This document shows, piece by piece, positions 1 to 64,000 of a DNA stretch of 64,000 nucleotides (positions within the stretch are counted from its first letter, which is position 1; every line of letters starts with the position of its first letter). Source of the DNA: Candidatus Poribacteria bacterium (lineage in GTDB: Bacteria > Poribacteria > WGA-4E > WGA-3G). The notes under the pieces are model-generated. The model saw only the letters and a program-made list of their open reading frames with translations. It did no database searches and was not told where the DNA came from. The stretch spans positions 4,128,001-4,192,000 of the forward strand of contig OZ243938.1 in assembly GCA_965214095.1 (NCBI GenBank). Direction: 5' to 3'. The position numbers and the translations under genes were made by a program.

Positions 1-129
1 AATTCCACCTACCTGAGCAATCTTACCATCAATTATCAGCACATCACCAACTTCATCAATATTATTCGCAGGATCAATGATATGACCATTACGTATCAGC
101 ACATTGTCAATCTTTTCCGTGTTATTCAT
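1..129 (-). CDS. pyrC: Dihydroorotase, N-terminal part (runs off window start)
   Basis: The reverse strand from ATG at 129 reads MNNTEKIDNVLIRNGHIIDPANNIDEVGDVLIIDGKIAQVGGI, a typical amidohydrolase/dihydroorotase N-terminus. It lies downstream of pyrR. Not in the ORF track. Confidence 0.75.
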   Translation of the reverse strand, partial: MNNTEKIDNVLIRNGHIIDPANNIDEVGDVLIIDGKIAQVGGI

Positions 130-182
130 CAAAGTTTCAGGCAGGAGACCCGCTGCTTTAGCACGGGGAGGAATGCCCGTTC

Positions 183-1199
183 CTATCTATATTGAAAGTT
201 AAGTTTAGTTAACACCTTGAAATCTCTTTGTTTTGCACTTGTAGTTAACCGTTTCCCATCAAGACTATAGATTGAAAACAATCCTTTTGCGTTGACACCT
301 ACTAATCTTGTCAATCCATATTTGATATGCTTGACAAGTGTGTTCTTGACCAATCCTTCTTTTAGCAATGTGCCACCATATCGTGAACGGATACCCCCTT
401 TTTTCGGTTGTTCTCTGTGTAAATTGCGTCTTTCTATCGGTATGGGTGATATACAGAATATATCTGTCGTATCTGGTATGCTATCACCGCCGACAGTATG
501 ATAAGCAAGACACCAACTATCCACACAATGTGCGTCAAAGGTTTCTGTTAACTTCTGTTTAGACTTTTTCAACCCAAGTCTATCACGGATTTCCTTTGTT
601 TCCCAACCTTGAAGTGTTAGCAGGTGCCAACGCTTCTTGATATTCTGATAGAACCACTGCTTACCAACTTCCAATGGACCAAAAGATTGATTCCATTTTT
701 TGGCACGTTTGATAGTCCGTGCTTTGATGTCTTCTACACATACATGACTAATAGGGTAGAGTTTAGATAACCAATCCAGTATCCTTAACTTCCAATCCCA
801 TCTCGCACGCGTACCAGCAGGTATACGTTTTCTGTTAGCAAGTTTGTTTGTCCTATTCTTGCGATTAGGACACTTCCGTGAACGTCTACTTCTGCGAAGT
901 TCTCTACGTTTTTCAACCTTTTTACCAACCTTGTTATGTGCATCTGCCTGAACATTCAAATAAGTGTGTTTCTCTGATTTCACAGTGAAACCTTCTTTCT
1001 TACTACCAGGATCCACACCAACTACTATGTCTTGGAGTTCAGTGTCTGATGGATCAACATTAAGTCGGACGCAAAATGTGCAATTATTCCAAAAGGGTGT
1101 CGCTTTTCCTGTTTGTATCCAACGCCTCGCCCGTGAGGGCTTCGTAGGCATGAGAGGGTGTTGATTTTTGTCTACTACTGGAACTAAGATGTGTAAACC

Positions 1200-1223
<24 letters not shown>
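183..1223 (-). CDS. isrB: IsrB (IscB-family RNA-guided RuvC nickase lacking HNH; RRXRR/PLMP N-terminus)
   Basis: PLMP motif (HPLMPTKPSRARRW), RuvC-I VGVDPG, Arg-rich bridge helix (RRELRRSRRSRK), RuvC-II CVEDIK, RuvC-III HCVD. No HNH or Zn-finger insert. About 335-346 aa. The real start is probably near 1190. Confidence 0.88.
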
Positions 1224-2044
<821 letters not shown>

Positions 2045-2199
2045 TTATTATATTTATAACAACAAATAAATTTTATATCCAAAGTCATACTTGATGTATT
2101 GACAAAAAACTGTTGTTCCAACATGTTTGTCTTTACAGAAAAACATATTTTGTTAGTACAAACACTATGTATGCATTCTCCAAAAATATAAACTAACAT

Positions 2200-2233
2200 C
2201 CTTTTTCCACCTCGCTGGATGGGATTAAAAAGG
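2200..2233 (-). promoter_or_regulatory. PyrR-binding RNA stem-loop
   Basis: Minus strand CCTTTTTAATCCCATCCAGCGAGGTGGAAAAAGG resembles the PyrR binding loop consensus (UUUAA...UCCNGNGAGGY) with a CCTTTTT/AAAAAGG stem. Confidence 0.8.
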
Positions 2234-2307
2234 TTTTCTGAACTTCAATAGCCATTTTTCAATTTAGAATTATATCATATTACTGTAAATATTGCAAACC
2301 TATTATG

Positions 2308-2433
2308 CAGGGTTATTTAGTTTTAGGGTTTTTGTTCAGTATAATTCACTAACGTTAATTTTGTTATGGATTTGTATTTCTTTTTGTCTGAACCAAGATT
2401 TTCAGGATTATTAGATTTTCAGGATTATGAGTT
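2308..2433 (+). repeat. MITE-end repeat (CAGGGTTATTTAGTTTT terminus), inverted copy of 5563-5687
   Basis: About 125 bp closely similar to the reverse complement of 5563-5687. The same terminus bounds the MITE at 18966-19186. Confidence 0.8.
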
Positions 2434-2813
2434 TGGCTATGCAAAGTTCCTATTCCCAGGTTGACGTTTATTTTCTGGATGGCACTTTGATGCTTCAGTC
2501 TCTTATCCTGGTGAATGCCATATGCGCATTCATACCGTTATTTTGTGTAGCATCTGACAGCAAATTCATTGTGTTTATCTTGTAATTTCATGGTTTGCCT
2601 CCTTCTTGAAAAGTTACGAAACTGTAAGAAATCTCTTACAAACTGTAAGACGGACAAATTGTCTATACACGCAGTCTCTGTATGGCTTTATAGGGCATAA
2701 TCTGGTGGTACTAAAATTTAAATTTTGTAAACTGTAAGATTTTTCTGAGATGCTGACATTTGTCCGTTATTTTTGTATAGAAATGTATGATGAATTGCAT
2801 GAATATCGTCTTT

Positions 2814-2908
2814 TATAGTAGATTTTGAAATTACTTGAACGTTCTGCATCGGCGAGGTTAGGCAACCTTGCCTACCGTAGGTCGAAAGTGTTAACTTATA
2901 TTCATAAT
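2814..2908 (+). repeat. TATAGT-ended MITE carrying one REP hairpin (copy of 44462-44564)
   Basis: TATAGTAGATTTTGAAATTACTTGAAC...TCGGCGAGGTTAGGCAACCTTGCCTACCG...GAAAGTGTTAACTTATATT is nearly identical to 44462-44564. Confidence 0.8.
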
Positions 2909-3121
2909 AGTTTCCATTATTTTGTTCTTATAAATTTCTTAATATTGTTATATTTTATAGAACATACGTTTTAAAATAAATAATAAATATATATTAACAT
3001 ATAAATTTACTTATGTCAAGTTATTTTTTGGCACTTTACCTATTCATTTTTCTTGACACTACGCCAAAAAACCCGTATAATATAACACGTCTTAATTACA
3101 TTGCATAAAATTGGAACACTA

Positions 3122-3547
3122 ATGCCCTCTCGTAGAAAATCTCGCATCATAGCGATGCAAATGCTATATCAAATCCATCAAACCGCCGACCCCGTACAAC
3201 TTGTCATAAAGCAGTTTTGGTTGAACCGGGAGATTTCTGTAGACTTGCGACACTTTACGCAGGAACTCGTTGTAGGCACAACCTCAAATTTGGAGACAAT
3301 AGATGCTGAACTCGAAGTTACATCCAAAAATTGGAAAATACATCGGATGCCTATTGTTGACCTATCAATACTTAGACTTGCAACTTATGAGATCTTATTC
3401 ATAGATGAAATTGATGCAGCAACATCCATAAATGAAGCAGTGGAAATTGCAAAATCATACAGCACAACTGATTCCCCGAAGTTTATTAACGGTATATTAG
3501 ACAATATACGCAAAAGACATCAGGAATCACCACAACAGAACACCTAA
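3122..3547 (+). CDS. nusB: Transcription antitermination factor NusB
   Basis: MPSRRKSRIIAMQMLYQ, WKIHRMPIVDLSILRLATYE, INEAVEIAKSY...FINGILD. Confidence 0.95.
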   Translation: MPSRRKSRIIAMQMLYQIHQTADPVQLVIKQFWLNREISVDLRHFTQELVVGTTSNLETIDAELEVTSKNWKIHRMPIVDLSILRLATYEILFIDEIDAATSINEAVEIAKSYSTTDSPKFINGILDNIRKRHQESPQQNT

Positions 3548-3605
3548 CCGTTGACATATCCTATCCACCAATATATACCAACAGGAATCAAATATAATAT
3601 ATCAA

Positions 3606-5393
3606 ATGCGAATTCTTAAAACCCTATTGCTCTGCACTTTGTTGTTAATTCCGATGGCTCTCCACGCAGCGCAAGAGTACAAATTCGTTGGAGAATTCGG
3701 TGGAAAAGGTGAGGGAGAAGCACAATTTGCTCAAACCTTGTTCATGGCATTTGGACCTGATGGGAGTATCTATGTCACTGACAATGAGAACTTCAAAATA
3801 CATAAGTTCTCTGAGACCGGGGAATTCCTGTTTGATATTGAGGTTACAGATACGGCTAAATTCCGATTTCTCAATCCATCAGCAACGGCAATTGGTGCCG
3901 ACGGTTCAATTTATGTGATGGATTGGATTCTGCAACACATAGAAGATACAAAGCATCCAAAACTATTCAACTATGGTCCCTGTGTTCACAAATTTGACGC
4001 GCAAGGACAATATGTATCTACGTTTCTATTACAGGATTACGATAAAAGGATTGACAACCTTGAAGCAGCAGCACCAGGTTTAGACAGTGATGGCAAATAC
4101 GCGCTCATCATTCCACAAGGTGACACCAAGCGCGACTTTTTACTTACAATCGATGCACAACATAATCTCTATGTATATGACGATGGTTCAATATACAAAC
4201 TTGATGCCAATGGAAAACCAATTCTCCGATTTGAAATATCGCAACCGGGAGTTGGACAAGTTTTCCAACCTGCTGATATGACAGTAGACAAATCAGGCAA
4301 CCTTTACATTGTAGATGAAAAAGGTCATCGGGTGGTGAAATACAATCCAGATGGGAAGTTTGTTCTTGCCTTTGGAGAATACGGGGATGCAGATCGAGAA
4401 TTTATCGCACCATTTCGAATTACTGCATTAACAGATGGAACACTCCTTGTTGCAGACAAAGCAAAGTATCTCAAGGATTTCCTGTCTACGTTACCAAAAC
4501 GACTTGACGATCCAACGCGCCGAATTGATGGACTTGCACGGACATTCCGCTACCGACTACGCAGAGTCCAACGATTTACAGCAGATGGAAAGTTGACACA
4601 AAAAATACTTATCCCTTTTCAACGAGAGACTGAAACTGATACCAATCTTCAACTGAAAGGGATTGACAGGATTGGAAACCTCTATTATCTCAATCCATCA
4701 CTGCTAAAGTTTCGCAAGTATGCTCCCAACACATCCTTGTTCTCTTCACTGTTTCAAACAGAACTGAAGTTACGTTTTACAAGAGATATGCAGGATATTG
4801 AAATAGACAATCAGGACGATCTTGATGCCGACCTATACACAAAATCCGATTTTGATGAGCAAATAATTCAGGATTCTGCTGACGCATTCCTGACCTTCAA
4901 ATACGATCTGAATGAGAATTATCGTATTGGATTATCCAATCAACTCACTTATGCGCGGATGACCGATACGAGTTTTTACAGAGCACAAGATTTTGAAGAT
5001 TTCCGCGGTAGATTCAATCAAGATGATAGGTCAACTGAATCCTCTTGGGATAACCGGGTTCAACTTGATTTCACTTGGATCCGAGACCAGGGCATCTATA
5101 ACTATCGTGAAGCGCGGATATATGCATACCTCAGTACTATCAATCTTGATTTCATCAATGATGCACTTGATAGGAGTAACTTCAGATTTTTCGATTTCTA
5201 TGCAAAACTCTCTGATTGGGGAGGTGGAATCCATTACGATTTAAGTCGAACATTCCGATTGCACTTTGAAGTTACACATTTCTTCGGAAAGAATAACTAT
5301 ACATATATTGATGAGACTGGCGACCTATATGCAACAGGATTCCAGCGAGCCGATACATACCGTGCTATACTGTATATAAACGGTTTCTTCTAA
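3606..5393 (+). CDS. Secreted NHL-repeat beta-propeller protein with putative C-terminal outer-membrane beta-barrel
   Basis: Signal peptide, NHL repeats (FGPDGSIYVTD, DKSGNLYIVDEKGHRVVKY), and an aromatic-rich C-terminal half ending in F. Confidence 0.7.
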   Translation: MRILKTLLLCTLLLIPMALHAAQEYKFVGEFGGKGEGEAQFAQTLFMAFGPDGSIYVTDNENFKIHKFSETGEFLFDIEVTDTAKFRFLNPSATAIGADGSIYVMDWILQHIEDTKHPKLFNYGPCVHKFDAQGQYVSTFLLQDYDKRIDNLEAAAPGLDSDGKYALIIPQGDTKRDFLLTIDAQHNLYVYDDGSIYKLDANGKPILRFEISQPGVGQVFQPADMTVDKSGNLYIVDEKGHRVVKYNPDGKFVLAFGEYGDADREFIAPFRITALTDGTLLVADKAKYLKDFLSTLPKRLDDPTRRIDGLARTFRYRLRRVQRFTADGKLTQKILIPFQRETETDTNLQLKGIDRIGNLYYLNPSLLKFRKYAPNTSLFSSLFQTELKLRFTRDMQDIEIDNQDDLDADLYTKSDFDEQIIQDSADAFLTFKYDLNENYRIGLSNQLTYARMTDTSFYRAQDFEDFRGRFNQDDRSTESSWDNRVQLDFTWIRDQGIYNYREARIYAYLSTINLDFINDALDRSNFRFFDFYAKLSDWGGGIHYDLSRTFRLHFEVTHFFGKNNYTYIDETGDLYATGFQRADTYRAILYINGFF

Positions 5394-5458
5394 TTCTACT
5401 ATAGTTTGAGTACGCCCCATGTAATCGCCAATATAGTGTGGGGTTTCCGTGCCCCACC

Positions 5459-5687
5459 TTTGTCTGAACCAGGATTTCCAGATTTCCAGGATTATGCGTT
5501 AGTTCTCCCAATATCCTATTCATAGAACAAACTCGATCTTTGAATGGCACGTAGGATTATGAAACTCCCAATCCTGAAAATCTACTAATCCTGAAAATCC
5601 TGGTTCAGACAAAAGGAATACGACCCATAACGAAAATTAACGTTAGTGAATTATATTGAACAGAAATCCTAAAACCAAATAACCCTG
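5459..5687 (-). repeat. Composite repeat: TTTGTCTGAACCAGGATTT inverted pair (5459-5613) plus CAGGG-type MITE end (to 5687)
   Basis: 5459-5495 and 5570-5613 are inverted copies. The same unit recurs at ~2383-2426 and 44423-44448. Confidence 0.75.
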
Positions 5688-5912
5688 TATTTTTGCCAAA
5701 CTCACGTATATACATTGAATTTCAGAATAAAAAAACTTGCAAATTGATTTGAAATAACGTATGATTATACTTAACCATTAAACGCTCCGTTTGTAATCTA
5801 CACATAAACTCTATATATTCCTACTATCATTAAAATAAATTCGGTGTATTCATACCAACAGATTCTGAATTTTTACATTGATAGATAAGACTATATTACC
5901 GGGAGATCATAG

Positions 5913-6761
5913 ATGGCAACAATTGGCACAGGTGTTTACCAATATGAGGTAGTTGAAGGTTGGGGGATGATTCCTCAACTTGGACTCGTTTCCGGTGTGG
6001 CATGCGACTCAAATGATCGTGTGTATATCTACAACCGCAGTCCACAACCTGCAATGCTCGTATTTGATGCAGATGGAACTTTTATCACAGAATGGGGTAA
6101 AGATATATTCAAGAAACCCCATGGTATCTGGATTAGTCCAGATGATGAAATCTGGACAACTGACACTATAGACCACACTGTGCGGAAATTCTCGCTTAAT
6201 GGAGAACTGTTGCAGACTTATGGAACAGTGAATAAACCGGGAACACCAGGAACACCTTTCAACCAACCCACCCGTGCTGTCCTATCGTCATCTGGAGAGA
6301 TGTATGTCTCTGACGGTTACGGTCAATCGCGCGTCCATCGTATGACTGCAGAGGGTGAAGTTATCGTTTCATGGGGTGCGTCCGGCACTGGTTCCGGTGA
6401 ATTCAACCTGCCACACGATGTGACTGTTGACCATAACGACAAGGTTTATATTCTTGACCGAGGTAATTTAAGGTGCCAGATATTCAATAACAATGGCGAA
6501 TTCCTAACTGAATGGACTGACCTCGGTTCCCCTAACGATCTTTTCATTGACTCAGACAATATCATTCACATAGCAGAAGCGCGTCAAAGCATCTGTATCA
6601 TGACTCTTGATGGCGAAATCATCGGTCGGTGGGGTGAGAAGGGAACTGCTCCAGGCCAATTTAGCGACTCCCCTCACGGAATTTGGATAGATTCACACGG
6701 AGACATCTATGTCAGCGAAGTCATCGCTGAAAGAAGACTCCAAAAGTTTAAGAGGGTTTAA
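5913..6761 (+). CDS. NHL-repeat protein (peptidyl-alpha-hydroxyglycine lyase-like family)
   Basis: GVACDSNDRVY, KPHGIWI, YVSDGYGQSRV and FNLPHDV repeats. Paralog of 25262-26122. Confidence 0.85.
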   Translation: MATIGTGVYQYEVVEGWGMIPQLGLVSGVACDSNDRVYIYNRSPQPAMLVFDADGTFITEWGKDIFKKPHGIWISPDDEIWTTDTIDHTVRKFSLNGELLQTYGTVNKPGTPGTPFNQPTRAVLSSSGEMYVSDGYGQSRVHRMTAEGEVIVSWGASGTGSGEFNLPHDVTVDHNDKVYILDRGNLRCQIFNNNGEFLTEWTDLGSPNDLFIDSDNIIHIAEARQSICIMTLDGEIIGRWGEKGTAPGQFSDSPHGIWIDSHGDIYVSEVIAERRLQKFKRV

Positions 6762-6765
6762 TAGT

Positions 6766-7659
6766 TTGAAAAAACAATACATTTACACTTTTAGCCTTAT
6801 ATTAATAGCACTTGCTATATGCACTTTCGCTTTTGCTGATGCGAATCATGAACATGCTGGCGACAAGATAAAAAAGTTGATAACTCAACCCTTAACATTC
6901 CAGTTAGCAGTTATCGCATTAGTCGTATCTTTTGTATTAGGTGGTCTACATGCATTGACTCCCGGACACGGAAAAGCAGTTGTTGCAGCATATCTTGTTG
7001 GAACAAAAGGAAGGGTTATTGATGCAATCTTTCTCGGTCTGATTGTCACCTTTACACACACTTTCAGTGTCATTTCAATCGGTATCATTCTGTTGTTTGC
7101 TAAAGAACGCATTGCACATGATGATATTGTTCTATGGTTGAGTCTTATCTCAGGTTTGCTCATTGTTGGTATCGGCGGATGGCTGCTTGCGAAAAATATG
7201 AAGCAGTATTATTCTGGTAGAACACACAATCACGGACATGATCATCCCCATGATCATGAACATACCCACGACCATGGAGATGGACATACGCATTCACACG
7301 GATTTGGTCATACACATAGCCACGTACCTACAGAACGAACAGGATTCTGGAGTTTATTATCCCTTGGTATTTCTGGTGGAATCGTCCCGTGTGTGGATGC
7401 ACTCATCGGTCTTCTATTTGCGATAAGTCTCAATAAACTAACATGGGGTATAATCATTCTGTGTGCATTCTCTCTGGGACTTGCGGCTGTATTGGTTGCT
7501 ATCGGTATCATGATGGTTATGGCAAAACCTGTGATTGAACGTTTTACAGGTAGAGGTGTTTGGCTACAACGTCTTCCCATTATCAGTGCTACCGTAGTAA
7601 TAGTACTAGGTGCGGTGTTAGTATTCAAAGCTCTCAATGATGTTGGTATTCAGATTTAA
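6766..7659 (+). CDS. RcnA/NicO-family nickel/cobalt transporter
   Basis: LGGLHALTPGHGKAVVAAYLVG, THTFSV, a His-rich loop and LGISGGIVPC. Likely TTG start at 6766. Confidence 0.85.
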   Translation: MKKQYIYTFSLILIALAICTFAFADANHEHAGDKIKKLITQPLTFQLAVIALVVSFVLGGLHALTPGHGKAVVAAYLVGTKGRVIDAIFLGLIVTFTHTFSVISIGIILLFAKERIAHDDIVLWLSLISGLLIVGIGGWLLAKNMKQYYSGRTHNHGHDHPHDHEHTHDHGDGHTHSHGFGHTHSHVPTERTGFWSLLSLGISGGIVPCVDALIGLLFAISLNKLTWGIIILCAFSLGLAAVLVAIGIMMVMAKPVIERFTGRGVWLQRLPIISATVVIVLGAVLVFKALNDVGIQI

Positions 7660-7706
7660 CATCCACCGCTAACCATCAAGATATTATATAGATTGAAAGG
7701 AATACT

Positions 7707-8594
7707 ATGCCAAGAACCGTTGGTATTCTTAGTCCTGGTGATATGGGACACACCGTCGGAGATGTCCTTCGTCAAAACGGATTACGAGTTGTTACCTGCC
7801 TTGAGAGTAGAAGTTTACGTACCCGTGAACTTGCACAAAAAGCGGACATCGTAGACTTGCTTACCTACCAAACACTGATAACTGAAGCAGACCTGATCTT
7901 GTCAATAATGGTACCATCACAAGCAACTTCCGCGGCTGAAAAGGTCGCTGAAGCATTGCAGAAGGTTGACACAAATTTAACCTATGTTGACTGCAATGCA
8001 ATTGCACCACAGACGGTGTATAGAATCAGTGAAACGATTACATCCGTAGGGAGTAATTTCGTTGATGCTTCAATCATCGGTCCACCCCCGCGAACACCGG
8101 GGGCAACCCGATTTTATGCATCAGGACCAGAAATTACTTCATTCTTAGAACTGAAGGAATACGGATTGGATGTCCGGATACTTGGGGAGGAGATTGGACT
8201 CGCATCTGCAATTAAGATGTGCTATGCTTCTTTGACAAAAGGTTTGACCGCACTATGTACTGAGCTGCTTACTGCAGCAGAATTGTTGGGTGTATCCGAA
8301 GCACTTGCAGAAGAATTTCAATTGAGCCAGTCCGTCTTATATGAGAGAATGGAAAGAGGTCTACCAGGTATGCCGACTAAGGCGAAACGGTGGATTGGTG
8401 AAATGGAAGAAATATCGGACACCTTTGCTGATGTTGGGTTGACACCAAATATATTAACAGGTGCTGCAGATATGTATCGCCTTGTGAGTAGTACCCACCT
8501 TGCTGACTTATCTCCCGAAGCACGAGACCAATTTCCTACATTGAGTGAATTAATCATTACCTTGGCCGAACATAATAGCAAAAGGAATGGATAG
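7707..8594 (+). CDS. NAD(P)-dependent oxidoreductase (6PGD/3-hydroxyisobutyrate DH-like, DUF1932)
   Basis: VGILSPGDMG Rossmann motif, FVDASIIGPPP, ASAIKMCYA, KRWIGEMEEI. Confidence 0.85.
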   Translation: MPRTVGILSPGDMGHTVGDVLRQNGLRVVTCLESRSLRTRELAQKADIVDLLTYQTLITEADLILSIMVPSQATSAAEKVAEALQKVDTNLTYVDCNAIAPQTVYRISETITSVGSNFVDASIIGPPPRTPGATRFYASGPEITSFLELKEYGLDVRILGEEIGLASAIKMCYASLTKGLTALCTELLTAAELLGVSEALAEEFQLSQSVLYERMERGLPGMPTKAKRWIGEMEEISDTFADVGLTPNILTGAADMYRLVSSTHLADLSPEARDQFPTLSELIITLAEHNSKRNG

Positions 8595-8610
8595 ACACTT
8601 TTAGATCTAA

Positions 8611-8713
8611 TCTCATAAATCATTGTAGTGTAAGGTCTCTGTGAACCGTTGTTCTTACGTTATATTTGACATGACGGGTACAGAGACCCCGCACTACATA
8701 AGATTTATGGAGA
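8611..8713. repeat. Long imperfect inverted repeat with GTAG...CTAC core (REPIN-like)
   Basis: TCTCATAAATC.TTGTAGTG..GGTCTCTG ... CAGAGACC..CACTACAT.AGATTTATGGAGA. Confidence 0.65.
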
Positions 8714-8783
8714 CATACTCTCTATACAATGACGACAGAGGTATTCAATTGTCTAGTGTCGTTGTTGTTGGAGGGGTTTCTAA

Positions 8784-8939
8784 TACCATTCCTAAAAGAT
8801 AGGATTTCATTATGAGACTTGTAGGTTCACCCTAAAGTAGAGAATGTCCGAGACGCAATTCATTGCGCCTCTTATATTATTCTCTGCCTCAGTTTGAATT
8901 CATAATCTCATAATGAACTATTCTTTATTAGAAATGGTA
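8784..8939. mobile_element. 156-bp MITE with TACCATT termini and TAA target duplication
   Basis: Terminal inverted repeats TACCATTCCTAA...TTCATTATGAGA / TCTCATAATGAA...TTAGAAATGGTA. TAA at 8781-8783 and 8940-8942. It splits a GGGGTTTCTAACCCC hairpin. Confidence 0.75.
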
Positions 8940-8952
8940 TAACCCCGATTTA

Positions 8953-9083
8953 TAGTGAAATGTAAAAATACGGGCACACTCCCGGTAGATGCGGTTTCCT
9001 AACCGCATCTATGAGACTGAACAAACACCGGTTCGGTTAGGACTGAACCTACCGTCTTGTGTAAATAATTATGGTTTTTACTA
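8953..9083 (+). mobile_element. TAGTGAAA...TTTTTACTA MITE carrying a REP doublet (copy at 50702-50834)
   Basis: Flanked by TTA on both sides. Contains CGGTAGATGCGGTTTCCTAACCGCATC and an inverted ...GAACCTACCG. Near-identical second copy. Confidence 0.8.
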
Positions 9084-9333
9084 TTAAACCCAAGCATGAA
9101 TATTCGGACTTAGAAACCCGCCAACATAAATTTTTTTTGCCAATTGAATGCTCTGACAAAGACGAAATAACTCTTGATTTTTTTTGCAAAATGTTATCAT
9201 ATTTTTGAATTAGTAACAAGGTGTGCGATTCAGAGGAACCGGTGCAGTATGTTTAATTATTTCTTCTGTAACATCCTCAACCGGATTGGTGCTACACGCG
9301 CACACGTTTATTCTAACGCTAAGTAGGTATAAC

Positions 9334-10091
9334 ATGGTACGCGACATCATAACCAATAAGTGGATACTTGGTGGTATATTACTGTTAATTATCATTGCCT
9401 GTGGGTGTTATTTTTGGTACCAATACACCCTTGCACCGTATAGAGAACAAGCCGCTAAGACTGAAGAAGTTGCTCGTAAATGGAAACTCGCTCAGAAAAC
9501 GAATAGCAACAGTGAGTCAGAAATAGCAGCCGATCAAACCCCTACGGATAGCACTGTGCCAACCGGAGAGAAACCGAGTTCACCTGAACTTCTACAGATC
9601 GGTGACATCGTGGATGGGAGAATATACTTAGGAACGGAACCCCCTTCACTAGAATTGCTCGCAGCATACGGTATTCATCCTCCATCTCAAGATGAGATTA
9701 TCTCTCCCTACGGGTTCGGACCTTATCCAGAATTACCGGAAGGGTTCGGTCCAATTACTTGGCCACGCAAGAGTGCTAATTCAGAATTGAGGATACTAAG
9801 ATCAAACTTCTAAAGCAAGGGGTACCTGTCGAAGGTTCTATTATGGAAAACGGCTTGGTATACCCGATCATAAAAGGTATCCGCTATGTAATATGGGGTG
9901 AGTCCGATGGAAAACAATATTTGCGAAGATCTCTGGGGCATCTTGATGATGGTGATTACATGAGGACTATCAGAAAGGAAAAAAAAGCGCGCGGTGAAAG
10001 CATAACCGCAGCCGATTTCCCCGGGATTAAACTTGTCCCTTTTGAAGAGGGCGGTATAGATCCCTATACTTTCCTTGATTTACCCAAATAA
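9334..10091 (+). pseudogene. Frameshifted membrane-anchored hypothetical protein
   Basis: MVRDIITNKWILGGILLLIII... ends at 9813. A second frame open from ~9799 (KIKLLKQGVPVEGSIMENGLVYP...) continues to 10091. Confidence 0.6.
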
Positions 10092-10114
10092 GGAGAATTA
10101 TTATCACGAAGACA

Positions 10115-10216
10115 AAGCACTCCAGCGGAGTGCTTTGTGTTGGAATCACATGCCGCTCCGCTGGAACAGAAACCTTGGTCCACAATGTGACTATAACATA
10201 TTGCTCCGCTGGAGCA
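10115..10216. repeat. Cluster of GCTCCGCTGGAGC-type short palindromes
   Basis: GCACTCCAGCGGAGTGC, GCTCCGCTGGAAC and GCTCCGCTGGAGC within ~100 bp. Confidence 0.6.
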
Positions 10217-10395
10217 AAGAGAAGTTTCATTCTGTCCAGTGTGTGCTGATTTGATAACATAAACGGTGATCCAAATGCTTGTCCCAACTTACGCTAGAAA
10301 AATTGTCCCAACTATAGTAATCTGAGGTAACATAACTAAAACATGAATGAGATACATTGTAGTATCTTCATTGACTACAAATACACAGCATTCCT

Positions 10396-11226
10396 CTATT
10401 GGTTTTCTGGTTCTACACTTTCCTCTTGTAATCCAAAAGGTTCTGTTAACCAATTTACAAATGCATCCGCATTTTCAAAAAATGAACGCATCAATGCGAA
10501 TTCTTCTGGTGTTGTAATTGCCGACATAAGATAACCTTCTTGTAGTCCGTAACTCTGGATACGGGATTTCCATGCTCTGTGAAACACTGCATTGTCTTCC
10601 ACCATTACTGCAGAAACTATACCCATCTTAATGATTTTGGACGAAAACCCACCGGTGTCAGAACTATTCTCCATTAATGGTTCGACCAAATGTTTTTGTA
10701 ATAAATCATTAAATTCTTTACTGGTATTTGCTTGGGTTTTGCCATCCCTACCCCATTCACGAAGTCTGTAATAGAAGTCTAACCAAATATTTTGGGTTAC
10801 CTCTCCAATGTCAGTTTCAAGAAACTGCGAGAGCCTTGACAAAACAACAGCTTTGTGATTCTGTGTTGGCATCATATTGATAAACGCAGCGTACTCGGAA
10901 TAATCTTCTCCATCTTGTAAATTCAAATATGTTAGATATGGCTCCGTAGATAACATGCTTTCTAATTCGTCTGGTTTTTCTGTTGTAGATATTTCAATAT
11001 GTTCCTTTAGTATTATTAAATAGAGTCTTTGTTGTTCTTCGTTAAGCGGAGTGTTAGCATACTGTCTGATTGAAATTGTATATTCCTCGTGTTTTTCTTG
11101 CATCTTGCCGAATTCTTGGACTATATCAACAATCCAAGGCACTACGAAGATTAAGCCAACAATTAGCAACAAGACTCCAATAATAGTTAGTATTAAACAT
11201 GTTGGTTTTTTCATTGGATTCTCCAA
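10396..11226 (-). CDS. Hypothetical protein with N-terminal membrane anchor
   Basis: Long ORF with one hydrophobic N-terminal helix and no recognisable family. Confidence 0.7.
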   Translation of the reverse strand: MENPMKKPTCLILTIIGVLLLIVGLIFVVPWIVDIVQEFGKMQEKHEEYTISIRQYANTPLNEEQQRLYLIILKEHIEISTTEKPDELESMLSTEPYLTYLNLQDGEDYSEYAAFINMMPTQNHKAVVLSRLSQFLETDIGEVTQNIWLDFYYRLREWGRDGKTQANTSKEFNDLLQKHLVEPLMENSSDTGGFSSKIIKMGIVSAVMVEDNAVFHRAWKSRIQSYGLQEGYLMSAITTPEEFALMRSFFENADAFVNWLTEPFGLQEESVEPENQ

Positions 11227-11393
11227 TTTTGTTTTATTCTATCGTAGCATCTTTGAGTCCAAATATCAATGATTATTGTGAAAGGATCGAAATGTGGCAA
11301 TCACAATATATGGTTTGGAACGATAGCACCCATGCAAGGCATTACCACCGTCCCAAATGTGTTTACTTAAGAATGCATTTCCTTGAGCATATA

Positions 11394-13235
11394 CTATTGC
11401 ATCTGTCCGCCACCAAAAAACATTCCAAACATCTGTACAAGTTGCCTAAAATCACCGAGAGACAGGAGCAATTTAGCGTCAATACCATTGTTCTCTGTTT
11501 TTGCGGAAACACCGATGCTGTAATTATCAGGGAGATTCATAAATATCACCATAAACATTTGCAATGCACCTGCACTTTCTGGATCTATCTTACCTAATAT
11601 CGGCATAAAGTGTTTTATTGCGATTATTGGAGATATAGCCAAAAAAATGTTGTTGTCTGTTCCCAAACTTTCTACAAGTCTTTCATAACTTGGATTACCA
11701 GAAAATTTATCACCTTCATCAGTTCTATTATCCAAAGCTGCCTTGATGGATTCGTCACCAGTACCTGTTGTAAAATAGAGATGTCCATCTGTAAACGCAT
11801 AATTCCAGTGCCATTCAGCTGGAACTAAATCAGCATCCATGGGAAGATCGTCTTGATTAGGCATTTCAAGCTTAGGAAAGATGAAGTTTTTTATCTCTAC
11901 ACCGTTATGCATTATTGCCTCACCTGCATAAGCATCGTAATGCGAATGGAGTTTTTCTAAGAACTCGTCATTCATAAATGAATGTGCACTCTCTTCATCT
12001 TTCAATTCATAGACAAAAAGATAATTTGGAATAAGATAGTCTTTAAAGTCAACAGACATATTCCACCGATCCGCTAATGATTCATAATGGTTTTTGACTT
12101 CTTGAAAAAGTGGATTCAACTCCTTCTGTTGACCTGGTGTGTCTTTGGGTAAAACATCAAACCAAAAAGTACTGAATGCAACCAATATATTCGGCACACC
12201 TTGAAATGCACTATTCAATATACTCACGTTTGGCAATACACCGATGTTAGTCAATTCATTTGATGTTTCATTTATATTCTTTAGCAAAGCACTATCATTT
12301 TTGAATTTCATGAACGGCTTGAATTGAATGTCAGTATCTTTTACTTGTAGTGAAACACTTATATAATTTAACTGATCAAGAAAACCTGCTACACTGCTAA
12401 TCCATCTCTCAATTGGAGGAACAAGTTCAGCAGTCATTGGATTGTTTTGTAACTCAAGACTCTCAGTGAGCCCGCTCAATAACACATCAATTGAACCACC
12501 AAATTGCGAAGCAATAGTTTCAAGTTTCAAATAAATGTTAACTTGATCGGTTCCGTTCAAAATCTCTGCGGGAAACATATTGCTATCAGCATTCTGTATG
12601 ATTGATGCTGCTTTGTCGTTATGTGTATCAATTATGCTATTACATATATCTGCATGTTGTGAAAAGATGAGAGTGTCTCCCAATATAAGAAAATTCCCAC
12701 TGCCATCTGGCGTGCTCCAATAGGTTACACCTTCATATATTATCGGTTCGCTATCAGCAGCTTCAGTTTCTATGACCTGCATTATCGCATCAGGATCAGT
12801 TAAATGTATCGCGGCACTGACATGTAAGGGCTGCATACCACCGACTTGCATCGGTTCTAAGTAGAAAACGGCAAAATCTCTGTTAATATCCAATCCAATT
12901 TCTTCTAATTCGTCCAACCTTTCAAAACCTGCTCCAAATGATCCCGCTAATATTTGTGCCAGAAAATTAGATTGACCTAATTGTGGCATTAAATCATCAA
13001 TCATCATCCTAATTCTATTGTCCAACTCATTCAGACTTGGACAATAAATGAGTCCTAAAGTGTTCTCTGGGACTAAGTTTAGAACACTTCCATCTGGGAC
13101 AGCAATTTTTTTCGTATCCACATCTGAGTTTAGTTGTTCAGATTGTGCGATCGTTGGGATAGTCAAACCGAAAGAAAGAGAGAACATTAGGACTATCAAA
13201 GTGATGAAGGATTGTCGTGTAACTTTATTAAACAT
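11394..13235 (-). CDS. Secreted hypothetical protein (possibly DUF3352-like)
   Basis: 613-aa ORF with signal peptide and AAGGAG RBS. The family assignment is tentative. Confidence 0.7.
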   Translation of the reverse strand: MFNKVTRQSFITLIVLMFSLSFGLTIPTIAQSEQLNSDVDTKKIAVPDGSVLNLVPENTLGLIYCPSLNELDNRIRMMIDDLMPQLGQSNFLAQILAGSFGAGFERLDELEEIGLDINRDFAVFYLEPMQVGGMQPLHVSAAIHLTDPDAIMQVIETEAADSEPIIYEGVTYWSTPDGSGNFLILGDTLIFSQHADICNSIIDTHNDKAASIIQNADSNMFPAEILNGTDQVNIYLKLETIASQFGGSIDVLLSGLTESLELQNNPMTAELVPPIERWISSVAGFLDQLNYISVSLQVKDTDIQFKPFMKFKNDSALLKNINETSNELTNIGVLPNVSILNSAFQGVPNILVAFSTFWFDVLPKDTPGQQKELNPLFQEVKNHYESLADRWNMSVDFKDYLIPNYLFVYELKDEESAHSFMNDEFLEKLHSHYDAYAGEAIMHNGVEIKNFIFPKLEMPNQDDLPMDADLVPAEWHWNYAFTDGHLYFTTGTGDESIKAALDNRTDEGDKFSGNPSYERLVESLGTDNNIFLAISPIIAIKHFMPILGKIDPESAGALQMFMVIFMNLPDNYSIGVSAKTENNGIDAKLLLSLGDFRQLVQMFGMFFGGGQMQ

Positions 13236-13289
13236 AGTTATTGCTCCTTGATTAAGTTTATGAGATTATATCATATTTCTTGTGTGCAA

Positions 13290-16214
13290 TCATCTGTTTT
13301 CCATATCAATAGGAATATGAAATATACCACGGTTCTTTGTTGCAATGTAAAAACGATCCTCATGTATTACAAGTTTACTAACTTGATCTGGAACCTCTGA
13401 GGATACCTTTACCCATACATCCTGTTCATCCAAATAGTATATTCCAGAATTATTGACACCATATATTGTAGTTCCCTTGACTGCTAAACTCACAATTTCT
13501 ATTGTTGAATCTGTATCATCTGTTAACACATTCCACGTGTCACCGGTTTGTGTATATAACACACCTTTGTCAGTTACAACATAAACTGCTGTGTCTACAA
13601 AGACAATGTCTCTGATGTGCTTATACGTCAGAGGCAGGTGAGTAGTAATCTCTATCCAATTTTCTCCGTCATCATTAGACTGAAATAAGTGACCGTCATC
13701 TTTACTAACATAAACTGTTTTACCATTTACAGCAAGACTGCCTCTGAAAAAACTAAAATCTTCACCTGTATTAAATCCAGTATCAATCCATTCAGAATGA
13801 CCGACGTAACTTTTAAATAGTCTACCATCACGTTCCACGTAGAATATATTACCAGAAACAGCAAGTCCTCCAATTGTAACAACATTGAGCATTGCCTGTA
13901 AATTCCGATATTGATCTGTCAATGCTTCAGTTTCTGTGGGGCCATTAGCAATGATTGATGCATCACTTTCTCCACTAGTTCTGATAAAGTTTTCGTTTGG
14001 TATGTACCCACTAATTGGTGGTAATCCTTCAACAGGAACTAATATTTCGTTGTTTGCAGAGAGACTGGCAATTCTCCACCTATTATCTACATCACGGGAA
14101 AAGGCGTAAAAGGTGTCGTTTGCAACCAATATATAAGGAAATAGGAAAAGACGAGTATTACCTGAATCATCAATCATATTTGTCCAAGTTTGTCCACCAT
14201 CAGAGGAACAAATCACCTCAAAACCGGAATGTGCGTATAGACGATCTTTGTATGACACTAAACGGTTTAGCTGGTTGCCTACAATCCCTTTCATAAATGG
14301 TTGCCACGATTCACCACCATCTGTTGTACGTTGTAGTTTGTAGAAACTTCCCTTAATGAAAGTGTCTTCATTTATTGCAAGAAAAGTAGAATGTATTCCA
14401 CCTGCTGAATCAATACTATATCCGAGATCTGTCCAGGTTTCACCTCTATCATGGGAACGGTAACTATTACCCAAACCAAATGCAATTAGTGTCTCTCCTG
14501 CTGCCAAGACACTTCCTCCCAATTTATTGCTCCCCGGAAGTAAGTCAACAATGCCTCTTTTTTTAGGTGATATTTTTTGCCATGAATCTCCCAAGTTATC
14601 TGAACGAAATATCTCCCACTTATTTGAAGTTTCCTTACGCATTATCTCTCGTATTAACTTGGTTTTCAACTCATCTTGTGTGAACTCGGTGTCGTTAGGT
14701 GTTGTCACTACATATATCGTCCTCTCAGTAACTGCCATTGAACCTATTGTTCTGAAAGTGCCCACAGTTAACTGTTCCCATCTATCAGACTTAAGTCGGA
14801 AGACTCCACGATCCGTACCGACAAAGATAGTATTCCCAATAGCTGCTGCAGTAGTAATTTCTCTATTCTGTATACCATCGATAAACAGTCCCCAATTTTT
14901 GCCGACATCCATGGAAATGAAGATCTTATCATCTATCACAAGGTAGAACTTTTCTTCAATTACGAACAATTCAATTGCTGTTCCACTTGGCCGTGAACCG
15001 ATAGAATTCCAAGTTATGCCACTATCTTTGGAAGCATAAATAGCATCCTCTGATACGATATATAGCACACCTTCCCATTCAGTCATAGGCATTTTATAGT
15101 ATGTATCAGATGGGACAGTATTGTTGAGTAGCACCCACTCACTGTTATCTTCTGTCATTTTATAGATACCTGTGGGTGAAACAACGATGAGATTTCCATC
15201 AGATGTCTGAAAAATCTCATTTACGTTTCCTTCTCCTGGACTTCTTGTCTGTGTCAAATTGTGGTTGAGAATAGAATCGTTGGACGGATCCCCTTGGTTT
15301 TCCGAGACTAAAACGGCTTCAGTTTCTTCTTTATTGGAACCATTGTTGTTTCCTATAACTATATTAGCATTTCGTTTCTGTATTTCAGGTTTCGGTTGGA
15401 TATCAAGGATAATAGGCGAATCAACGATCTCAATGCTGGTTTCTGACTGTGCATCTAAATCGTAAGGAATCTGAAAGAGAGTCAATAATTGATTACCCAC
15501 TCCCATCAGCAGAATTGCCAAAACAGCCACTGAACCTAACGCTGCCCAAGGTAACAAGGGTTTGGCGTTTACAGGTGCCGTTACTTCAATGCTATCAATC
15601 TGATCCATAATGTTCTGAGTAAAGTTGTTTGGCAGTTGTACACTCCCCAACGTTTCACGAATCATCAGTTCTTCCTCCTTCAGACGTTTCCGAGCTCGTC
15701 GTAGGCGACTTTTAATCGTATTTACGGATACACCTAAAAACCTACCAATTGCTTCTGATGTCATCTCACCGAGATAGTGTAGTGTAACAACTGTCCGTTC
15801 ACTCTCAGGCAATTTCTCAAGAAGTTTTCTTACAAGTTCGCGACGATGTTCAGCAGATGCTTTCTCTCGTTGTTCAACCAAATATCGTTCATAGTCAGTT
15901 TTTTCCAATAACGTTGTATCGGTGGCATCTAACGATTGCATAGCAGGTTTCTTCCTTCTGTGCCAGTCGAGGCAAAGGTTGTTGGTGATTACATATAACC
16001 ATCCGGCAAACTGATTCGGATTCTTTAGTGTCGCAAGTTTCTTGTATGCTTGTAGAAAGGCATCTTGGGCAATTTCTTCGGCTACCTGAAAATCTTCCAT
16101 CTTCCGCCACGCGAGTGCATGAACACTCTTTTGATATTTATTAACTAAGTCACTGAACGCTGAATCATCACCTAACAAGATACTTCGAATCAGTTCAACA
16201 TCGTTTCTTTCCAT
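13290..16214 (-). CDS. ECF sigma-70 factor with TM helix and large C-terminal BNR/beta-propeller extension
   Basis: Sigma region 2 (AEEIAQDAFLQAYKKL...FAGWLYVITNNLCLD), region 4 (LPESERTVVTLHY...SVNTIKSRLRRARKRLK), TM WAALGSVAVLAILLMG, and multiple S-x-D-x-G-x-[TS]-W Asp-box repeats. GGAGG RBS before ATG 16214. Confidence 0.9.
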   Translation of the reverse strand: MERNDVELIRSILLGDDSAFSDLVNKYQKSVHALAWRKMEDFQVAEEIAQDAFLQAYKKLATLKNPNQFAGWLYVITNNLCLDWHRRKKPAMQSLDATDTTLLEKTDYERYLVEQREKASAEHRRELVRKLLEKLPESERTVVTLHYLGEMTSEAIGRFLGVSVNTIKSRLRRARKRLKEEELMIRETLGSVQLPNNFTQNIMDQIDSIEVTAPVNAKPLLPWAALGSVAVLAILLMGVGNQLLTLFQIPYDLDAQSETSIEIVDSPIILDIQPKPEIQKRNANIVIGNNNGSNKEETEAVLVSENQGDPSNDSILNHNLTQTRSPGEGNVNEIFQTSDGNLIVVSPTGIYKMTEDNSEWVLLNNTVPSDTYYKMPMTEWEGVLYIVSEDAIYASKDSGITWNSIGSRPSGTAIELFVIEEKFYLVIDDKIFISMDVGKNWGLFIDGIQNREITTAAAIGNTIFVGTDRGVFRLKSDRWEQLTVGTFRTIGSMAVTERTIYVVTTPNDTEFTQDELKTKLIREIMRKETSNKWEIFRSDNLGDSWQKISPKKRGIVDLLPGSNKLGGSVLAAGETLIAFGLGNSYRSHDRGETWTDLGYSIDSAGGIHSTFLAINEDTFIKGSFYKLQRTTDGGESWQPFMKGIVGNQLNRLVSYKDRLYAHSGFEVICSSDGGQTWTNMIDDSGNTRLFLFPYILVANDTFYAFSRDVDNRWRIASLSANNEILVPVEGLPPISGYIPNENFIRTSGESDASIIANGPTETEALTDQYRNLQAMLNVVTIGGLAVSGNIFYVERDGRLFKSYVGHSEWIDTGFNTGEDFSFFRGSLAVNGKTVYVSKDDGHLFQSNDDGENWIEITTHLPLTYKHIRDIVFVDTAVYVVTDKGVLYTQTGDTWNVLTDDTDSTIEIVSLAVKGTTIYGVNNSGIYYLDEQDVWVKVSSEVPDQVSKLVIHEDRFYIATKNRGIFHIPIDMENR

Positions 16215-16250
16215 CGGAATCCTCCACCATAAAAAGTCTACGATTATTAG

Positions 16251-16279
16251 TGACGTAATTTTGTTGGCAAAAAGGTGCA
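16251..16279 (-). promoter_or_regulatory. Putative ECF-type (auto)promoter
   Basis: TGCACC-N18-CGTCA just upstream of the ECF gene resembles ECF -35/-10 elements. Confidence 0.35.
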
Positions 16280-16430
16280 AAAAATCAAAAAAAATGAATT
16301 AATCTTGAAAATGTCTGATTATAAATCGAATAATAGGTTGCAACCAAAATACAATAGACCTACTATATGGGTTGTATTCTTGATTAAATTACACTTGACA
16401 CAACCTGAACATACATATATATTAAACCAC

Positions 16431-17087
16431 ATGATGAAACTCATATCCATAAATGTTTCAAAACCGAAACCTATAGAATACAACGGGAAAACCATACATA
16501 CAGGTATCTTCAAGGAACCAGTTTCCGGATCCGTAATGCTTAGAAAAAACAACATAGATGGGGACGGTCAGGGAGATCTAAAGGTGCATGGCGGTACCTA
16601 TAAAGCCATCTACGGATATCCTTATGAACATTATCCACATTGGCAGCAAGAATTGAATAGAGATGATCTATCGTATGGACAATTCGGGGAAAACCTTACT
16701 GTTTCAGGTATGTTGGAAGAAGAAATCCATATCGGTGATGTCTTTCAAATTGGTTCAGATGTCAAGCTACAGATTACGCAACCACGCGTGCCTTGTTTCA
16801 AACTGGGGTACAAGATGGGATTACCAGAATTCCCGAAACAGTTTCTTGAAAGTAGACGTGTTGGATTTTATTTCAGAGTATTGGAAGAAGGGGTTATTAC
16901 TGCAGATGATCTAATTTCTTGCATTGATGTTGCTTCAGAACAGATGAGCGTAACAGAGATACTCAACCTACGTTTCTTTGATACAAGCAATCATGAACAG
17001 ATAGATAAAGCCAGAAAACTTCCCGCTCTATCACCGAGTTGGAAAAAGGATTTTATTCGAATCCTGCAAACGAAAGATTTAATTTAG
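16431..17087 (+). CDS. MOSC-domain protein (YiiM-like) with 3-alpha domain
   Basis: TGIFKEPV, GDGQGDLKVHGG..KAIY, FGENLT, QITQPRVPCFKL, GFYFRVLEEG. Confidence 0.9.
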   Translation: MMKLISINVSKPKPIEYNGKTIHTGIFKEPVSGSVMLRKNNIDGDGQGDLKVHGGTYKAIYGYPYEHYPHWQQELNRDDLSYGQFGENLTVSGMLEEEIHIGDVFQIGSDVKLQITQPRVPCFKLGYKMGLPEFPKQFLESRRVGFYFRVLEEGVITADDLISCIDVASEQMSVTEILNLRFFDTSNHEQIDKARKLPALSPSWKKDFIRILQTKDLI

Positions 17088-17091
17088 AAAA

Positions 17092-17874
17092 ATGAATATA
17101 TTCATAACAGACACCAAACAAGCTACCAGTAAAGTAGCAGCATTCGTGGCAAGTACAACACTGAAAGAAGCCATTCACACCAACGGACATGCTTCCTTCA
17201 TTGTCGCTACAGGCGCATCACAATTTGATTTTTTGGGTGCATTAACTGATGATAAAGAAATTGACTGGACAAAAACAACGATGTTCCATCTGGACGAATA
17301 CATTGGTATTTCGGACACACATCCTGCCAGTTTTAGGAAATATCTTAATGAACGTTTAGTAGATGTAGTTCATCCGGGAACAGTACATTTCCTTAATGGT
17401 GAAGTTGATGATCCTCAAGTAGAATGTAATAGACTGAATCAGATAATCACTCAAAAACAGATTGATGCAGCATTTGTTGGAATCGGTGAGAATGGACACC
17501 TTGCTTTTAACGATCCTCCTGCTGATTTTGAGACTGAAGACCCATATATTGTGGTTGAATTAGATGAAGACTGCCGTATGCAGCAAGTTGGAGAACGATG
17601 GTTCAATGGGTTAGACGATGTACCGACCCATGCTATTTCAATGTCTATTCGTCAAATTATGAAGTCAAAGACTATTATATGTACAGTACCAGATGAACGT
17701 AAAGCAGAAGCGGTACAGAATTGTGTATCTGGTGGGATTACACAAATGCATCCCGCATCTATCTTGCAAACACATCCTGATTGCACAGTTTTTCTGGATA
17801 CAGGATCGGCATCTAAATTATATGGACTACAAGCACATCTTACAAACCCCGCACTTGTAAAGATTGTCAATTAA
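17092..17874 (+). CDS. nagB: Glucosamine-6-phosphate deaminase family protein
   Basis: ATGASQ, FHLDEYIG..HPASFRKYL, GIGENGHLAFNDPP, PASILQTH. Confidence 0.85.
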   Translation: MNIFITDTKQATSKVAAFVASTTLKEAIHTNGHASFIVATGASQFDFLGALTDDKEIDWTKTTMFHLDEYIGISDTHPASFRKYLNERLVDVVHPGTVHFLNGEVDDPQVECNRLNQIITQKQIDAAFVGIGENGHLAFNDPPADFETEDPYIVVELDEDCRMQQVGERWFNGLDDVPTHAISMSIRQIMKSKTIICTVPDERKAEAVQNCVSGGITQMHPASILQTHPDCTVFLDTGSASKLYGLQAHLTNPALVKIVN

Positions 17875-18028
17875 CAGGATATTATGATCTGTTCTTACGT
17901 TACAGTAAGTTCTCTTTAGGGTAACATTAGATGAAATTTGACCTGAGAGGTAGAGGATTGACCGATGGATGAGTTTCAATCCATCATCTGTTACGATTAT
18001 CCCAGAAAATGTACATTAGGAGAATTGG

Positions 18029-18910
18029 ATGCCTACACCAAATATTCATACCGAACTCACAGCACAACAAAAACAACAATTCCACGAAGATGGATTCCTG
18101 CTCGTTAAGAATCTGTTACCGATGACAGCACTTCAACCCCTGATGGATGAACTTTCTGACAAGGTAGAGGAAGGCACACAGGCAGCAGTCAAAGCAGACG
18201 TGCTTGATGCATCTAAAACGTATGATGACGAACCGTTTGAAACGAGATTAGGCTTGGTTTCTCACGCCTGTGCCGATCCAAACTGGATTTGGCGGAATAG
18301 TTTCAGCCATCAGAAAATTCGGACTGCTGGCATGTACACGCTCAGAACTGCTCCTGAATTGCTTGATGTTGTTGGTTCCCTCATTGGACAAGAAATATTA
18401 GCGCATCCACAGTTCAATTTCCGTGCTAAACTACCCAAACAAGATATTACTGTAATTCCATGGCATCAAGACCTTGCGTATCTAATACCTGAAGAGGCGG
18501 GGCAGACTTTGGTAGTAAATGTATGGTTGCCTTTGGCGAGGGCATACAAGGAGAACGGATGCATGCAAGTTATACGCGGTTCACACCGTTACAATCTCAT
18601 CCCACACAACTACAATGACCCAACACCCGGTCATACGGGTGGAAAAGGTATCAGTGATCAAGAATTACCTCCTGGAGACATTGTCACTACCGAACTTGAT
18701 GTGGGAGATATCTTACTTACGAGTGAACGGGTTGTACACCGTGGATTACCGAACACAGGCAATACGGTCAGATGGAGTGTTGATACGCGGTATAGTCAGA
18801 TTGGTCTACCAACTGGACGTGCACATGTGCCAGGGTTCATTGCACGAAGTCAGAAAAATCCAGAGAGTGTTGCCAAATCCCATCATGATTGGAATCGCCA
18901 ATTTGTGTAG
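18029..18910 (+). CDS. Phytanoyl-CoA dioxygenase (PhyH) family Fe(II)/2OG enzyme
   Basis: QFHEDGFL, PWHQD, NVWLPL...ENGCMQVIRGSH, HRG.PN...RWS. Confidence 0.9.
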   Translation: MPTPNIHTELTAQQKQQFHEDGFLLVKNLLPMTALQPLMDELSDKVEEGTQAAVKADVLDASKTYDDEPFETRLGLVSHACADPNWIWRNSFSHQKIRTAGMYTLRTAPELLDVVGSLIGQEILAHPQFNFRAKLPKQDITVIPWHQDLAYLIPEEAGQTLVVNVWLPLARAYKENGCMQVIRGSHRYNLIPHNYNDPTPGHTGGKGISDQELPPGDIVTTELDVGDILLTSERVVHRGLPNTGNTVRWSVDTRYSQIGLPTGRAHVPGFIARSQKNPESVAKSHHDWNRQFV

Positions 18911-18965
18911 GTATCAATGAAACTTGTCAGATGTCTTCCTGCTTCCTACGTACGTTATTGTTCAA

Positions 18966-19186
18966 CAGGGTTGTTTAGTTTTCGGTCTTTCTTGTGTTCT
19001 TTTTACAAATGCTAAATACCTCAAGCCGGTAGGTGCGGTTTCCTAACCGCACCGAATTTGTGTGAAAACCTTTCATAGTCAGTTCCTTGTAAGTTCCAGT
19101 GCGGTTGGGAAACCGCACCTACCGTCCTGGGTACTAACTTTCAGTAACTTTCTATTTTGGAAAGTACTTAAAACTAAATAGTCCTG
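18966..19186. mobile_element. 221-bp MITE with CAGG termini, 9-bp TSD and an internal REP doublet
   Basis: Terminal inverted repeats CAGGGTTGTTTAGTTTT / AAAACTAAATAGTCCTG. ATTGTTCAA duplicated at 18957-18965 and 19187-19195. Inverted GTAG REP pair at 19027-19054 and 19097-19124. Confidence 0.85.
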
Positions 19187-19277
19187 ATTGTTCAAGAATA
19201 ACTCTTTACATATTTCGCACTTTCTGATATGTTGATTATATCAATAACTAAATAAATTCTTATAGGAGGAATAATCA

Positions 19278-20027
19278 ATGTATCGAATGATATTTACGTT
19301 AATCATCATTACCACAATGCTGGTGCTACCACACCATACAGATGCGTTTAAACTAAAGGATGAGGAACTGATGCTCTATTTTTCTTTTGATGATGACAAA
19401 GGAAATACAGTGAAAGACCTTTCTACCCACAAAAACGATGGTGAAATTGTCGGAACAGTTGATTTTGTTGAAGGCAAGGTTGGGCAGGCAATAAAGTTCA
19501 CCTCAGCTGGTGAGGTAAAGGCACCACATATCTCTATAAACGACAAAAGTTTCACAGTGACTTTGTGGGCAAACCCAATGTTGGTAGGTGGAGATCAGCA
19601 ATGTGTTTTCACACAGACCCAAGTAAACGGAGCGAATACAAGTCTGCACTATCGGATTTACAACAATGGCACTGTCCGTATGGGATTTTATGGTAATGAT
19701 CTTGTTGCAGCTGCAGCAGTGAAAGCGAATGAATGGGCGCATATCTGTTTCTGGTGTGATGCTGATTCAAATACCAGAAGAATCTATATCAACGGTGAAC
19801 AGAAAGCTCAAGATCAAGGTAAATCACTCTACAAAGGAACTTCAGGGGATACAATGGTCGGTTCGTGGGGAGCAACTGGTCAAAAGTTCAACGGTCTCAT
19901 TGATGAAGTGATGGTGTGGGATCGTGCCTTGGATGAAAACGAAATTGAATTCAGTATGGATCCGAGTTCAGCAGATGTTGAGGCAAGTGGTAAATTGACA
20001 ACGACTTGGGCACGTATTAAGAAGTAG
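19278..20027 (+). CDS. Secreted LamG-like jellyroll protein with conserved C-terminal tail
   Basis: Signal peptide, LYFSFDD, GKVGQAIKF, FNGLIDEVMVWDRAL, and C-terminal KLTTTWARIKK. Confidence 0.85.
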   Translation: MYRMIFTLIIITTMLVLPHHTDAFKLKDEELMLYFSFDDDKGNTVKDLSTHKNDGEIVGTVDFVEGKVGQAIKFTSAGEVKAPHISINDKSFTVTLWANPMLVGGDQQCVFTQTQVNGANTSLHYRIYNNGTVRMGFYGNDLVAAAAVKANEWAHICFWCDADSNTRRIYINGEQKAQDQGKSLYKGTSGDTMVGSWGATGQKFNGLIDEVMVWDRALDENEIEFSMDPSSADVEASGKLTTTWARIKK

Positions 20028-20060
20028 TATTAGTTTTCACACCTTTCTAATAATATTGTA

Positions 20061-20084
20061 ATGCGGGGACTCTGTGCCCCGCAT
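20061..20084. terminator. Hairpin between convergent genes (possible bidirectional terminator)
   Basis: ATGCGGGG-ACTCTGTG-CCCCGCAT. Confidence 0.5.
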
Positions 20085-20106
20085 ATTACTGTTCGCAATC
20101 TTATCA

Positions 20107-21153
20107 TCAACCGTCTCCAAACTTCTTCCGAAACAGTGCTATCGTGTCGTGATCAGGATGATTTGGCAGTTCAGCAGGAGCTTCCCAACCTTCATCAACT
20201 TCAGTCAGTTTCACAGGTTTCCCATCGTTTTCCAAGATAGATTTCCAACCTGCAAGGAAAACGTTAGTCTTATGCATAATCTGTCCATAGGTCTGTGGCA
20301 TTTCGTTATGCAGTGCCATATTTTGGAATGACCAGATTGTCGGAATCCATATTTCTGTCTTGTCAAACGGGAAGCCAGTACCAGTGTGGATTCTGAAATT
20401 CTCTCCACCATAAGCAGCAGATGTGTGTATCTGCACAGTACCCCATGAACCGCTTACCTGATGAAGTGTTCCATAAAACTTATGTCCCTCACCGTTCACA
20501 TGTTCTATTGTAATGACACCGGGTGGACTATGCCAACTGTCCGCCTGATATGAAACAGACACTACGGGATTTCCTGCCTCAACAATTGCCTTACACACCA
20601 TATAGACTCCGTGTATGCCGTGTGTTGGGTAGTCATCAAATGAATTGGTGGCAGTATAACATACAATCTGTTTATCACTTGCCCATGCCTTTGCCCGTGA
20701 AATTGCATCGTTATGTTCGTGGCTTGATGGAACAAGTATAGGCGCACCATATTTTTCACCTAAAACGACCAATTTTCGTGCTTTTCCCAGAGAATTGGAA
20801 AAAGGACGATTGATTAGGTTCGGCAAACCTGCTTCAAGATAAGGTTCATGCAGAATGTGATTCCACGGATGGTTATAGTATCCACCTGAAATTACACCAT
20901 CTACTTTACCTAACATGTCATCAAAATTTTTGACCGCCTCACAACCGTATTCTTTTGCGATTGCTTGTGCTTTATCGTCCTCAATGTCCCAACAGTGTGT
21001 GATACGCATTCCTGTGAATGGGTTATCTTTCTGACCGACTCTTGGATTTATTGCGGGTGCCCACAACGGCATGTGTGAATACGATGATACATTTAGAAAA
21101 CCAACGCGGAAAGGTTCATATTCCTGTTGATGTGTTTCATTAGGTGCTTGCAT
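20107..21153 (-). CDS. Gfo/Idh/MocA-like oxidoreductase fold protein
   Basis: RITHCWD..., DDMLGKVDGVI, PYLEAGLPNLINRPF and YPTHGIHGV resemble divergent Gfo/Idh/MocA proteins. Confidence 0.6.
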   Translation of the reverse strand: MQAPNETHQQEYEPFRVGFLNVSSYSHMPLWAPAINPRVGQKDNPFTGMRITHCWDIEDDKAQAIAKEYGCEAVKNFDDMLGKVDGVISGGYYNHPWNHILHEPYLEAGLPNLINRPFSNSLGKARKLVVLGEKYGAPILVPSSHEHNDAISRAKAWASDKQIVCYTATNSFDDYPTHGIHGVYMVCKAIVEAGNPVVSVSYQADSWHSPPGVITIEHVNGEGHKFYGTLHQVSGSWGTVQIHTSAAYGGENFRIHTGTGFPFDKTEIWIPTIWSFQNMALHNEMPQTYGQIMHKTNVFLAGWKSILENDGKPVKLTEVDEGWEAPAELPNHPDHDTIALFRKKFGDG

Positions 21154-21295
21154 ATTTATCTCCTTTGAGCGAATGTCAACTTCAGTTTTTCCTCATGTCA
21201 GTATAAAGAAATTGCAAAATGTCCTGAAAGATTGCGTATACTTTATAGCACTGGATTGCAAATGTCAATAATAATCACCTTTTAAATACACATTA

Positions 21296-22075
21296 CTACC
21301 ATGTATCTCGCACACTCACGCCTTCATCTGAGAGATAGTCTTTGATGCCCTCAATCGTGAATTCACCGTAATGTGTAATAGAAGCAACGATGGCAGCATC
21401 TGCATTGCTCTCAACAAAAACATCGCGTAGGTGTTGTGGGTTACCCGCACCTCCAGAAGCGATAACTGGCACAGGTACAAGCTCTGCAATTTTCCCTGTC
21501 AGTTCCAATTCATATCCTGCCTTTGTGCCATCGGCATCAATACTATTGACGACAATCTCACCTGCACCTAAATCTACGCCACGGGAAGACCATTCCAGTG
21601 CATCCCATCCGACAGGCTTTCGTCCACCATCAATATAGATTTCATATCCGCTTGGAATTTGTTCACTCTTTGGAACTTTTTTCACCTGCATACTCAAGAC
21701 GACACATTGACTGCCAAATGCGTGTGCACCTTCCGAGATTATATCAGGATTTCGCACTGCACCAGAATCTATACTTACCTTTTCTGCCCCAGCAAGTAAC
21801 ACGCGTCGCATATCCTCAAGTGTCCGCAACCCACCACCTACAGAAAATGGAATAAATATCTCTGAAGCGACTGCAGAAACAACATCAATCATAATGTCGC
21901 GCCGTTCATTGCTTGCGGTGATGTCATAAAAGACAAGCTCATCTGCACCACCTTCGTAATAAAAACGTGCCATTTCCACAGGGTCACCAACATCAACATT
22001 ACCTTGAAAAGCAATGCCTTTGGTAACCTTTCCATCACGTACATCTAAACATGGTATTATCCGTTTTGTTAGCAT
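21296..22075 (-). CDS. hisF: Imidazole glycerol phosphate synthase cyclase subunit
   Basis: [56 protein letters not shown]. Confidence 0.97.
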
Positions 22076-22096
22076 ATTCTCCTCTAATCCAATGAA

Positions 22097-23746
22097 CTAT
22101 TGATTTTGAAATCTCCGTTTAAATATATTTAAAATGTCATCAAATTCTGAAACCTTCAACAATTTATACATCGCAGCCAATGCCAACACACTAAATCCAA
22201 TCGGAACGAATACGTTTACACTACGCGGAATGATCCCCTCAGTTCCAAGTAAGTCTTGCTCAATAACCCCATTTGTTAACCAACACACAATACCCATCAC
22301 TGCTGAAGCAATTATGATCTTAAATGTCAATAAGATTACCGGTTTTAGACCTAACCGCCCAACTTTTCGACGGAGCAGTAGTAATAAAACACCACTATTG
22401 ATTGTTACAGTCAGCACGGTTGAGAATACTACCGCTCGTGGATCTAAAATAAGTTCACGGAAGATAAACATATAATTGAGGAATATATTGAGTGCCACAC
22501 CGCATAAACTGACTATTACGGGTGCACGGATGTCTTTGTAAGCATAAAAACCATCCGTAACAATCTTAAGTGCAGAAAACCCACACAATCCAAAAGCATA
22601 AACGAACAAAATGCCGCCTGTAGCGATGGTATCAGATTCTACATAAGCCCCTCGTTCATAAAGCAAACGACAGATTGACGTTGACAATACCATCAAACCG
22701 ATAGATGCAGGAATAATCACAGTCAACATCAGACGGATAGCATAAGAGAGAGAATTACGAAATTGTTCAGTTTCACCTGTGTTAGCGTATTTAGCTAATT
22801 GCGGAAGTGCTACTGTAGAGATTGCCACCCCGAATATACCGAGAGGCAGATGCATGATACGATATGCTCCCTGCATCCACGGCAGCCACTCATCCCCAGT
22901 GGTGATAAACCATGTATTTACCAGCTGATTTATCGGAACAGCAGCAACACCTAAGATAGCAGGACCAATCAATCGCAACACTTCACGGACCCGCGTATCT
23001 TTCAAACTCAAGAGCGGTTTATACCTAAATCCAACCCGGTACATTGACGGTACTTGTATCAGGAATTGCGCAATTCCACCAACAACGACACCGACTGACA
23101 TGCCGGTGGTCGGATGCATTCCAAGTGCCTGACAGAGGTAGTAACCGCTGATACCAATTACAAGCGAACTAAAATTAAAAAAAGTTGAAGCACTTGCAGG
23201 TATACCAAATTTCCCTTTGCTATTTAACAATCCCATCGCTATGGCAGCAAGAGAAACAAAAAGCAGGTATGGAAACATCAGTTGTGTCAAATATATGGTT
23301 AATTCTACCTTTGTATCAAATCCGAAATGTTTGCTACTATCTAAAATCTCGTCAAAATCCTCTCGCGCTAATACCTCAACAATAGTAGGCGCGAATGCAA
23401 TTCCTAATGCAACAATGCATATTAAGACAACGCAAGTCAGATTGAAAATGCGGTTTGCAAGATTCCACGCTGCTTCCTCTCCATCTTCGGCTTCCGTAGC
23501 AATAAACGTTGTGATAAATGCCTTACTTAATATGCCCTCACCGAACATATCACGTAGGAAATTGGGTATACGGAATGCAAGGTGAAAAGCACTCGCACCA
23601 AGTTTTGTAGGAAAATAGTTGAATATCACTATCTCCCGTGCAAGTCCAAGTAACCTTGATCCCATCACTGCAAGACTTACTATTCCTGCAGCACGGGTAA
23701 CATTTTGATTCTGATCCTCAGTGGTTTGCGTTGCTATTTCTTCCAT
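22097..23746 (-). CDS. murJ: Lipid II flippase MurJ
   Basis: SRLLGLARE, AFRIPNFLRDMFGEG, LPLGIFGVAISTVALP; multi-TM. Confidence 0.95.
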   Translation of the reverse strand: MEEIATQTTEDQNQNVTRAAGIVSLAVMGSRLLGLAREIVIFNYFPTKLGASAFHLAFRIPNFLRDMFGEGILSKAFITTFIATEAEDGEEAAWNLANRIFNLTCVVLICIVALGIAFAPTIVEVLAREDFDEILDSSKHFGFDTKVELTIYLTQLMFPYLLFVSLAAIAMGLLNSKGKFGIPASASTFFNFSSLVIGISGYYLCQALGMHPTTGMSVGVVVGGIAQFLIQVPSMYRVGFRYKPLLSLKDTRVREVLRLIGPAILGVAAVPINQLVNTWFITTGDEWLPWMQGAYRIMHLPLGIFGVAISTVALPQLAKYANTGETEQFRNSLSYAIRLMLTVIIPASIGLMVLSTSICRLLYERGAYVESDTIATGGILFVYAFGLCGFSALKIVTDGFYAYKDIRAPVIVSLCGVALNIFLNYMFIFRELILDPRAVVFSTVLTVTINSGVLLLLLRRKVGRLGLKPVILLTFKIIIASAVMGIVCWLTNGVIEQDLLGTEGIIPRSVNVFVPIGFSVLALAAMYKLLKVSEFDDILNIFKRRFQNQ

Positions 23747-23905
23747 ATATGGTTGTCATTTTCTAATGTTGCTAATAGTCAAAGATAACGAAGCACAGTA
23801 AATGTTGAAATGATCCTGTTTTTTGTTGAACATCATAATTTGATTTTAGATGCTTGACATCTACGCTAAATTCGTATAAATTGATGAAAAACAAAGGAGC
23901 AAATA

Positions 23906-24286
23906 ATGCAAGAAACAAGATATTTTACGGTTGAAGAAGCAAACGCATGTATTCCAGATTTGAACATAGACATCACCGACCTACTTGAATTGAAGGACCA
24001 ACTGGAGGAACTTCACGCAGAACTTACACCTTTCTTAGAGGTAATTCCCCACAACGGCGGGAATAAAAACGCACTTTTACTCATGCGGACAGGAGACAAA
24101 CTCAGGGAAATTGTCAGACGAATTGAACAACTCGGTTGTCATCTCAAAGGACTTGACCCCGCATTAGTTGATTTTCCACACATCCGTGATGGTAAAGAAG
24201 TTTATCTCTGTTGGCGATACGGTGAAAAGGAGATCGGGTATTGGCATGAAATTGATAACGGTTTTGCTGGACGAAAACCTTTATAA
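23906..24286 (+). CDS. DUF2203 family protein
   Basis: FTVEEANA, LVDFP...EVYLCWRYGE..I.YWH...GFAGRKPL. Confidence 0.85.
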   Translation: MQETRYFTVEEANACIPDLNIDITDLLELKDQLEELHAELTPFLEVIPHNGGNKNALLLMRTGDKLREIVRRIEQLGCHLKGLDPALVDFPHIRDGKEVYLCWRYGEKEIGYWHEIDNGFAGRKPL

Positions 24287-25072
24287 TTAATTCAAAAAAT
24301 AGAAATGGTTGGTAGGACCGTGGCCATGTCCAATTTCCAATGCATGTTTTATGGCATTCGTAATATAAGTTTTTGACACTTGAATTGCCTCAATTAGATC
24401 CTTCCCAAGTGCCAGATGTGTAGCAATAGCAGCTGAATAAGTACATCCAGTGCCGTGTGTGTTTTCTGTTTCAATACGTTCCGATTCAAAAAATGTCCAA
24501 TCACTGTCTGTGTAAAGCACATCTATTGCCTTTTCATCATCAAGATGTCCACCCTTGACAAGTACGGCTTTACAACCCAATTTTGCAATAGTTTTCGCTG
24601 CAGATTTGGCATCATCAGTAGTCTGTATTTCCTGTTCAGCGAGAAGTTCTGCTTCATAGATATTCGGTGTGATAACTGTAGCAAGTGGAATTAATGAGAG
24701 CCTGAGACTGTTGATCGCTTCCGCTTTTAGTAGTGGAAACTTACTTTTGGAAATCATCACGGGATCCACCACTATGGCTTGAGGTGAGTATTGCCGTAAC
24801 TTCTGTGCAACTGTTTCAACAATTACTGACGATGAGAGCATTCCTGTCTTGACACTGGCAACATCAAAATCGGAAAATACTGCGTCCAGTTGTGCGTCTA
24901 TCAATTGGATAGGTAAATCGAATGCATCTGTGACCGCAACCGTGTTCTGTGCTGTTACGGATGTAATCGCAGACATAGCGAACCCGCCATTTGCAGAAAT
25001 TGCTTTGATATCCGCTTGTATCCCGGCACCACCCCCTGAATCTGAACCTGCAATGGTTAAAATTTGTTTCAT
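24287..25072 (-). CDS. thiD: Hydroxymethylpyrimidine/phosphomethylpyrimidine kinase
   Basis: [49 protein letters not shown]. Confidence 0.97.
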
Positions 25073-25261
25073 AACTCCCCTTTATTAGTTCTATGTTCAA
25101 TAGGTAATATCTAATTTATTTATCATATTACACTTTGCTCATCTTCACAAATTATATCATTGATTATTGACTCAGTGCAAGTGTGTTAAATTCATCTTGA
25201 TATATGGCACTCTATCTGTTAAAATGACTCACAATTCATTTTTTAAGATTAGGAGTGCTTC

Positions 25262-26122
25262 ATGATATTTGGACAAGGAACACATCAGTATACAGTGGAA
25301 GAAAATTGGTGGACATTACCAGATGGTTGGGAATTCGGTTGGATTCCCGCTGTCGCAGTTGATTCTCAGGATCGCGTTTATGTCTATAGTCGTAGCGAAC
25401 ATCCGATGGTCGTGTTTGACCGAGATGGTAATTTCTTAACTTCGTGGGGAGATGACATCCTCAAAGATGCACACGGTATCTTCATAGATGATGAGGACAA
25501 TGTTTTCTGCGTAGAACGTGAAACGCACGTCATGCATAAGTTCACAACGGATGGCGAACTGTTGATGACACTCGGAACAATGGATCAACCCGGTGCAGAA
25601 GGTGAACCTTTCAATTTACCAACAGATTTAGCACTCGGTCCGGATGGAGAAATGTTTATCAGTGACGGCTACGGTAATGCACGTATCCACAAGTTTTCTC
25701 CTGAAGGTGAGTTGATTAAATCTTGGGGAAAACCGGGAACAGGTCCAGGCGAATTTGACCTGCCTCATTGTGTTCGTGTTGACCCGCGTAATAGAGTGAT
25801 GGTCGCAGATCGTGAAAACAACCGCATCCAGTTCTTCACCTTGGATGGAGAATATATTGAAGAGTGGGGAGACCTTCTCGAACCCGACACAATTTATATT
25901 GACGAAGACGAACTTGTGTATATTGCTGAACTTGGACAGCGCGTATCAATAATGACGTTAGATGGTGAAGTAGTATCTCAATGGGGTAGCGAACGTGGTA
26001 GCACTGTCCCTGGTGAGTTTCTTGCATGTCCACACGGTATCTGGTTAGACTCACACGGAGATATATACGTTGGTGAGGTTCAAGCGGACGCAAGGTTACA
26101 AAAATATATTCGTCAGAAATAA
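25262..26122 (+). CDS. NHL-repeat protein (peptidyl-alpha-hydroxyglycine lyase-like family)
   Basis: AVAVDSQDRVY, DAHGIFID, FISDGYGNARIHKF, VADRENNRIQFF. Confidence 0.85.
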   Translation: MIFGQGTHQYTVEENWWTLPDGWEFGWIPAVAVDSQDRVYVYSRSEHPMVVFDRDGNFLTSWGDDILKDAHGIFIDDEDNVFCVERETHVMHKFTTDGELLMTLGTMDQPGAEGEPFNLPTDLALGPDGEMFISDGYGNARIHKFSPEGELIKSWGKPGTGPGEFDLPHCVRVDPRNRVMVADRENNRIQFFTLDGEYIEEWGDLLEPDTIYIDEDELVYIAELGQRVSIMTLDGEVVSQWGSERGSTVPGEFLACPHGIWLDSHGDIYVGEVQADARLQKYIRQK

Positions 26123-26214
26123 GGAATCGTGGTTTTATTGCGAAGAATTAGCATGGGTTTATCTTGATATTTTCCAGAAAAAAGTCGTAATAAATACTCC
26201 TGAAGGTTAAACAG

Positions 26215-27630
26215 ATGACTGAAAACTTGTCTTTTTTTCAAAGAATTAATGAGTCCTTTGATAAGGCAGCAAAGTTCACAGATTACCCACAAGGACTGCT
26301 GGAACAGATAAAGATTTGCAACAGTTCATGCCATTTCACCTTTCCAATTAAACGGGACGACGGAACGATTCAGACGATTCACGGATGGCGTGCTGAACAT
26401 AGCCACCACAAACTTCCTACGAAGGGTGGAATCCGTTATAGTACATTGGTAAACGAAGATGAGATTATGGCACTTGCTGCCTTAATGACCTACAAATGTG
26501 CACTGGTGGATCTACCTTTTGGTGGGGCTAAAGGAGGAATACAACTTGATCGGAAGGAGTATTCCGAAAGTGAATTAGAACGAATCACTCGCCGCTATAC
26601 CTATGAGTTGATACAAAAGAACTATATCGGTCCGGGTATTGATGTTCCTGCCCCTGACTATGGCACAGGTGAAAACGAGATGTCGTGGATTCTTGATACA
26701 TATCTGTCAATGGCACCGGATAAGCTGGATGCCATCGCATGTGTAACAGGGAAACCGATTGAGCAAAACGGTATACGAGGACGAAAAGAGGCGACTGGTC
26801 GTGGTGTTGTCTATGGGTTGGAAGAGGTATGCAGTTATGTAGATGATATGAAAGAGGTTGGAATTCAGCCGGGACTGCGTGGAAAAACTGTTGTCATTCA
26901 AGGATTTGGAAAGGTTGGCTATCCGGCTGCAATCTATCTTAATGAAGCAGAAGCGAAAGTTATTGCAATTGCTGAAGCAGACGGTGCTATCTATAATCAA
27001 CAAGGTTTGGATATTGAAGGCATTTCTGAGTTTAGAGATGAAACCGGCTCAATTCGGAATTTTCCGGACGCAACATTTGTTGAAAATCCGCATGACATAC
27101 TTGAGTTAGAATGCGATATTTTAGTGCCAGCAGCACTTGAGAACCAGATTACCGCGGAGAATGCACCGCGTATTAAAGCACGTATCATTGCGGAAGCAGC
27201 AAACGGTCCTACAACATCAAGAGCACATGAAATCCTGAAGAAACGTGGAGCAATGATCGTTCCTGATACCTTTCTCAATGCAGGTGGTGTTACCGTTTCC
27301 TATTTTGAATGGTTGAGAAATCTATCGCACGTCGGTTTTGGTAGGTTGGCAAGACGATATGAAGAAAGTGCCTACACGGCAATGGTACACTTTATTGAAC
27401 AAGCTACAGGTTATCAATTTTCCGATGATGAACGTCAAACGGTTCATGGAGCAGATGAAACCGATCTGGTGAATTCTGGACTTCAGGATACAATGATCAA
27501 TGCTTATGAAGAAATTCGAGAAACTAGATTTAAGTACGGAAAAGATGTTGTTGATGGCAGAACAGCTGCGTATATTAATGCTATTCATAAGATTGCCCAA
27601 TCTTATATGCAACTCGGTATTTTTCCGTAG
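26215..27630 (+). CDS. gdhA: Glu/Leu/Phe/Val dehydrogenase (glutamate dehydrogenase)
   Basis: PTKGGIRY, MTYKCA, PFGGAKGG, DVPAPD, EATGRG, VIQGFGKVG, NAGGVTVSYFEW. Confidence 0.92.
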   Translation: MTENLSFFQRINESFDKAAKFTDYPQGLLEQIKICNSSCHFTFPIKRDDGTIQTIHGWRAEHSHHKLPTKGGIRYSTLVNEDEIMALAALMTYKCALVDLPFGGAKGGIQLDRKEYSESELERITRRYTYELIQKNYIGPGIDVPAPDYGTGENEMSWILDTYLSMAPDKLDAIACVTGKPIEQNGIRGRKEATGRGVVYGLEEVCSYVDDMKEVGIQPGLRGKTVVIQGFGKVGYPAAIYLNEAEAKVIAIAEADGAIYNQQGLDIEGISEFRDETGSIRNFPDATFVENPHDILELECDILVPAALENQITAENAPRIKARIIAEAANGPTTSRAHEILKKRGAMIVPDTFLNAGGVTVSYFEWLRNLSHVGFGRLARRYEESAYTAMVHFIEQATGYQFSDDERQTVHGADETDLVNSGLQDTMINAYEEIRETRFKYGKDVVDGRTAAYINAIHKIAQSYMQLGIFP

Positions 27631-27669
27631 TTCAACAAAGTAGAAAATCAATAAACAGAAGGAGTAATA

Positions 27670-28422
27670 ATGATCTGTCTCAGTGTCAATGTGAACAAAG
27701 TCGCAACATTACGAAATTCAAGGGGTGGTGATATACCCAATGTCCTAACAGCCGTTGACACCTGTATTGATGCGGGGGCACAAGGGATAACAGTACATCC
27801 TCGCGAAGATCAACGGCATATCAGACCTTCAGATGTCTATGAGATTGCCAAACACTTAAAAGAGATCAATTCAAAGAATAACACAAACATTGAATATAAT
27901 ATTGAAGGTGATCCGAGACCTGAACTGATTGATATGGTGTTAGACGTACAACCGACACAATGCACCCTTGTGCCTGTTGTTAGAGGTGAAATTACAAGTC
28001 ACACCGTTTGGGATATCAAGAAAGATGGAGAGATGCTAAAGCCCATAATTAAATCACTAAAAGATGTTGGTATCCGCGTCAGTCTGTTTAGTGGAACTGA
28101 TCTTGAACAGATAGGGCGGACGGTAGACATTGGGGCAGATAGAATTGAACTCTATACTGAACCTTATGCTATGGCAAAAACCGAGGCAGATACTACCCAC
28201 GAGTTTTCGCTTTTGAAACAGGCTGGAGCGAAAGCACTCGCAGTGGGGCTTGGAACGAATGCAGGACACGATCTCAATCTCGACAATCTTCCGTTGATGC
28301 AGCAACTACCAGGCTTACTTGAAGTATCAATCGGTCACCATCTGATGGCAGATGCACTCTATATCGGTATGACAGCAGCGGTCAAAGCTTACCGAACCGC
28401 GTTAGGACAGAATGTAAAATGA
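27670..28422 (+). CDS. pdxJ: Pyridoxine 5'-phosphate synthase
   Basis: LSVNVNKVATLRNSRG, GITVHPREDQRHI, RIELYT, NAGHDL, EVSIGH. Confidence 0.96.
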   Translation: MICLSVNVNKVATLRNSRGGDIPNVLTAVDTCIDAGAQGITVHPREDQRHIRPSDVYEIAKHLKEINSKNNTNIEYNIEGDPRPELIDMVLDVQPTQCTLVPVVRGEITSHTVWDIKKDGEMLKPIIKSLKDVGIRVSLFSGTDLEQIGRTVDIGADRIELYTEPYAMAKTEADTTHEFSLLKQAGAKALAVGLGTNAGHDLNLDNLPLMQQLPGLLEVSIGHHLMADALYIGMTAAVKAYRTALGQNVK

Positions 28423-29054
28423 TGAAATCATGTGCTATTTTCGATCTTGATGGGACGCTAATCAGTAAATCTTCAGAGAAAGTCTTTCTCAAGCATCTGA
28501 TAAGTAATGGGGAAATGCCTATATCAAATCTGCTTGCTTGGACTGCCAAGTTTCTGAAAGTCAGATCATATACAGAAGCAAAATCATACAAAATCCATTT
28601 ACGTGGTTTAGAAAAGCAAAACCTGTGCGAACTTGCTCGGGAATGTTTTGAGGTAACACTTCGTAATAGTATTGCACCAAACATTTCAATGCTAATTAAT
28701 ACGCATCGTAATGAAGGACGCACGGTTATTATAATGTCAGGTTCACTCTCATTCTTGGTGGAACTATTTCATGAACACCTTCAGACTGACATCATGGTTG
28801 CTGACCAACTTGAAGTGGAAGATGGCAGATTCACAGGTAATCGTGTTGGTCTGCGACCGTATGCAGAAAACAAAGCAGCACTTGCTCAAGCACTTGCAAC
28901 AGAACATGGCTTTGATCTTAGTTCTTCTTATGCTTATGGAAACCACCATTCTGATGTCTACAAACTGGAACTGTTTGGAAACCCTGTCGCTGTGAATCCT
29001 GATCGGGAACTCAGACGTATTGCAGCAGAAAGAAATTGGCAAGTAGAAATGTAG
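28419..29054 (+). CDS. HAD-IB family hydrolase (SerB-like)
   Basis: AIFDLDGTL, SGS, YAYGN...D...VAVNPD. Confidence 0.88.
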   Translation: MMKSCAIFDLDGTLISKSSEKVFLKHLISNGEMPISNLLAWTAKFLKVRSYTEAKSYKIHLRGLEKQNLCELARECFEVTLRNSIAPNISMLINTHRNEGRTVIIMSGSLSFLVELFHEHLQTDIMVADQLEVEDGRFTGNRVGLRPYAENKAALAQALATEHGFDLSSSYAYGNHHSDVYKLELFGNPVAVNPDRELRRIAAERNWQVEM

Positions 29055-29072
29055 TCAAGGTAGGGGACAATA

Positions 29073-29819
29073 GTGCGGCTCGAAAAATATATCTCTGATT
29101 CAGGTGTCGCATCCCGACGTGCAGTTAAGCGTTCCATTCATGATGGACTTGTTACTGTTAACGGTATAACAATAACTGTTCCTGGACATCCGATTGATGC
29201 AGAAACTGATGATATTGAATATCGTGGAGATAAGGTTGAACCAATAACAGAGCATATCTATCTTATGTTGAATAAACCACCCGGTTATTTGACAACCCGT
29301 CATGATGAACGTGACAGACCTACCGTCATGGATTTGCTAACCGACCTACCTAAGTCAATATACCCCGTTGGACGTTTAGATTTAGATACGGAAGGATTAC
29401 TGTTATTTACAAACGATGGAAATTTTGCATATCGGATGATGCATCCCAGTCATGAGGTAGAAAAAACCTATCTTGTATGGGTTAATGGTATTCCGAGTAA
29501 TCGTGGCATTGAACGTCTACGAAACGGTGTTGCTATCACCGGCGGTAAAACTGCACCTGCCAAGATTGAAGAACTGGAGGTTACTGCTACATCTGTATTG
29601 TCCAAAAATAGAAAAAGAGGTAATACTGCAGGAGTTGCAAAATATAGAGTAGTAATTCACGAAGGCAAAAAGCGACAAGTTCGTTTAATGTTTAAAGCGG
29701 TAGGACATAAGGTAATCCGTTTGAAACGGATACAGGTAGGAACGTTAGTGTTAGGTAATCTTCCACAGGGGAAGTATCGTTTTCTCACCCCTGCAGAAGT
29801 CACCTTGTTACATCCTTGA
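29073..29819 (+). CDS. rluB: RsuA/RluB-family rRNA pseudouridine synthase
   Basis: S4 domain (RLEKYISDSGVASRR), LNKPPG, YPVGRLDLDTEGLLLFTNDG, EGKKRQVRLMF. Confidence 0.85.
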   Translation: MRLEKYISDSGVASRRAVKRSIHDGLVTVNGITITVPGHPIDAETDDIEYRGDKVEPITEHIYLMLNKPPGYLTTRHDERDRPTVMDLLTDLPKSIYPVGRLDLDTEGLLLFTNDGNFAYRMMHPSHEVEKTYLVWVNGIPSNRGIERLRNGVAITGGKTAPAKIEELEVTATSVLSKNRKRGNTAGVAKYRVVIHEGKKRQVRLMFKAVGHKVIRLKRIQVGTLVLGNLPQGKYRFLTPAEVTLLHP

Positions 29820-29830
29820 TTTCTGAAATC

Positions 29831-30877
29831 TTACTGATCCTTCGGAGTTGCCTCTAAGGAATCCTGAGCGCGTTTCAACATCATCTCAGTTTGCCGTAGC
29901 AGATTTTCATTTTTCCCGTGATTAAGCAACTTCTCAAACACAACAATTGCCTTATCAAACTGCTTAAGGATATGATATGTAATTCCCAAATAGTATTGAG
30001 CAGGTTCAGACTCATTGCTTTCTGGATAATTTTCAATGACTTTTTGGAAGTGCATTACAGCTTTTTCTCCCAACTTTTCGTCACTCGGTGTTCGCTGTAG
30101 CTGCGTCGCATAAGCAACACCAATTTGTGTATGCAACTTAGTTACATTCCCTGATTCATTTTTCGTATCTTTTGCAAATACTTTTTCACTGAATGGGAGT
30201 GCTTTGTCAAGTTGTTGAATCTTCAAATATGCTAAAGCAAATTGACTGTTTAGTTCAAGATCATCTGGGAGTTTTTCACTGATTGGAAGGGCTTTTTCAA
30301 ATTGTTGACGATTTATATAGAGAATACCAATTTCTCGATTAAGTTTGAGGTCTTCAGGATTCTTCTTGTATTCCGCCAATTTTGCCTTGAATTCCATCTC
30401 TTTCTTGAGTGCCGTTTCCATTACTGGAGCGAATTTATCAGGAGGAAGATATCCTGATTGATTCGTAATTACCCCTCCATCTGGACTAACGAACACAATT
30501 GCTGGGAAACCTCTAACGCCATACTTTTCTCGTGTTTCCTCGTTTATGGGACGTTCCTCAATCTCTGGATTAACTTTGATGTTGATGAATTTATCTGAAA
30601 GTGAGATGACTTTCGCATCGGTGAAGGTGTCGGCATCCAGCCGTTTACACCAACCTCACCAATCTGTATAGAAGTCCATCATAATCGGTTTACCAGTCTC
30701 GGTGGATTGTTTTGTAGCTTCTTCTACTGTATCCACCCATTGGATTTGTGCTTCACTGGCTTCTTCGGTGGTAGTTTCATGATTATCAGCAAATACAGGG
30801 ATTGAAACTGCCATCAGTAATAGAGCAGTGAGTGCAGCAAAGTAACTGAAATGTTTTGGTACAACAGAATTAAACAT
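29831..30877 (-). CDS. Predicted selenoprotein: exported thioredoxin-fold (UxxC) protein with C-terminal TPR-like region
   Basis: ORFs 30656-30877 and 29831-30496 are in one frame. The in-frame TGA (30656-30658) gives MMDFYTDW-U-GWCKRL...YGVRGFPAIVF, and a SECIS-like hairpin follows. Confidence 0.85.
30626..30651 (-). promoter_or_regulatory. Bacterial SECIS-like hairpin
   Basis: GGTGT-AAA-CGGC-TGGAT-GCCG-ACACC immediately 3' of the UGA. The apical loop starts 16 nt after the UGA and contains G. Confidence 0.7.
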
Positions 30878-31128
30878 TAATTCTCTCCTAATTTTAATTT
30901 ACAATTAATATGTGGGTTCTGCTAAATCCACAATATATAAACCCATTCCTATAAAGTCGTATATCTTTTTGTACTTTCATAAGTATAGCAGCTATTATGA
31001 CGTCTGTCCAGAAAAATGATAAATTTGTGATTCCAGACCATTTGTAAGTTTTGCACACACCATGAATTATTATAGGTTGCAATTGCTTACTAAATTTATA
31101 CAGAAAACGATATTTTGTTCAGTATTGT

Positions 31129-32517
31129 TTACTTGCCAACACAGAACTGTGAGAAGATACGATCCAATATATCTTCTGTTGTTGTTTTTCCTACGATGTC
31201 CCCGAGTGCATCCAGACTTATTCGCAAATCAACAGAAACAAGATCAGGTGGCATCTCGCTTTCTAAGCTTGTGATTACATCATCAAGTGCTTTTTGAGAA
31301 CGTCGCAGAACGTCTTGATGACGCGTGTTAGTAATAATCGGTGAATCTCCGACAACAAAATCTCCACCAAGCAACTCATCAAGGATAGCATTCTTCAGAG
31401 CATCTATACCTATATCTGCCGTAATTGAAGTCTGGATGATACAAGCATTTGGACAATGGTCAGATAACTTCTGTGGATTTGTTAGTATAGGAAGATCAGT
31501 TTTATTTAGAATAAGAATCGCACGGTGGCACTTCGCAACTTCCAGTAATTCAATATCCGATTCATTCAATAGTTCTGATGCATCGAACATTAAGAGTAGT
31601 AATTCTACTTTATCAAGAACGTCTCTGCTCCGTTGAACACCTTGCTGTTCAACGATATCATCCGTTTGTCTGATTCCTGCTGTATCAACCAGATTGATAG
31701 GAATTCCACCGATATTAATTGTTTCCTCAATTGTGTCGCGTGTAGTTCCTGGTATGTCTGTGACTATGGCACGTGCAGTGGTTAGTAGGGCATTAAATAG
31801 GCTTGATTTTCCAACATTCGGTTTTCCTAATATGCCAACGTTAACACCTTCCTTGATAATTCTCCCTTCTGAAGCAGATTCTATCAACTGCGTTATATCC
31901 GCTTGGACTGTTCGCGCTGTCTGAAGTTGTGCGTCAACTTTCATAAAATCAAGGTCTTCATCAGGAAAGTCAATTGACGCTTCTATTTCTGCTAATAACT
32001 CTGCAAGACGATCACTTAGTTGATTAACACTTTCAGATAGTTTTCCAGAAAGAGCATCAACAGCGATTCTTCTGCTGAGTTCCGTTTTAGAACTGATGAG
32101 ATCTGCTACCGCCTCAGCCTGGGCAAGGTCTAGTCTTCCGTTGAGAAAAGCACGTTTTGTAAACTCCCCGGGTTCTGCGAGTCTTGCACCTGCTTCTACG
32201 ACCAATTCAAGAACTGATGTTAATGGAATAGAACCACCGTGGCAGTTGAATTCCACAATATCTTCAGTAGTATATGTATTGGGTGCATGCATCACTCCGA
32301 GCAGTATTTCGTCAACGATTTCGTCAGAAGCAGACGTGTCAATGACATATCCGTGTATAAGCGAGTGTGATGGTATTTCGTTGAGTAAAATGGCGCGGGA
32401 AGGACGAAACAGTTTGGATGCGATTTGGATTGCAAGCGAACCACTGACGCGTACTATCCCGATGCCGCCTTCACCTCGTGGTGTCGCAATGGCAGCGATG
32501 GTATCGTCAAATCTCAT
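31129..32517 (-). CDS. mnmE: tRNA modification GTPase MnmE
   Basis: DTIAAIATP.G.GGIGIVRVSG, GKPNVGKSSL, IPGTTRD, DTAG, NKTD, FCVGK. Confidence 0.98.
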   Translation of the reverse strand: MRFDDTIAAIATPRGEGGIGIVRVSGSLAIQIASKLFRPSRAILLNEIPSHSLIHGYVIDTSASDEIVDEILLGVMHAPNTYTTEDIVEFNCHGGSIPLTSVLELVVEAGARLAEPGEFTKRAFLNGRLDLAQAEAVADLISSKTELSRRIAVDALSGKLSESVNQLSDRLAELLAEIEASIDFPDEDLDFMKVDAQLQTARTVQADITQLIESASEGRIIKEGVNVGILGKPNVGKSSLFNALLTTARAIVTDIPGTTRDTIEETINIGGIPINLVDTAGIRQTDDIVEQQGVQRSRDVLDKVELLLLMFDASELLNESDIELLEVAKCHRAILILNKTDLPILTNPQKLSDHCPNACIIQTSITADIGIDALKNAILDELLGGDFVVGDSPIITNTRHQDVLRRSQKALDDVITSLESEMPPDLVSVDLRISLDALGDIVGKTTTEDILDRIFSQFCVGK

Positions 32518-32610
32518 AGTGCAATCCTGTTATATGGATATACTAGACAAGGTTAGCAAGGACTCGGTCAAATAGGTTTGAAATCTCACAAGTTTACTGA
32601 ATAGTTAAGG

Positions 32611-33237
32611 TCAATAGTTGTCTTGTGTTGCAACAACAACACGTCGCATATCACCTTCTCCTTGACTAAAGGTTGAGATGGAATCATCAGATTGTAGAGC
32701 GAGATGAACAATGCGTCGATCCTTAGCTGACATTGGTGCAAGGACAGCATCTTGTCGTGTCCGTCTGACCTTTGCTGCAACCTGATGGGCAAGGTCAACG
32801 AGAGACTGTTCTCTCCGTTCACGGTAACCTTCTGTATCAACAAATACCTTTTTCTTTGCAAGTGCATTTTTATTGATGATACAGTTGAGGATCCTTTCTA
32901 TAGCATCAAGTGTTTGTCCATGTTTTCCTATTAGAAGTGCTGGGGAGTCGGTTACCATGTCAAGGTGCAGACTACCGTCAATATGATCGGAATTAACCTC
33001 ACCCTCAATTCCAATGCGCGTAAGTATTTCTTTCAATACAGTTTCAGGTGCAGTCGTTACATCTTCTTTGAGAGTCGCACGGACTTTTGCAGGCTTTGCC
33101 CCAAAACTCAAAATGCCTTTAGTCGGTTCATTAATGATGATGATATTGACATGTTCGCGAGTTGTATCCAGTTCATTGAGTGCAAGATCAATAGCCTCTT
33201 CTACCGTTTCTGCTTCAGATTCAATATAGTTTTGCAA
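32611..33237 (-). CDS. jag: RNA-binding protein Jag/KhpB (EloR)
   Basis: Jag_N (TVEEAIDLAL), KH (LLIGKHGQTLDA), R3H (DRRIVHLAL...SQGEG). Confidence 0.93.
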   Translation of the reverse strand: MQNYIESEAETVEEAIDLALNELDTTREHVNIIIINEPTKGILSFGAKPAKVRATLKEDVTTAPETVLKEILTRIGIEGEVNSDHIDGSLHLDMVTDSPALLIGKHGQTLDAIERILNCIINKNALAKKKVFVDTEGYRERREQSLVDLAHQVAAKVRRTRQDAVLAPMSAKDRRIVHLALQSDDSISTFSQGEGDMRRVVVATQDNY

Positions 33238-33294
33238 GTGGCAACTCTCCTTTCATAAACAATCAGAAGATATTATATAACATCTATGTTAATC

Positions 33295-35130
33295 TTATTT
33301 TCGTTTCAGTGTATTTTCTTGTATATCGGGTTCACCATCGTGGAAATATTTTGTTTGTATATACTGTTGTGCAACAGTAAAGACATTATTGCAAAGCCAG
33401 TATAACACAAAACCGGAAGCCCAGTTGTAAAAAAGGAACACGAAGATTAGTGGCATAAACTGCATGATCTTAGCCTGTGTATTTGTCGTTGGGGGAGTTG
33501 CAGACATTCCTCCAACAAATTTCTGTTGAAGCCATGTGGTCAAACCATTTAGTATTGGCAAGAACCGTATTGCATCTATCTGTGTGAAAATCAATGGTAT
33601 AGTAAAGGGAAGTTCTATTAGCACATCGGGGGCAGACAAGTCATCAATCCAGAAGAAGAAAGGCGCGCCCCGCAATTCAACTGCACTTCCAAGTAGTGAA
33701 AAAAGTGCCCAGAAAATAGGGAGTTGTGGTAACCACGGGATACACCCACTTAATGGATTAACACCGTTTTCCTTATAGATACGCATTGTTGCTTTATTTA
33801 GTCTTTGTGGGTCATCCCGATATTTTTCCTTAAGTTCAACTAATTGCGGTTGTAGTTGCTGCATCTTCTTCATAGAAACATGCGCTTTTCGCGTAAGTGG
33901 AAAAGATATGATTTTCACTAATGCAGTCAAGATAATGATAGATAAACCATAGTTTTGAAACACTTTGTACAATTGTTTGACTAACCAGAGCATTCCCCAT
34001 GCAACAGGTCCGAAAAAACCGAAATCTATAACTTTAGAAAGAGCGAGAGAAGATTCGGGTGCGTTCGGCGCGACAATCTGTTTAAGCATTGCATCATCTT
34101 TGGGGCCGACATATAGACGAAATGTATGCGTTTGCATATTCTGAGATGATAGTTGAAAACTTGGTAATCTCAAACTAACTGTCTCTGTAGCAGCCGCAAT
34201 GAGAATATCTTTCTGTCCATTTGGTTTTGGACTATCCAATTTATAGGTTGCCTCAAGTTGCGGGTCGGGAATCATTATTGCACTAAAATAATTACTATTA
34301 ATCCCTGCCCAGAGAACAGTCGCATACACGAGTTCATTTTTCAGTTCGCGTTTAGGTTTTCCTGTACCGACATAAGCCCTTGCCCCTTCGGCTCCACGAC
34401 GACCAGGTTTTCCTGACTTTTTTTCGTGTATGAGCAGGTCAGCGTTGATTCCTGGTCCCCATCGCAGTTCGTAACCATTTGCAGGTTCAATTCCACCAAT
34501 ATGCAACGGCGTAGAATCTTCTTTCAAGTTTTGAAACATTACATCTAAATCTACTGTATAACTGTTGTTATAAAAGGTGAACCTTTTTGATATTTCTAAT
34601 TGGTCTTTGATTGTAGTTGTGAATGTAAGCGTATCTTGATTTCTTGTCTCATTGAGTTCAATGTTCTTCTTATCTGCTGTCCACTCAGCGCGTCGCAAAT
34701 CTAAATCAAATTGCAGGTCTTTATTACCCAGTTTTAGTGCGAGACAGTTGAGGGCAGTCTCAGGTATAAGGTTCAAAGGAGTATCAGTAGTGTCGGTTGA
34801 TCTGTCAGGGAATCGTAGGTTCCCATTTTCCTTCTTTTCCACCAAATCCCACCGGTGAGCGATCGCCAATTTCTCGTTAAATGTAACAGCATAGGTATTC
34901 GTTTGAACCTTGACAATTGGGTCATCAGGATTAACCTGAAAAGTAAGCTGCTGTCCCGAATCAGTTAAATCTGCTTCATTGGGTTCAACGCCGGGGATGT
35001 CGTCTTGTGGTGTCTGTTCAGTTATTGGTATTTCTTCTTGTTCTGGTGCAAAGCGATTGCCAAATATTAGTGTCCATGCAATCATGACTGCAAGCATTAG
35101 AACAACTGCAAGGATATATCGTGATCCCAT
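33295..35130 (-). CDS. yidC: Membrane protein insertase YidC
   Basis: LYVGPK, IDFGFF, NYGLSIIILT, NPLSGC, ELRGAPF.WIDDLS.PD, LYWLCNN. Confidence 0.97.
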   Translation of the reverse strand: MGSRYILAVVLMLAVMIAWTLIFGNRFAPEQEEIPITEQTPQDDIPGVEPNEADLTDSGQQLTFQVNPDDPIVKVQTNTYAVTFNEKLAIAHRWDLVEKKENGNLRFPDRSTDTTDTPLNLIPETALNCLALKLGNKDLQFDLDLRRAEWTADKKNIELNETRNQDTLTFTTTIKDQLEISKRFTFYNNSYTVDLDVMFQNLKEDSTPLHIGGIEPANGYELRWGPGINADLLIHEKKSGKPGRRGAEGARAYVGTGKPKRELKNELVYATVLWAGINSNYFSAIMIPDPQLEATYKLDSPKPNGQKDILIAAATETVSLRLPSFQLSSQNMQTHTFRLYVGPKDDAMLKQIVAPNAPESSLALSKVIDFGFFGPVAWGMLWLVKQLYKVFQNYGLSIIILTALVKIISFPLTRKAHVSMKKMQQLQPQLVELKEKYRDDPQRLNKATMRIYKENGVNPLSGCIPWLPQLPIFWALFSLLGSAVELRGAPFFFWIDDLSAPDVLIELPFTIPLIFTQIDAIRFLPILNGLTTWLQQKFVGGMSATPPTTNTQAKIMQFMPLIFVFLFYNWASGFVLYWLCNNVFTVAQQYIQTKYFHDGEPDIQENTLKRK

Positions 35131-35213
35131 TTAAATTTAGATGCTCCTATTTTCTATTAATTTGCGAAATTCGTGTTATTCCTTATACGCAAGCGGTAAA
35201 AGTAAATATATAG

Positions 35214-35423
35214 TTACTTGAGTGGATCGAATCCTCCTGGATGATAAGGATGGCATTTAATCAATCTCTTTATTGTTAACCAACTACCTTTAAAGGTGCC
35301 ATACTTTTCAAAGGCTTGTAGTGCGTAGTGTGAACAGGTCGGATGAAAACGACACGATGGTGGTAATAATGGGGAGATAAAGCGGCGATACCCGCGTATT
35401 ATGTAGAGAACGAAGCGGCTCAT
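35214..35423 (-). CDS. yidD: Membrane protein insertion efficiency factor YidD
   Basis: [22 protein letters not shown]...[12 protein letters not shown]. Confidence 0.95.
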
Positions 35424-35537
35424 TTTAATTATTTATTACGTGCGCTTGAGGACACTTTGACCAACAATCCGTATGTTCCCTCAAACCGATTAATATCAAA
35501 CACACATTCACCACAGAGATTATATATCAAGTACTCT

Positions 35538-35900
35538 CTATTTACTTTCTTGTGCGTTCCTTAAGATAGATGCTCTGCGAAATAGTTTGTGGAAACTTTC
35601 ACGGACTTGATGCACTGAAAGCCTGCAAGCGGCTTTTCTGCCAACAATGACAATATCATAGTGCGGCAGAAGTTCTATCTTAAGCGGACGAAACGCTTCA
35701 CGAATGAGCCTTTTGACACGATTCCTCTGGACACTTTTTCCTACTTTTTTGCTGACGGTTATTCCCAAGCGAGGCTGTCTTAATTGTGTGTGGTAGACAT
35801 AAATGACGAAGTAGGTATCCCAGTATTTTTCACCTTTCTTATATGCTCTTTGAAATTCCCATGACTTCTTCAGTCTATAAGGATGAGGTTGATAGGACAT
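35538..35900 (-). CDS. rnpA: Ribonuclease P protein component
   Basis: RLKKSWEF, RLGITVSKKVGKSVQRNRVKRLIRE. Confidence 0.96.
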   Translation of the reverse strand: MSYQPHPYRLKKSWEFQRAYKKGEKYWDTYFVIYVYHTQLRQPRLGITVSKKVGKSVQRNRVKRLIREAFRPLKIELLPHYDIVIVGRKAACRLSVHQVRESFHKLFRRASILRNAQESK

Positions 35901-35970
35901 ATTGTCAGTGCATAGTCAAATTGACTTTTACCACTTCATCGTGCTTTACTGCAAACTTTACGTTTTTCAG

Positions 35971-36483
35971 TTAATTAATGTAAAGATACTTTTTCCACGA
36001 TGGATGATACCCACGAAAATGACGGTTGAGCTGCAAATAGGTCAAAATTGAAGGTGTTTTCGGTGCACGTCTCAACTTGAACTGCGTATCATGAAGCATC
36101 TGATTACCTTTCCTGTTATTGCATCGTTTGCATGCGGTCACAACATTCTCCCACGTCGTTTTTCCACCCTTTGAAATTGGGATGACATGATCAAGCGTGA
36201 GCATGGATGCAGTAAGTTCACGATGGCAGTACTGACAAGTATGCTGGTCACGTGCAAGTACGTTTTTCCGTGAAAACTTCACGACACTGCGCGGTACATG
36301 CACGTAATTTACTAAACGTATTACGTGCGGCACTTTGACTGCGGTTGATGGTGATTGTATTTCTTTTTCAGACACTTCTTCTGTCTGTGCTGTACCCTTG
36401 AATACCATTTTCAAGGCGCGTCTGAGATTGCAAACATTGATAGCTTCATAGCTTGCATTTAGTACCAAAACGGTGACTTCCAC
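35971..36483 (-). CDS. HNH endonuclease (HNH_5/McrA-like)
   Basis: VLVLNASY, FSRKNVLARDQHTCQYC, TLDHVIP.SKGG..WENVVTACKRCNNRKG. GAGGAGG RBS before GTG 36483. Confidence 0.9.
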   Translation of the reverse strand: MEVTVLVLNASYEAINVCNLRRALKMVFKGTAQTEEVSEKEIQSPSTAVKVPHVIRLVNYVHVPRSVVKFSRKNVLARDQHTCQYCHRELTASMLTLDHVIPISKGGKTTWENVVTACKRCNNRKGNQMLHDTQFKLRRAPKTPSILTYLQLNRHFRGYHPSWKKYLYIN

Positions 36484-36593
36484 TCGCCTGTCCTCCTCTA
36501 CAAGCAAGGCGTTCAGACTTTACGCAATCTAATTTTACCACATCTAAATGGGAATTGCAACTAAAAATCGGGCAATGATATTTATAACGTGTC

Positions 36594-36812
36594 TCATCTC
36601 TTTCTATCTAAGATGGCACTTTCTATGGCATTTATAACAAGTTGAAGCGATTGGAAATATTCCATCTCTGCTTTAATGAGGCAACTCGTTTCTCCTAACC
36701 CACCGTTTTCACGCATTTTAGCAAGTACATTCCAGTTTTGCGTAAGCCTTTGATTTGCTTGATCAAGCTGACAAAAATGTGAATCGGAAATCATGTTTTT
36801 TTCAGGAGCCAT
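36594..36812 (-). CDS. Small hypothetical protein
   Basis: GAGG RBS before ATG 36812 (MAPEKN...). Helical composition and no recognisable family. Confidence 0.45.
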   Translation of the reverse strand: MAPEKNMISDSHFCQLDQANQRLTQNWNVLAKMRENGGLGETSCLIKAEMEYFQSLQLVINAIESAILDRKR

Positions 36813-37005
36813 AAGAATATCCTCTATTTTCTGTAACTGATAACTTCTGGTGTGATTAATTGAGTATAACAAATATTAACTATATTAAGCAACAAAAAAA
36901 TAATAATTAGTTAACAACAAGATGTTTTTTCTAAGAAATCGGCTTTTGGTTAGAGATAAGTAGCAAGGAATGGTGGATATTGGAAATTATTTTTCTATTC
37001 AATAT

Positions 37006-37030
37006 CGGTGAGGTTAGGAGACCTCGCCTA
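37006..37030 (-). repeat. Degenerate GTAG-family REP hairpin
   Basis: CGGTGAGGTTAGGAGACCTCGCCTA, related to the 2849-2877 and 44497-44525 hairpins. Confidence 0.65.
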
Positions 37031-37055
37031 TTGAGGGAAGAATGTGTCAAATTAT

Positions 37056-37841
37056 TTAGGTTCTTCTGGCTTTGACTGCGTACATTGGCCACGAAAAATA
37101 GAAATCATCACCTGCGGGTTCAATAGTATATTGCTTTTTTGCGTCATCAGGAGATAGCATTGCAAAGGCATCCCGGATTTCTTGTACAACTTCTGGTGGG
37201 TTTTTTCGCGGACGCACCCACCACAAAAATGACATCTGAGCATTACGCGTATGTACGGCATCCTCAATTTCAAATCCAGCATCTATAAACATTTTATCCC
37301 ACTGAGATGGTGGATAACCAAATACATGAGAATTGTCGCGTAATTTCTCCACGCGGTTTTGCCACGCAATTAACTTTTCTGATTCAGGCGAGACAGAATC
37401 TACAAGGCAAAAAAGACCTGCTGTTCGAAGGACACGGTGGACCTCGCTCAAGAATCTGGGGACATCTTGAAAGTGATGAGGTGCAAGTCGGCAGGTAACT
37501 AAATCAAATGAAGCAGTAGCAAACGGCAGGGATTCCGCTGCAGCGACCGAAAACATAACATTCTCTATCGCTTGTTCCTGTGCTAAATCGGATGCTTTAG
37601 CTACCATCTCCGGTGTAAGATCTGTTGCAACAACATTGGACACTTTTGGTGCAAGTGCGAACGCAGTAAAGCCTGTACCTGTAGCAATATCAAGCGTTTT
37701 TTCTGAACCTTTCGGTTCTGCGAAGTCAAGGATTACCTCAAGGGTGTCTCCTTGCGCGTGTGCACTACTTTGTGCATAATACTCAGCATGTTGGCTAAAC
37801 TGTTCACGGACAGATGTGTGTACAGATTTCATGTCATTCAT
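37056..37841 (-). CDS. Class I SAM-dependent methyltransferase (YcgJ/UbiE-like)
   Basis: LDIATGTG, VATDLTPEM, AESLPF...FDLVTCRLAPHHF, RVLRTAG. Confidence 0.9.
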   Translation of the reverse strand: MNDMKSVHTSVREQFSQHAEYYAQSSAHAQGDTLEVILDFAEPKGSEKTLDIATGTGFTAFALAPKVSNVVATDLTPEMVAKASDLAQEQAIENVMFSVAAAESLPFATASFDLVTCRLAPHHFQDVPRFLSEVHRVLRTAGLFCLVDSVSPESEKLIAWQNRVEKLRDNSHVFGYPPSQWDKMFIDAGFEIEDAVHTRNAQMSFLWWVRPRKNPPEVVQEIRDAFAMLSPDDAKKQYTIEPAGDDFYFSWPMYAVKARRT

Positions 37842-37867
37842 TCACTTTTTGTGAAATAGGAAAGGTA

Positions 37868-38974
37868 TTAATTGAAGAGGATAACACCACGGGCATTTTC
37901 ACCGGCTTGCATATCAGCAAATGCTTCATTAATCTGATCAAGTTGATAGTGACGTGTTATCAACTCGTCTAATTTCAACTTACCTTCGGTGTATAAATTG
38001 AGAAGTTTCGGCATATCCACACGTGGATGACAAGAACCGTAGAATGAACCGATAATCTGTTTTTCAGTTGTAACGAAGTGCTGTGCGGGGATACTGAATT
38101 CCTTTTCATGATGCGTTATTCCGACAATTACGGCAGTTCCCGCTGCGCGTACCATACGATATGCCTGTACAATTGTATCTGGATTCCCGATCACTTCAAA
38201 AGCATAATCTACACCACGACCATCTGTCAATTCCCGTACGGCTTCAACGGGATCAACACCAGTAGCGTTAACAACATCCGTAGCACCAAATTTCTTTGCA
38301 AACTCAAGTTTCTTTTCAGTAATGTCAACAGCGATTATCTTTTCAGCTTGTGCGAGGACAGCACCTTGAATGGCATTTAAGCCTACTCCACCTGTTCCAA
38401 TAACTGCGACGGAACTACCAGGTTCAACTTTTGCAGTGTTTAGGACAGCACCGACACCAGTTGTTACACCACATCCGACAAGTGCTGCTTTTTCCAACGA
38501 GAAATGTGGGTCTATTTTGACAAGGTTTTGATGTGGCACGACCATGTATTCCGCCATCGTTGCGATACGTGCCATCTGAAGGATGCCTTCACCAGATTTG
38601 TTGTAGAGACGATAAGTGCCATCTAATTGAAATCCGCGCGCGACGTTATAACTTTCACACAGACATACCTTTTCCATTTGACACATAGGACAGTTACCGC
38701 AATAAGTAACAAATGACAGAATCACATGGTCTCCAACATGAAAGTCTGTTACATCATTGCCAACGTGTTCTACAACACCTGCCCCTTCATGTCCAAGAAC
38801 AACTGCTGCATCGTAGTAGATAGCACCTGTGACAACGGATAGGTCAGAATGGCAGACCCCGCTCGCGGCAGTTCGGACAAGAACTTCATTAGATTTCGGT
38901 TCTTCTAACTCCAAGTCCTCAACAACTACAGGATGATTGTGTTCATACATTACAGCGGCACGTGTTTTCATCAT
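37868..38974 (-). CDS. Zn-dependent alcohol dehydrogenase
   Basis: GVCHSD, LGHEGAG, CGNCPMC..C, GCGVTTG, IGTGGVG. Confidence 0.93.
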   Translation of the reverse strand: MMKTRAAVMYEHNHPVVVEDLELEEPKSNEVLVRTAASGVCHSDLSVVTGAIYYDAAVVLGHEGAGVVEHVGNDVTDFHVGDHVILSFVTYCGNCPMCQMEKVCLCESYNVARGFQLDGTYRLYNKSGEGILQMARIATMAEYMVVPHQNLVKIDPHFSLEKAALVGCGVTTGVGAVLNTAKVEPGSSVAVIGTGGVGLNAIQGAVLAQAEKIIAVDITEKKLEFAKKFGATDVVNATGVDPVEAVRELTDGRGVDYAFEVIGNPDTIVQAYRMVRAAGTAVIVGITHHEKEFSIPAQHFVTTEKQIIGSFYGSCHPRVDMPKLLNLYTEGKLKLDELITRHYQLDQINEAFADMQAGENARGVILFN

Positions 38975-38985
38975 ACCCTCTAAGA

Positions 38986-39795
38986 TTACTGATTATGTAG
39001 TAATGACTCCAGATAATTTCTTGCTTTTCGCATGGACTCAATCGGGTCCGATTCTCCTTCATAGACGACTGAAAGGCATCCGTTATATCCAACACCTTGT
39101 AAAATGTCTAAAATGCGTGGATAATCTAACCATTCTTCAACACCACTATCAATCTGATAAAACTTTGTTCGTACATAAACAGCATGTGGTGCAGTTTGTT
39201 CAATGCTTGCGTAGCAGTCGTAACCTGGATGTGATGAGCCGCGATGTCCACTTGCTCCGGGTGAACCTGCATATTGTCCAGTATCCAAGATATGTGTGAA
39301 ATAGGGGTGATCGGTTTCATTTAACGCTCGTAGAACAGCATCCCCATCACGGGTGACGTTATTGTGGTTGTGGTTCTGCAGACCAACAAGAATCCCAGAT
39401 TCGTAACCGTATTCAGCGACCTCTTTGAAACCTTCAATCATCGGAGACCACAACGTTTCTTCATCTTCACAATCCGCGGGGACATAAGCAGCGAATACAC
39501 GTACAATCGGACAACTCATAAATGCAGCAACGTCGATCCATTTCTTGATTAGGGCAATCTGTTCTGGATGTTCTGCAACTGGTTTGCCAAAGTTATTACT
39601 GATACCGATGTAGCCTAATGGTAGACCTTTTCGCATAAGGTCTTTCTTCAGGTCACGTAGATAGTTAACATCAGTAGATTCAAATGCTCTATAATGCAAT
39701 TCTATAACATCATACCCAAGGTCATATACGATCTGTGCAAAGTCCGTTGCTTTAGCACCTTTGACATTTAAAGACATAGTGCCAATCTTCATCAT
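38986..39795 (-). CDS. Sugar phosphate isomerase/epimerase (xylose-isomerase-like TIM barrel)
   Basis: GYDVIEL, IVRVF, LQNH, ILDTG, GYNGCLSVVYEG. Confidence 0.85.
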   Translation of the reverse strand: MMKIGTMSLNVKGAKATDFAQIVYDLGYDVIELHYRAFESTDVNYLRDLKKDLMRKGLPLGYIGISNNFGKPVAEHPEQIALIKKWIDVAAFMSCPIVRVFAAYVPADCEDEETLWSPMIEGFKEVAEYGYESGILVGLQNHNHNNVTRDGDAVLRALNETDHPYFTHILDTGQYAGSPGASGHRGSSHPGYDCYASIEQTAPHAVYVRTKFYQIDSGVEEWLDYPRILDILQGVGYNGCLSVVYEGESDPIESMRKARNYLESLLHNQ

Positions 39796-39837
39796 GAAAG
39801 GTGACTCCTTTCAACTTTAAGTGTTGTTGTGCCTGAG

Positions 39838-40749
39838 TTAATTTTCAGAGTTGAAATTATCCGTATCATCACTGACTTCTTGTAGCAAGGCTTGAGTCTG
39901 TCGATTTGATGTTCTAAAATAAGTTGCCAATGTTTGTCGCAACTTGTCAAGTTGATGACGGTCATTTTCAAGAGAGTTAATCCGTTTGTCAAAATCTTCT
40001 AATATATTAAGCTGATCAAAGATATCCTGTAGCAGTTTCTCTTGTTCTCGGTATCGTTGTTGTTCTTCCTCTAATGATTGTACTTTTTCATTCATTGAAG
40101 TGAGATTGTCTGTTACCTCTTTCAATTCAGCTTGCAACGATCGAGTGAAGGTTATTAATTTTTCCAACGTATTCGTTGTTTTATAAACAGGAATATCTGG
40201 ATTTGATGTAGCGAAGTTTGTAGGGATTATAGGGATTATAGGTTTGTCTTCTGTAGGTAACATATCTTGTGTATTTTCTGCAGTCGGTGTATCAGATTCA
40301 ATTTCATCAGGAATCTCAGTTTCTATATCTGTACTCTCGGATGATTGAATAGGAGAAATTCCCAGTAGTTTAATATTATAGGCAGCGGGAATATAACTCT
40401 CTTTTCGTTCGGTATAAGTAATTTGAACTCGGAGTTCCTGATCTACCTGTAGAGAATTGAGATGTGTATGGATATTTCGTATTGCGACTTCATTATACCC
40501 GAAAGCTTGATTTGATTTTGGATTTAACTGCCGTAGATAACGGTAGAGTTCCATCACATCAGAGCTTTCTCGCGATATCCCTTCTTTCGTCAAAATCCCA
40601 ATTATGTCGTTATCCTCAGCATCTGAAACTTGCATATTCGGTAAGACAATATCTAATGGTACTTCGCCTTGAATTGCTTTCATGCCAAGTGACCATTTGT
40701 TGTCTGCGAGCCTACCACTGAATGCTATGAAGTCGTAAGTAATTGTCAT
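39838..40749 (-). CDS. Hypothetical protein with C-terminal coiled coil
   Basis: 303-aa ORF with an acidic linker and heptad-rich C-terminus. Confidence 0.65.
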   Translation of the reverse strand: MTITYDFIAFSGRLADNKWSLGMKAIQGEVPLDIVLPNMQVSDAEDNDIIGILTKEGISRESSDVMELYRYLRQLNPKSNQAFGYNEVAIRNIHTHLNSLQVDQELRVQITYTERKESYIPAAYNIKLLGISPIQSSESTDIETEIPDEIESDTPTAENTQDMLPTEDKPIIPIIPTNFATSNPDIPVYKTTNTLEKLITFTRSLQAELKEVTDNLTSMNEKVQSLEEEQQRYREQEKLLQDIFDQLNILEDFDKRINSLENDRHQLDKLRQTLATYFRTSNRQTQALLQEVSDDTDNFNSEN

Positions 40750-40782
40750 AGTTTATACCATTCTAATAATATTTCAACAGAT

Positions 40783-41115
40783 CTATAATTCAAATACGGG
40801 TTCCATCTGTGTCCACCATTCATCCGATTGAGCTTCTTCAACAGGTTCTTGGAATGTTCGCATTAATTCATCCCATTCTCTACATTTAGGATGTTCTTCA
40901 AGATAACGAGGAAAATCGCGTTCTATGTCAAAAGTATCAACGGTTTCCATCGCCATAAACAACTGTCTTCCTAACAGATAGATATTCATTTTCGTGATAC
41001 CGACAGCCTTTAAAGCTGCTAACGTTTCTTTCCAAGCATCCCGGTGGTACGCTTTATATTGTTCAATTAATTCGGGGTCGTCTTTTAGGTTTATTGTTAA
41101 ACCAAAGTGTTTCAT
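40783..41115 (-). CDS. L-rhamnose mutarotase family protein
   Basis: LKDDPELIEQYKAYH..W...GITKMNIY...LFM...WW..MEPVF. Confidence 0.85.
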   Translation of the reverse strand: MKHFGLTINLKDDPELIEQYKAYHRDAWKETLAALKAVGITKMNIYLLGRQLFMAMETVDTFDIERDFPRYLEEHPKCREWDELMRTFQEPVEEAQSDEWWTQMEPVFEL

Positions 41116-41567
41116 TTTCTTTCTTCTAACGCCTTTATAATGATATCTTTATGGTCAAAAGCTAGCATGGGTAAATCTGCTGTAGAAAACCAGGAGACCT
41201 CCGCTGCATCAGAACCCGCGACTGCTTCCTGTTGATCAGATTGAACTATCCCCATATAAGCGATAGTGATTACCCGTCCGCGTGGATCACGATCTGGTTC
41301 TCCATAAGCACCTATTTGTGTCAAAACCACGTCTGATATACCCGTTTCCTCGTGTAACTCCCTAAGTGCACTCTCTTGGAGGGATTCATCCATTTCCAGA
41401 AATCCACCTGGAAGTGCCCACAAGTCTTTGAAAGGTGGGTTCTTACGACGTATCAGTAAGACTTGTGGATACGGCGACGTATCCATAAAGAGCACAATAT
41501 CAACAGTAACTGAGGGACGTGGGTAATCGTAGCAATACACTTTATTATGCATAGTATCAGATTTCAA
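41112..41567 (-). CDS. NUDIX hydrolase
   Basis: PSVTVD, WALPGGF...ES..ESALRELHEETG Nudix box, RDPRGRVI, LAFDH. Confidence 0.93.
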   Translation of the reverse strand: MKSDTMHNKVYCYDYPRPSVTVDIVLFMDTSPYPQVLLIRRKNPPFKDLWALPGGFLEMDESLQESALRELHEETGISDVVLTQIGAYGEPDRDPRGRVITIAYMGIVQSDQQEAVAGSDAAEVSWFSTADLPMLAFDHKDIIIKALEERK

Positions 41568-41728
41568 TTTATTTTGTCAATTCATTTTTCTAAATAAGGG
41601 AGTGTATATTCATTTTAACTTGAAATTACGCTATTGTTTATGAGATAATTGACATTATAAGAACTTTAGTTCGGTTGAATTGCCTACCAAACTATGTATA
41701 CATTATACTGAAATATTGGATGTGTGAG

Positions 41729-42781
41729 ATGAAACGAATAGTTCCAAAAAACATTAGTATTGCCCTCATTCTTTCAGTATGTATACATGCTATTTTGCTT
41801 CTTGTTATAACCGGATTATATCAACATGAACCTAATTCTATTAGAGAGGTAACGCATCTTAAAATAACAGAGATACCAACGGAACGGGTTCCACGACGTA
41901 TAAAACGCGAGCAATATATCCCTATAAAGATTGCACCTACCAAACAGACACAAATTGAAGTAGCAGTCAATACTCCCGAGGTAACCTTACCTTTAGCACA
42001 GCCATTTTCAGACCAGAATCCCGTTGTTCCAATTGCAGGAATAACACTACCGAATCCAAATTTATCAGGCATCGGTGCATCCTACCAATTATCTAATGCT
42101 CCGATAGGAGATCAGAACATAGGAAGCCATCGAAGGTTAGGTAAAAAGGGATCTTCAGGCGTGTTAAAAGTCAGCAAACCGCAGTCATCTAAACCCTCTA
42201 TAGATAATACATTACCACAAGTTAGTGATCTGAAGATGCCGAGTGCCACTATGGCGCGAATTGGGTCTCACATCGTAGACAACCGCAGTACTGATTATGT
42301 GGATATCGTCTTTGTTATTGATGGCAGTGGAAGTATGAGAGATAACATTAATGCGGTCCGAAATCATCTGAACCGTATGACTAAATTTTTTGATGATGCC
42401 GATCTTGATTTTACACTTGGCGTTGTGATCTTTCGTGAAAAAATGTTGGGTTTGGATTTTGAGATTTTACCACAAACTCGTTCTATTTCTAATATCAAGA
42501 GATGGCTTGCACAAGTAAAGTGCAGCGGTGGTGAAAAGGCATTAGATGCTCTCATACGCGCTGCTGATGATGTCAAATACAGAAAAAATGCAGATGTACA
42601 CTTCATCTTAATTACTGATGAATTTGTTAGTGGGAACTATACGGCAAGTGATGTCTTGCGGAAAATGCGCCAACAAAATATCAAGGTGGATGTGGTTGGA
42701 CGAGATGAACCGTTTCATAAATTCATCACACGCAGCACCGGTGGTTTGTGGTTGCCTATTTCAAGCTTAGGAGTACAATAG
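41729..42781 (+). CDS. Membrane-anchored vWA-domain protein
   Basis: N-terminal TM (SVCIHAILLL), Pro-rich linker, DIVFVIDGSGSM MIDAS motif, ILITDE. Confidence 0.85.
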   Translation: MKRIVPKNISIALILSVCIHAILLLVITGLYQHEPNSIREVTHLKITEIPTERVPRRIKREQYIPIKIAPTKQTQIEVAVNTPEVTLPLAQPFSDQNPVVPIAGITLPNPNLSGIGASYQLSNAPIGDQNIGSHRRLGKKGSSGVLKVSKPQSSKPSIDNTLPQVSDLKMPSATMARIGSHIVDNRSTDYVDIVFVIDGSGSMRDNINAVRNHLNRMTKFFDDADLDFTLGVVIFREKMLGLDFEILPQTRSISNIKRWLAQVKCSGGEKALDALIRAADDVKYRKNADVHFILITDEFVSGNYTASDVLRKMRQQNIKVDVVGRDEPFHKFITRSTGGLWLPISSLGVQ

Positions 42782-42790
42782 AGGTACTCA

Positions 42791-44374
42791 ATGTTTCTTC
42801 AACAAAACAGTGTATCTACACCTTATTTATCCTTAGAATCTCTACATCCTCACTGTCTACAAACTAAAAAGAACTATTACGCGATTGGTGTGACTACTGT
42901 TTTCCTTCTCGCTGGTGGTTTTGCTGCACTACACCATGAAATGTGGCGAGACGAAATACAGGCATGGCTTCTTGCAAGGGATAGTGCATCTATCCTTGAA
43001 CTCTTTGCAAACATGAAATATGAGGGGCATCCCGCCTTCTGGCATCTATGCCTAATGCCTCTCAGTAGAATCACTGTATCACCTATCATGATGCAAGTTT
43101 TTCATCTTCTGATTGCTGCTACAACTGTTTTCCTATTTACACGATTTGCACCGTTCAATAAGATTCAGAAATTTCTTTTCTCGTTTGGATACTTCGCACT
43201 CTACGAATATGCTATCGTTGCGAGAAATTATGCCATTGGTGTACTACTTATTACAATTTTCTGTGTTCTATATAAAAATCGTCATAGACGATTTGTGTGG
43301 ATAGGTGTTGTCCTGTTTCTACTGGCACATACAAGTGTGCATGCTTTAATTGTAACTATTGCAATTGGATTTGCCCTTTTATGTGAGTATCTCTATTTCT
43401 ACTGTTGTAAGGAAAAGGAATTATCTGAGAATGATCAACATATCTGGATAGGTTTTGTCCTTATCGGCATAGGTATATTGACTGCTGTGTTGCAACTCAA
43501 TCCACCATCGGATACGGGTTTCGCTGTCGGATGGCACTTTAAGTTTGGTATGCAACGTGTCAACAATATCACAAAAATCATCACACAAGCGATGTTCCCA
43601 CTACCAAGAGCAGGTATGGGTTTTTGGGGAAGTCATCTGCTCAACAAGTATGCATTGTTCCAGTTAATTCGTTTGCCGTTATGCTACCTTATCGTGTTAT
43701 GGTGTATACTTCGCTTCATAAAACGTCCCACTGCCCTACTCATCTATCTGGTCGCTACTGTTGGACTCCTTGCTTTTTTCTATGTCAAATATGGTGGTAG
43801 TATACGTCACCATGGATTTCTATTTTTTACATTCGTTTTGACGAGTTGGATATTTCACGATTGTCCAGAGATTAACTTACCATTTGATCGAGTATGTGTA
43901 ATCGCACAACGTTGTTTCAGTATTGTTTTTTCGTGCATCCTAATTTTTCATTATCTTGGGGGAATTACTGCAATTGCTATGGACTATCGCCATACTTTCT
44001 CTAACGGCAAAAGAACTGCTGAATATATCAAACAACAGGATATGCATGAGATGTTGATGGTTGGGGACACAGATTTCGCTGTCAGTACTGTCGTAGGATA
44101 CTTGGGCAAAAAGGAGGTCTACTATCCGAAAGGCAGCCGATTCGGCTCTTTTGTCAGATGGGATAAAGCACGAACACTTGGTGTTTCAAATGGGGACATT
44201 GTGGAGGTAAGCGAATTGTTAAGTACACAATATCATCAAGATGTGTTGATTATCATGAATCGCAAATTAGGTGAAGAGTTGGTAGAACAGTATCAACTCA
44301 CTCTAATAAGTTCCTTTACAGGTTCAACGATTGGAAATGAGGGTTTTCATCTATATGTATTCAAGGCTATTTAA
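42791..44374 (+). CDS. Polytopic membrane protein, GT-C-like glycosyltransferase
   Basis: HEMWRDEIQAWLLAR, YEGHP.FW, YEYAIVARNYA; many TM segments. Confidence 0.65.
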   Translation: MFLQQNSVSTPYLSLESLHPHCLQTKKNYYAIGVTTVFLLAGGFAALHHEMWRDEIQAWLLARDSASILELFANMKYEGHPAFWHLCLMPLSRITVSPIMMQVFHLLIAATTVFLFTRFAPFNKIQKFLFSFGYFALYEYAIVARNYAIGVLLITIFCVLYKNRHRRFVWIGVVLFLLAHTSVHALIVTIAIGFALLCEYLYFYCCKEKELSENDQHIWIGFVLIGIGILTAVLQLNPPSDTGFAVGWHFKFGMQRVNNITKIITQAMFPLPRAGMGFWGSHLLNKYALFQLIRLPLCYLIVLWCILRFIKRPTALLIYLVATVGLLAFFYVKYGGSIRHHGFLFFTFVLTSWIFHDCPEINLPFDRVCVIAQRCFSIVFSCILIFHYLGGITAIAMDYRHTFSNGKRTAEYIKQQDMHEMLMVGDTDFAVSTVVGYLGKKEVYYPKGSRFGSFVRWDKARTLGVSNGDIVEVSELLSTQYHQDVLIIMNRKLGEELVEQYQLTLISSFTGSTIGNEGFHLYVFKAI

Positions 44375-44461
44375 CGCGTTGTGCTACGAGAAAAGACTGA
44401 ATCTTTTGTCCTGTCATTCTTGAATCCTGAAAATCCTGGTTCAGACAAGGAAGAACTCCAC

Positions 44462-44564
44462 TATAGTAGATTTTGAAATTACTTGAACATTCTGCATCGG
44501 CGAGGTTAGGAAACCTCGCCTACCGTTGGTCGAAAGTGTCAACTTATATTTATAATTCACTATA
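44462..44564 (+). repeat. TATAGT...ACTATA MITE carrying one REP hairpin
   Basis: Imperfect terminal inverted repeats and the internal TCGGCGAGGTTAGGAAACCTCGCCTACCG. Copy at 2814-2908. Preceded by a 44423-44448 repeat unit. Confidence 0.8.
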
Positions 44565-44677
44565 ATTGATGTCTATGATGCCAAAAACTTTACATACCCA
44601 TAAATGCGAATATACTTGCAATTCTCATAAATATTTGATAAGATACGCTAAAAGTCATAATAAAAGGATGGAAAAGA

Positions 44678-45958
44678 ATGGCACTACCCAAAATGGTCCG
44701 AGTCAATCAACATTTTGACGCACCCGTACTTACCGACCTCCCTGCAGCTATTCATGCGGAATTAGAGAGTATCGGAACCATATCTATTATAAAACCAGGC
44801 GATACCGTTGCATTAACTGCAGGGAGTCGTGGTGTTGCCAACATTGCAACAGCAGTGAAGGCAATCGTTGATTATCTCAAGAAGATCGGTGCAAGACCCT
44901 TTGTCGTTCCAGCGATGGGGAGCCACGGTGGCGCAACTGCAGAAGGACAGCGTGCCGTATTAGAACATTACGGTATTACTCAAGAGACAGTAGGTGCCCC
45001 CGTCAAAGCGTCAATGGAGGTCGTGAAACTCGGTACATTACCACAAGCAGGATCAGACGATTTGCCTGTTTTCATGGATAAATATGCAGCACAAGCAGAC
45101 CATATTGTACCGATCAACCGTATAAAAGCACATACCGATTTCAACGGGTCTATTGAGAGTGGACTGATGAAAATGATGGTCATCGGTCTGGGAAAACAGC
45201 AGGGGGCAAACTACTATCACCGTGCTTTTTTCCAATACGGTTTTGAACATGTTATCACTGCTGTCGGTGGATTTATCCTTGACACGGGGAAGATTGCATT
45301 CGGTGTTGGACTCATTGAAAATGCGCATGAAGATACTGCTAAGGTTGTTGCTATTCCTGCTGCCAGACTTCTACAAACGGAACGTGAACTACTTGTTGAA
45401 TCAAAATCAATGATGGGCAAGTTACCTTTTGATGAATTGGATCTGCTTATTATAGACTGGACTGGAAAAAACATCAGTGGAACGGGCATGGATACGAATG
45501 TTATCGGTAGGATGATGCAGAATTTTGAACCTGAACCCATGAAACCTGCAATATTACGCATATTCGTCCGTGATCTGACTGAGGAGAGTGATGGTAACGC
45601 AACAGGTATTGGACTTGCAGATTTCACTACAACTCGATTGGTAGATAAAATTGATCGACACGCAACGTATATGAACGGAATTACTGCGCTTGGTCCACAA
45701 AAGTCAAAGATACCATTCTACTACGATACGGATCAAGAAGCCATTGAAGTTGCACTCAACACCATCGGTTTGACGAAGCCTGAGAATGCGCGTGTCATAC
45801 GGATTGAGAGTACATTAAGATTGACTGAACTTGATCTATCTGAAGCACTACTCCAAGATGCGAAGTTACATTCAAATCTTGAGGTAGTCGGTGAATTACA
45901 ACCTTTGGAATTTAATGAAAATGGTAACTTGTTGCCATTTGCTTTGGAGACGCACTAA
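44678..45958 (+). CDS. LarA-like N-terminal domain (DUF2088/DUF362-type) protein
   Basis: VALTAGSRGVANI, VPAMGSHGGATAEGQ, NRIKAHTDF..ESGLMKM..IGLGK, GKNISGTGMDTNVIGR. Confidence 0.8.
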   Translation: MALPKMVRVNQHFDAPVLTDLPAAIHAELESIGTISIIKPGDTVALTAGSRGVANIATAVKAIVDYLKKIGARPFVVPAMGSHGGATAEGQRAVLEHYGITQETVGAPVKASMEVVKLGTLPQAGSDDLPVFMDKYAAQADHIVPINRIKAHTDFNGSIESGLMKMMVIGLGKQQGANYYHRAFFQYGFEHVITAVGGFILDTGKIAFGVGLIENAHEDTAKVVAIPAARLLQTERELLVESKSMMGKLPFDELDLLIIDWTGKNISGTGMDTNVIGRMMQNFEPEPMKPAILRIFVRDLTEESDGNATGIGLADFTTTRLVDKIDRHATYMNGITALGPQKSKIPFYYDTDQEAIEVALNTIGLTKPENARVIRIESTLRLTELDLSEALLQDAKLHSNLEVVGELQPLEFNENGNLLPFALETH

Positions 45959-46549
45959 TTGAAGCGACTGATTGTTGGTATAACAGGTGCAAGTGCAGTT
46001 GTGTATGGCGTGCGTCTTCTTGAAGTCCTTTCAAAACGCACAGATATAGAAGTACATCTGACTATCTCTAAGTCTGGGGCACGTGCTTTGTGGGAAGAAC
46101 TGAAGATTGAAATAGATATTGATAGCTTCAAGTTAGAATCGCTTATTGATACTACTTCCGATAACATTGTCTATCATCATGAATCTGATATCGGTGCATC
46201 CATTGCAAGTGGTTCTTTTCGCACAGAAGGAATGATTGTTGTACCGTGCAGTATGGGGACAGTGGCCTCAATTGCTGCAGGGATTTCACGCAATCTTATC
46301 CATCGTGCTGCGGATGTCTGCATCAAAGAGCGAAGGAAGCTTGTTATAGTGCCGCGCGAAACCCCACTCAGTTCCATCCACCTTGAAAACATGCTCAAAT
46401 TGTCACGTATTGGCGTGTGTGTCTTGCCAGCAATGCCAGGGTTTTATCATTTCCCCAAAACAGTTGATGACCAGATAAACTTTGTTGTAACAAAAATCTT
46501 AGATCAATTCGGTATAGAGGCTGGTCTAACCCAACGGTGGAAAGAATAG
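45959..46549 (+). CDS. ubiX: Flavin prenyltransferase UbiX (MqnM-like)
   Basis: The plus strand reads TTG AAG CGA CTG ATT GTT GGT ATA ACA GGT GCA AGT (MKRLIVGITGAS...) to TAG at 46547-46549. Motifs IASGS, PCSMGT, RAADV.IKERR.L...RETP. The ORF track strand label is wrong. Confidence 0.95.
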   Translation: MKRLIVGITGASAVVYGVRLLEVLSKRTDIEVHLTISKSGARALWEELKIEIDIDSFKLESLIDTTSDNIVYHHESDIGASIASGSFRTEGMIVVPCSMGTVASIAAGISRNLIHRAADVCIKERRKLVIVPRETPLSSIHLENMLKLSRIGVCVLPAMPGFYHFPKTVDDQINFVVTKILDQFGIEAGLTQRWKE

Positions 46550-46556
46550 GTCGTTG

Positions 46557-47405
46557 ATGAAGAAACTAAGAATTATCCTTGAGATGATCAAATTTGAACA
46601 CACTGTATTTGCATTGCCGTTTGCAATTATGAGTGCGTTTATTGCATCGGGAGGCATTCCGGAACTATCAAAACTCGGATGGATTCTTGTTGCGATGGTT
46701 GGGGCGCGCAGTTGTGCAATGGCTTTCAACCGTCTTGCTGATGCAGAAATTGACAGCGAGAATCCGAGAACCGCGATGCGTGCAATACCAGCAGGATTAA
46801 TCACGAAAGCAGCGGTTTGGGTATTTACACTCGTCTCAGCAGGTTTGTTAGTGGTAGCTGCTTGGCGACTTAATCCACTTGCATTTGCATTGTCCCCCGT
46901 TGCTCTTGCAGTGATTATGGGGTATTCTTATACGAAAAGATTTACTTCGCTATCACATTTTTGGTTAGGACTTGCACTTTCAATTTCACCGGTCGGTGCG
47001 TGGATTGCTATCAAAGGACAATTTGATTTGACACCTATTGTTCTCTGTTGTGTTGTGTTACTTTGGACAGCAGGATTTGACATCATCTATGCATGCCAAG
47101 ATGTCAATTTTGACAAGAAACACGGACTGCATTCAATTCCCGCACGAATAGGTATCCGTTGGGCACTATGGCTTTCATCCGCACTACACATAATCGCTGT
47201 TGGACTACTGTTTTGCATACCTATTCTTACGGAGTTAGGTCTGTTTTACTATATTGGCGTGGGAATTGTCGTTTGTATATTTATCTATGAACATGCCATC
47301 GTCAAACCCCACGATCTGTCTCGGGTCAATCTCGCATTTTTCACATTGAATGGTATGATCAGTTTAGTATTGATGGCACTTTCAATTGCAGACATACTTA
47401 TATAG
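46557..47405 (+). CDS. UbiA-family polyprenyltransferase (MqnP-like)
   Basis: IKFEHTVFALPFA, ARSCAMAFNRLAD..ID..NPRT..RAIP, YSYTKRF, GFDIIYACQD..FD. Confidence 0.9.
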   Translation: MKKLRIILEMIKFEHTVFALPFAIMSAFIASGGIPELSKLGWILVAMVGARSCAMAFNRLADAEIDSENPRTAMRAIPAGLITKAAVWVFTLVSAGLLVVAAWRLNPLAFALSPVALAVIMGYSYTKRFTSLSHFWLGLALSISPVGAWIAIKGQFDLTPIVLCCVVLLWTAGFDIIYACQDVNFDKKHGLHSIPARIGIRWALWLSSALHIIAVGLLFCIPILTELGLFYYIGVGIVVCIFIYEHAIVKPHDLSRVNLAFFTLNGMISLVLMALSIADILI

Positions 47406-47451
47406 TATAGTGTTGGAATTACACTTGCCTCATCATCGGAGGTTGGAACTC

Positions 47452-48273
47452 ATGAAACTATCACTCTCTGTCCGTGTTGCCGAAAACGCATCAAAAAAAG
47501 ATGCTACCCATACCTTTGTCCAACTAACAGAACTCGCAGCAAATCTCGGATACGAAGCGATGTGTATGCGTGCATCGCAGGTCGGTATCCACTCACCTTT
47601 GGAGCAAATCACTGCAGCACGCAAACAAGCAGATAAACACAACTTAACGATCTCAATGATTACAGGGGATTTTCCAGTTCCACTGAACAACGAACAGGGA
47701 CCCGATGGACTCCGAAATATAACACCTTATCTCGATCTAACCGAACTTCTTGGATCTGACCTAATCCGAATTGCGATGAAGGTTGAGGAAGACATTGTTT
47801 GGGCACAACGCGCATCTGATGAAGCAGCAGAACGTGGCATCCGACTTGCACATCAGTCGCATACACAGAGTCTATTTGAAACGGTAGATGGATCAATTGA
47901 TGTGCTAAAACGCGTTGGAAGAGACAACTTTGGTATTATTTATGAACCTGCCAACCTTGATCTCTGTGGACAAGAATATGGTGTTGAAACGTTGAAGAGG
48001 TTTTCACCCTATCTATTCAATGTATATCTCCAGAACCATATACGAAGACCAGAAGGGAAGACTGTGCTTTACACTTGGATTCACGGCAATGTTCCGCACG
48101 ACCCTATCCGTTTACAAGACGAAGGTGGTATTGATTATCCATTAGTGTTTCGCGGCTTAGAAGCAATTGGCTATGACGGTTATGTTACAGTACATCAAGC
48201 ATTCAGAGAGATAATGGAACCAGAAGATGCCGCTGAACAGAGTTATACCTATTTGAAACCATTTTGCACATAA
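47452..48273 (+). CDS. Sugar phosphate isomerase/epimerase family protein
   Basis: TIM-barrel pattern LGY..., LIRI, LAHQSH, FGIIYEPANL, IGYDGYVTVH. Confidence 0.8.
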   Translation: MKLSLSVRVAENASKKDATHTFVQLTELAANLGYEAMCMRASQVGIHSPLEQITAARKQADKHNLTISMITGDFPVPLNNEQGPDGLRNITPYLDLTELLGSDLIRIAMKVEEDIVWAQRASDEAAERGIRLAHQSHTQSLFETVDGSIDVLKRVGRDNFGIIYEPANLDLCGQEYGVETLKRFSPYLFNVYLQNHIRRPEGKTVLYTWIHGNVPHDPIRLQDEGGIDYPLVFRGLEAIGYDGYVTVHQAFREIMEPEDAAEQSYTYLKPFCT

Positions 48274-48314
48274 TTGAACAACTAATCACATAATCGTCCA
48301 ATGAAAAATAATCT

Positions 48315-49829
48315 ATGAAAACACAACGTCCAAATATCATTATCATAACAACTGACCAGCAACGAACAGATACACTGAGTTGCTACGGTTCCGATTTCAC
48401 AGACACGCCACATCTTGATCAATTCGCATCTGAAGGTGTGTGTTTAGAAAGAGCATACTGTACGAATCCAGTATGTACTCCTGCCCGTGCATCAATCTTT
48501 ACCGGCAAGTATGTCAGCCGACATGGCGCGTGGAATGTAGGAATGAACGTGCCTGAAGACGAACCGATGATCTCACATCGGTTGTCTGAAGCAGGATATC
48601 GCACGCACTATATTGGCAAAGCACACTTCCAACCCTTTGGTGCATCCCCAGAACATTCAATGGAAACAAGGAATAACACCGAACGCTATCCTGATTTCAG
48701 TGGTCCTTACTACGGATTTGAAACTATTGAGTTGGCACTTGGTCATGCAACTTATGGAATCGCCGGACATTACGGTGAATGGGTGCGTTCACAAGTTTCA
48801 GCGGATGAGTTTGCGAGTTTTAGCAAAGCGAGACGACTTTCTGAAACAGGTTTTGGTGGCGGGGCACATGATTGGGATATACCATTAAAATATCACAATA
48901 GCGTGTGGACAGCAGATCGCACAATTGACTTTATAAACAGTCATAATAAAGATAAACCGTTTTTATTGGCAGTCGGATTTCAAGATCCACATCATCCGCA
49001 CTGCGTCCCAACAGAATTTGCGGAACGTGTTGATCCTTCGGAAGTACCACTACCAGACTTCGTTGAAGGTGAGTTGGATGACAAACCACCTCATTTCCTG
49101 GAAGCACGGTGTGGACAACTAAGCAAATCCAAAATCCGCGGTAAGTTTGCTATGGCAGGTCAGGGCGGTGGGGCAGATTTTCGTAAAGTGTCAGAGCACG
49201 ATGCACGTATGGGTAGAGCATATTACTACAATATGGTGAAGATTATTGATCAACAGATGGGACGAATCTTGAAATGTCTGGATGAGCGTGGATTAAGAGA
49301 AGATACACTTGTGGTATTCACTACAGACCACGGTGAACTGTTGGGAGACCACGGTCTCTGGATGAAAGGTCCCTTCCATTACGAGCAGCTTATCCGTGTC
49401 CCAACATTGATGAGGTATCCTGCAGCTATTCCATCGGGGCAACGCACAGCAGCACTATTCAGTCATGTAGATATTGTACCTACAATCCTTGCTGCTGCGG
49501 GTTTGCCTATTCCTGCGGATTCTGATGGTGTTGACGCACTGCCATTGCTCTCAGGAGAACAGAAGTCTGTTCGTGATTCATTGTTGATTGAATGTGTTGA
49601 TGACCCAAATGGATTGCGTCTTAAAACGATTGTAACTGATACGAGAAAATTAACTTGGTATTGTGGACATCCCTATGGCGAACTCTATGATTTGGAAAAT
49701 GACCCAGCGGAACGAATTAACCATTGGGATAACCCAGATTATGCAACTGAAAAAGCCAATCTTCTAAGACGCATTCTTGAAGGAATGGAACCACTTGAGA
49801 GGCGTGTAGAACGGTTTGCCTATGCGTAA
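48315..49829 (+). CDS. Sulfatase (formylglycine-dependent)
   Basis: RPNIIIITTDQQR, CTPARASIFTG, GYRT.YIGKAH, FTTDHG, ELYDLENDP.E. Confidence 0.93.
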   Translation: MKTQRPNIIIITTDQQRTDTLSCYGSDFTDTPHLDQFASEGVCLERAYCTNPVCTPARASIFTGKYVSRHGAWNVGMNVPEDEPMISHRLSEAGYRTHYIGKAHFQPFGASPEHSMETRNNTERYPDFSGPYYGFETIELALGHATYGIAGHYGEWVRSQVSADEFASFSKARRLSETGFGGGAHDWDIPLKYHNSVWTADRTIDFINSHNKDKPFLLAVGFQDPHHPHCVPTEFAERVDPSEVPLPDFVEGELDDKPPHFLEARCGQLSKSKIRGKFAMAGQGGGADFRKVSEHDARMGRAYYYNMVKIIDQQMGRILKCLDERGLREDTLVVFTTDHGELLGDHGLWMKGPFHYEQLIRVPTLMRYPAAIPSGQRTAALFSHVDIVPTILAAAGLPIPADSDGVDALPLLSGEQKSVRDSLLIECVDDPNGLRLKTIVTDTRKLTWYCGHPYGELYDLENDPAERINHWDNPDYATEKANLLRRILEGMEPLERRVERFAYA

Positions 49830-49929
49830 AATAACGTGAGTTTGATAAATAAAATTTCTGTATTCTGTGTGGTAAGGAAACATCGCAATATGTGCCAATC
49901 GGGGATATTGATTTGTAATTTGTATCGTC

Positions 49930-50033
49930 TGAGTCCCGTAGGGACAATATGTTATAGCAAGAGGTTAACCACTTTGTCTTGAGTCCCGTAGGAACGGCAT
50001 AGAGAGATATATGTATCGTCCCTACGGGACTGA
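49930..50033. repeat. GTCCCGTAGGGAC palindrome cluster (two direct copies, one inverted)
   Basis: TGAGTCCCGTAGGGAC, TGAGTCCCGTAGGAAC and GTCCCTACGGGACTGA between convergent genes. Confidence 0.7.
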
Positions 50034-50056
50034 AGAGTGTTAATGGAGTAAATCAA

Positions 50057-50665
50057 TCAAAATTCATACTTTACTGAAAAACTTGAAGTTTTTTCTAATG
50101 GTTGTCCATCAAAAGTAGATTTTGTGGTCATTTTAGATTTACTTATGACTTCGTCTGTGCTTGTGTCAATTAATTCAACTGTTAGATCATCATCAACACT
50201 GTTATCAAATTCTCCCTTCAGAATATATGTGATTCCTGATTTTACTTTCGCAGATAAATTTGTCGTGATTTGAAGGTCTTTTCTTACTCCATCAGGATAA
50301 GTGTCTGTCAGAACCAATACTGCCATGGTATGTTTGCCTGGGACAACGAATACTTCGTCTTTCGTGTTTTTTGTATTTTCGGTAAATTTCTTTCGCAAAG
50401 CTAACTTTCCGTTGATCCGTAATGCAAGCTGGTTTATTCTCTGAATCCACTGTTCATCTGTATCAATCTGAATTGTAGCCAGTTCAGATTCAGGTAAATT
50501 GGGTGTCAAATAACGATCATTCTGCATTACTGCTGTGCCACAACCTAAAATTGGTAAAGATAACAATGACACTACTAAGAGAATGGGAAGATGAAAACGT
50601 ATCATCCTATATCTTTTGATTGTACTGTTTAAATTATTGTATGGAAATTGCTGTGTATATTTCAT
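50057..50665 (-). CDS. Hypothetical lipoprotein
   Basis: Hydrophobic stretch ending ILGC (lipobox). The start may be ATG 50605. Confidence 0.65.
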   Translation of the reverse strand: MKYTQQFPYNNLNSTIKRYRMIRFHLPILLVVSLLSLPILGCGTAVMQNDRYLTPNLPESELATIQIDTDEQWIQRINQLALRINGKLALRKKFTENTKNTKDEVFVVPGKHTMAVLVLTDTYPDGVRKDLQITTNLSAKVKSGITYILKGEFDNSVDDDLTVELIDTSTDEVISKSKMTTKSTFDGQPLEKTSSFSVKYEF

Positions 50666-50701
50666 TGTCTATTCTCCTATAAATCTACGTTTATTACATT
50701 A

Positions 50702-50834
50702 TAGTGAAATGTAAAATATGAGCACACTCCCCGGTAGATGCGGTTTACTAACCGCATCTATGAGACTGAACAAACACTGGTTCGGTTAGGAAACCGAACC
50801 TACCGTCGTGTGTAAATAATTATGGTTTTTACCA
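50702..50834 (+). mobile_element. Second copy of the TAGTGAAA MITE with REP doublet
   Basis: Near-identical to 8953-9083. Confidence 0.8.
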
Positions 50835-51235
50835 TAAATTAAGTTATAACACCAAATCTATACGTTGTCAAACCAAATTTAATATGACACACTTTTCGAG
50901 TAATTAGGCAATTATCAGAACTGTTGATATTATCATATACGAACTTTTTTTACTGCGATTTGTCTATCTTGATTGATAAGGATATAAATATGACTTTAGA
51001 ATTGTATATGTATGGTCTAGTAACTATTAGAGAATACAGCAGATAAATTATTTCTTAAGTGTTTTAGTTGCATGATACAGTCATTGTAGGGTATCATTTA
51101 AATGGTTAATGAAATAGCATCTGTATATATTCAAATTTTAATTATTTAACAATTAATGGGATGATTAACATCCACATTATAAGTATGAAAATCGGAATGG
51201 AAGTCTATTCTGTAGATCTTTCATGATACTATTAG

Positions 51236-51844
51236 ATGAATATTGATACCCCGTCAAATCCAAATACTTTTGTGAAAAACCGCGTGAAGGAACTCTTTAT
51301 CGCACAAAGTGAAAGACCTGCAGCCCTTAAAGACATTAGCCTAACCCGTTTGTCTCCATTTCAGCGTGCCCTACTTGTCACAGATGGAACTGTCACTCGA
51401 TTTATAGAGGGATATCAACTCACCCCAGTCCAAGTTGTGCTGCTTTACCAAGCCAGACGAAAACTCCACAACAATCATAACTGGCTAGAAATGTCAACAG
51501 GTGGTAACATCATCGCTCGAGAAATTGTGCTTCAGTCCCCATCAACAGATAACCAAACACCAAAAATCCATGCCTATGCAGTATCTCAAATTGTTCATGA
51601 ACGACTGCCACAATCTGTTGTGAATGGATTGGATGCAGGTATTAATGGTCTGGGTGTGCTACTGCATCATAGCCAACTAGAAACGCGTCGGGACTTGCTT
51701 TGGTGGGGTGTAGAACGTGTAACAGGTCTACCAAGTACTATTGCATATTATGAGGGAACACCATTCTTGAGTCGGACATATAGAGTAGTAGCCGACAGAA
51801 AACCTTTGATGCTAATAACAGAGAAATTCCCACTTAATGTTTAA
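51236..51844 (+). CDS. Chorismate pyruvate-lyase-like (DUF98/UbiC-fold) protein
   Basis: RALLVTDGTVTRFIE, REIVLQ, YAVS, LGVLL...LETRR, SRTY......LMLITEKFP. Confidence 0.8.
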   Translation: MNIDTPSNPNTFVKNRVKELFIAQSERPAALKDISLTRLSPFQRALLVTDGTVTRFIEGYQLTPVQVVLLYQARRKLHNNHNWLEMSTGGNIIAREIVLQSPSTDNQTPKIHAYAVSQIVHERLPQSVVNGLDAGINGLGVLLHHSQLETRRDLLWWGVERVTGLPSTIAYYEGTPFLSRTYRVVADRKPLMLITEKFPLNV

Positions 51845-51867
51845 TAATCAAAAGCAGAATGTAAAAA

Positions 51868-53367
51868 TCAATTGTCATTAGGATAAGAGACATGATGTGC
51901 CTGCGGTGTTCCATGTCCATAATCACCATCACATGCAGTGAGAAGAATGGCACTCAGGTGCGACACTAAATCGGGGTGTTCAGCAGATAAGTCTTTTTCT
52001 TCACGATAGTCGTTAGACAGGTGATATAACTGAAAACTGTCATTTTTGTTGATATATCGTAACTTCCAACCATCTTCTGTCACCAGTGCAGGACCAAGCC
52101 GTGAGGCGTAGACTATCCACTCATGGTTCTGTTGTTCATCATTCTGTGCCGTTAAGGTTGGCAAAAATGAAACACCATCTTTCGCTTCTGGCATATCTAC
52201 ATCAACGAGTTCAGCAAGGGTCGGCATGAAATCGTAATTCGCAAGCATGTGATTTGACACACTGTCTGGTTCTATCATACTTGGATAACGGACAATATAA
52301 GGTATACGTGTGCCACCTTCCCAACTTGAGAACTTCAAACCAGCCATCCCATCGTTCCCATCAAATACATCTCCGCCAGTTTCTGTGTAGAATTTCGTCG
52401 TAATGTCATCAAAAGGTTCACCGTTCAAACCTTGCTGTCGTCCCGTAGTTCGTCCTTTTTGGCGGTAATACACTTCGTGTCCATTATCCGATGTAAAGAC
52501 AATCATTGTGCGATCATCTATCCCAAGTTTTTCAAGTTCATCTAAGATGATACCAACTGTCTCATCCAGTTTGAGAATCATAGAGGCATATTCTTTCTCA
52601 TAAGTCGTCAATTCAGATAAATTTTTGACTGATGGATGAATTTCAGGTATAGAGATAGGTCCGTGTGGTAACTGAGAAGGGTGGTATAGAAAAAATGGAT
52701 TATCTTTGTTCTTGCGAAGGAAATCAACTATTTTGTCGTTGAAAATATCTTGTGAATATACTGCTTTTCCATCACGGTTTCTGCGGATCTCCATATTTTC
52801 ATCTGATTCGGAGTTTGGATGTTTCGCACAATCGGTATGCGTATTACCTTGGATGTTTCTCAGTTCTCCGTTTTCAAAGAGGAATGGTGGGTAGAACCCA
52901 TGACATCGTTGATGATCATAGTAACCGTAATGATACTGCCATCCATGGCGGTGTATACGTTCTGCTGTTGTTGCAAAACCCCATTCAAGTTTACCAATCT
53001 GTCCTGTGGAATAGCCTGCTTCCTTTGGAATTTGTGCCAAGAACACATCGTTAGGTTCTGCCTGCAAACCGGTTGTATGGATTAACTCTGATATTTCATC
53101 ATACCTCATTTCACCAGTGCTGATGCTCTGGTATATTCCAGCTCGGGTATATGTCCATGTTCCTTGATGGCAATCGTGGAGACCTGTCAACATGCTGGCG
53201 CGAGATGGTGCACAGAATGCACAACCGTAAGCATGATTAAATTTCATGCCTTCATTGGCAAGACGGTCAATGTTGGGTGTTTCAAAATGCTGCTGTCCAT
53301 AGCAACTTAACATGCCCCGTCCAAGATCGTCTGCAAAGATGAGAATTACATTATGTTTATCGTTCAT
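51868..53367 (-). CDS. Sulfatase (arylsulfatase-like)
   Basis: NVILIFADDLG, CAPSRASMLTG, FTSDNG, WEGGTRIP. Likely start ATG 53367. Confidence 0.92.
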   Translation of the reverse strand: MNDKHNVILIFADDLGRGMLSCYGQQHFETPNIDRLANEGMKFNHAYGCAFCAPSRASMLTGLHDCHQGTWTYTRAGIYQSISTGEMRYDEISELIHTTGLQAEPNDVFLAQIPKEAGYSTGQIGKLEWGFATTAERIHRHGWQYHYGYYDHQRCHGFYPPFLFENGELRNIQGNTHTDCAKHPNSESDENMEIRRNRDGKAVYSQDIFNDKIVDFLRKNKDNPFFLYHPSQLPHGPISIPEIHPSVKNLSELTTYEKEYASMILKLDETVGIILDELEKLGIDDRTMIVFTSDNGHEVYYRQKGRTTGRQQGLNGEPFDDITTKFYTETGGDVFDGNDGMAGLKFSSWEGGTRIPYIVRYPSMIEPDSVSNHMLANYDFMPTLAELVDVDMPEAKDGVSFLPTLTAQNDEQQNHEWIVYASRLGPALVTEDGWKLRYINKNDSFQLYHLSNDYREEKDLSAEHPDLVSHLSAILLTACDGDYGHGTPQAHHVSYPNDN

Positions 53368-53386
53368 ACAATGTTCCCTAATAAGA

Positions 53387-54793
53387 TTACCGTTTCTGAA
53401 AGGCACGTTGGCGATAGAGATGTTCAAATAGGTTGCCTTCATGTGGACTATCCCAAGAAATCTGATTTGTAGGAATAGCACCTATATTTAGTCGATCTAT
53501 TTGAGGAGTAGTAATCAACTTCTCAATGAAATCTGCATCATCTGAAATAACAGATGCCACAAGTGTTGACCCAATGGATTCAACCAGTTGAGATGGTGGT
53601 ACTTCCACGACACTCACAAATGGAAAAGGAAACTCAGTGTTTGCCAACGGATGTTCTGGGTCTTCACACCAGATAACTGTAGGTCTTAGGAAAGTACAAC
53701 CGTCTAATTCAACAACGCGATCACCTTTAGTCAATTCTGTTGCGCCTGGTTCTTTCAGATGTCTGTCTATCAATGCAGAGATACTGTGGGCAGCCTTTGG
53801 ATTTGCCCACGCTGCAATACCTGCGTCAGGGTGGTCAAGGGGTTTCGGTTCAATTTGGGACAAGTGTAAGGCAATAGATTCAGCGATATCTCTGCCGTTT
53901 TCGGTTACCCACACCCCTGAAGCGTTGATGCATGACCTGCCTCCATTCTTTGATACCGATTCTACGATGAGATCCAGATAATCTTCCCATTTGTCATCTT
54001 TACCTTCATGAATGATAATTTTGCTACGACCTGGACCGTGTATTTCAATGCGTGGATCATTTACCCACGATGCGACAGTTGAGCCACTCCCAAAGAGCAT
54101 TGATCTTCCACAACGAAATAGTATTTCATTTGCCCCAGGATAATCGGTGGGATAGAAACTGAATGTTTCTGGAGGCATTCCTGCTTCCATAAATGCCTGA
54201 GCAATCCGATAAGGTGTCCACGGTTCCTCACGACCCGGTTTTAACACGAGTGGCACTTTTAAGGGGACAGCTGGAATCCACAACGAATGAACACCGGGAG
54301 AATTGCTTGGCAACACTGCACCTAATCCATCCGTTTCACAGACATAACTCATCGTCCGTTCATTTTGGATACCCCATCCTGCGTCAAGGATTTGTAAATC
54401 AAGTCCACGTGTCAAACCGTCTAAAACCGTTTCAATGTTCTCTAAGATTCCTTGTATTTTCCCCATGTTTTGTGAGCAGAGAGTTTCTGGTAGACCAGTT
54501 GTTCCAGATACTTGCTTGATATAATCCTCAGGAGACTGCATGCCGTCATCAAGTGGAAGGTCTGCGGTAGTGAATAGACGTGCTGCATCCAAGCATATTG
54601 CTATCAAGTCAGCGACAGAATATTGCGAAAGCGTCTGCTTATGGAGTGGTAAGTCAAGAAGGTCTTTTGCAATCAGTCCTCTGTTGGCTTGACTGACTTC
54701 AACTAAAGTCTCACCTGTTCTGATGTGTGATACTTTATTGGTTTTCAGACTTCTATAAGAACGTCCAGCGCGTAAAATTGGGATGTGTATCAT
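53387..54793 (-). CDS. Aldehyde dehydrogenase / acyl-reductase (LuxC/EhpG-like) family protein
   Basis: LPSNSPGVH.LW, LVLKPG.EEP, HGPGRSK, NGGRSCINAS (catalytic Cys), EFPFP. Confidence 0.8.
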   Translation of the reverse strand: MIHIPILRAGRSYRSLKTNKVSHIRTGETLVEVSQANRGLIAKDLLDLPLHKQTLSQYSVADLIAICLDAARLFTTADLPLDDGMQSPEDYIKQVSGTTGLPETLCSQNMGKIQGILENIETVLDGLTRGLDLQILDAGWGIQNERTMSYVCETDGLGAVLPSNSPGVHSLWIPAVPLKVPLVLKPGREEPWTPYRIAQAFMEAGMPPETFSFYPTDYPGANEILFRCGRSMLFGSGSTVASWVNDPRIEIHGPGRSKIIIHEGKDDKWEDYLDLIVESVSKNGGRSCINASGVWVTENGRDIAESIALHLSQIEPKPLDHPDAGIAAWANPKAAHSISALIDRHLKEPGATELTKGDRVVELDGCTFLRPTVIWCEDPEHPLANTEFPFPFVSVVEVPPSQLVESIGSTLVASVISDDADFIEKLITTPQIDRLNIGAIPTNQISWDSPHEGNLFEHLYRQRAFQKR

Positions 54794-54801
54794 TCTCTTG
54801 C

Positions 54802-55503
54802 TTACCTTGTAATCTTAGCAACCCATCCAGAAGATGCATCACAATAGAGGAAATCATCTCCATAAATTGACAAGCCGTGCGGTTCAGGGTGATCTGTTGA
54901 CACTTCAATTTGATCAATGATTGAACCATTATCAAGGTCAAGTTTGACGATAACTCTATCAGATGTATGTGTTACCCATAGACCATCTTCAACTCGGACT
55001 GTGCCGTGTGCCCTACCATAAGGTAAAGGTAGAGTATGTTGAACAGACCAGTCAGAAGCACGTACTTTGTGTATTTCCTGATTTTTGAGTGTTTGCACCC
55101 AGAGATGTCCTTCGTCAAAGTTGTCATACTCAACACCGTGTGTACCACCCCCTTCTGGTACGGGATATCTTCCGAGGGTTTTACCAGAGTTAGGATCAAC
55201 TTTGAAAATTTCACCGATTCCGGGTTTAGCATCTGTTTCTCTGACTGTCCGCCATCGATCTCCAGGTCCATTTGCGGCTAACCACAATGCACCACCACCG
55301 AATGCCATTCCACTTGTGTTGGAGGAATCACTGGGAATATCACGGATAAGTTTTGGAACGGAATAATCTGGATCACATGTGATTTCTACTAATGCAACCC
55401 TGTCGGTTATCTGATCGACTATCCACAAACCATCGTCAGTAACTTGTAAACCATTAGGAACAGCATAAGGGGAGCGAAAGAGTTTTTCAATTTTTATTGG
55501 CAT
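54802..55503 (-). CDS. Cytoplasmic beta-propeller protein (glutaminyl-cyclase/Vgb-like repeats)
   Basis: PNGLQ..DGLW, TSGMAFGGGALW, THGVE, AHG...GLW and PHGL repeats. Confidence 0.6.
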   Translation of the reverse strand: MPIKIEKLFRSPYAVPNGLQVTDDGLWIVDQITDRVALVEITCDPDYSVPKLIRDIPSDSSNTSGMAFGGGALWLAANGPGDRWRTVRETDAKPGIGEIFKVDPNSGKTLGRYPVPEGGGTHGVEYDNFDEGHLWVQTLKNQEIHKVRASDWSVQHTLPLPYGRAHGTVRVEDGLWVTHTSDRVIVKLDLDNGSIIDQIEVSTDHPEPHGLSIYGDDFLYCDASSGWVAKITR

Positions 55504-55566
55504 ACTCAAATTCCTATGTTGTGTTTGTAATTCAATTTTGTTGACAAATCTCAATCAAAAAAAAGA

Positions 55567-56640
55567 TTAATAGACACCAACTACAACACTCTCTTGAAGT
55601 TCTGTTAGCAGGCGTAGGTTTTCAACACCATCCCAAGGGTATTCAGGTATCGGTTCAGCACGTTCTGCTTCATCACGTTCAAGGAAACGGGGCACGAAAA
55701 ATTCCTTTGTCAATGTCGTGAGCATCACCCGACCCGTTTGTCCAAAATCGACCAATTCATCAGGATTATCTGGATTGACCAATTCTATGACTGCCCGTGG
55801 CTGAGGAGGATAGTAGATAATAGCATAGTTATCCGCAGGATTGAAGGGTTTACAAGTGGCTAATCCCATTAACGTATTTCCATAAGTAGGCACGAAATCT
55901 ATTCCCGGTACGAGTTCTTCACGTGCAAAACGGTGAAATTGTGCATCCATCTCAGTGCCACCACAAAAGATCCCCTTTATTCCAACCTTTTCTAATGAGA
56001 TTTTCTCACACAATGCTTCAAGCAACTTTGGAGTGGTGAACAGACATTGGACGTTTTCATGTGCTTTTAGGACGTTCAGAGCTTGTGAAATTACATGGTT
56101 CTTATATGCATCCAATTCCTCATTTTTACCATACTTAACAAGTTGATTAACCCAACGCGGGTCAAGATCAACAAGGAAACAGATACCATCACGATGTTGG
56201 GCAAGATGTTCAACAGCGAGACGTAACCGTCGTGGTCCCGTTGGACCTAACATCAACCAATCACTACCGGGTGGAAATCCATCATCAGAAAGAGTTTTGC
56301 TGAATATTTCATAATCAATATGGAAATCACGAATGCTGATCCGGCATTTTGGTACTCCTGTTGACCCACCCGTTTCAAATACATAAATTGGATGATCCGA
56401 ATATGCTTTTGGCACCCAACGTCGGACTGGTCCTCCTCTTAACCATTCATCTTGGAAATGTCCGAGACATTTGAGATCGGCATAACCACCAATCTCTTTT
56501 CGTGGATCAAAGTCCAGATTCTCGGCATATTCTAACCAGAATGGACATCCAGTTTCTGGACTAAAGTGCCAGTTGATTATTTCTCGTACATGTACATCAA
56601 GTGCAGTTCGTGCCGCTTTGATTTTTTGGCTTAGATTCAT
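55567..56640 (-). CDS. EhpF/LuxE/PaaK-like adenylating enzyme
   Basis: WHFSPETGCPFW, ETGGSTG.PK P-loop, DLDPRW, TTPKLL, GGT, YGNT, TLTKEFF.P..LERD. Confidence 0.75.
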   Translation of the reverse strand: MNLSQKIKAARTALDVHVREIINWHFSPETGCPFWLEYAENLDFDPRKEIGGYADLKCLGHFQDEWLRGGPVRRWVPKAYSDHPIYVFETGGSTGVPKCRISIRDFHIDYEIFSKTLSDDGFPPGSDWLMLGPTGPRRLRLAVEHLAQHRDGICFLVDLDPRWVNQLVKYGKNEELDAYKNHVISQALNVLKAHENVQCLFTTPKLLEALCEKISLEKVGIKGIFCGGTEMDAQFHRFAREELVPGIDFVPTYGNTLMGLATCKPFNPADNYAIIYYPPQPRAVIELVNPDNPDELVDFGQTGRVMLTTLTKEFFVPRFLERDEAERAEPIPEYPWDGVENLRLLTELQESVVVGVY

Positions 56641-56796
56641 AATCTCTCTTATAATGCGGTAATAATCATAGAGTTATCGGTACTATGCTGTTTGGGCAAC
56701 CATACTTGAAAGAAGTCTGAGTACTTTGTCGCAATCACCTATTTGGTCTCTCAGTTACTGTGATAACTTATGATGTTGCCACCAGAAATTTGACTC

Positions 56797-58344
56797 CTAT
56801 TCGGAAATTGCAATCAATTGATTTCGTGTAACGATGTAAAGCACACCGTCTTTTGCTACAGGTGTCGTGTAGACTGCACTACCCAAGTTTGTTTCAAAAA
56901 GCACCTCTTTTTCTTTTCCAGTCTTTAAGATAACAACATCACCGTCTTCATCACCAAGATAGACTTTACCATCAACAACATAGGGTGACCCCCAGATAGC
57001 AGCAAAGGTGTCATAGGTCCAATAATGATCGCCAGTTTTTACATCTAAGCAGTATAAGAATCCGCTAAGATCGGAAATATACAGGAGTCCTTCATGTATG
57101 GCAGCTGTGGACATCGTGCGATTGAACTGTTCACCACCGAAATGCCAAACCCCTGCGGTTGAAGTAGTATCACCTGTCTGTGATGCATCAATGCACCAGA
57201 AATGTCCAACACCTTCACCGTGCTCCGGGTCTTGTCCGACAGCAATAAAAACTTTGTCATCATATATGACCGGTGTAGAAATAATGTTATTCCGTGTGCC
57301 TCGACCACCGAGTTCCCATTCAGAGTCTTTTGGATTGCAGTCGAACTGCCAGATAATTTTACCGGTTTCTGGTTTAAATGAATAAACCCATCCATCTCCA
57401 CCAGGGATGACAACTTGTGGAACACCTTTGATAACCCCGTAAGCTGGATTTGACCACTGTCCGTGAAGTATATTTTCCCCGGGTGAAGCATCTTCCCAAA
57501 CAAGTTCTCCTGTGTTTTTATTTAATGCTATAAAACTTGGAGCATCTGGAGATGGGATGTGAATGTGTCCTTCATCAACACCGTTGCTTGTTTCCAAGAT
57601 GAGCAGGTTTCCCACAACAAGTGGGGAACAGGTCGCGAGGTTATGTGGAAAGACATCTAACTCGTCCATCATATCGTAAATCCAGATGATGTCTCCATCT
57701 ATTTCACTCGTTTCCGCTTCCTCTTTATATGGACCGTCATTCTCACCGTCCATAAATCCTTGTGTATCAATACAGACGACTTCACAACGGTTTGAGATGT
57801 AATAGAGTCTATCTCCTTCAATATATGGTGTTGAACAGATTCCTTGAAGAGGCCAATCGTTTACGCGTCCCGAAGTTAGTTTAGTATGTGTAATTTGCCA
57901 CAGAAATGCTCCGTCAGATTCGTTAAACGCTATGATGTTTCCACGATCTCCTGTCAATTTTGGGTTATACAGTGCTTCGTTGTTTGTGCCGACAAACACT
58001 TTACCACCGATAACGAGTGGTCCTGCATAACTTTGTGACCCGAGTTCTGCTGTCCATTTTATATTTTCACCAGATTCTAAATCCCACTTATCAGGGATGT
58101 TTTTCTCATCAGAGACCATGTTTCTGCTTAACGAACCACCCCAGAGAGCGAATTCCTTTTCTGCATCTACTTCTGACACAGCAGCAACAGAAAGTAATCC
58201 AATTGTAAAGATCAAAAGGATAGTTGAATGAATGACCAAACTCAAATTATGTTTTGAGATAAAATCTTTAAGACTATTTTGTTTATGAGACCTGTTTATC
58301 TGAATAGTGGTGCATTTTGCACCACTGCTTTTTTCAACAATCAT
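56797..58344 (-). CDS. PQQ-binding-like beta-propeller protein (BamB-like repeats), exported
   Basis: WGG..SRNM, NIKW.AELGSQSY..P, repeated SP/TP..W motifs, GSPYVVDGKVYLGDEDG. Confidence 0.85.
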   Translation of the reverse strand: MIVEKSSGAKCTTIQINRSHKQNSLKDFISKHNLSLVIHSTILLIFTIGLLSVAAVSEVDAEKEFALWGGSLSRNMVSDEKNIPDKWDLESGENIKWTAELGSQSYAGPLVIGGKVFVGTNNEALYNPKLTGDRGNIIAFNESDGAFLWQITHTKLTSGRVNDWPLQGICSTPYIEGDRLYYISNRCEVVCIDTQGFMDGENDGPYKEEAETSEIDGDIIWIYDMMDELDVFPHNLATCSPLVVGNLLILETSNGVDEGHIHIPSPDAPSFIALNKNTGELVWEDASPGENILHGQWSNPAYGVIKGVPQVVIPGGDGWVYSFKPETGKIIWQFDCNPKDSEWELGGRGTRNNIISTPVIYDDKVFIAVGQDPEHGEGVGHFWCIDASQTGDTTSTAGVWHFGGEQFNRTMSTAAIHEGLLYISDLSGFLYCLDVKTGDHYWTYDTFAAIWGSPYVVDGKVYLGDEDGDVVILKTGKEKEVLFETNLGSAVYTTPVAKDGVLYIVTRNQLIAISE

Positions 58345-58347
58345 ATA

Positions 58348-59301
58348 TCACCATACCTTTAAATTATCGTAATAGATTACAGTTGCGGAATACCCGTAAA
58401 TGCCTGGACTCCCTTCACTATTTGGCCGTGGATCCTCTGCTGTAATAGTCCAGTCCTCTGGTTCGGGGTCATCTCTTCGCCATACCTTACCGTAAATCAT
58501 CGCTTTATCGTTTACAACTTCAACCTTCATTCTCATTGTATACCAAACATCGGTTTCCCATGCAAAGTCAATTGTCTTTGCCATCCGTAGGTCTGAAGCC
58601 CATGAACGAATTTGTAATCTTTGATGTCTACCCTGCATATCTAACGTATAACGGTTTGCAATTAATCCCATATCAGGTAAGCGGCGTTTATCCTTTGTGC
58701 CCATAAGGTCGATTTGAATCTCGTAGTTTTTCATTGTTGACGGTCCGATATAGACGTTGGAACGATTCAAACCGCGTTGCACAGGTGTCTTAACTAAAAC
58801 TTTCTTACCATCCATTTCTCGGACGAAAAACTTTCCGGTCGCGCCAATCCAATGTGTAGGAATCTTTTCAAGTTCTACCGATTCAAAGTTTTCTGTCCAC
58901 GGAAGAGGAGGAATTACCCGGATCCGAGCAGTTGCATTCATCTCACCCGATTGAGCGGTAACTGTGCCGGCATGTGCCCCTGCATTTACATCTGGTGTGA
59001 ATCTACTATCTTGAAGCGTTCCAGTTAAACCGGTTTTCACCCACTCTAATGTGTCGACCGTACTCGTCTGATTTCCACTTGCATCATAACCGATGACGGT
59101 TAATTCAACGGGATCGCCTGTTGTAAGAGACTCTGTTGGTGTTATCAGAAGGGAAACTGCAGGTTCAGTACTCATCGTTGGTTCTGTCATCTCTTTACTG
59201 GCACAACCGATAGTGAAAACGCAGACAACTAAACAAGCATAGACCACAAACGGACTAAGTGAGAATACATGCTGTTTTGTGGTTAAACTATATTTCTTCA
59301 T
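58348..59301 (-). CDS. Lipoprotein with Ig-like and C-terminal concanavalin-like beta-sandwich domain
   Basis: Lipobox FTIGC, LPWTENFE, WYTMRMKV...GKVW....EP.DW, IYYDNLKV. Confidence 0.65.
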   Translation of the reverse strand: MKKYSLTTKQHVFSLSPFVVYACLVVCVFTIGCASKEMTEPTMSTEPAVSLLITPTESLTTGDPVELTVIGYDASGNQTSTVDTLEWVKTGLTGTLQDSRFTPDVNAGAHAGTVTAQSGEMNATARIRVIPPLPWTENFESVELEKIPTHWIGATGKFFVREMDGKKVLVKTPVQRGLNRSNVYIGPSTMKNYEIQIDLMGTKDKRRLPDMGLIANRYTLDMQGRHQRLQIRSWASDLRMAKTIDFAWETDVWYTMRMKVEVVNDKAMIYGKVWRRDDPEPEDWTITAEDPRPNSEGSPGIYGYSATVIYYDNLKVW

Positions 59302-60617
59302 TATTTCCTCCCAATACAATAAATGCGTTCTTCCGTTGTGAAATAGATACGTCCATCAGCAATTGCTGGTGAACCGAAGATTTCAACATAGTGGTCATCG
59401 TCATCTCGTGTGATTTCTTGAACATTCAGTGACTCACACTTATCCGTATCGGGTTGAAGGATATGGAATTTACCGTTGACTTCAGTCACATACAATTTTC
59501 CATCTGCCCATACGGGTGAGCCTTTTCCAACTGTACCGATGCTATGTTCCCATAATAATTCACCTGTATCAGCATCCAAACATTGCATATTTGCAGAATT
59601 ATCCACAACATAGAGTTGTCCATCTTTCAATGTAGGTGAGGCGTATCCAACGCTGATTCCATCAGAACGCCACACTTCATGTGTTTTAGTAACATCACCC
59701 GTACCAGTAGCATCAATACAAACGACGCGTCCCATCTTCGTAGTGTCCAAATTCTCTTCACTATGTGTCGCGTAAACCTTTGTGCCGGAAACAATGACAG
59801 AGGTATTGATGCCGCGCTTACTTAGTTTGAACCCCCATACCATCTCTCCTGTTGTCTGTTTCATTGCATAGATACCACCATCTGCATTGCCGCCAATAAT
59901 GAGTGATTGTCCATTTATATTAGTGACTACTGGTGTAGAATAGGTAGTATCCAAAGGTCTTCCACCAGGGGTTGAGACCCAAACGAGATCACCACTATGT
60001 TTATCAAATGCATAATATCTGTGTCGTGGTATAGATTGTGCTCCCCAACTCGTATTTAGAAAACTTACAACGACAAGATTTCCAGCGATAATCGGCGTGT
60101 GGACACGGCCGCCGTATCCAGAAATTCGTCCATATTCTTCAGTAAGTGAACGAGACCATACGATATTCCCATCTTCATCATAGCAGTTAAAGATCCCTTG
60201 AACACCGTGTATGTATATGTTACCTGTTTCTGTATCGCCAACAGGACTTGTCCAACCGACACGGTTGAATGTGATAGTGGTGTGAAAGACATTAAATGTA
60301 TCATCCCACAACATATCACCTGTCTTTGCATCAAAGCAAGCAATACGTTCCTGTTCTGTTATATCCTTACCGATGCGTCCCATGACATAGACTCTACTGT
60401 TGAGTACGACTGGTGTAGACCGTCCAATAAAATCTGCTTGCCACAGAAGGTTTTCACCTTCAACAGACCAACTTGAGACTAATCCAGTTTCTGCGGATGT
60501 GCCATCCTGATTGGGTCCGCGCCAACTTTGCCAATCATCCGCACATACGGAAACATGTATGGCAAATAAAAGTATAATAATAAAAGACCGACATAAGGTC
60601 GGTTTGCAATTTCGCAA
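59301..60617 (-). CDS. PQQ-binding-like beta-propeller protein, exported
   Basis: DWQSWRGPNQDG, STPVV, YSTPVV, SPVWADGKLY, SPAIADGRIYF. Confidence 0.88.
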   Translation of the reverse strand: MRNCKPTLCRSFIIILLFAIHVSVCADDWQSWRGPNQDGTSAETGLVSSWSVEGENLLWQADFIGRSTPVVLNSRVYVMGRIGKDITEQERIACFDAKTGDMLWDDTFNVFHTTITFNRVGWTSPVGDTETGNIYIHGVQGIFNCYDEDGNIVWSRSLTEEYGRISGYGGRVHTPIIAGNLVVVSFLNTSWGAQSIPRHRYYAFDKHSGDLVWVSTPGGRPLDTTYSTPVVTNINGQSLIIGGNADGGIYAMKQTTGEMVWGFKLSKRGINTSVIVSGTKVYATHSEENLDTTKMGRVVCIDATGTGDVTKTHEVWRSDGISVGYASPTLKDGQLYVVDNSANMQCLDADTGELLWEHSIGTVGKGSPVWADGKLYVTEVNGKFHILQPDTDKCESLNVQEITRDDDDHYVEIFGSPAIADGRIYFTTEERIYCIGRK

Positions 60618-60734
60618 ATTTTATTCCTCCTAATCATTTTTGTTATATTTTTAATTTAAGACGTTTTGTACATCCTATTGTTTAAGTACTGAATTTCAAG
60701 TGACTGAGAGTGTTTTCAAGACACTAATAGGGTG

Positions 60735-61574
60735 CTAAAGTTTTGTCTTCAGTTCTCCCCATACAATCGGTAACTTATCTCTAAACTCAACACCAAGTCC
60801 TACTTTGGATTCAAAATTCTGGATCACTTCATCTTCTGAGAGAGGACGATCATATATTCGAACTTCATCTATTACACCAGGAAAGTGTCTTTCTACATTA
60901 CCACGATTGTTCGCTGCACCAATATAGACTGGTTCTACAAAGGGAATAAAGTTGTCTAATTTATTTCCTTTTCCAACGACCACATTCTGTGGTTGTCCAT
61001 CCATATAGATATTGATTTTTGTATCCGCAGCATCTTCAACAACGAATGCAATATGATGCCAATTTCCATCCGATAATTCAAATTCAATCTCAACTGCAAT
61101 ATCTATACATTCTGCTGCTTGTTGTCTGACATAATAGTGAACAATATTCTGAGCGAGTAGAAATCCTACTTTTGCACTTCGATTAACATCAATTGCCCAT
61201 GCCATACTGCAGTCTTTATCAAGGACTTTAAATAACGTTGTCCATTCCTGTTTAAAATCAGTTTTGACCCATGCTTCAAATGTTGACATACCGATTTTGC
61301 TACCGAAATCACCAAGATTTGTCAAATTTATATAATCATCAGTACCATCAAATTCTAATGCATCACCCACTTTTCCGTTGACAACATTTGGATCACCGAC
61401 AATAGTCCCATTGTTATTACCCCAGATATCTTTTACGGTGTTTTCAGCAATATCTTTTTCATCAAATGTCCAATAACTCACTAAACCATCGGTGACGACT
61501 GTTCTTGCCGTAGTTTGCATACTGGTAAAGATTATCAATACTGCTATTATGCATATAAATATAGATTTTTTCAT
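60735..61574 (-). CDS. Secreted LamG-like jellyroll protein with conserved C-terminal tail
   Basis: GLVSYWTFD, GKVGDALEFDG, WHHIAFV, F.GVIDEVRIYDRPLS, and C-terminal KLPIVWGELK. Confidence 0.88.
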   Translation of the reverse strand: MKKSIFICIIAVLIIFTSMQTTARTVVTDGLVSYWTFDEKDIAENTVKDIWGNNNGTIVGDPNVVNGKVGDALEFDGTDDYINLTNLGDFGSKIGMSTFEAWVKTDFKQEWTTLFKVLDKDCSMAWAIDVNRSAKVGFLLAQNIVHYYVRQQAAECIDIAVEIEFELSDGNWHHIAFVVEDAADTKINIYMDGQPQNVVVGKGNKLDNFIPFVEPVYIGAANNRGNVERHFPGVIDEVRIYDRPLSEDEVIQNFESKVGLGVEFRDKLPIVWGELKTKL

Positions 61575-61938
61575 AGTTGTATTCCTCTGGATTCAGGCAG
61601 GTAAATTTATGATCATAATGATGCATGATGTATGTATCATAACATATATAGGTATATGATTCAACATAAATTGGATAGATTACACATCAGTGATTTAACA
61701 TCAAACTAACCTTAATGATTACAAATCCTTAAAACTAAATATCCCTAAACTGTTAAAATCTATTATTGACAAATTGCATAAATTTCTGTAAATTGTAATC
61801 GTTAATTGTTTCTCATCTGAGAATTATTAGCAATAATATTTTTGAGATGTAAAACATAAAAGTGTGGTTGATTTAATGTTTTGTGTTAGATCTACCACGT
61901 TCTTTATGACTCTGCATATTACAAATAAGGGGAAAAAA

Positions 61939-62724
61939 ATGCTTAAAGGTAATTACTGCATCTTTCGATTATATTTCGTTGTTTTAGTTATAATTGGATT
62001 TTGTATTCTTTCAGTTGAAGCGGATCTGTCAGATCCAACAATCTCTGTCTACTATAACTTTGATGGAGAAGGTGAAACTATAACAGACAGTTCAGTTAAT
62101 GGTAATCATGGAAAAATTGTAGGCGGTGAGACGAGAGAAGAAGGTGTATTTGGTATGGCTATTGCTTTGGAAACCAACACATGGATTGATATGAATGGTC
62201 CAGAATTTAAAAACGGTCCTGTTGATGGTTTCACACTTTCTGCTTGGATTAACCATACCGGTTCAAGTGACCCACAGACACTACTGGATGCAATTGGTAC
62301 AGACCATGCCAGCGGACTTTTCCACGTTGAAATCCGTCCTGCTGGTGTCAGATGGTTCCATAGGGATGGTACAAATACCGAGGTTTTCAATATCAACCCT
62401 GGTTCAGTAATTGAAGCGAATAGGTGGGTTCATTTTACTGGCACTTACGATAGTGAAAGTGGTGATATAAGATTATATGTTGATGGCGAGGAAACACACT
62501 CAGGGACAGGTACTGGTAAACTGTCCAATAACTGGGGTGTTACCGCAGGAATTGGTCATCATAAAGAAGGTCGCTGGTTTGAAGGGTTATTGGATGAATA
62601 TATCATCTTTAGTCGTGCATTGCCACAGGACGAAATTGTCGAGGTAATGAATGGTACCTTCACATCAGTTGAACCTGAAGATAAACTCACGACAACATGG
62701 GGTAGCATCAAATCTTTGAAATAG
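61939..62724 (+). CDS. Secreted LamG-like jellyroll protein with conserved C-terminal tail
   Basis: YYNFD, FTLSAWI, WVHFTGTYD...LYVDG, F.GLLDE..IFSRAL, and C-terminal KLTTTWGSIK. Confidence 0.88.
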   Translation: MLKGNYCIFRLYFVVLVIIGFCILSVEADLSDPTISVYYNFDGEGETITDSSVNGNHGKIVGGETREEGVFGMAIALETNTWIDMNGPEFKNGPVDGFTLSAWINHTGSSDPQTLLDAIGTDHASGLFHVEIRPAGVRWFHRDGTNTEVFNINPGSVIEANRWVHFTGTYDSESGDIRLYVDGEETHSGTGTGKLSNNWGVTAGIGHHKEGRWFEGLLDEYIIFSRALPQDEIVEVMNGTFTSVEPEDKLTTTWGSIKSLK

Positions 62725-62753
62725 GTAGGCGACTAACAAATCTAATTAATATA

Positions 62754-62805
62754 GTGCGCGATGAATATAACGGTATCAATCCGTTTTCATCGCGCATTGT
62801 TTTTT
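62754..62805 (+). terminator. Intrinsic terminator between convergent genes
   Basis: GTGCGCGATGAA...TTCATCGCGCAT followed by TGTTTTTT. Confidence 0.65.
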
Positions 62806-62811
62806 ATACCA

Positions 62812-63999
62812 TTAGAATGTTTGTGTCAACCGAGCCATCGCTAACCGTCCAATTTCTGGTGTTCCGACAAATTGCTGATGGACATTATTTGTCAGATTTT
62901 GGACTGTTACCGAAAGACGCGGTTTTGGACCGAGTGGAATATCATAACCCGCACTCAGATCAACTGTGTAATACGATTCCACTTCCCCGACATATACACC
63001 TGACCGGACAGGGAAACCTTGTACAAAACGTGTACGTAGTCCTACACCCAAACCGAGATCAATGTTGGTGTATTGGATATTGGCACCAAACTTGTTTCTT
63101 GGTGCATTCAAAGCAATATCACCAATTCCATCTACGTTTTCAAAGAGGTCTTTACTGACATACGAGTAATTCCCACCGATACTCCAACTTGGTGTGAGGA
63201 ATAAGGTAATATTCAGGTCTAATCCATTGAGAGAAATATCGCCATAGTTCCTGTAGGTTAGCATCACAGCGTTTGGATCCACTGCTTGTTCAGGTGTTAC
63301 AGTACCATACGGAATTGAAGCGAAAGTTGTTATTATTTCATCCACAGGTGAACCGTTTTCGTTTCCACCATTCTCTTTCTTATCAAACTCCAGCAAGGCA
63401 GTATTCAGAGATGCATTCTGTGGATCAGCTAATGCTTCTGTGAGTTGCGCGCCTAAGGTTTCTTGATATGAAGCAGCATCAAGGAAAACATTGGGTGTTT
63501 CAACGAATAATGGTCCGATGAAGTTGTTGATCCTTGAGTGATACACATCAGCAGAAAAAGCCAATCTGTTGAGTAGAATTCCTTTATAGCCGACCTCATA
63601 AGTTTGGGTAATTGTTGGTTTGAGTGGGTCAACATTATTGACATCAGCAATATCTATAAACGTGCCTGTTGCAGGGTCAAGTGAACGCAACACATTTGTT
63701 AATCCAGCAGCTTGTTCTGGAACGATGCTGGCTAATCCTGATGTCAGGTCAGTCACCATAGTTTCTGCAAGTGCTGCCACAACTGTTGACGGAAGTGTTG
63801 CAAATAACTGTGCAACTAACTGTGGTACCTGTTCTGCTGGAATTGCTGTAATTGCACCAGGTTGTTGGAATGTAGCAGGTAGCAATTGCAACACTTCAGG
63901 AGGAAGGCTTGACACGAGTGCCTGTATCTCTTCTGGTGACTGTGCACCAATAATCGCAGGTAGTTCCTCTGGAGTGAATTTTGCTCTCAGACCACTTTC
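62812..63999 (-). CDS. TonB-dependent outer-membrane receptor, C-terminal part (runs off window end)
   Basis: TYEVGYKG, YYTVDLSAGY, SVTVQNLTN...GRLAMARLTQTF with terminal Phe. The frame is open to the window edge. Confidence 0.85.
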   Translation of the reverse strand, partial: ESGLRAKFTPEELPAIIGAQSPEEIQALVSSLPPEVLQLLPATFQQPGAITAIPAEQVPQLVAQLFATLPSTVVAALAETMVTDLTSGLASIVPEQAAGLTNVLRSLDPATGTFIDIADVNNVDPLKPTITQTYEVGYKGILLNRLAFSADVYHSRINNFIGPLFVETPNVFLDAASYQETLGAQLTEALADPQNASLNTALLEFDKKENGGNENGSPVDEIITTFASIPYGTVTPEQAVDPNAVMLTYRNYGDISLNGLDLNITLFLTPSWSIGGNYSYVSKDLFENVDGIGDIALNAPRNKFGANIQYTNIDLGLGVGLRTRFVQGFPVRSGVYVGEVESYYTVDLSAGYDIPLGPKPRLSVTVQNLTNNVHQQFVGTPEIGRLAMARLTQTF

Positions 64000-64000
64000 A

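Follow-up and report, generated by a model that had tools for sequence, protein, structure and literature searches.

The DNA analyzed here (the window) is a 64-kb stretch of a Candidatus Poribacteria genome. On its minus strand a reading frame runs from 30877 to 29831, with a TGA at 30658-30656 as its sole interruption, and the window ORFs represent it as an in-frame pair, 30877..30656 (73 aa, TGA-terminated) and 30496..29831. Translating this TGA as U gives a single 348-residue chain, MFNS...DFYTDW-U-GWCKRLDADTF...GFP...AQYYLGITY...KAIVVFEKLL, in which U74 is the one recoded codon. A preliminary description of the window had placed a single TGA between two in-frame ORFs, at the first cysteine of a thioredoxin motif, and had read the product as 348 residues continuing through the GFP cis-Pro motif; both points were borne out. 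As a sequence-based assignment, the call of a selenoprotein gene is secure. The gene and its surroundings contain the following features.

33295-35130, minus strand: yidC (NCBIfam), upstream neighbor
32611-33237, minus strand: jag (NCBIfam), upstream neighbor
31129-32517, minus strand: mnmE (NCBIfam), upstream neighbor
30982-31010, minus strand: weak sigma-70-like promoter match, TGGACA-17-TATACT with TG ahead of the -10, within the 251-nt interval that follows mnmE
30885-30889, minus strand: Shine-Dalgarno-like AGGAG, 7 nt 5' of the ATG (30877-30875), by direct reading
30877-29831, minus strand: predicted selenoprotein coding sequence of 348 codons, closed by a TAA stop and containing a single in-frame UGA at codon 74
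30647-30658, minus strand: redox motif U74-G-W-C77 in the context DFYTDW-U-GWC-K, with the putative Sec codon UGA at 30658-30656

A promoter scan upstream of the gene returned 6 sites against 4.6 expected from shuffles, which is not significant. The order yidC-jag-mnmE is found 5' of the orthologue in 66-68 of 80 Poribacteria loci, and from this distribution the gene is judged to be a core, vertically inherited gene across the sponge-associated phylum Poribacteria.

To describe conservation we used a set of 81 distinct orthologous genes, made up of the window gene and the genes from 79 of the 80 Poribacteria loci retrieved; L076 contributes two copies. The remaining locus, L073, was left out of the TGA count since its contig end precedes the TGA site. 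Full-length orthologous frames are present in 79/80 loci, and TGA occupies the same codon in all 81 genes, at protein identities down to approximately 37%. None of the 81 has TGC or TGT at this position. On both flanks of the TGA the 81 genes are conserved as protein while synonymous sites are variable. The single window alone cannot exclude a nonsense mutation or sequencing error in a thioredoxin-TPR pseudogene. This reading is refuted by the conserved TGA in 81/81 genes from independent assemblies, with an intact frame, conservation on both flanks and no TGC/TGT relative, and we give it practically no probability. The preliminary description had also suggested looking for alternation between Cys and TGA at this site, and had named TGC or TGT in close relatives, together with a genome lacking Sec machinery, as the result that would count against a selenoprotein; the close relatives have TGA instead, and the alternation is seen among database homologues. 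Among the 120 homologues in the matches listed, 25 have Cys where the window protein has U74, and for 23 of these the context is of the FYTDW-C-GWCK type; the Cys homologues are single chains. The locus therefore presents a conserved in-frame UGA with coding on both sides and Cys homologues aligned to the UGA, the latter being among the criteria for selenoprotein genes given in PMC1976440.

Close database proteins largely lack the first part of the chain: in 88 of 96 the start lies downstream of the TGA, and those named by NCBI are called "hypothetical protein". Public annotations truncate the selenoprotein gene because the UGA is read as a stop, as the preliminary description had anticipated. 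Taken at face value, these 88 annotations, together with a GTG start that does exist at 30496, would favor two products made independently, an exported peptide of 73 residues and a TPR protein of 221 residues, with the hairpin described below acting in coupling or mRNA stability. Such an arrangement would cut the thioredoxin fold, leaving the U/C-x-x-C motif and most of the domain, including cis-Pro125, untranslated between the UGA and the GTG. Codons 75-127 are nevertheless conserved as protein with varying synonymous sites, the Cys homologues are single chains, and a predicted structural model has pLDDT 96-98 over residues 50-130, a segment that spans the junction. We therefore consider two products extremely unlikely and a single chain the preferred reading.

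Seven database proteins among the 120 matches listed have Trp at the U74 position, which could point to TGA as a sense codon throughout the genome, for instance Trp (table 4) or Gly (table 25). The three W proteins that were checked are each 96-98% identical to a locus carrying TGA there, and we therefore read the W as the outcome of gene calling under a TGA=Trp code. Of the 52 long ORFs in the window, 9 stop at a TGA, among them pdxJ, jag and the neighboring pseudouridine synthase gene, and the family matches of pdxJ and jag end no more than a few residues before that TGA. There are 26 in-frame TGAs in the window that are flanked on either side by 40 or more open codons, and a redox context was seen only at U74 when these were judged by eye; the one at 58350 marks where two adjacent genes meet, and the other 24 were judged by eye only. 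Genome-wide reassignment of TGA is refuted for the window by the TGA-terminated ORFs, and its probability is close to nil. The reading of U74 as a single recoded position is preferred.

The mRNA just downstream of the UGA can form a stem-loop, of which two extents are distinguished.

30617-30663, minus strand: full stem-loop in the window mRNA, built of a lower stem of 9 bp in which the UGA lies, a middle stem of 5 bp (GGUGU/ACACC) and the apical hairpin
30631-30643, minus strand: conserved core of the candidate SECIS, apical hairpin CGGC-UGGAU-GCCG of 13 nt, beginning 12 nt past the UGA and overlapping codons R79-L80-D81-A82

The hairpin that the preliminary description had noted, GGUGU-AAA-CGGC-UGGAU-GCCG-ACACC, is present with exactly 16 nt separating the apical loop from the UGA, but only its 4-bp apical stem and loop are conserved in the family. 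For an 81-nt stretch the folding energy is -27.7 kcal/mol, with z = -3.32 relative to dinucleotide-shuffled sequences, and an equally good fold was reached by 1 of the 200 shuffled sequences. Across the 81 genes the apical hairpin is the sole RNAalifold consensus structure, with its stem paired in every gene. Over the whole family, pairing holds in only 83% of cells for the lower helix and 66% for the middle one, compensatory changes are few, and for this reason both helices were left out of the conserved element; the lower and middle (GGUGU/ACACC) stems are lineage-specific. The apical hairpin belongs to the minimum-energy fold of only 59 of the 81 genes, and the other 22 fold differently, many with a competing longer stem.

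Codon usage across the hairpin is close to fixed. Codons 79-82 are CGG in 74/74 genes with Arg, CTG in 81/81 (Leu), GAT in 79/81, and GCC in 74 or GCT in 7, while codon entropy at the remaining conserved columns for Leu, Arg and Ala is 1.2-2.3 bits. In 74 genes pair 32-42 is G-C, and in 7 it is A-U; in these seven, Arg CGG is replaced by Gln CAG together with a change of Ala GCC to GCT, and the base pair is kept. The covariation is thin, being one compensatory pair in 7 genes that possibly reflects one or two events, and the invariance of the remaining apical stem argues for constraint rather than specifically for pairing. The apical loop is UGGAU, or UGGAC in 2 genes, with G at loop position 2 in 81/81. 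In the bSECIS model that Zhang and Gladyshev put forward in 2005 the UGA-to-loop spacing is said to be 16-37 nt, and the 16 nt of the window would lie at the short end of this range. The bacterial SECIS consensus has G at loop position 1 or 2 (PMC13582414), and the window has a stem-loop right after the UGA with the loop G at position 2 and a spacing of 16 nt. The fit to a bacterial SECIS claimed in the preliminary description was thus upheld by the loop G, the frozen synonymous sites and the one compensatory pair. With Rfam, nothing reached the gathering threshold anywhere in the window, and relaxing the limit to E<=10 around the site gave four chance matches to archaeal snoRNAs and nothing else. 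A 9-mer of the hairpin core occurs 91 times in the window and the loci; 79 of these are the orthologues, and the other 12 have no TGA at the right distance.

Neither selA, selB, selD nor tRNA-Sec is encoded within the 64-kb window, and no tRNA-Sec was found in the 80 Poribacteria loci. The supplement of PMC5649159 lists two SelA, one SelB and one SelD for Ca. Poribacteria WGA-3G (its column counted by hand), and one of our loci, L027, is a WGA-3G contig bearing the selenoprotein orthologue with its TGA. The supplement of PMC13582414 gives SelA, SelB, SelD and two tRNA-Sec in another Poribacteria MAG. The selA/B/C/D genes that the preliminary description had expected elsewhere in the genome thus have indirect backing, through these tables for other Poribacteria genomes. 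The hairpin might in principle assist recoding of the UGA to a residue other than selenocysteine, either Cys through a tRNA(ReC)-type tRNA or Trp through near-cognate read-through. As described in PMC13582414, some genomes that use Sec also contain tRNA(ReC)-like tRNAs, which are reported to recode UGA with a downstream SECIS, and nothing within the window identifies the tRNA used. TGC or TGT would be a cheaper way to encode Cys, yet 0 of 81 genes have either, and the published tables credit Poribacteria genomes, the gene-bearing WGA-3G among them, with SelA, SelB and SelD. Insertion of a residue other than selenocysteine is in our judgment very unlikely, and we infer that the residue at UGA74 is selenocysteine rather than another.

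The chain is divided into three parts.

30788-30877, minus strand: N-terminal signal-peptide-like segment, residues 1-30, with K8/H9, the hydrophobic core FAALTALLLMAVSIPVFA and then a site between VFA and D
30443-30742, minus strand: thioredoxin-fold domain, residues ~46-145, of the Thioredoxin_7 / DsbD-gamma / DsbH type, with cis-Pro P125 (GFP)
29849-30442, minus strand: linker helix (residues 146-172) and all-alpha TPR-like solenoid (177-343), model pLDDT >94 throughout

In Pfam, Thioredoxin_2, Thioredoxin_7 and DsbH profiles match over residues 40-152 (PF13098, 56.7 bits, 3.5e-15; PF13899, 49.6 bits, 4.3e-13; PF03190, 47.5 bits, 2.5e-12; cut-off 27 each), and TPR families match over residues 271-324 (TPR_1, 1.4e-09, plus TPR_2, TPR_6 and TPR_19). 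Position 74 (C/U), C77 and P125 are invariant in the family alignment, and the domain thereby combines a profile above the curated cut-off with a CxxC-type motif and a cis-Pro loop. The predicted model has pLDDT 89.8 and pTM 0.79. At its N-terminus a helix spans residues 10-23, residues 1-40 are of low confidence and the domain starts from residue 46, with no membrane helices other than the N-terminal segment. The succession of signal peptide, thioredoxin domain and TPR-like tail that had been proposed agrees with Pfam and the model, and the N-terminal segment is signal-like. The protein would be exported and cleaved between VFA and D. A paralogue (L063, L079 and copy 1 of L076) is without the hydrophobic N-terminus.

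Thioredoxin-fold UxxC selenoproteins are well known as a general kind. Families in Table 1 of PMC1976440 include "Thiol:disulfide interchange protein", "Thiol-disulfide isomerase-like protein", Trx and DsbG-like. Like other UxxC/CxxU thioredoxin-fold selenoproteins, the Poribacteria protein has a predicted Sec in place of the first CxxC Cys, with Cys homologues, a stem-loop with a loop G 3' of the UGA and truncated annotations; it differs from them in adding a TPR-like solenoid of ~200 residues and in being a syntenic core gene of one phylum. The best NCBIfam match is the selenoprotein family seleno_TsoB (NF045694; 1.5e-21, 76.1 against a cut-off of 805), and trx7_PDZ_seleno (NF041199) scores 26.3 against 300. 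These share the same kind of Thioredoxin_7 / DsbD-gamma domain, whereas their partner domains are rhodanese/DsbD or PDZ instead of TPR. Membership of TsoB or Trx7-PDZ was rejected, as scores are below the cut-offs and only the thioredoxin domain aligns.

The closest thioredoxin domains by profile and structure are those of DsbD-gamma and DsbH (PDB 1vrs, 2fwe, 2ju5), which are extracytoplasmic reductase-type domains. For the thioredoxin domain, Foldseek target-normalised TM-scores (TMt) are 0.77-0.79 with DsbD-gamma 1vrs and 0.70 with DsbH 2ju5. The NCBIfam models score well below their thresholds (DsbD NF001419, 1.5e-17, 63.4 bits against a cut-off of 330; DsbH, 4.9e-13, 49.5 against 190). In contrast to DsbD and DsbH, the Poribacteria protein has no DsbD membrane or alpha domain, carries a UGWC motif and has an added TPR tail. 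We rejected an assignment to DsbD, the three-domain reductase, on the grounds that there is only a gamma-like domain, scoring 63.4 bits against 330, and no membrane-embedded beta domain.

The top whole-chain PDB match in Foldseek is E. coli YbbN (3qou, E 9e-08), and 3qdn is also among the top matches; the thioredoxin-then-TPR order is common to YbbN/CnoX and the Poribacteria protein. The whole-chain superposition on YbbN is poor (TM 0.25-0.30, rmsd 21 A), and judged on the predicted model the match is one of the same domain order, not the same arrangement. YbbN is cytoplasmic and without Sec, while in the Poribacteria protein the N-terminus is signal-like and the thioredoxin domain belongs to the DsbD-gamma/DsbH type. 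The window protein has no match to PF14561 (the YbbN-type TPR_20) in Pfam and none to a YbbN family model in NCBIfam, and PF14561 is precomputed for a few orthologues. Sequence membership of YbbN/CnoX was rejected on the lack of a family-model match, the signal-like N-terminus and the TM of 0.25-0.30. Some YbbN proteins are described as having an active CxxC motif and reducing disulfides.

Our literature search did not find the thioredoxin-TPR architecture as a described selenoprotein. The main texts of BSepDB (PMC13326102) and deep-Sep (PMC12013277) contain no occurrence of Poribacter, tetratricopeptide, TPR or thioredoxin, nor does that of BSepDB contain DsbD, and in PMC9999580 "selenocysteine" is confined to the reference list. 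No characterized envelope redox system is known to unite an exported thioredoxin domain, a TPR arm and a Sec nucleophile, and the combination would be a new one.

Taken as a whole, we regard it as highly probable that the locus encodes one 348-residue selenoprotein, a predicted exported thioredoxin-TPR oxidoreductase in which UGA74 is decoded as Sec by means of a SECIS in the coding region. In translation, the coding-sequence hairpin CGGC-UGGAU-GCCG would act as the bacterial SECIS and bring SelB and its bound Sec-tRNA(Sec) to a ribosome halted at this codon, the UGA. The mature protein would have ~318 residues and lie outside the cytoplasm, a placement suggested because of the N-terminal signal peptide. 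Its redox center would be a selenenylsulfide/selenol-thiol pair, U74-G-W-C77, facing cis-Pro125, with the long helix connecting the DsbD-gamma/DsbH-like thioredoxin domain to the TPR-like solenoid. Most likely the protein would serve as a periplasmic thiol-disulfide oxidoreductase whose TPR arm grips a protein client or partner, and any statement on its redox direction, clients or electron donor, or on the redox or chaperone role given in the preliminary description, would be of the same conditional kind. It may be seen as the exported and Sec-based equivalent of YbbN/CnoX, the thioredoxin-TPR "chaperedoxin" of the cytoplasm. A bolder proposal, which we hold to be rather doubtful, is that it is an extracytoplasmic selenium-dependent "chaperedoxin" that holds and redox-protects envelope proteins and has been a core gene since the Poribacteria radiation, the invariant 13-nt hairpin being the SelB recognition code of the phylum. 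If this were true, the 13-nt hairpin could be used as a search key for the remaining Poribacteria selenoproteome.

The annotation error is phylum-wide, with the catalytic half missing from the 88 truncated entries. The core selenoprotein gene has a fixed chromosomal position, and therefore selenium use would be ancestral and maintained in sponge-associated Poribacteria. The gene also offers a clear RNA signal within a coding region, with four codons held at one synonymous choice across 81 genes and a pair of substitutions, one amino-acid-changing and one silent, that preserves a hairpin base pair. The hairpin element may provide a practical probe, both for further selenoprotein genes in the phylum and for the specificity between SelB and SECIS.

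On the minus strand, a 73-codon ORF (30877..30656) stops at a TGA, and a 221-codon ORF (30496..29831) shares its frame. With the TGA read as selenocysteine (Sec, U) the two form a single product of 348 residues whose sole recoded codon, U74, lies within DFYTDW-U-GWC-KRLDADTF, at the first position of a thioredoxin motif as the preliminary description had placed it. An AGGAG stands 7 nt 5' of the ATG. Thioredoxin-like Pfam families match residues 40-152 (Thioredoxin_2, 3.5e-15; Thioredoxin_7, 4.3e-13; DsbH/DUF255, 2.5e-12) and TPR families residues 271-324; with the helical solenoid of the structural model, these matches bear out the proposed thioredoxin with a TPR-like tail. The interpretation as a selenoprotein is supported by one frame, a conserved UGA, homologues with Cys, a constrained hairpin, the fold and synteny, and we regard the frame as very probably a genuine selenoprotein gene.

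Features of the gene and its product
30658-30656, minus strand: TGA, the Sec codon (ORF reading)
Residues 1-40: low-confidence region containing a helix, 10-23 (AlphaFold2 model)
Residues 46-145: thioredoxin fold (AlphaFold2 model)
Residues 146-172: long helix (AlphaFold2 model)
Residues 177-343: all-helical TPR-like solenoid (AlphaFold2 model)

A TGA at this site could also be a nonsense mutation or a sequencing error, in which case close relatives might carry TGC or TGT. Species-representative genomes were scanned and the best 80 of 136 relatives kept as loci; by their record titles these are Poribacteria MAGs or single-cell genomes, save a few labelled 'uncultured bacterium'. The codon is TGA in 79 of the 80, the exception (L073) ending with its contig at residue 90. 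One locus, L076, has two tandem copies, giving 81 distinct genes with that of the window, and the count is TGA in 81/81 and TGC or TGT in 0/81. Identity of the orthologues to the window protein runs from 93% to about 37%. Residues 5' of Sec (GKPIMMDFYTDW) are conserved, synonymous sites there vary, and the motif after Sec varies (UGWC in 32 genes, UGFC in 31, UGAC in 5, and others). Mutation or error is excluded by the TGA in all 81 genes and the conserved flanking residues. From these sequences Sec appears fixed phylum-wide, none of the 81 genes having Cys at the site, and this is new.

The protein search returned 146 matches, of which 120 were listed and the residue at the site classed by script. 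Among the matches listed, 96 (P0002-P0097) form a close group and 24 (P0098-P0121) a distant one. The prediction that standard annotation would miss the protein held: 88 of the 96 close proteins begin 3' of the TGA and so are without the redox motif (one of them gave a pattern match that is spurious). Few close-group source names are given, and these are 'hypothetical protein' or 'TPR repeat protein' of Candidatus Poribacteria. At the Sec site the listed close proteins have W in 6/96 and Cys in 2/96, and the listed distant ones Cys in 23/24, mostly as FYTDW-C-GWCK, and W in 1/24; a number of these distant proteins carry the name of thioredoxin family proteins, from Planctomycetota or Spirochaetota. 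The suggested alternation is therefore seen as TGA in 81/81 orthologues and Cys in 25 of the 120 listed homologues. Three W proteins share 96-98% identity over 95 residues with loci whose codon there is TGA, and we therefore attribute the W to gene calling with TGA taken as Trp. The distant W homologue, P0118 (FYTDW-W-SWCK), stands amid Cys types; it may be another TGA called as Trp, which would place Sec forms outside the close Poribacteria group.

Genome-wide reassignment of TGA is ruled out by stop codon usage in the window, where 52 long ORFs end in TAA (26), TAG (17) or TGA (9). Among the nine that end in TGA are pdxJ, jag and a pseudouridine synthase gene that neighbours the selenoprotein gene, and for pdxJ and jag family matches extend to within a few residues of the terminus.

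The predicted hairpin, GGUGU-AAA-CGGC-UGGAU-GCCG-ACACC, was found in the window sequence with its G-containing apical loop 16 nt after the UGA. An 81-nt fold around the site (-27.7 kcal/mol) adds a 9-bp lower stem that includes the UGA and has a z of -3.32 against shuffles, 1 of 200 being equally stable. In the ungapped alignment of the 81 sites the sole consensus structure is CGGC-UGGAU-GCCG, and its stem is paired in every one of the 81 genes. At pair 32-42, 74 genes have G-C and the other 7 have A-U; in these 7, Arg CGG becomes Gln CAG and Ala GCC changes silently to GCT, the base pair being kept. A threaded alignment of the whole gene in the 81 genes places synonymous constraint locally at the hairpin codons.

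Codon use in the hairpin and at other columns
R79: CGG 74/74 (six synonymous codons possible)
L80: CTG 81/81
D81: GAT 79/81
A82: GCC 74, GCT 7
Other conserved Leu columns: codon entropy 1.2-2.3 bits
Invariant R190: codon entropy 1.70 bits
Conserved Ala columns: codon entropy 1.55-1.93 bits

All 81 genes have G as the second loop base, in line with the bacterial SECIS consensus (G at loop position 1 or 2) given in passages of PMC13582414. The apical part of the hairpin is conserved, while the window's larger stems proved not to be general (83% and 66% of cells paired across the family, compensatory change being scarce). The full structure beats slid controls (82% vs 31-49%), but one of the sequences compared was the source of that structure. 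The apical hairpin is present in the minimum-energy fold of 59/81 genes; the remaining 22 have a different predicted fold, and in many a longer stem competes. This limits the conserved element to a 13-nt hairpin beginning 12 nt after the UGA. It is probably similar to the minimal upper fdhF hairpin of E. coli, which acts at a short, constant spacing from the UGA. The element has no Rfam match, and as a putative, unusually rigid mini-SECIS it is new. Two more codons are nearly frozen in the set of 81 genes, V5 (30863-30865; GTT 71/73) and L314 (29936-29938; CTT 70/73); the former may reflect constraint near the translation start.

The window holds no tRNA gene of any kind, its 51 scanned ORFs gave no match to selA, selB or selD, and the 80 loci contain no tRNA-Sec. 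Evidence for the Sec machinery is indirect and comes from published tables on other Poribacteria genomes. According to PMC5649159, most sponge-symbiont bins have the COGs of SelA and SelB together, and by hand count the Ca_Poribacteria_WGA3G column of its supplementary table has SelA 2, SelB 1 and SelD 1. A contig of Candidatus Poribacteria bacterium WGA-3G (L027) carries an orthologue with TGA. Passages of PMC13582414 describe Sec-type group 4 hydrogenases in Poribacteria, and its Supplementary Table 1 credits one Poribacteria MAG with SelA, SelB, SelD and two tRNA-Sec.

An AlphaFold2 model (37 aligned sequences, U entered as C) has a mean pLDDT of 89.8 and a pTM of 0.79, and U74, C77 and P125 are invariant in the protein alignment. 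Residues 1-40 fit a signal peptide (K8/H9, hydrophobic core, VFA|D) followed by a linker, which suggests export. Many orthologues start MFNSV(S/F)RRISLG, a twin-arginine-like (S-R-R-x-x-L) N-terminus (e.g., L012:10001-10906 and L006:10001-10912), where the window protein has VPKHFSY, so the export route, Sec or Tat, may differ between lineages. The top whole-chain Foldseek matches in the PDB are YbbN of E. coli (3qou, E 9e-08) and Salmonella. Superposition is poor (TM 0.25-0.30, rmsd about 21 A): the order of domains is common to both, but the spatial arrangement differs. Taken by itself, the thioredoxin domain is matched by DsbH (TMt 0.70) and DsbD-gamma (TMt 0.77-0.79). Among solved structures the closest in sequence is 2kuc, a putative disulphide isomerase from Bacteroides (1.4e-11); PDI-family proteins (PDIA3), DsbD-gamma and TXNDC12 come next. 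All 16 NCBIfam matches fall under the curated cut-offs, so no current naming model would label the protein; the best is the DsbD-like C-terminus of TsoB, itself a selenoprotein (76 bits vs 805).

In 66-68 of the 80 loci the orthologue lies 3' of yidC-jag-mnmE and shares its strand, and in 50-65 of the 80 it stands opposite a convergent pseudouridine synthase/HAD/pdxJ/gdh block. The selenoprotein gene is a vertically inherited core gene. It has its own 5' gap of 251 nt, where no promoter-like match rose above chance, and the neighbourhood indicated no functional partner. A second paralogue occurs in tandem 5' of the main copy (L076:8338-9603; main copy 10001-11161) and at L063:9995-11215 and L079:10010-11251, the last two lacking yidC-mnmE synteny. 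It has TGA at the same codon (TDS-U-xxC), no hydrophobic N-terminus and an extended C-terminal repeat region; the L063 copy has a stop immediately 5' of its ATG. From these features it may be a cytoplasmic sister selenoprotein.

Other ORFs of the window
183-1223 and 35971-36507, minus strand: partial NCBIfam IscB matches to different profile parts (93 and 57 bits vs a cut-off of 175); possibly IscB-like or HNH remnants left by mobile elements
13290-16280, minus strand: 996 residues, N-terminal ECF sigma-70 domain (about 23-203) and C-terminal F510_1955-family glycosylhydrolase match (822-988); provided the ORF is genuine, this fusion is unusual
51868-53481 and 53387-54793, minus strand, and 48315-49829, plus strand: several ORFs of the sulfatase family; two long ones share about 95 nt, and in the downstream one the arylsulfatase match is split into two pieces, which a frameshift, a misplaced start site or a fusion could explain

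Thioredoxin-fold UxxC selenoproteins, the kind to which this gene belongs, have long been known and include 'thiol:disulfide interchange' and 'thiol-disulfide isomerase-like' families (PMC1976440, Table 1). No earlier description of this selenoprotein was found in the literature on Poribacteria or on TPR/thioredoxin selenoproteins. The main texts of BSepDB and deep-Sep mention no Poribacteria, TPR or thioredoxin, and their supplements could list the gene. The TPR fusion on a UxxC thioredoxin selenoprotein is new.

By established bacterial Sec decoding, SelB with Sec-tRNA(Sec) would bind the hairpin and bring Sec to UGA74, and the protein, judged from its sequence, would be exported. Its families suggest that Sec would take the N-terminal, attacking position of the thioredoxin motif and serve thiol-disulfide (selenenylsulfide) exchange on envelope proteins, with the TPR arm providing client or partner binding. 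We place much lower confidence in the resulting role than in the selenoprotein gene: the protein may be a periplasmic oxidoreductase/holdase, its proposed combination of redox and TPR-binding functions being comparable to that of the cytoplasmic thioredoxin-TPR protein YbbN/CnoX, which the abstract of PMC10998233 describes as joining redox and holdase functions.
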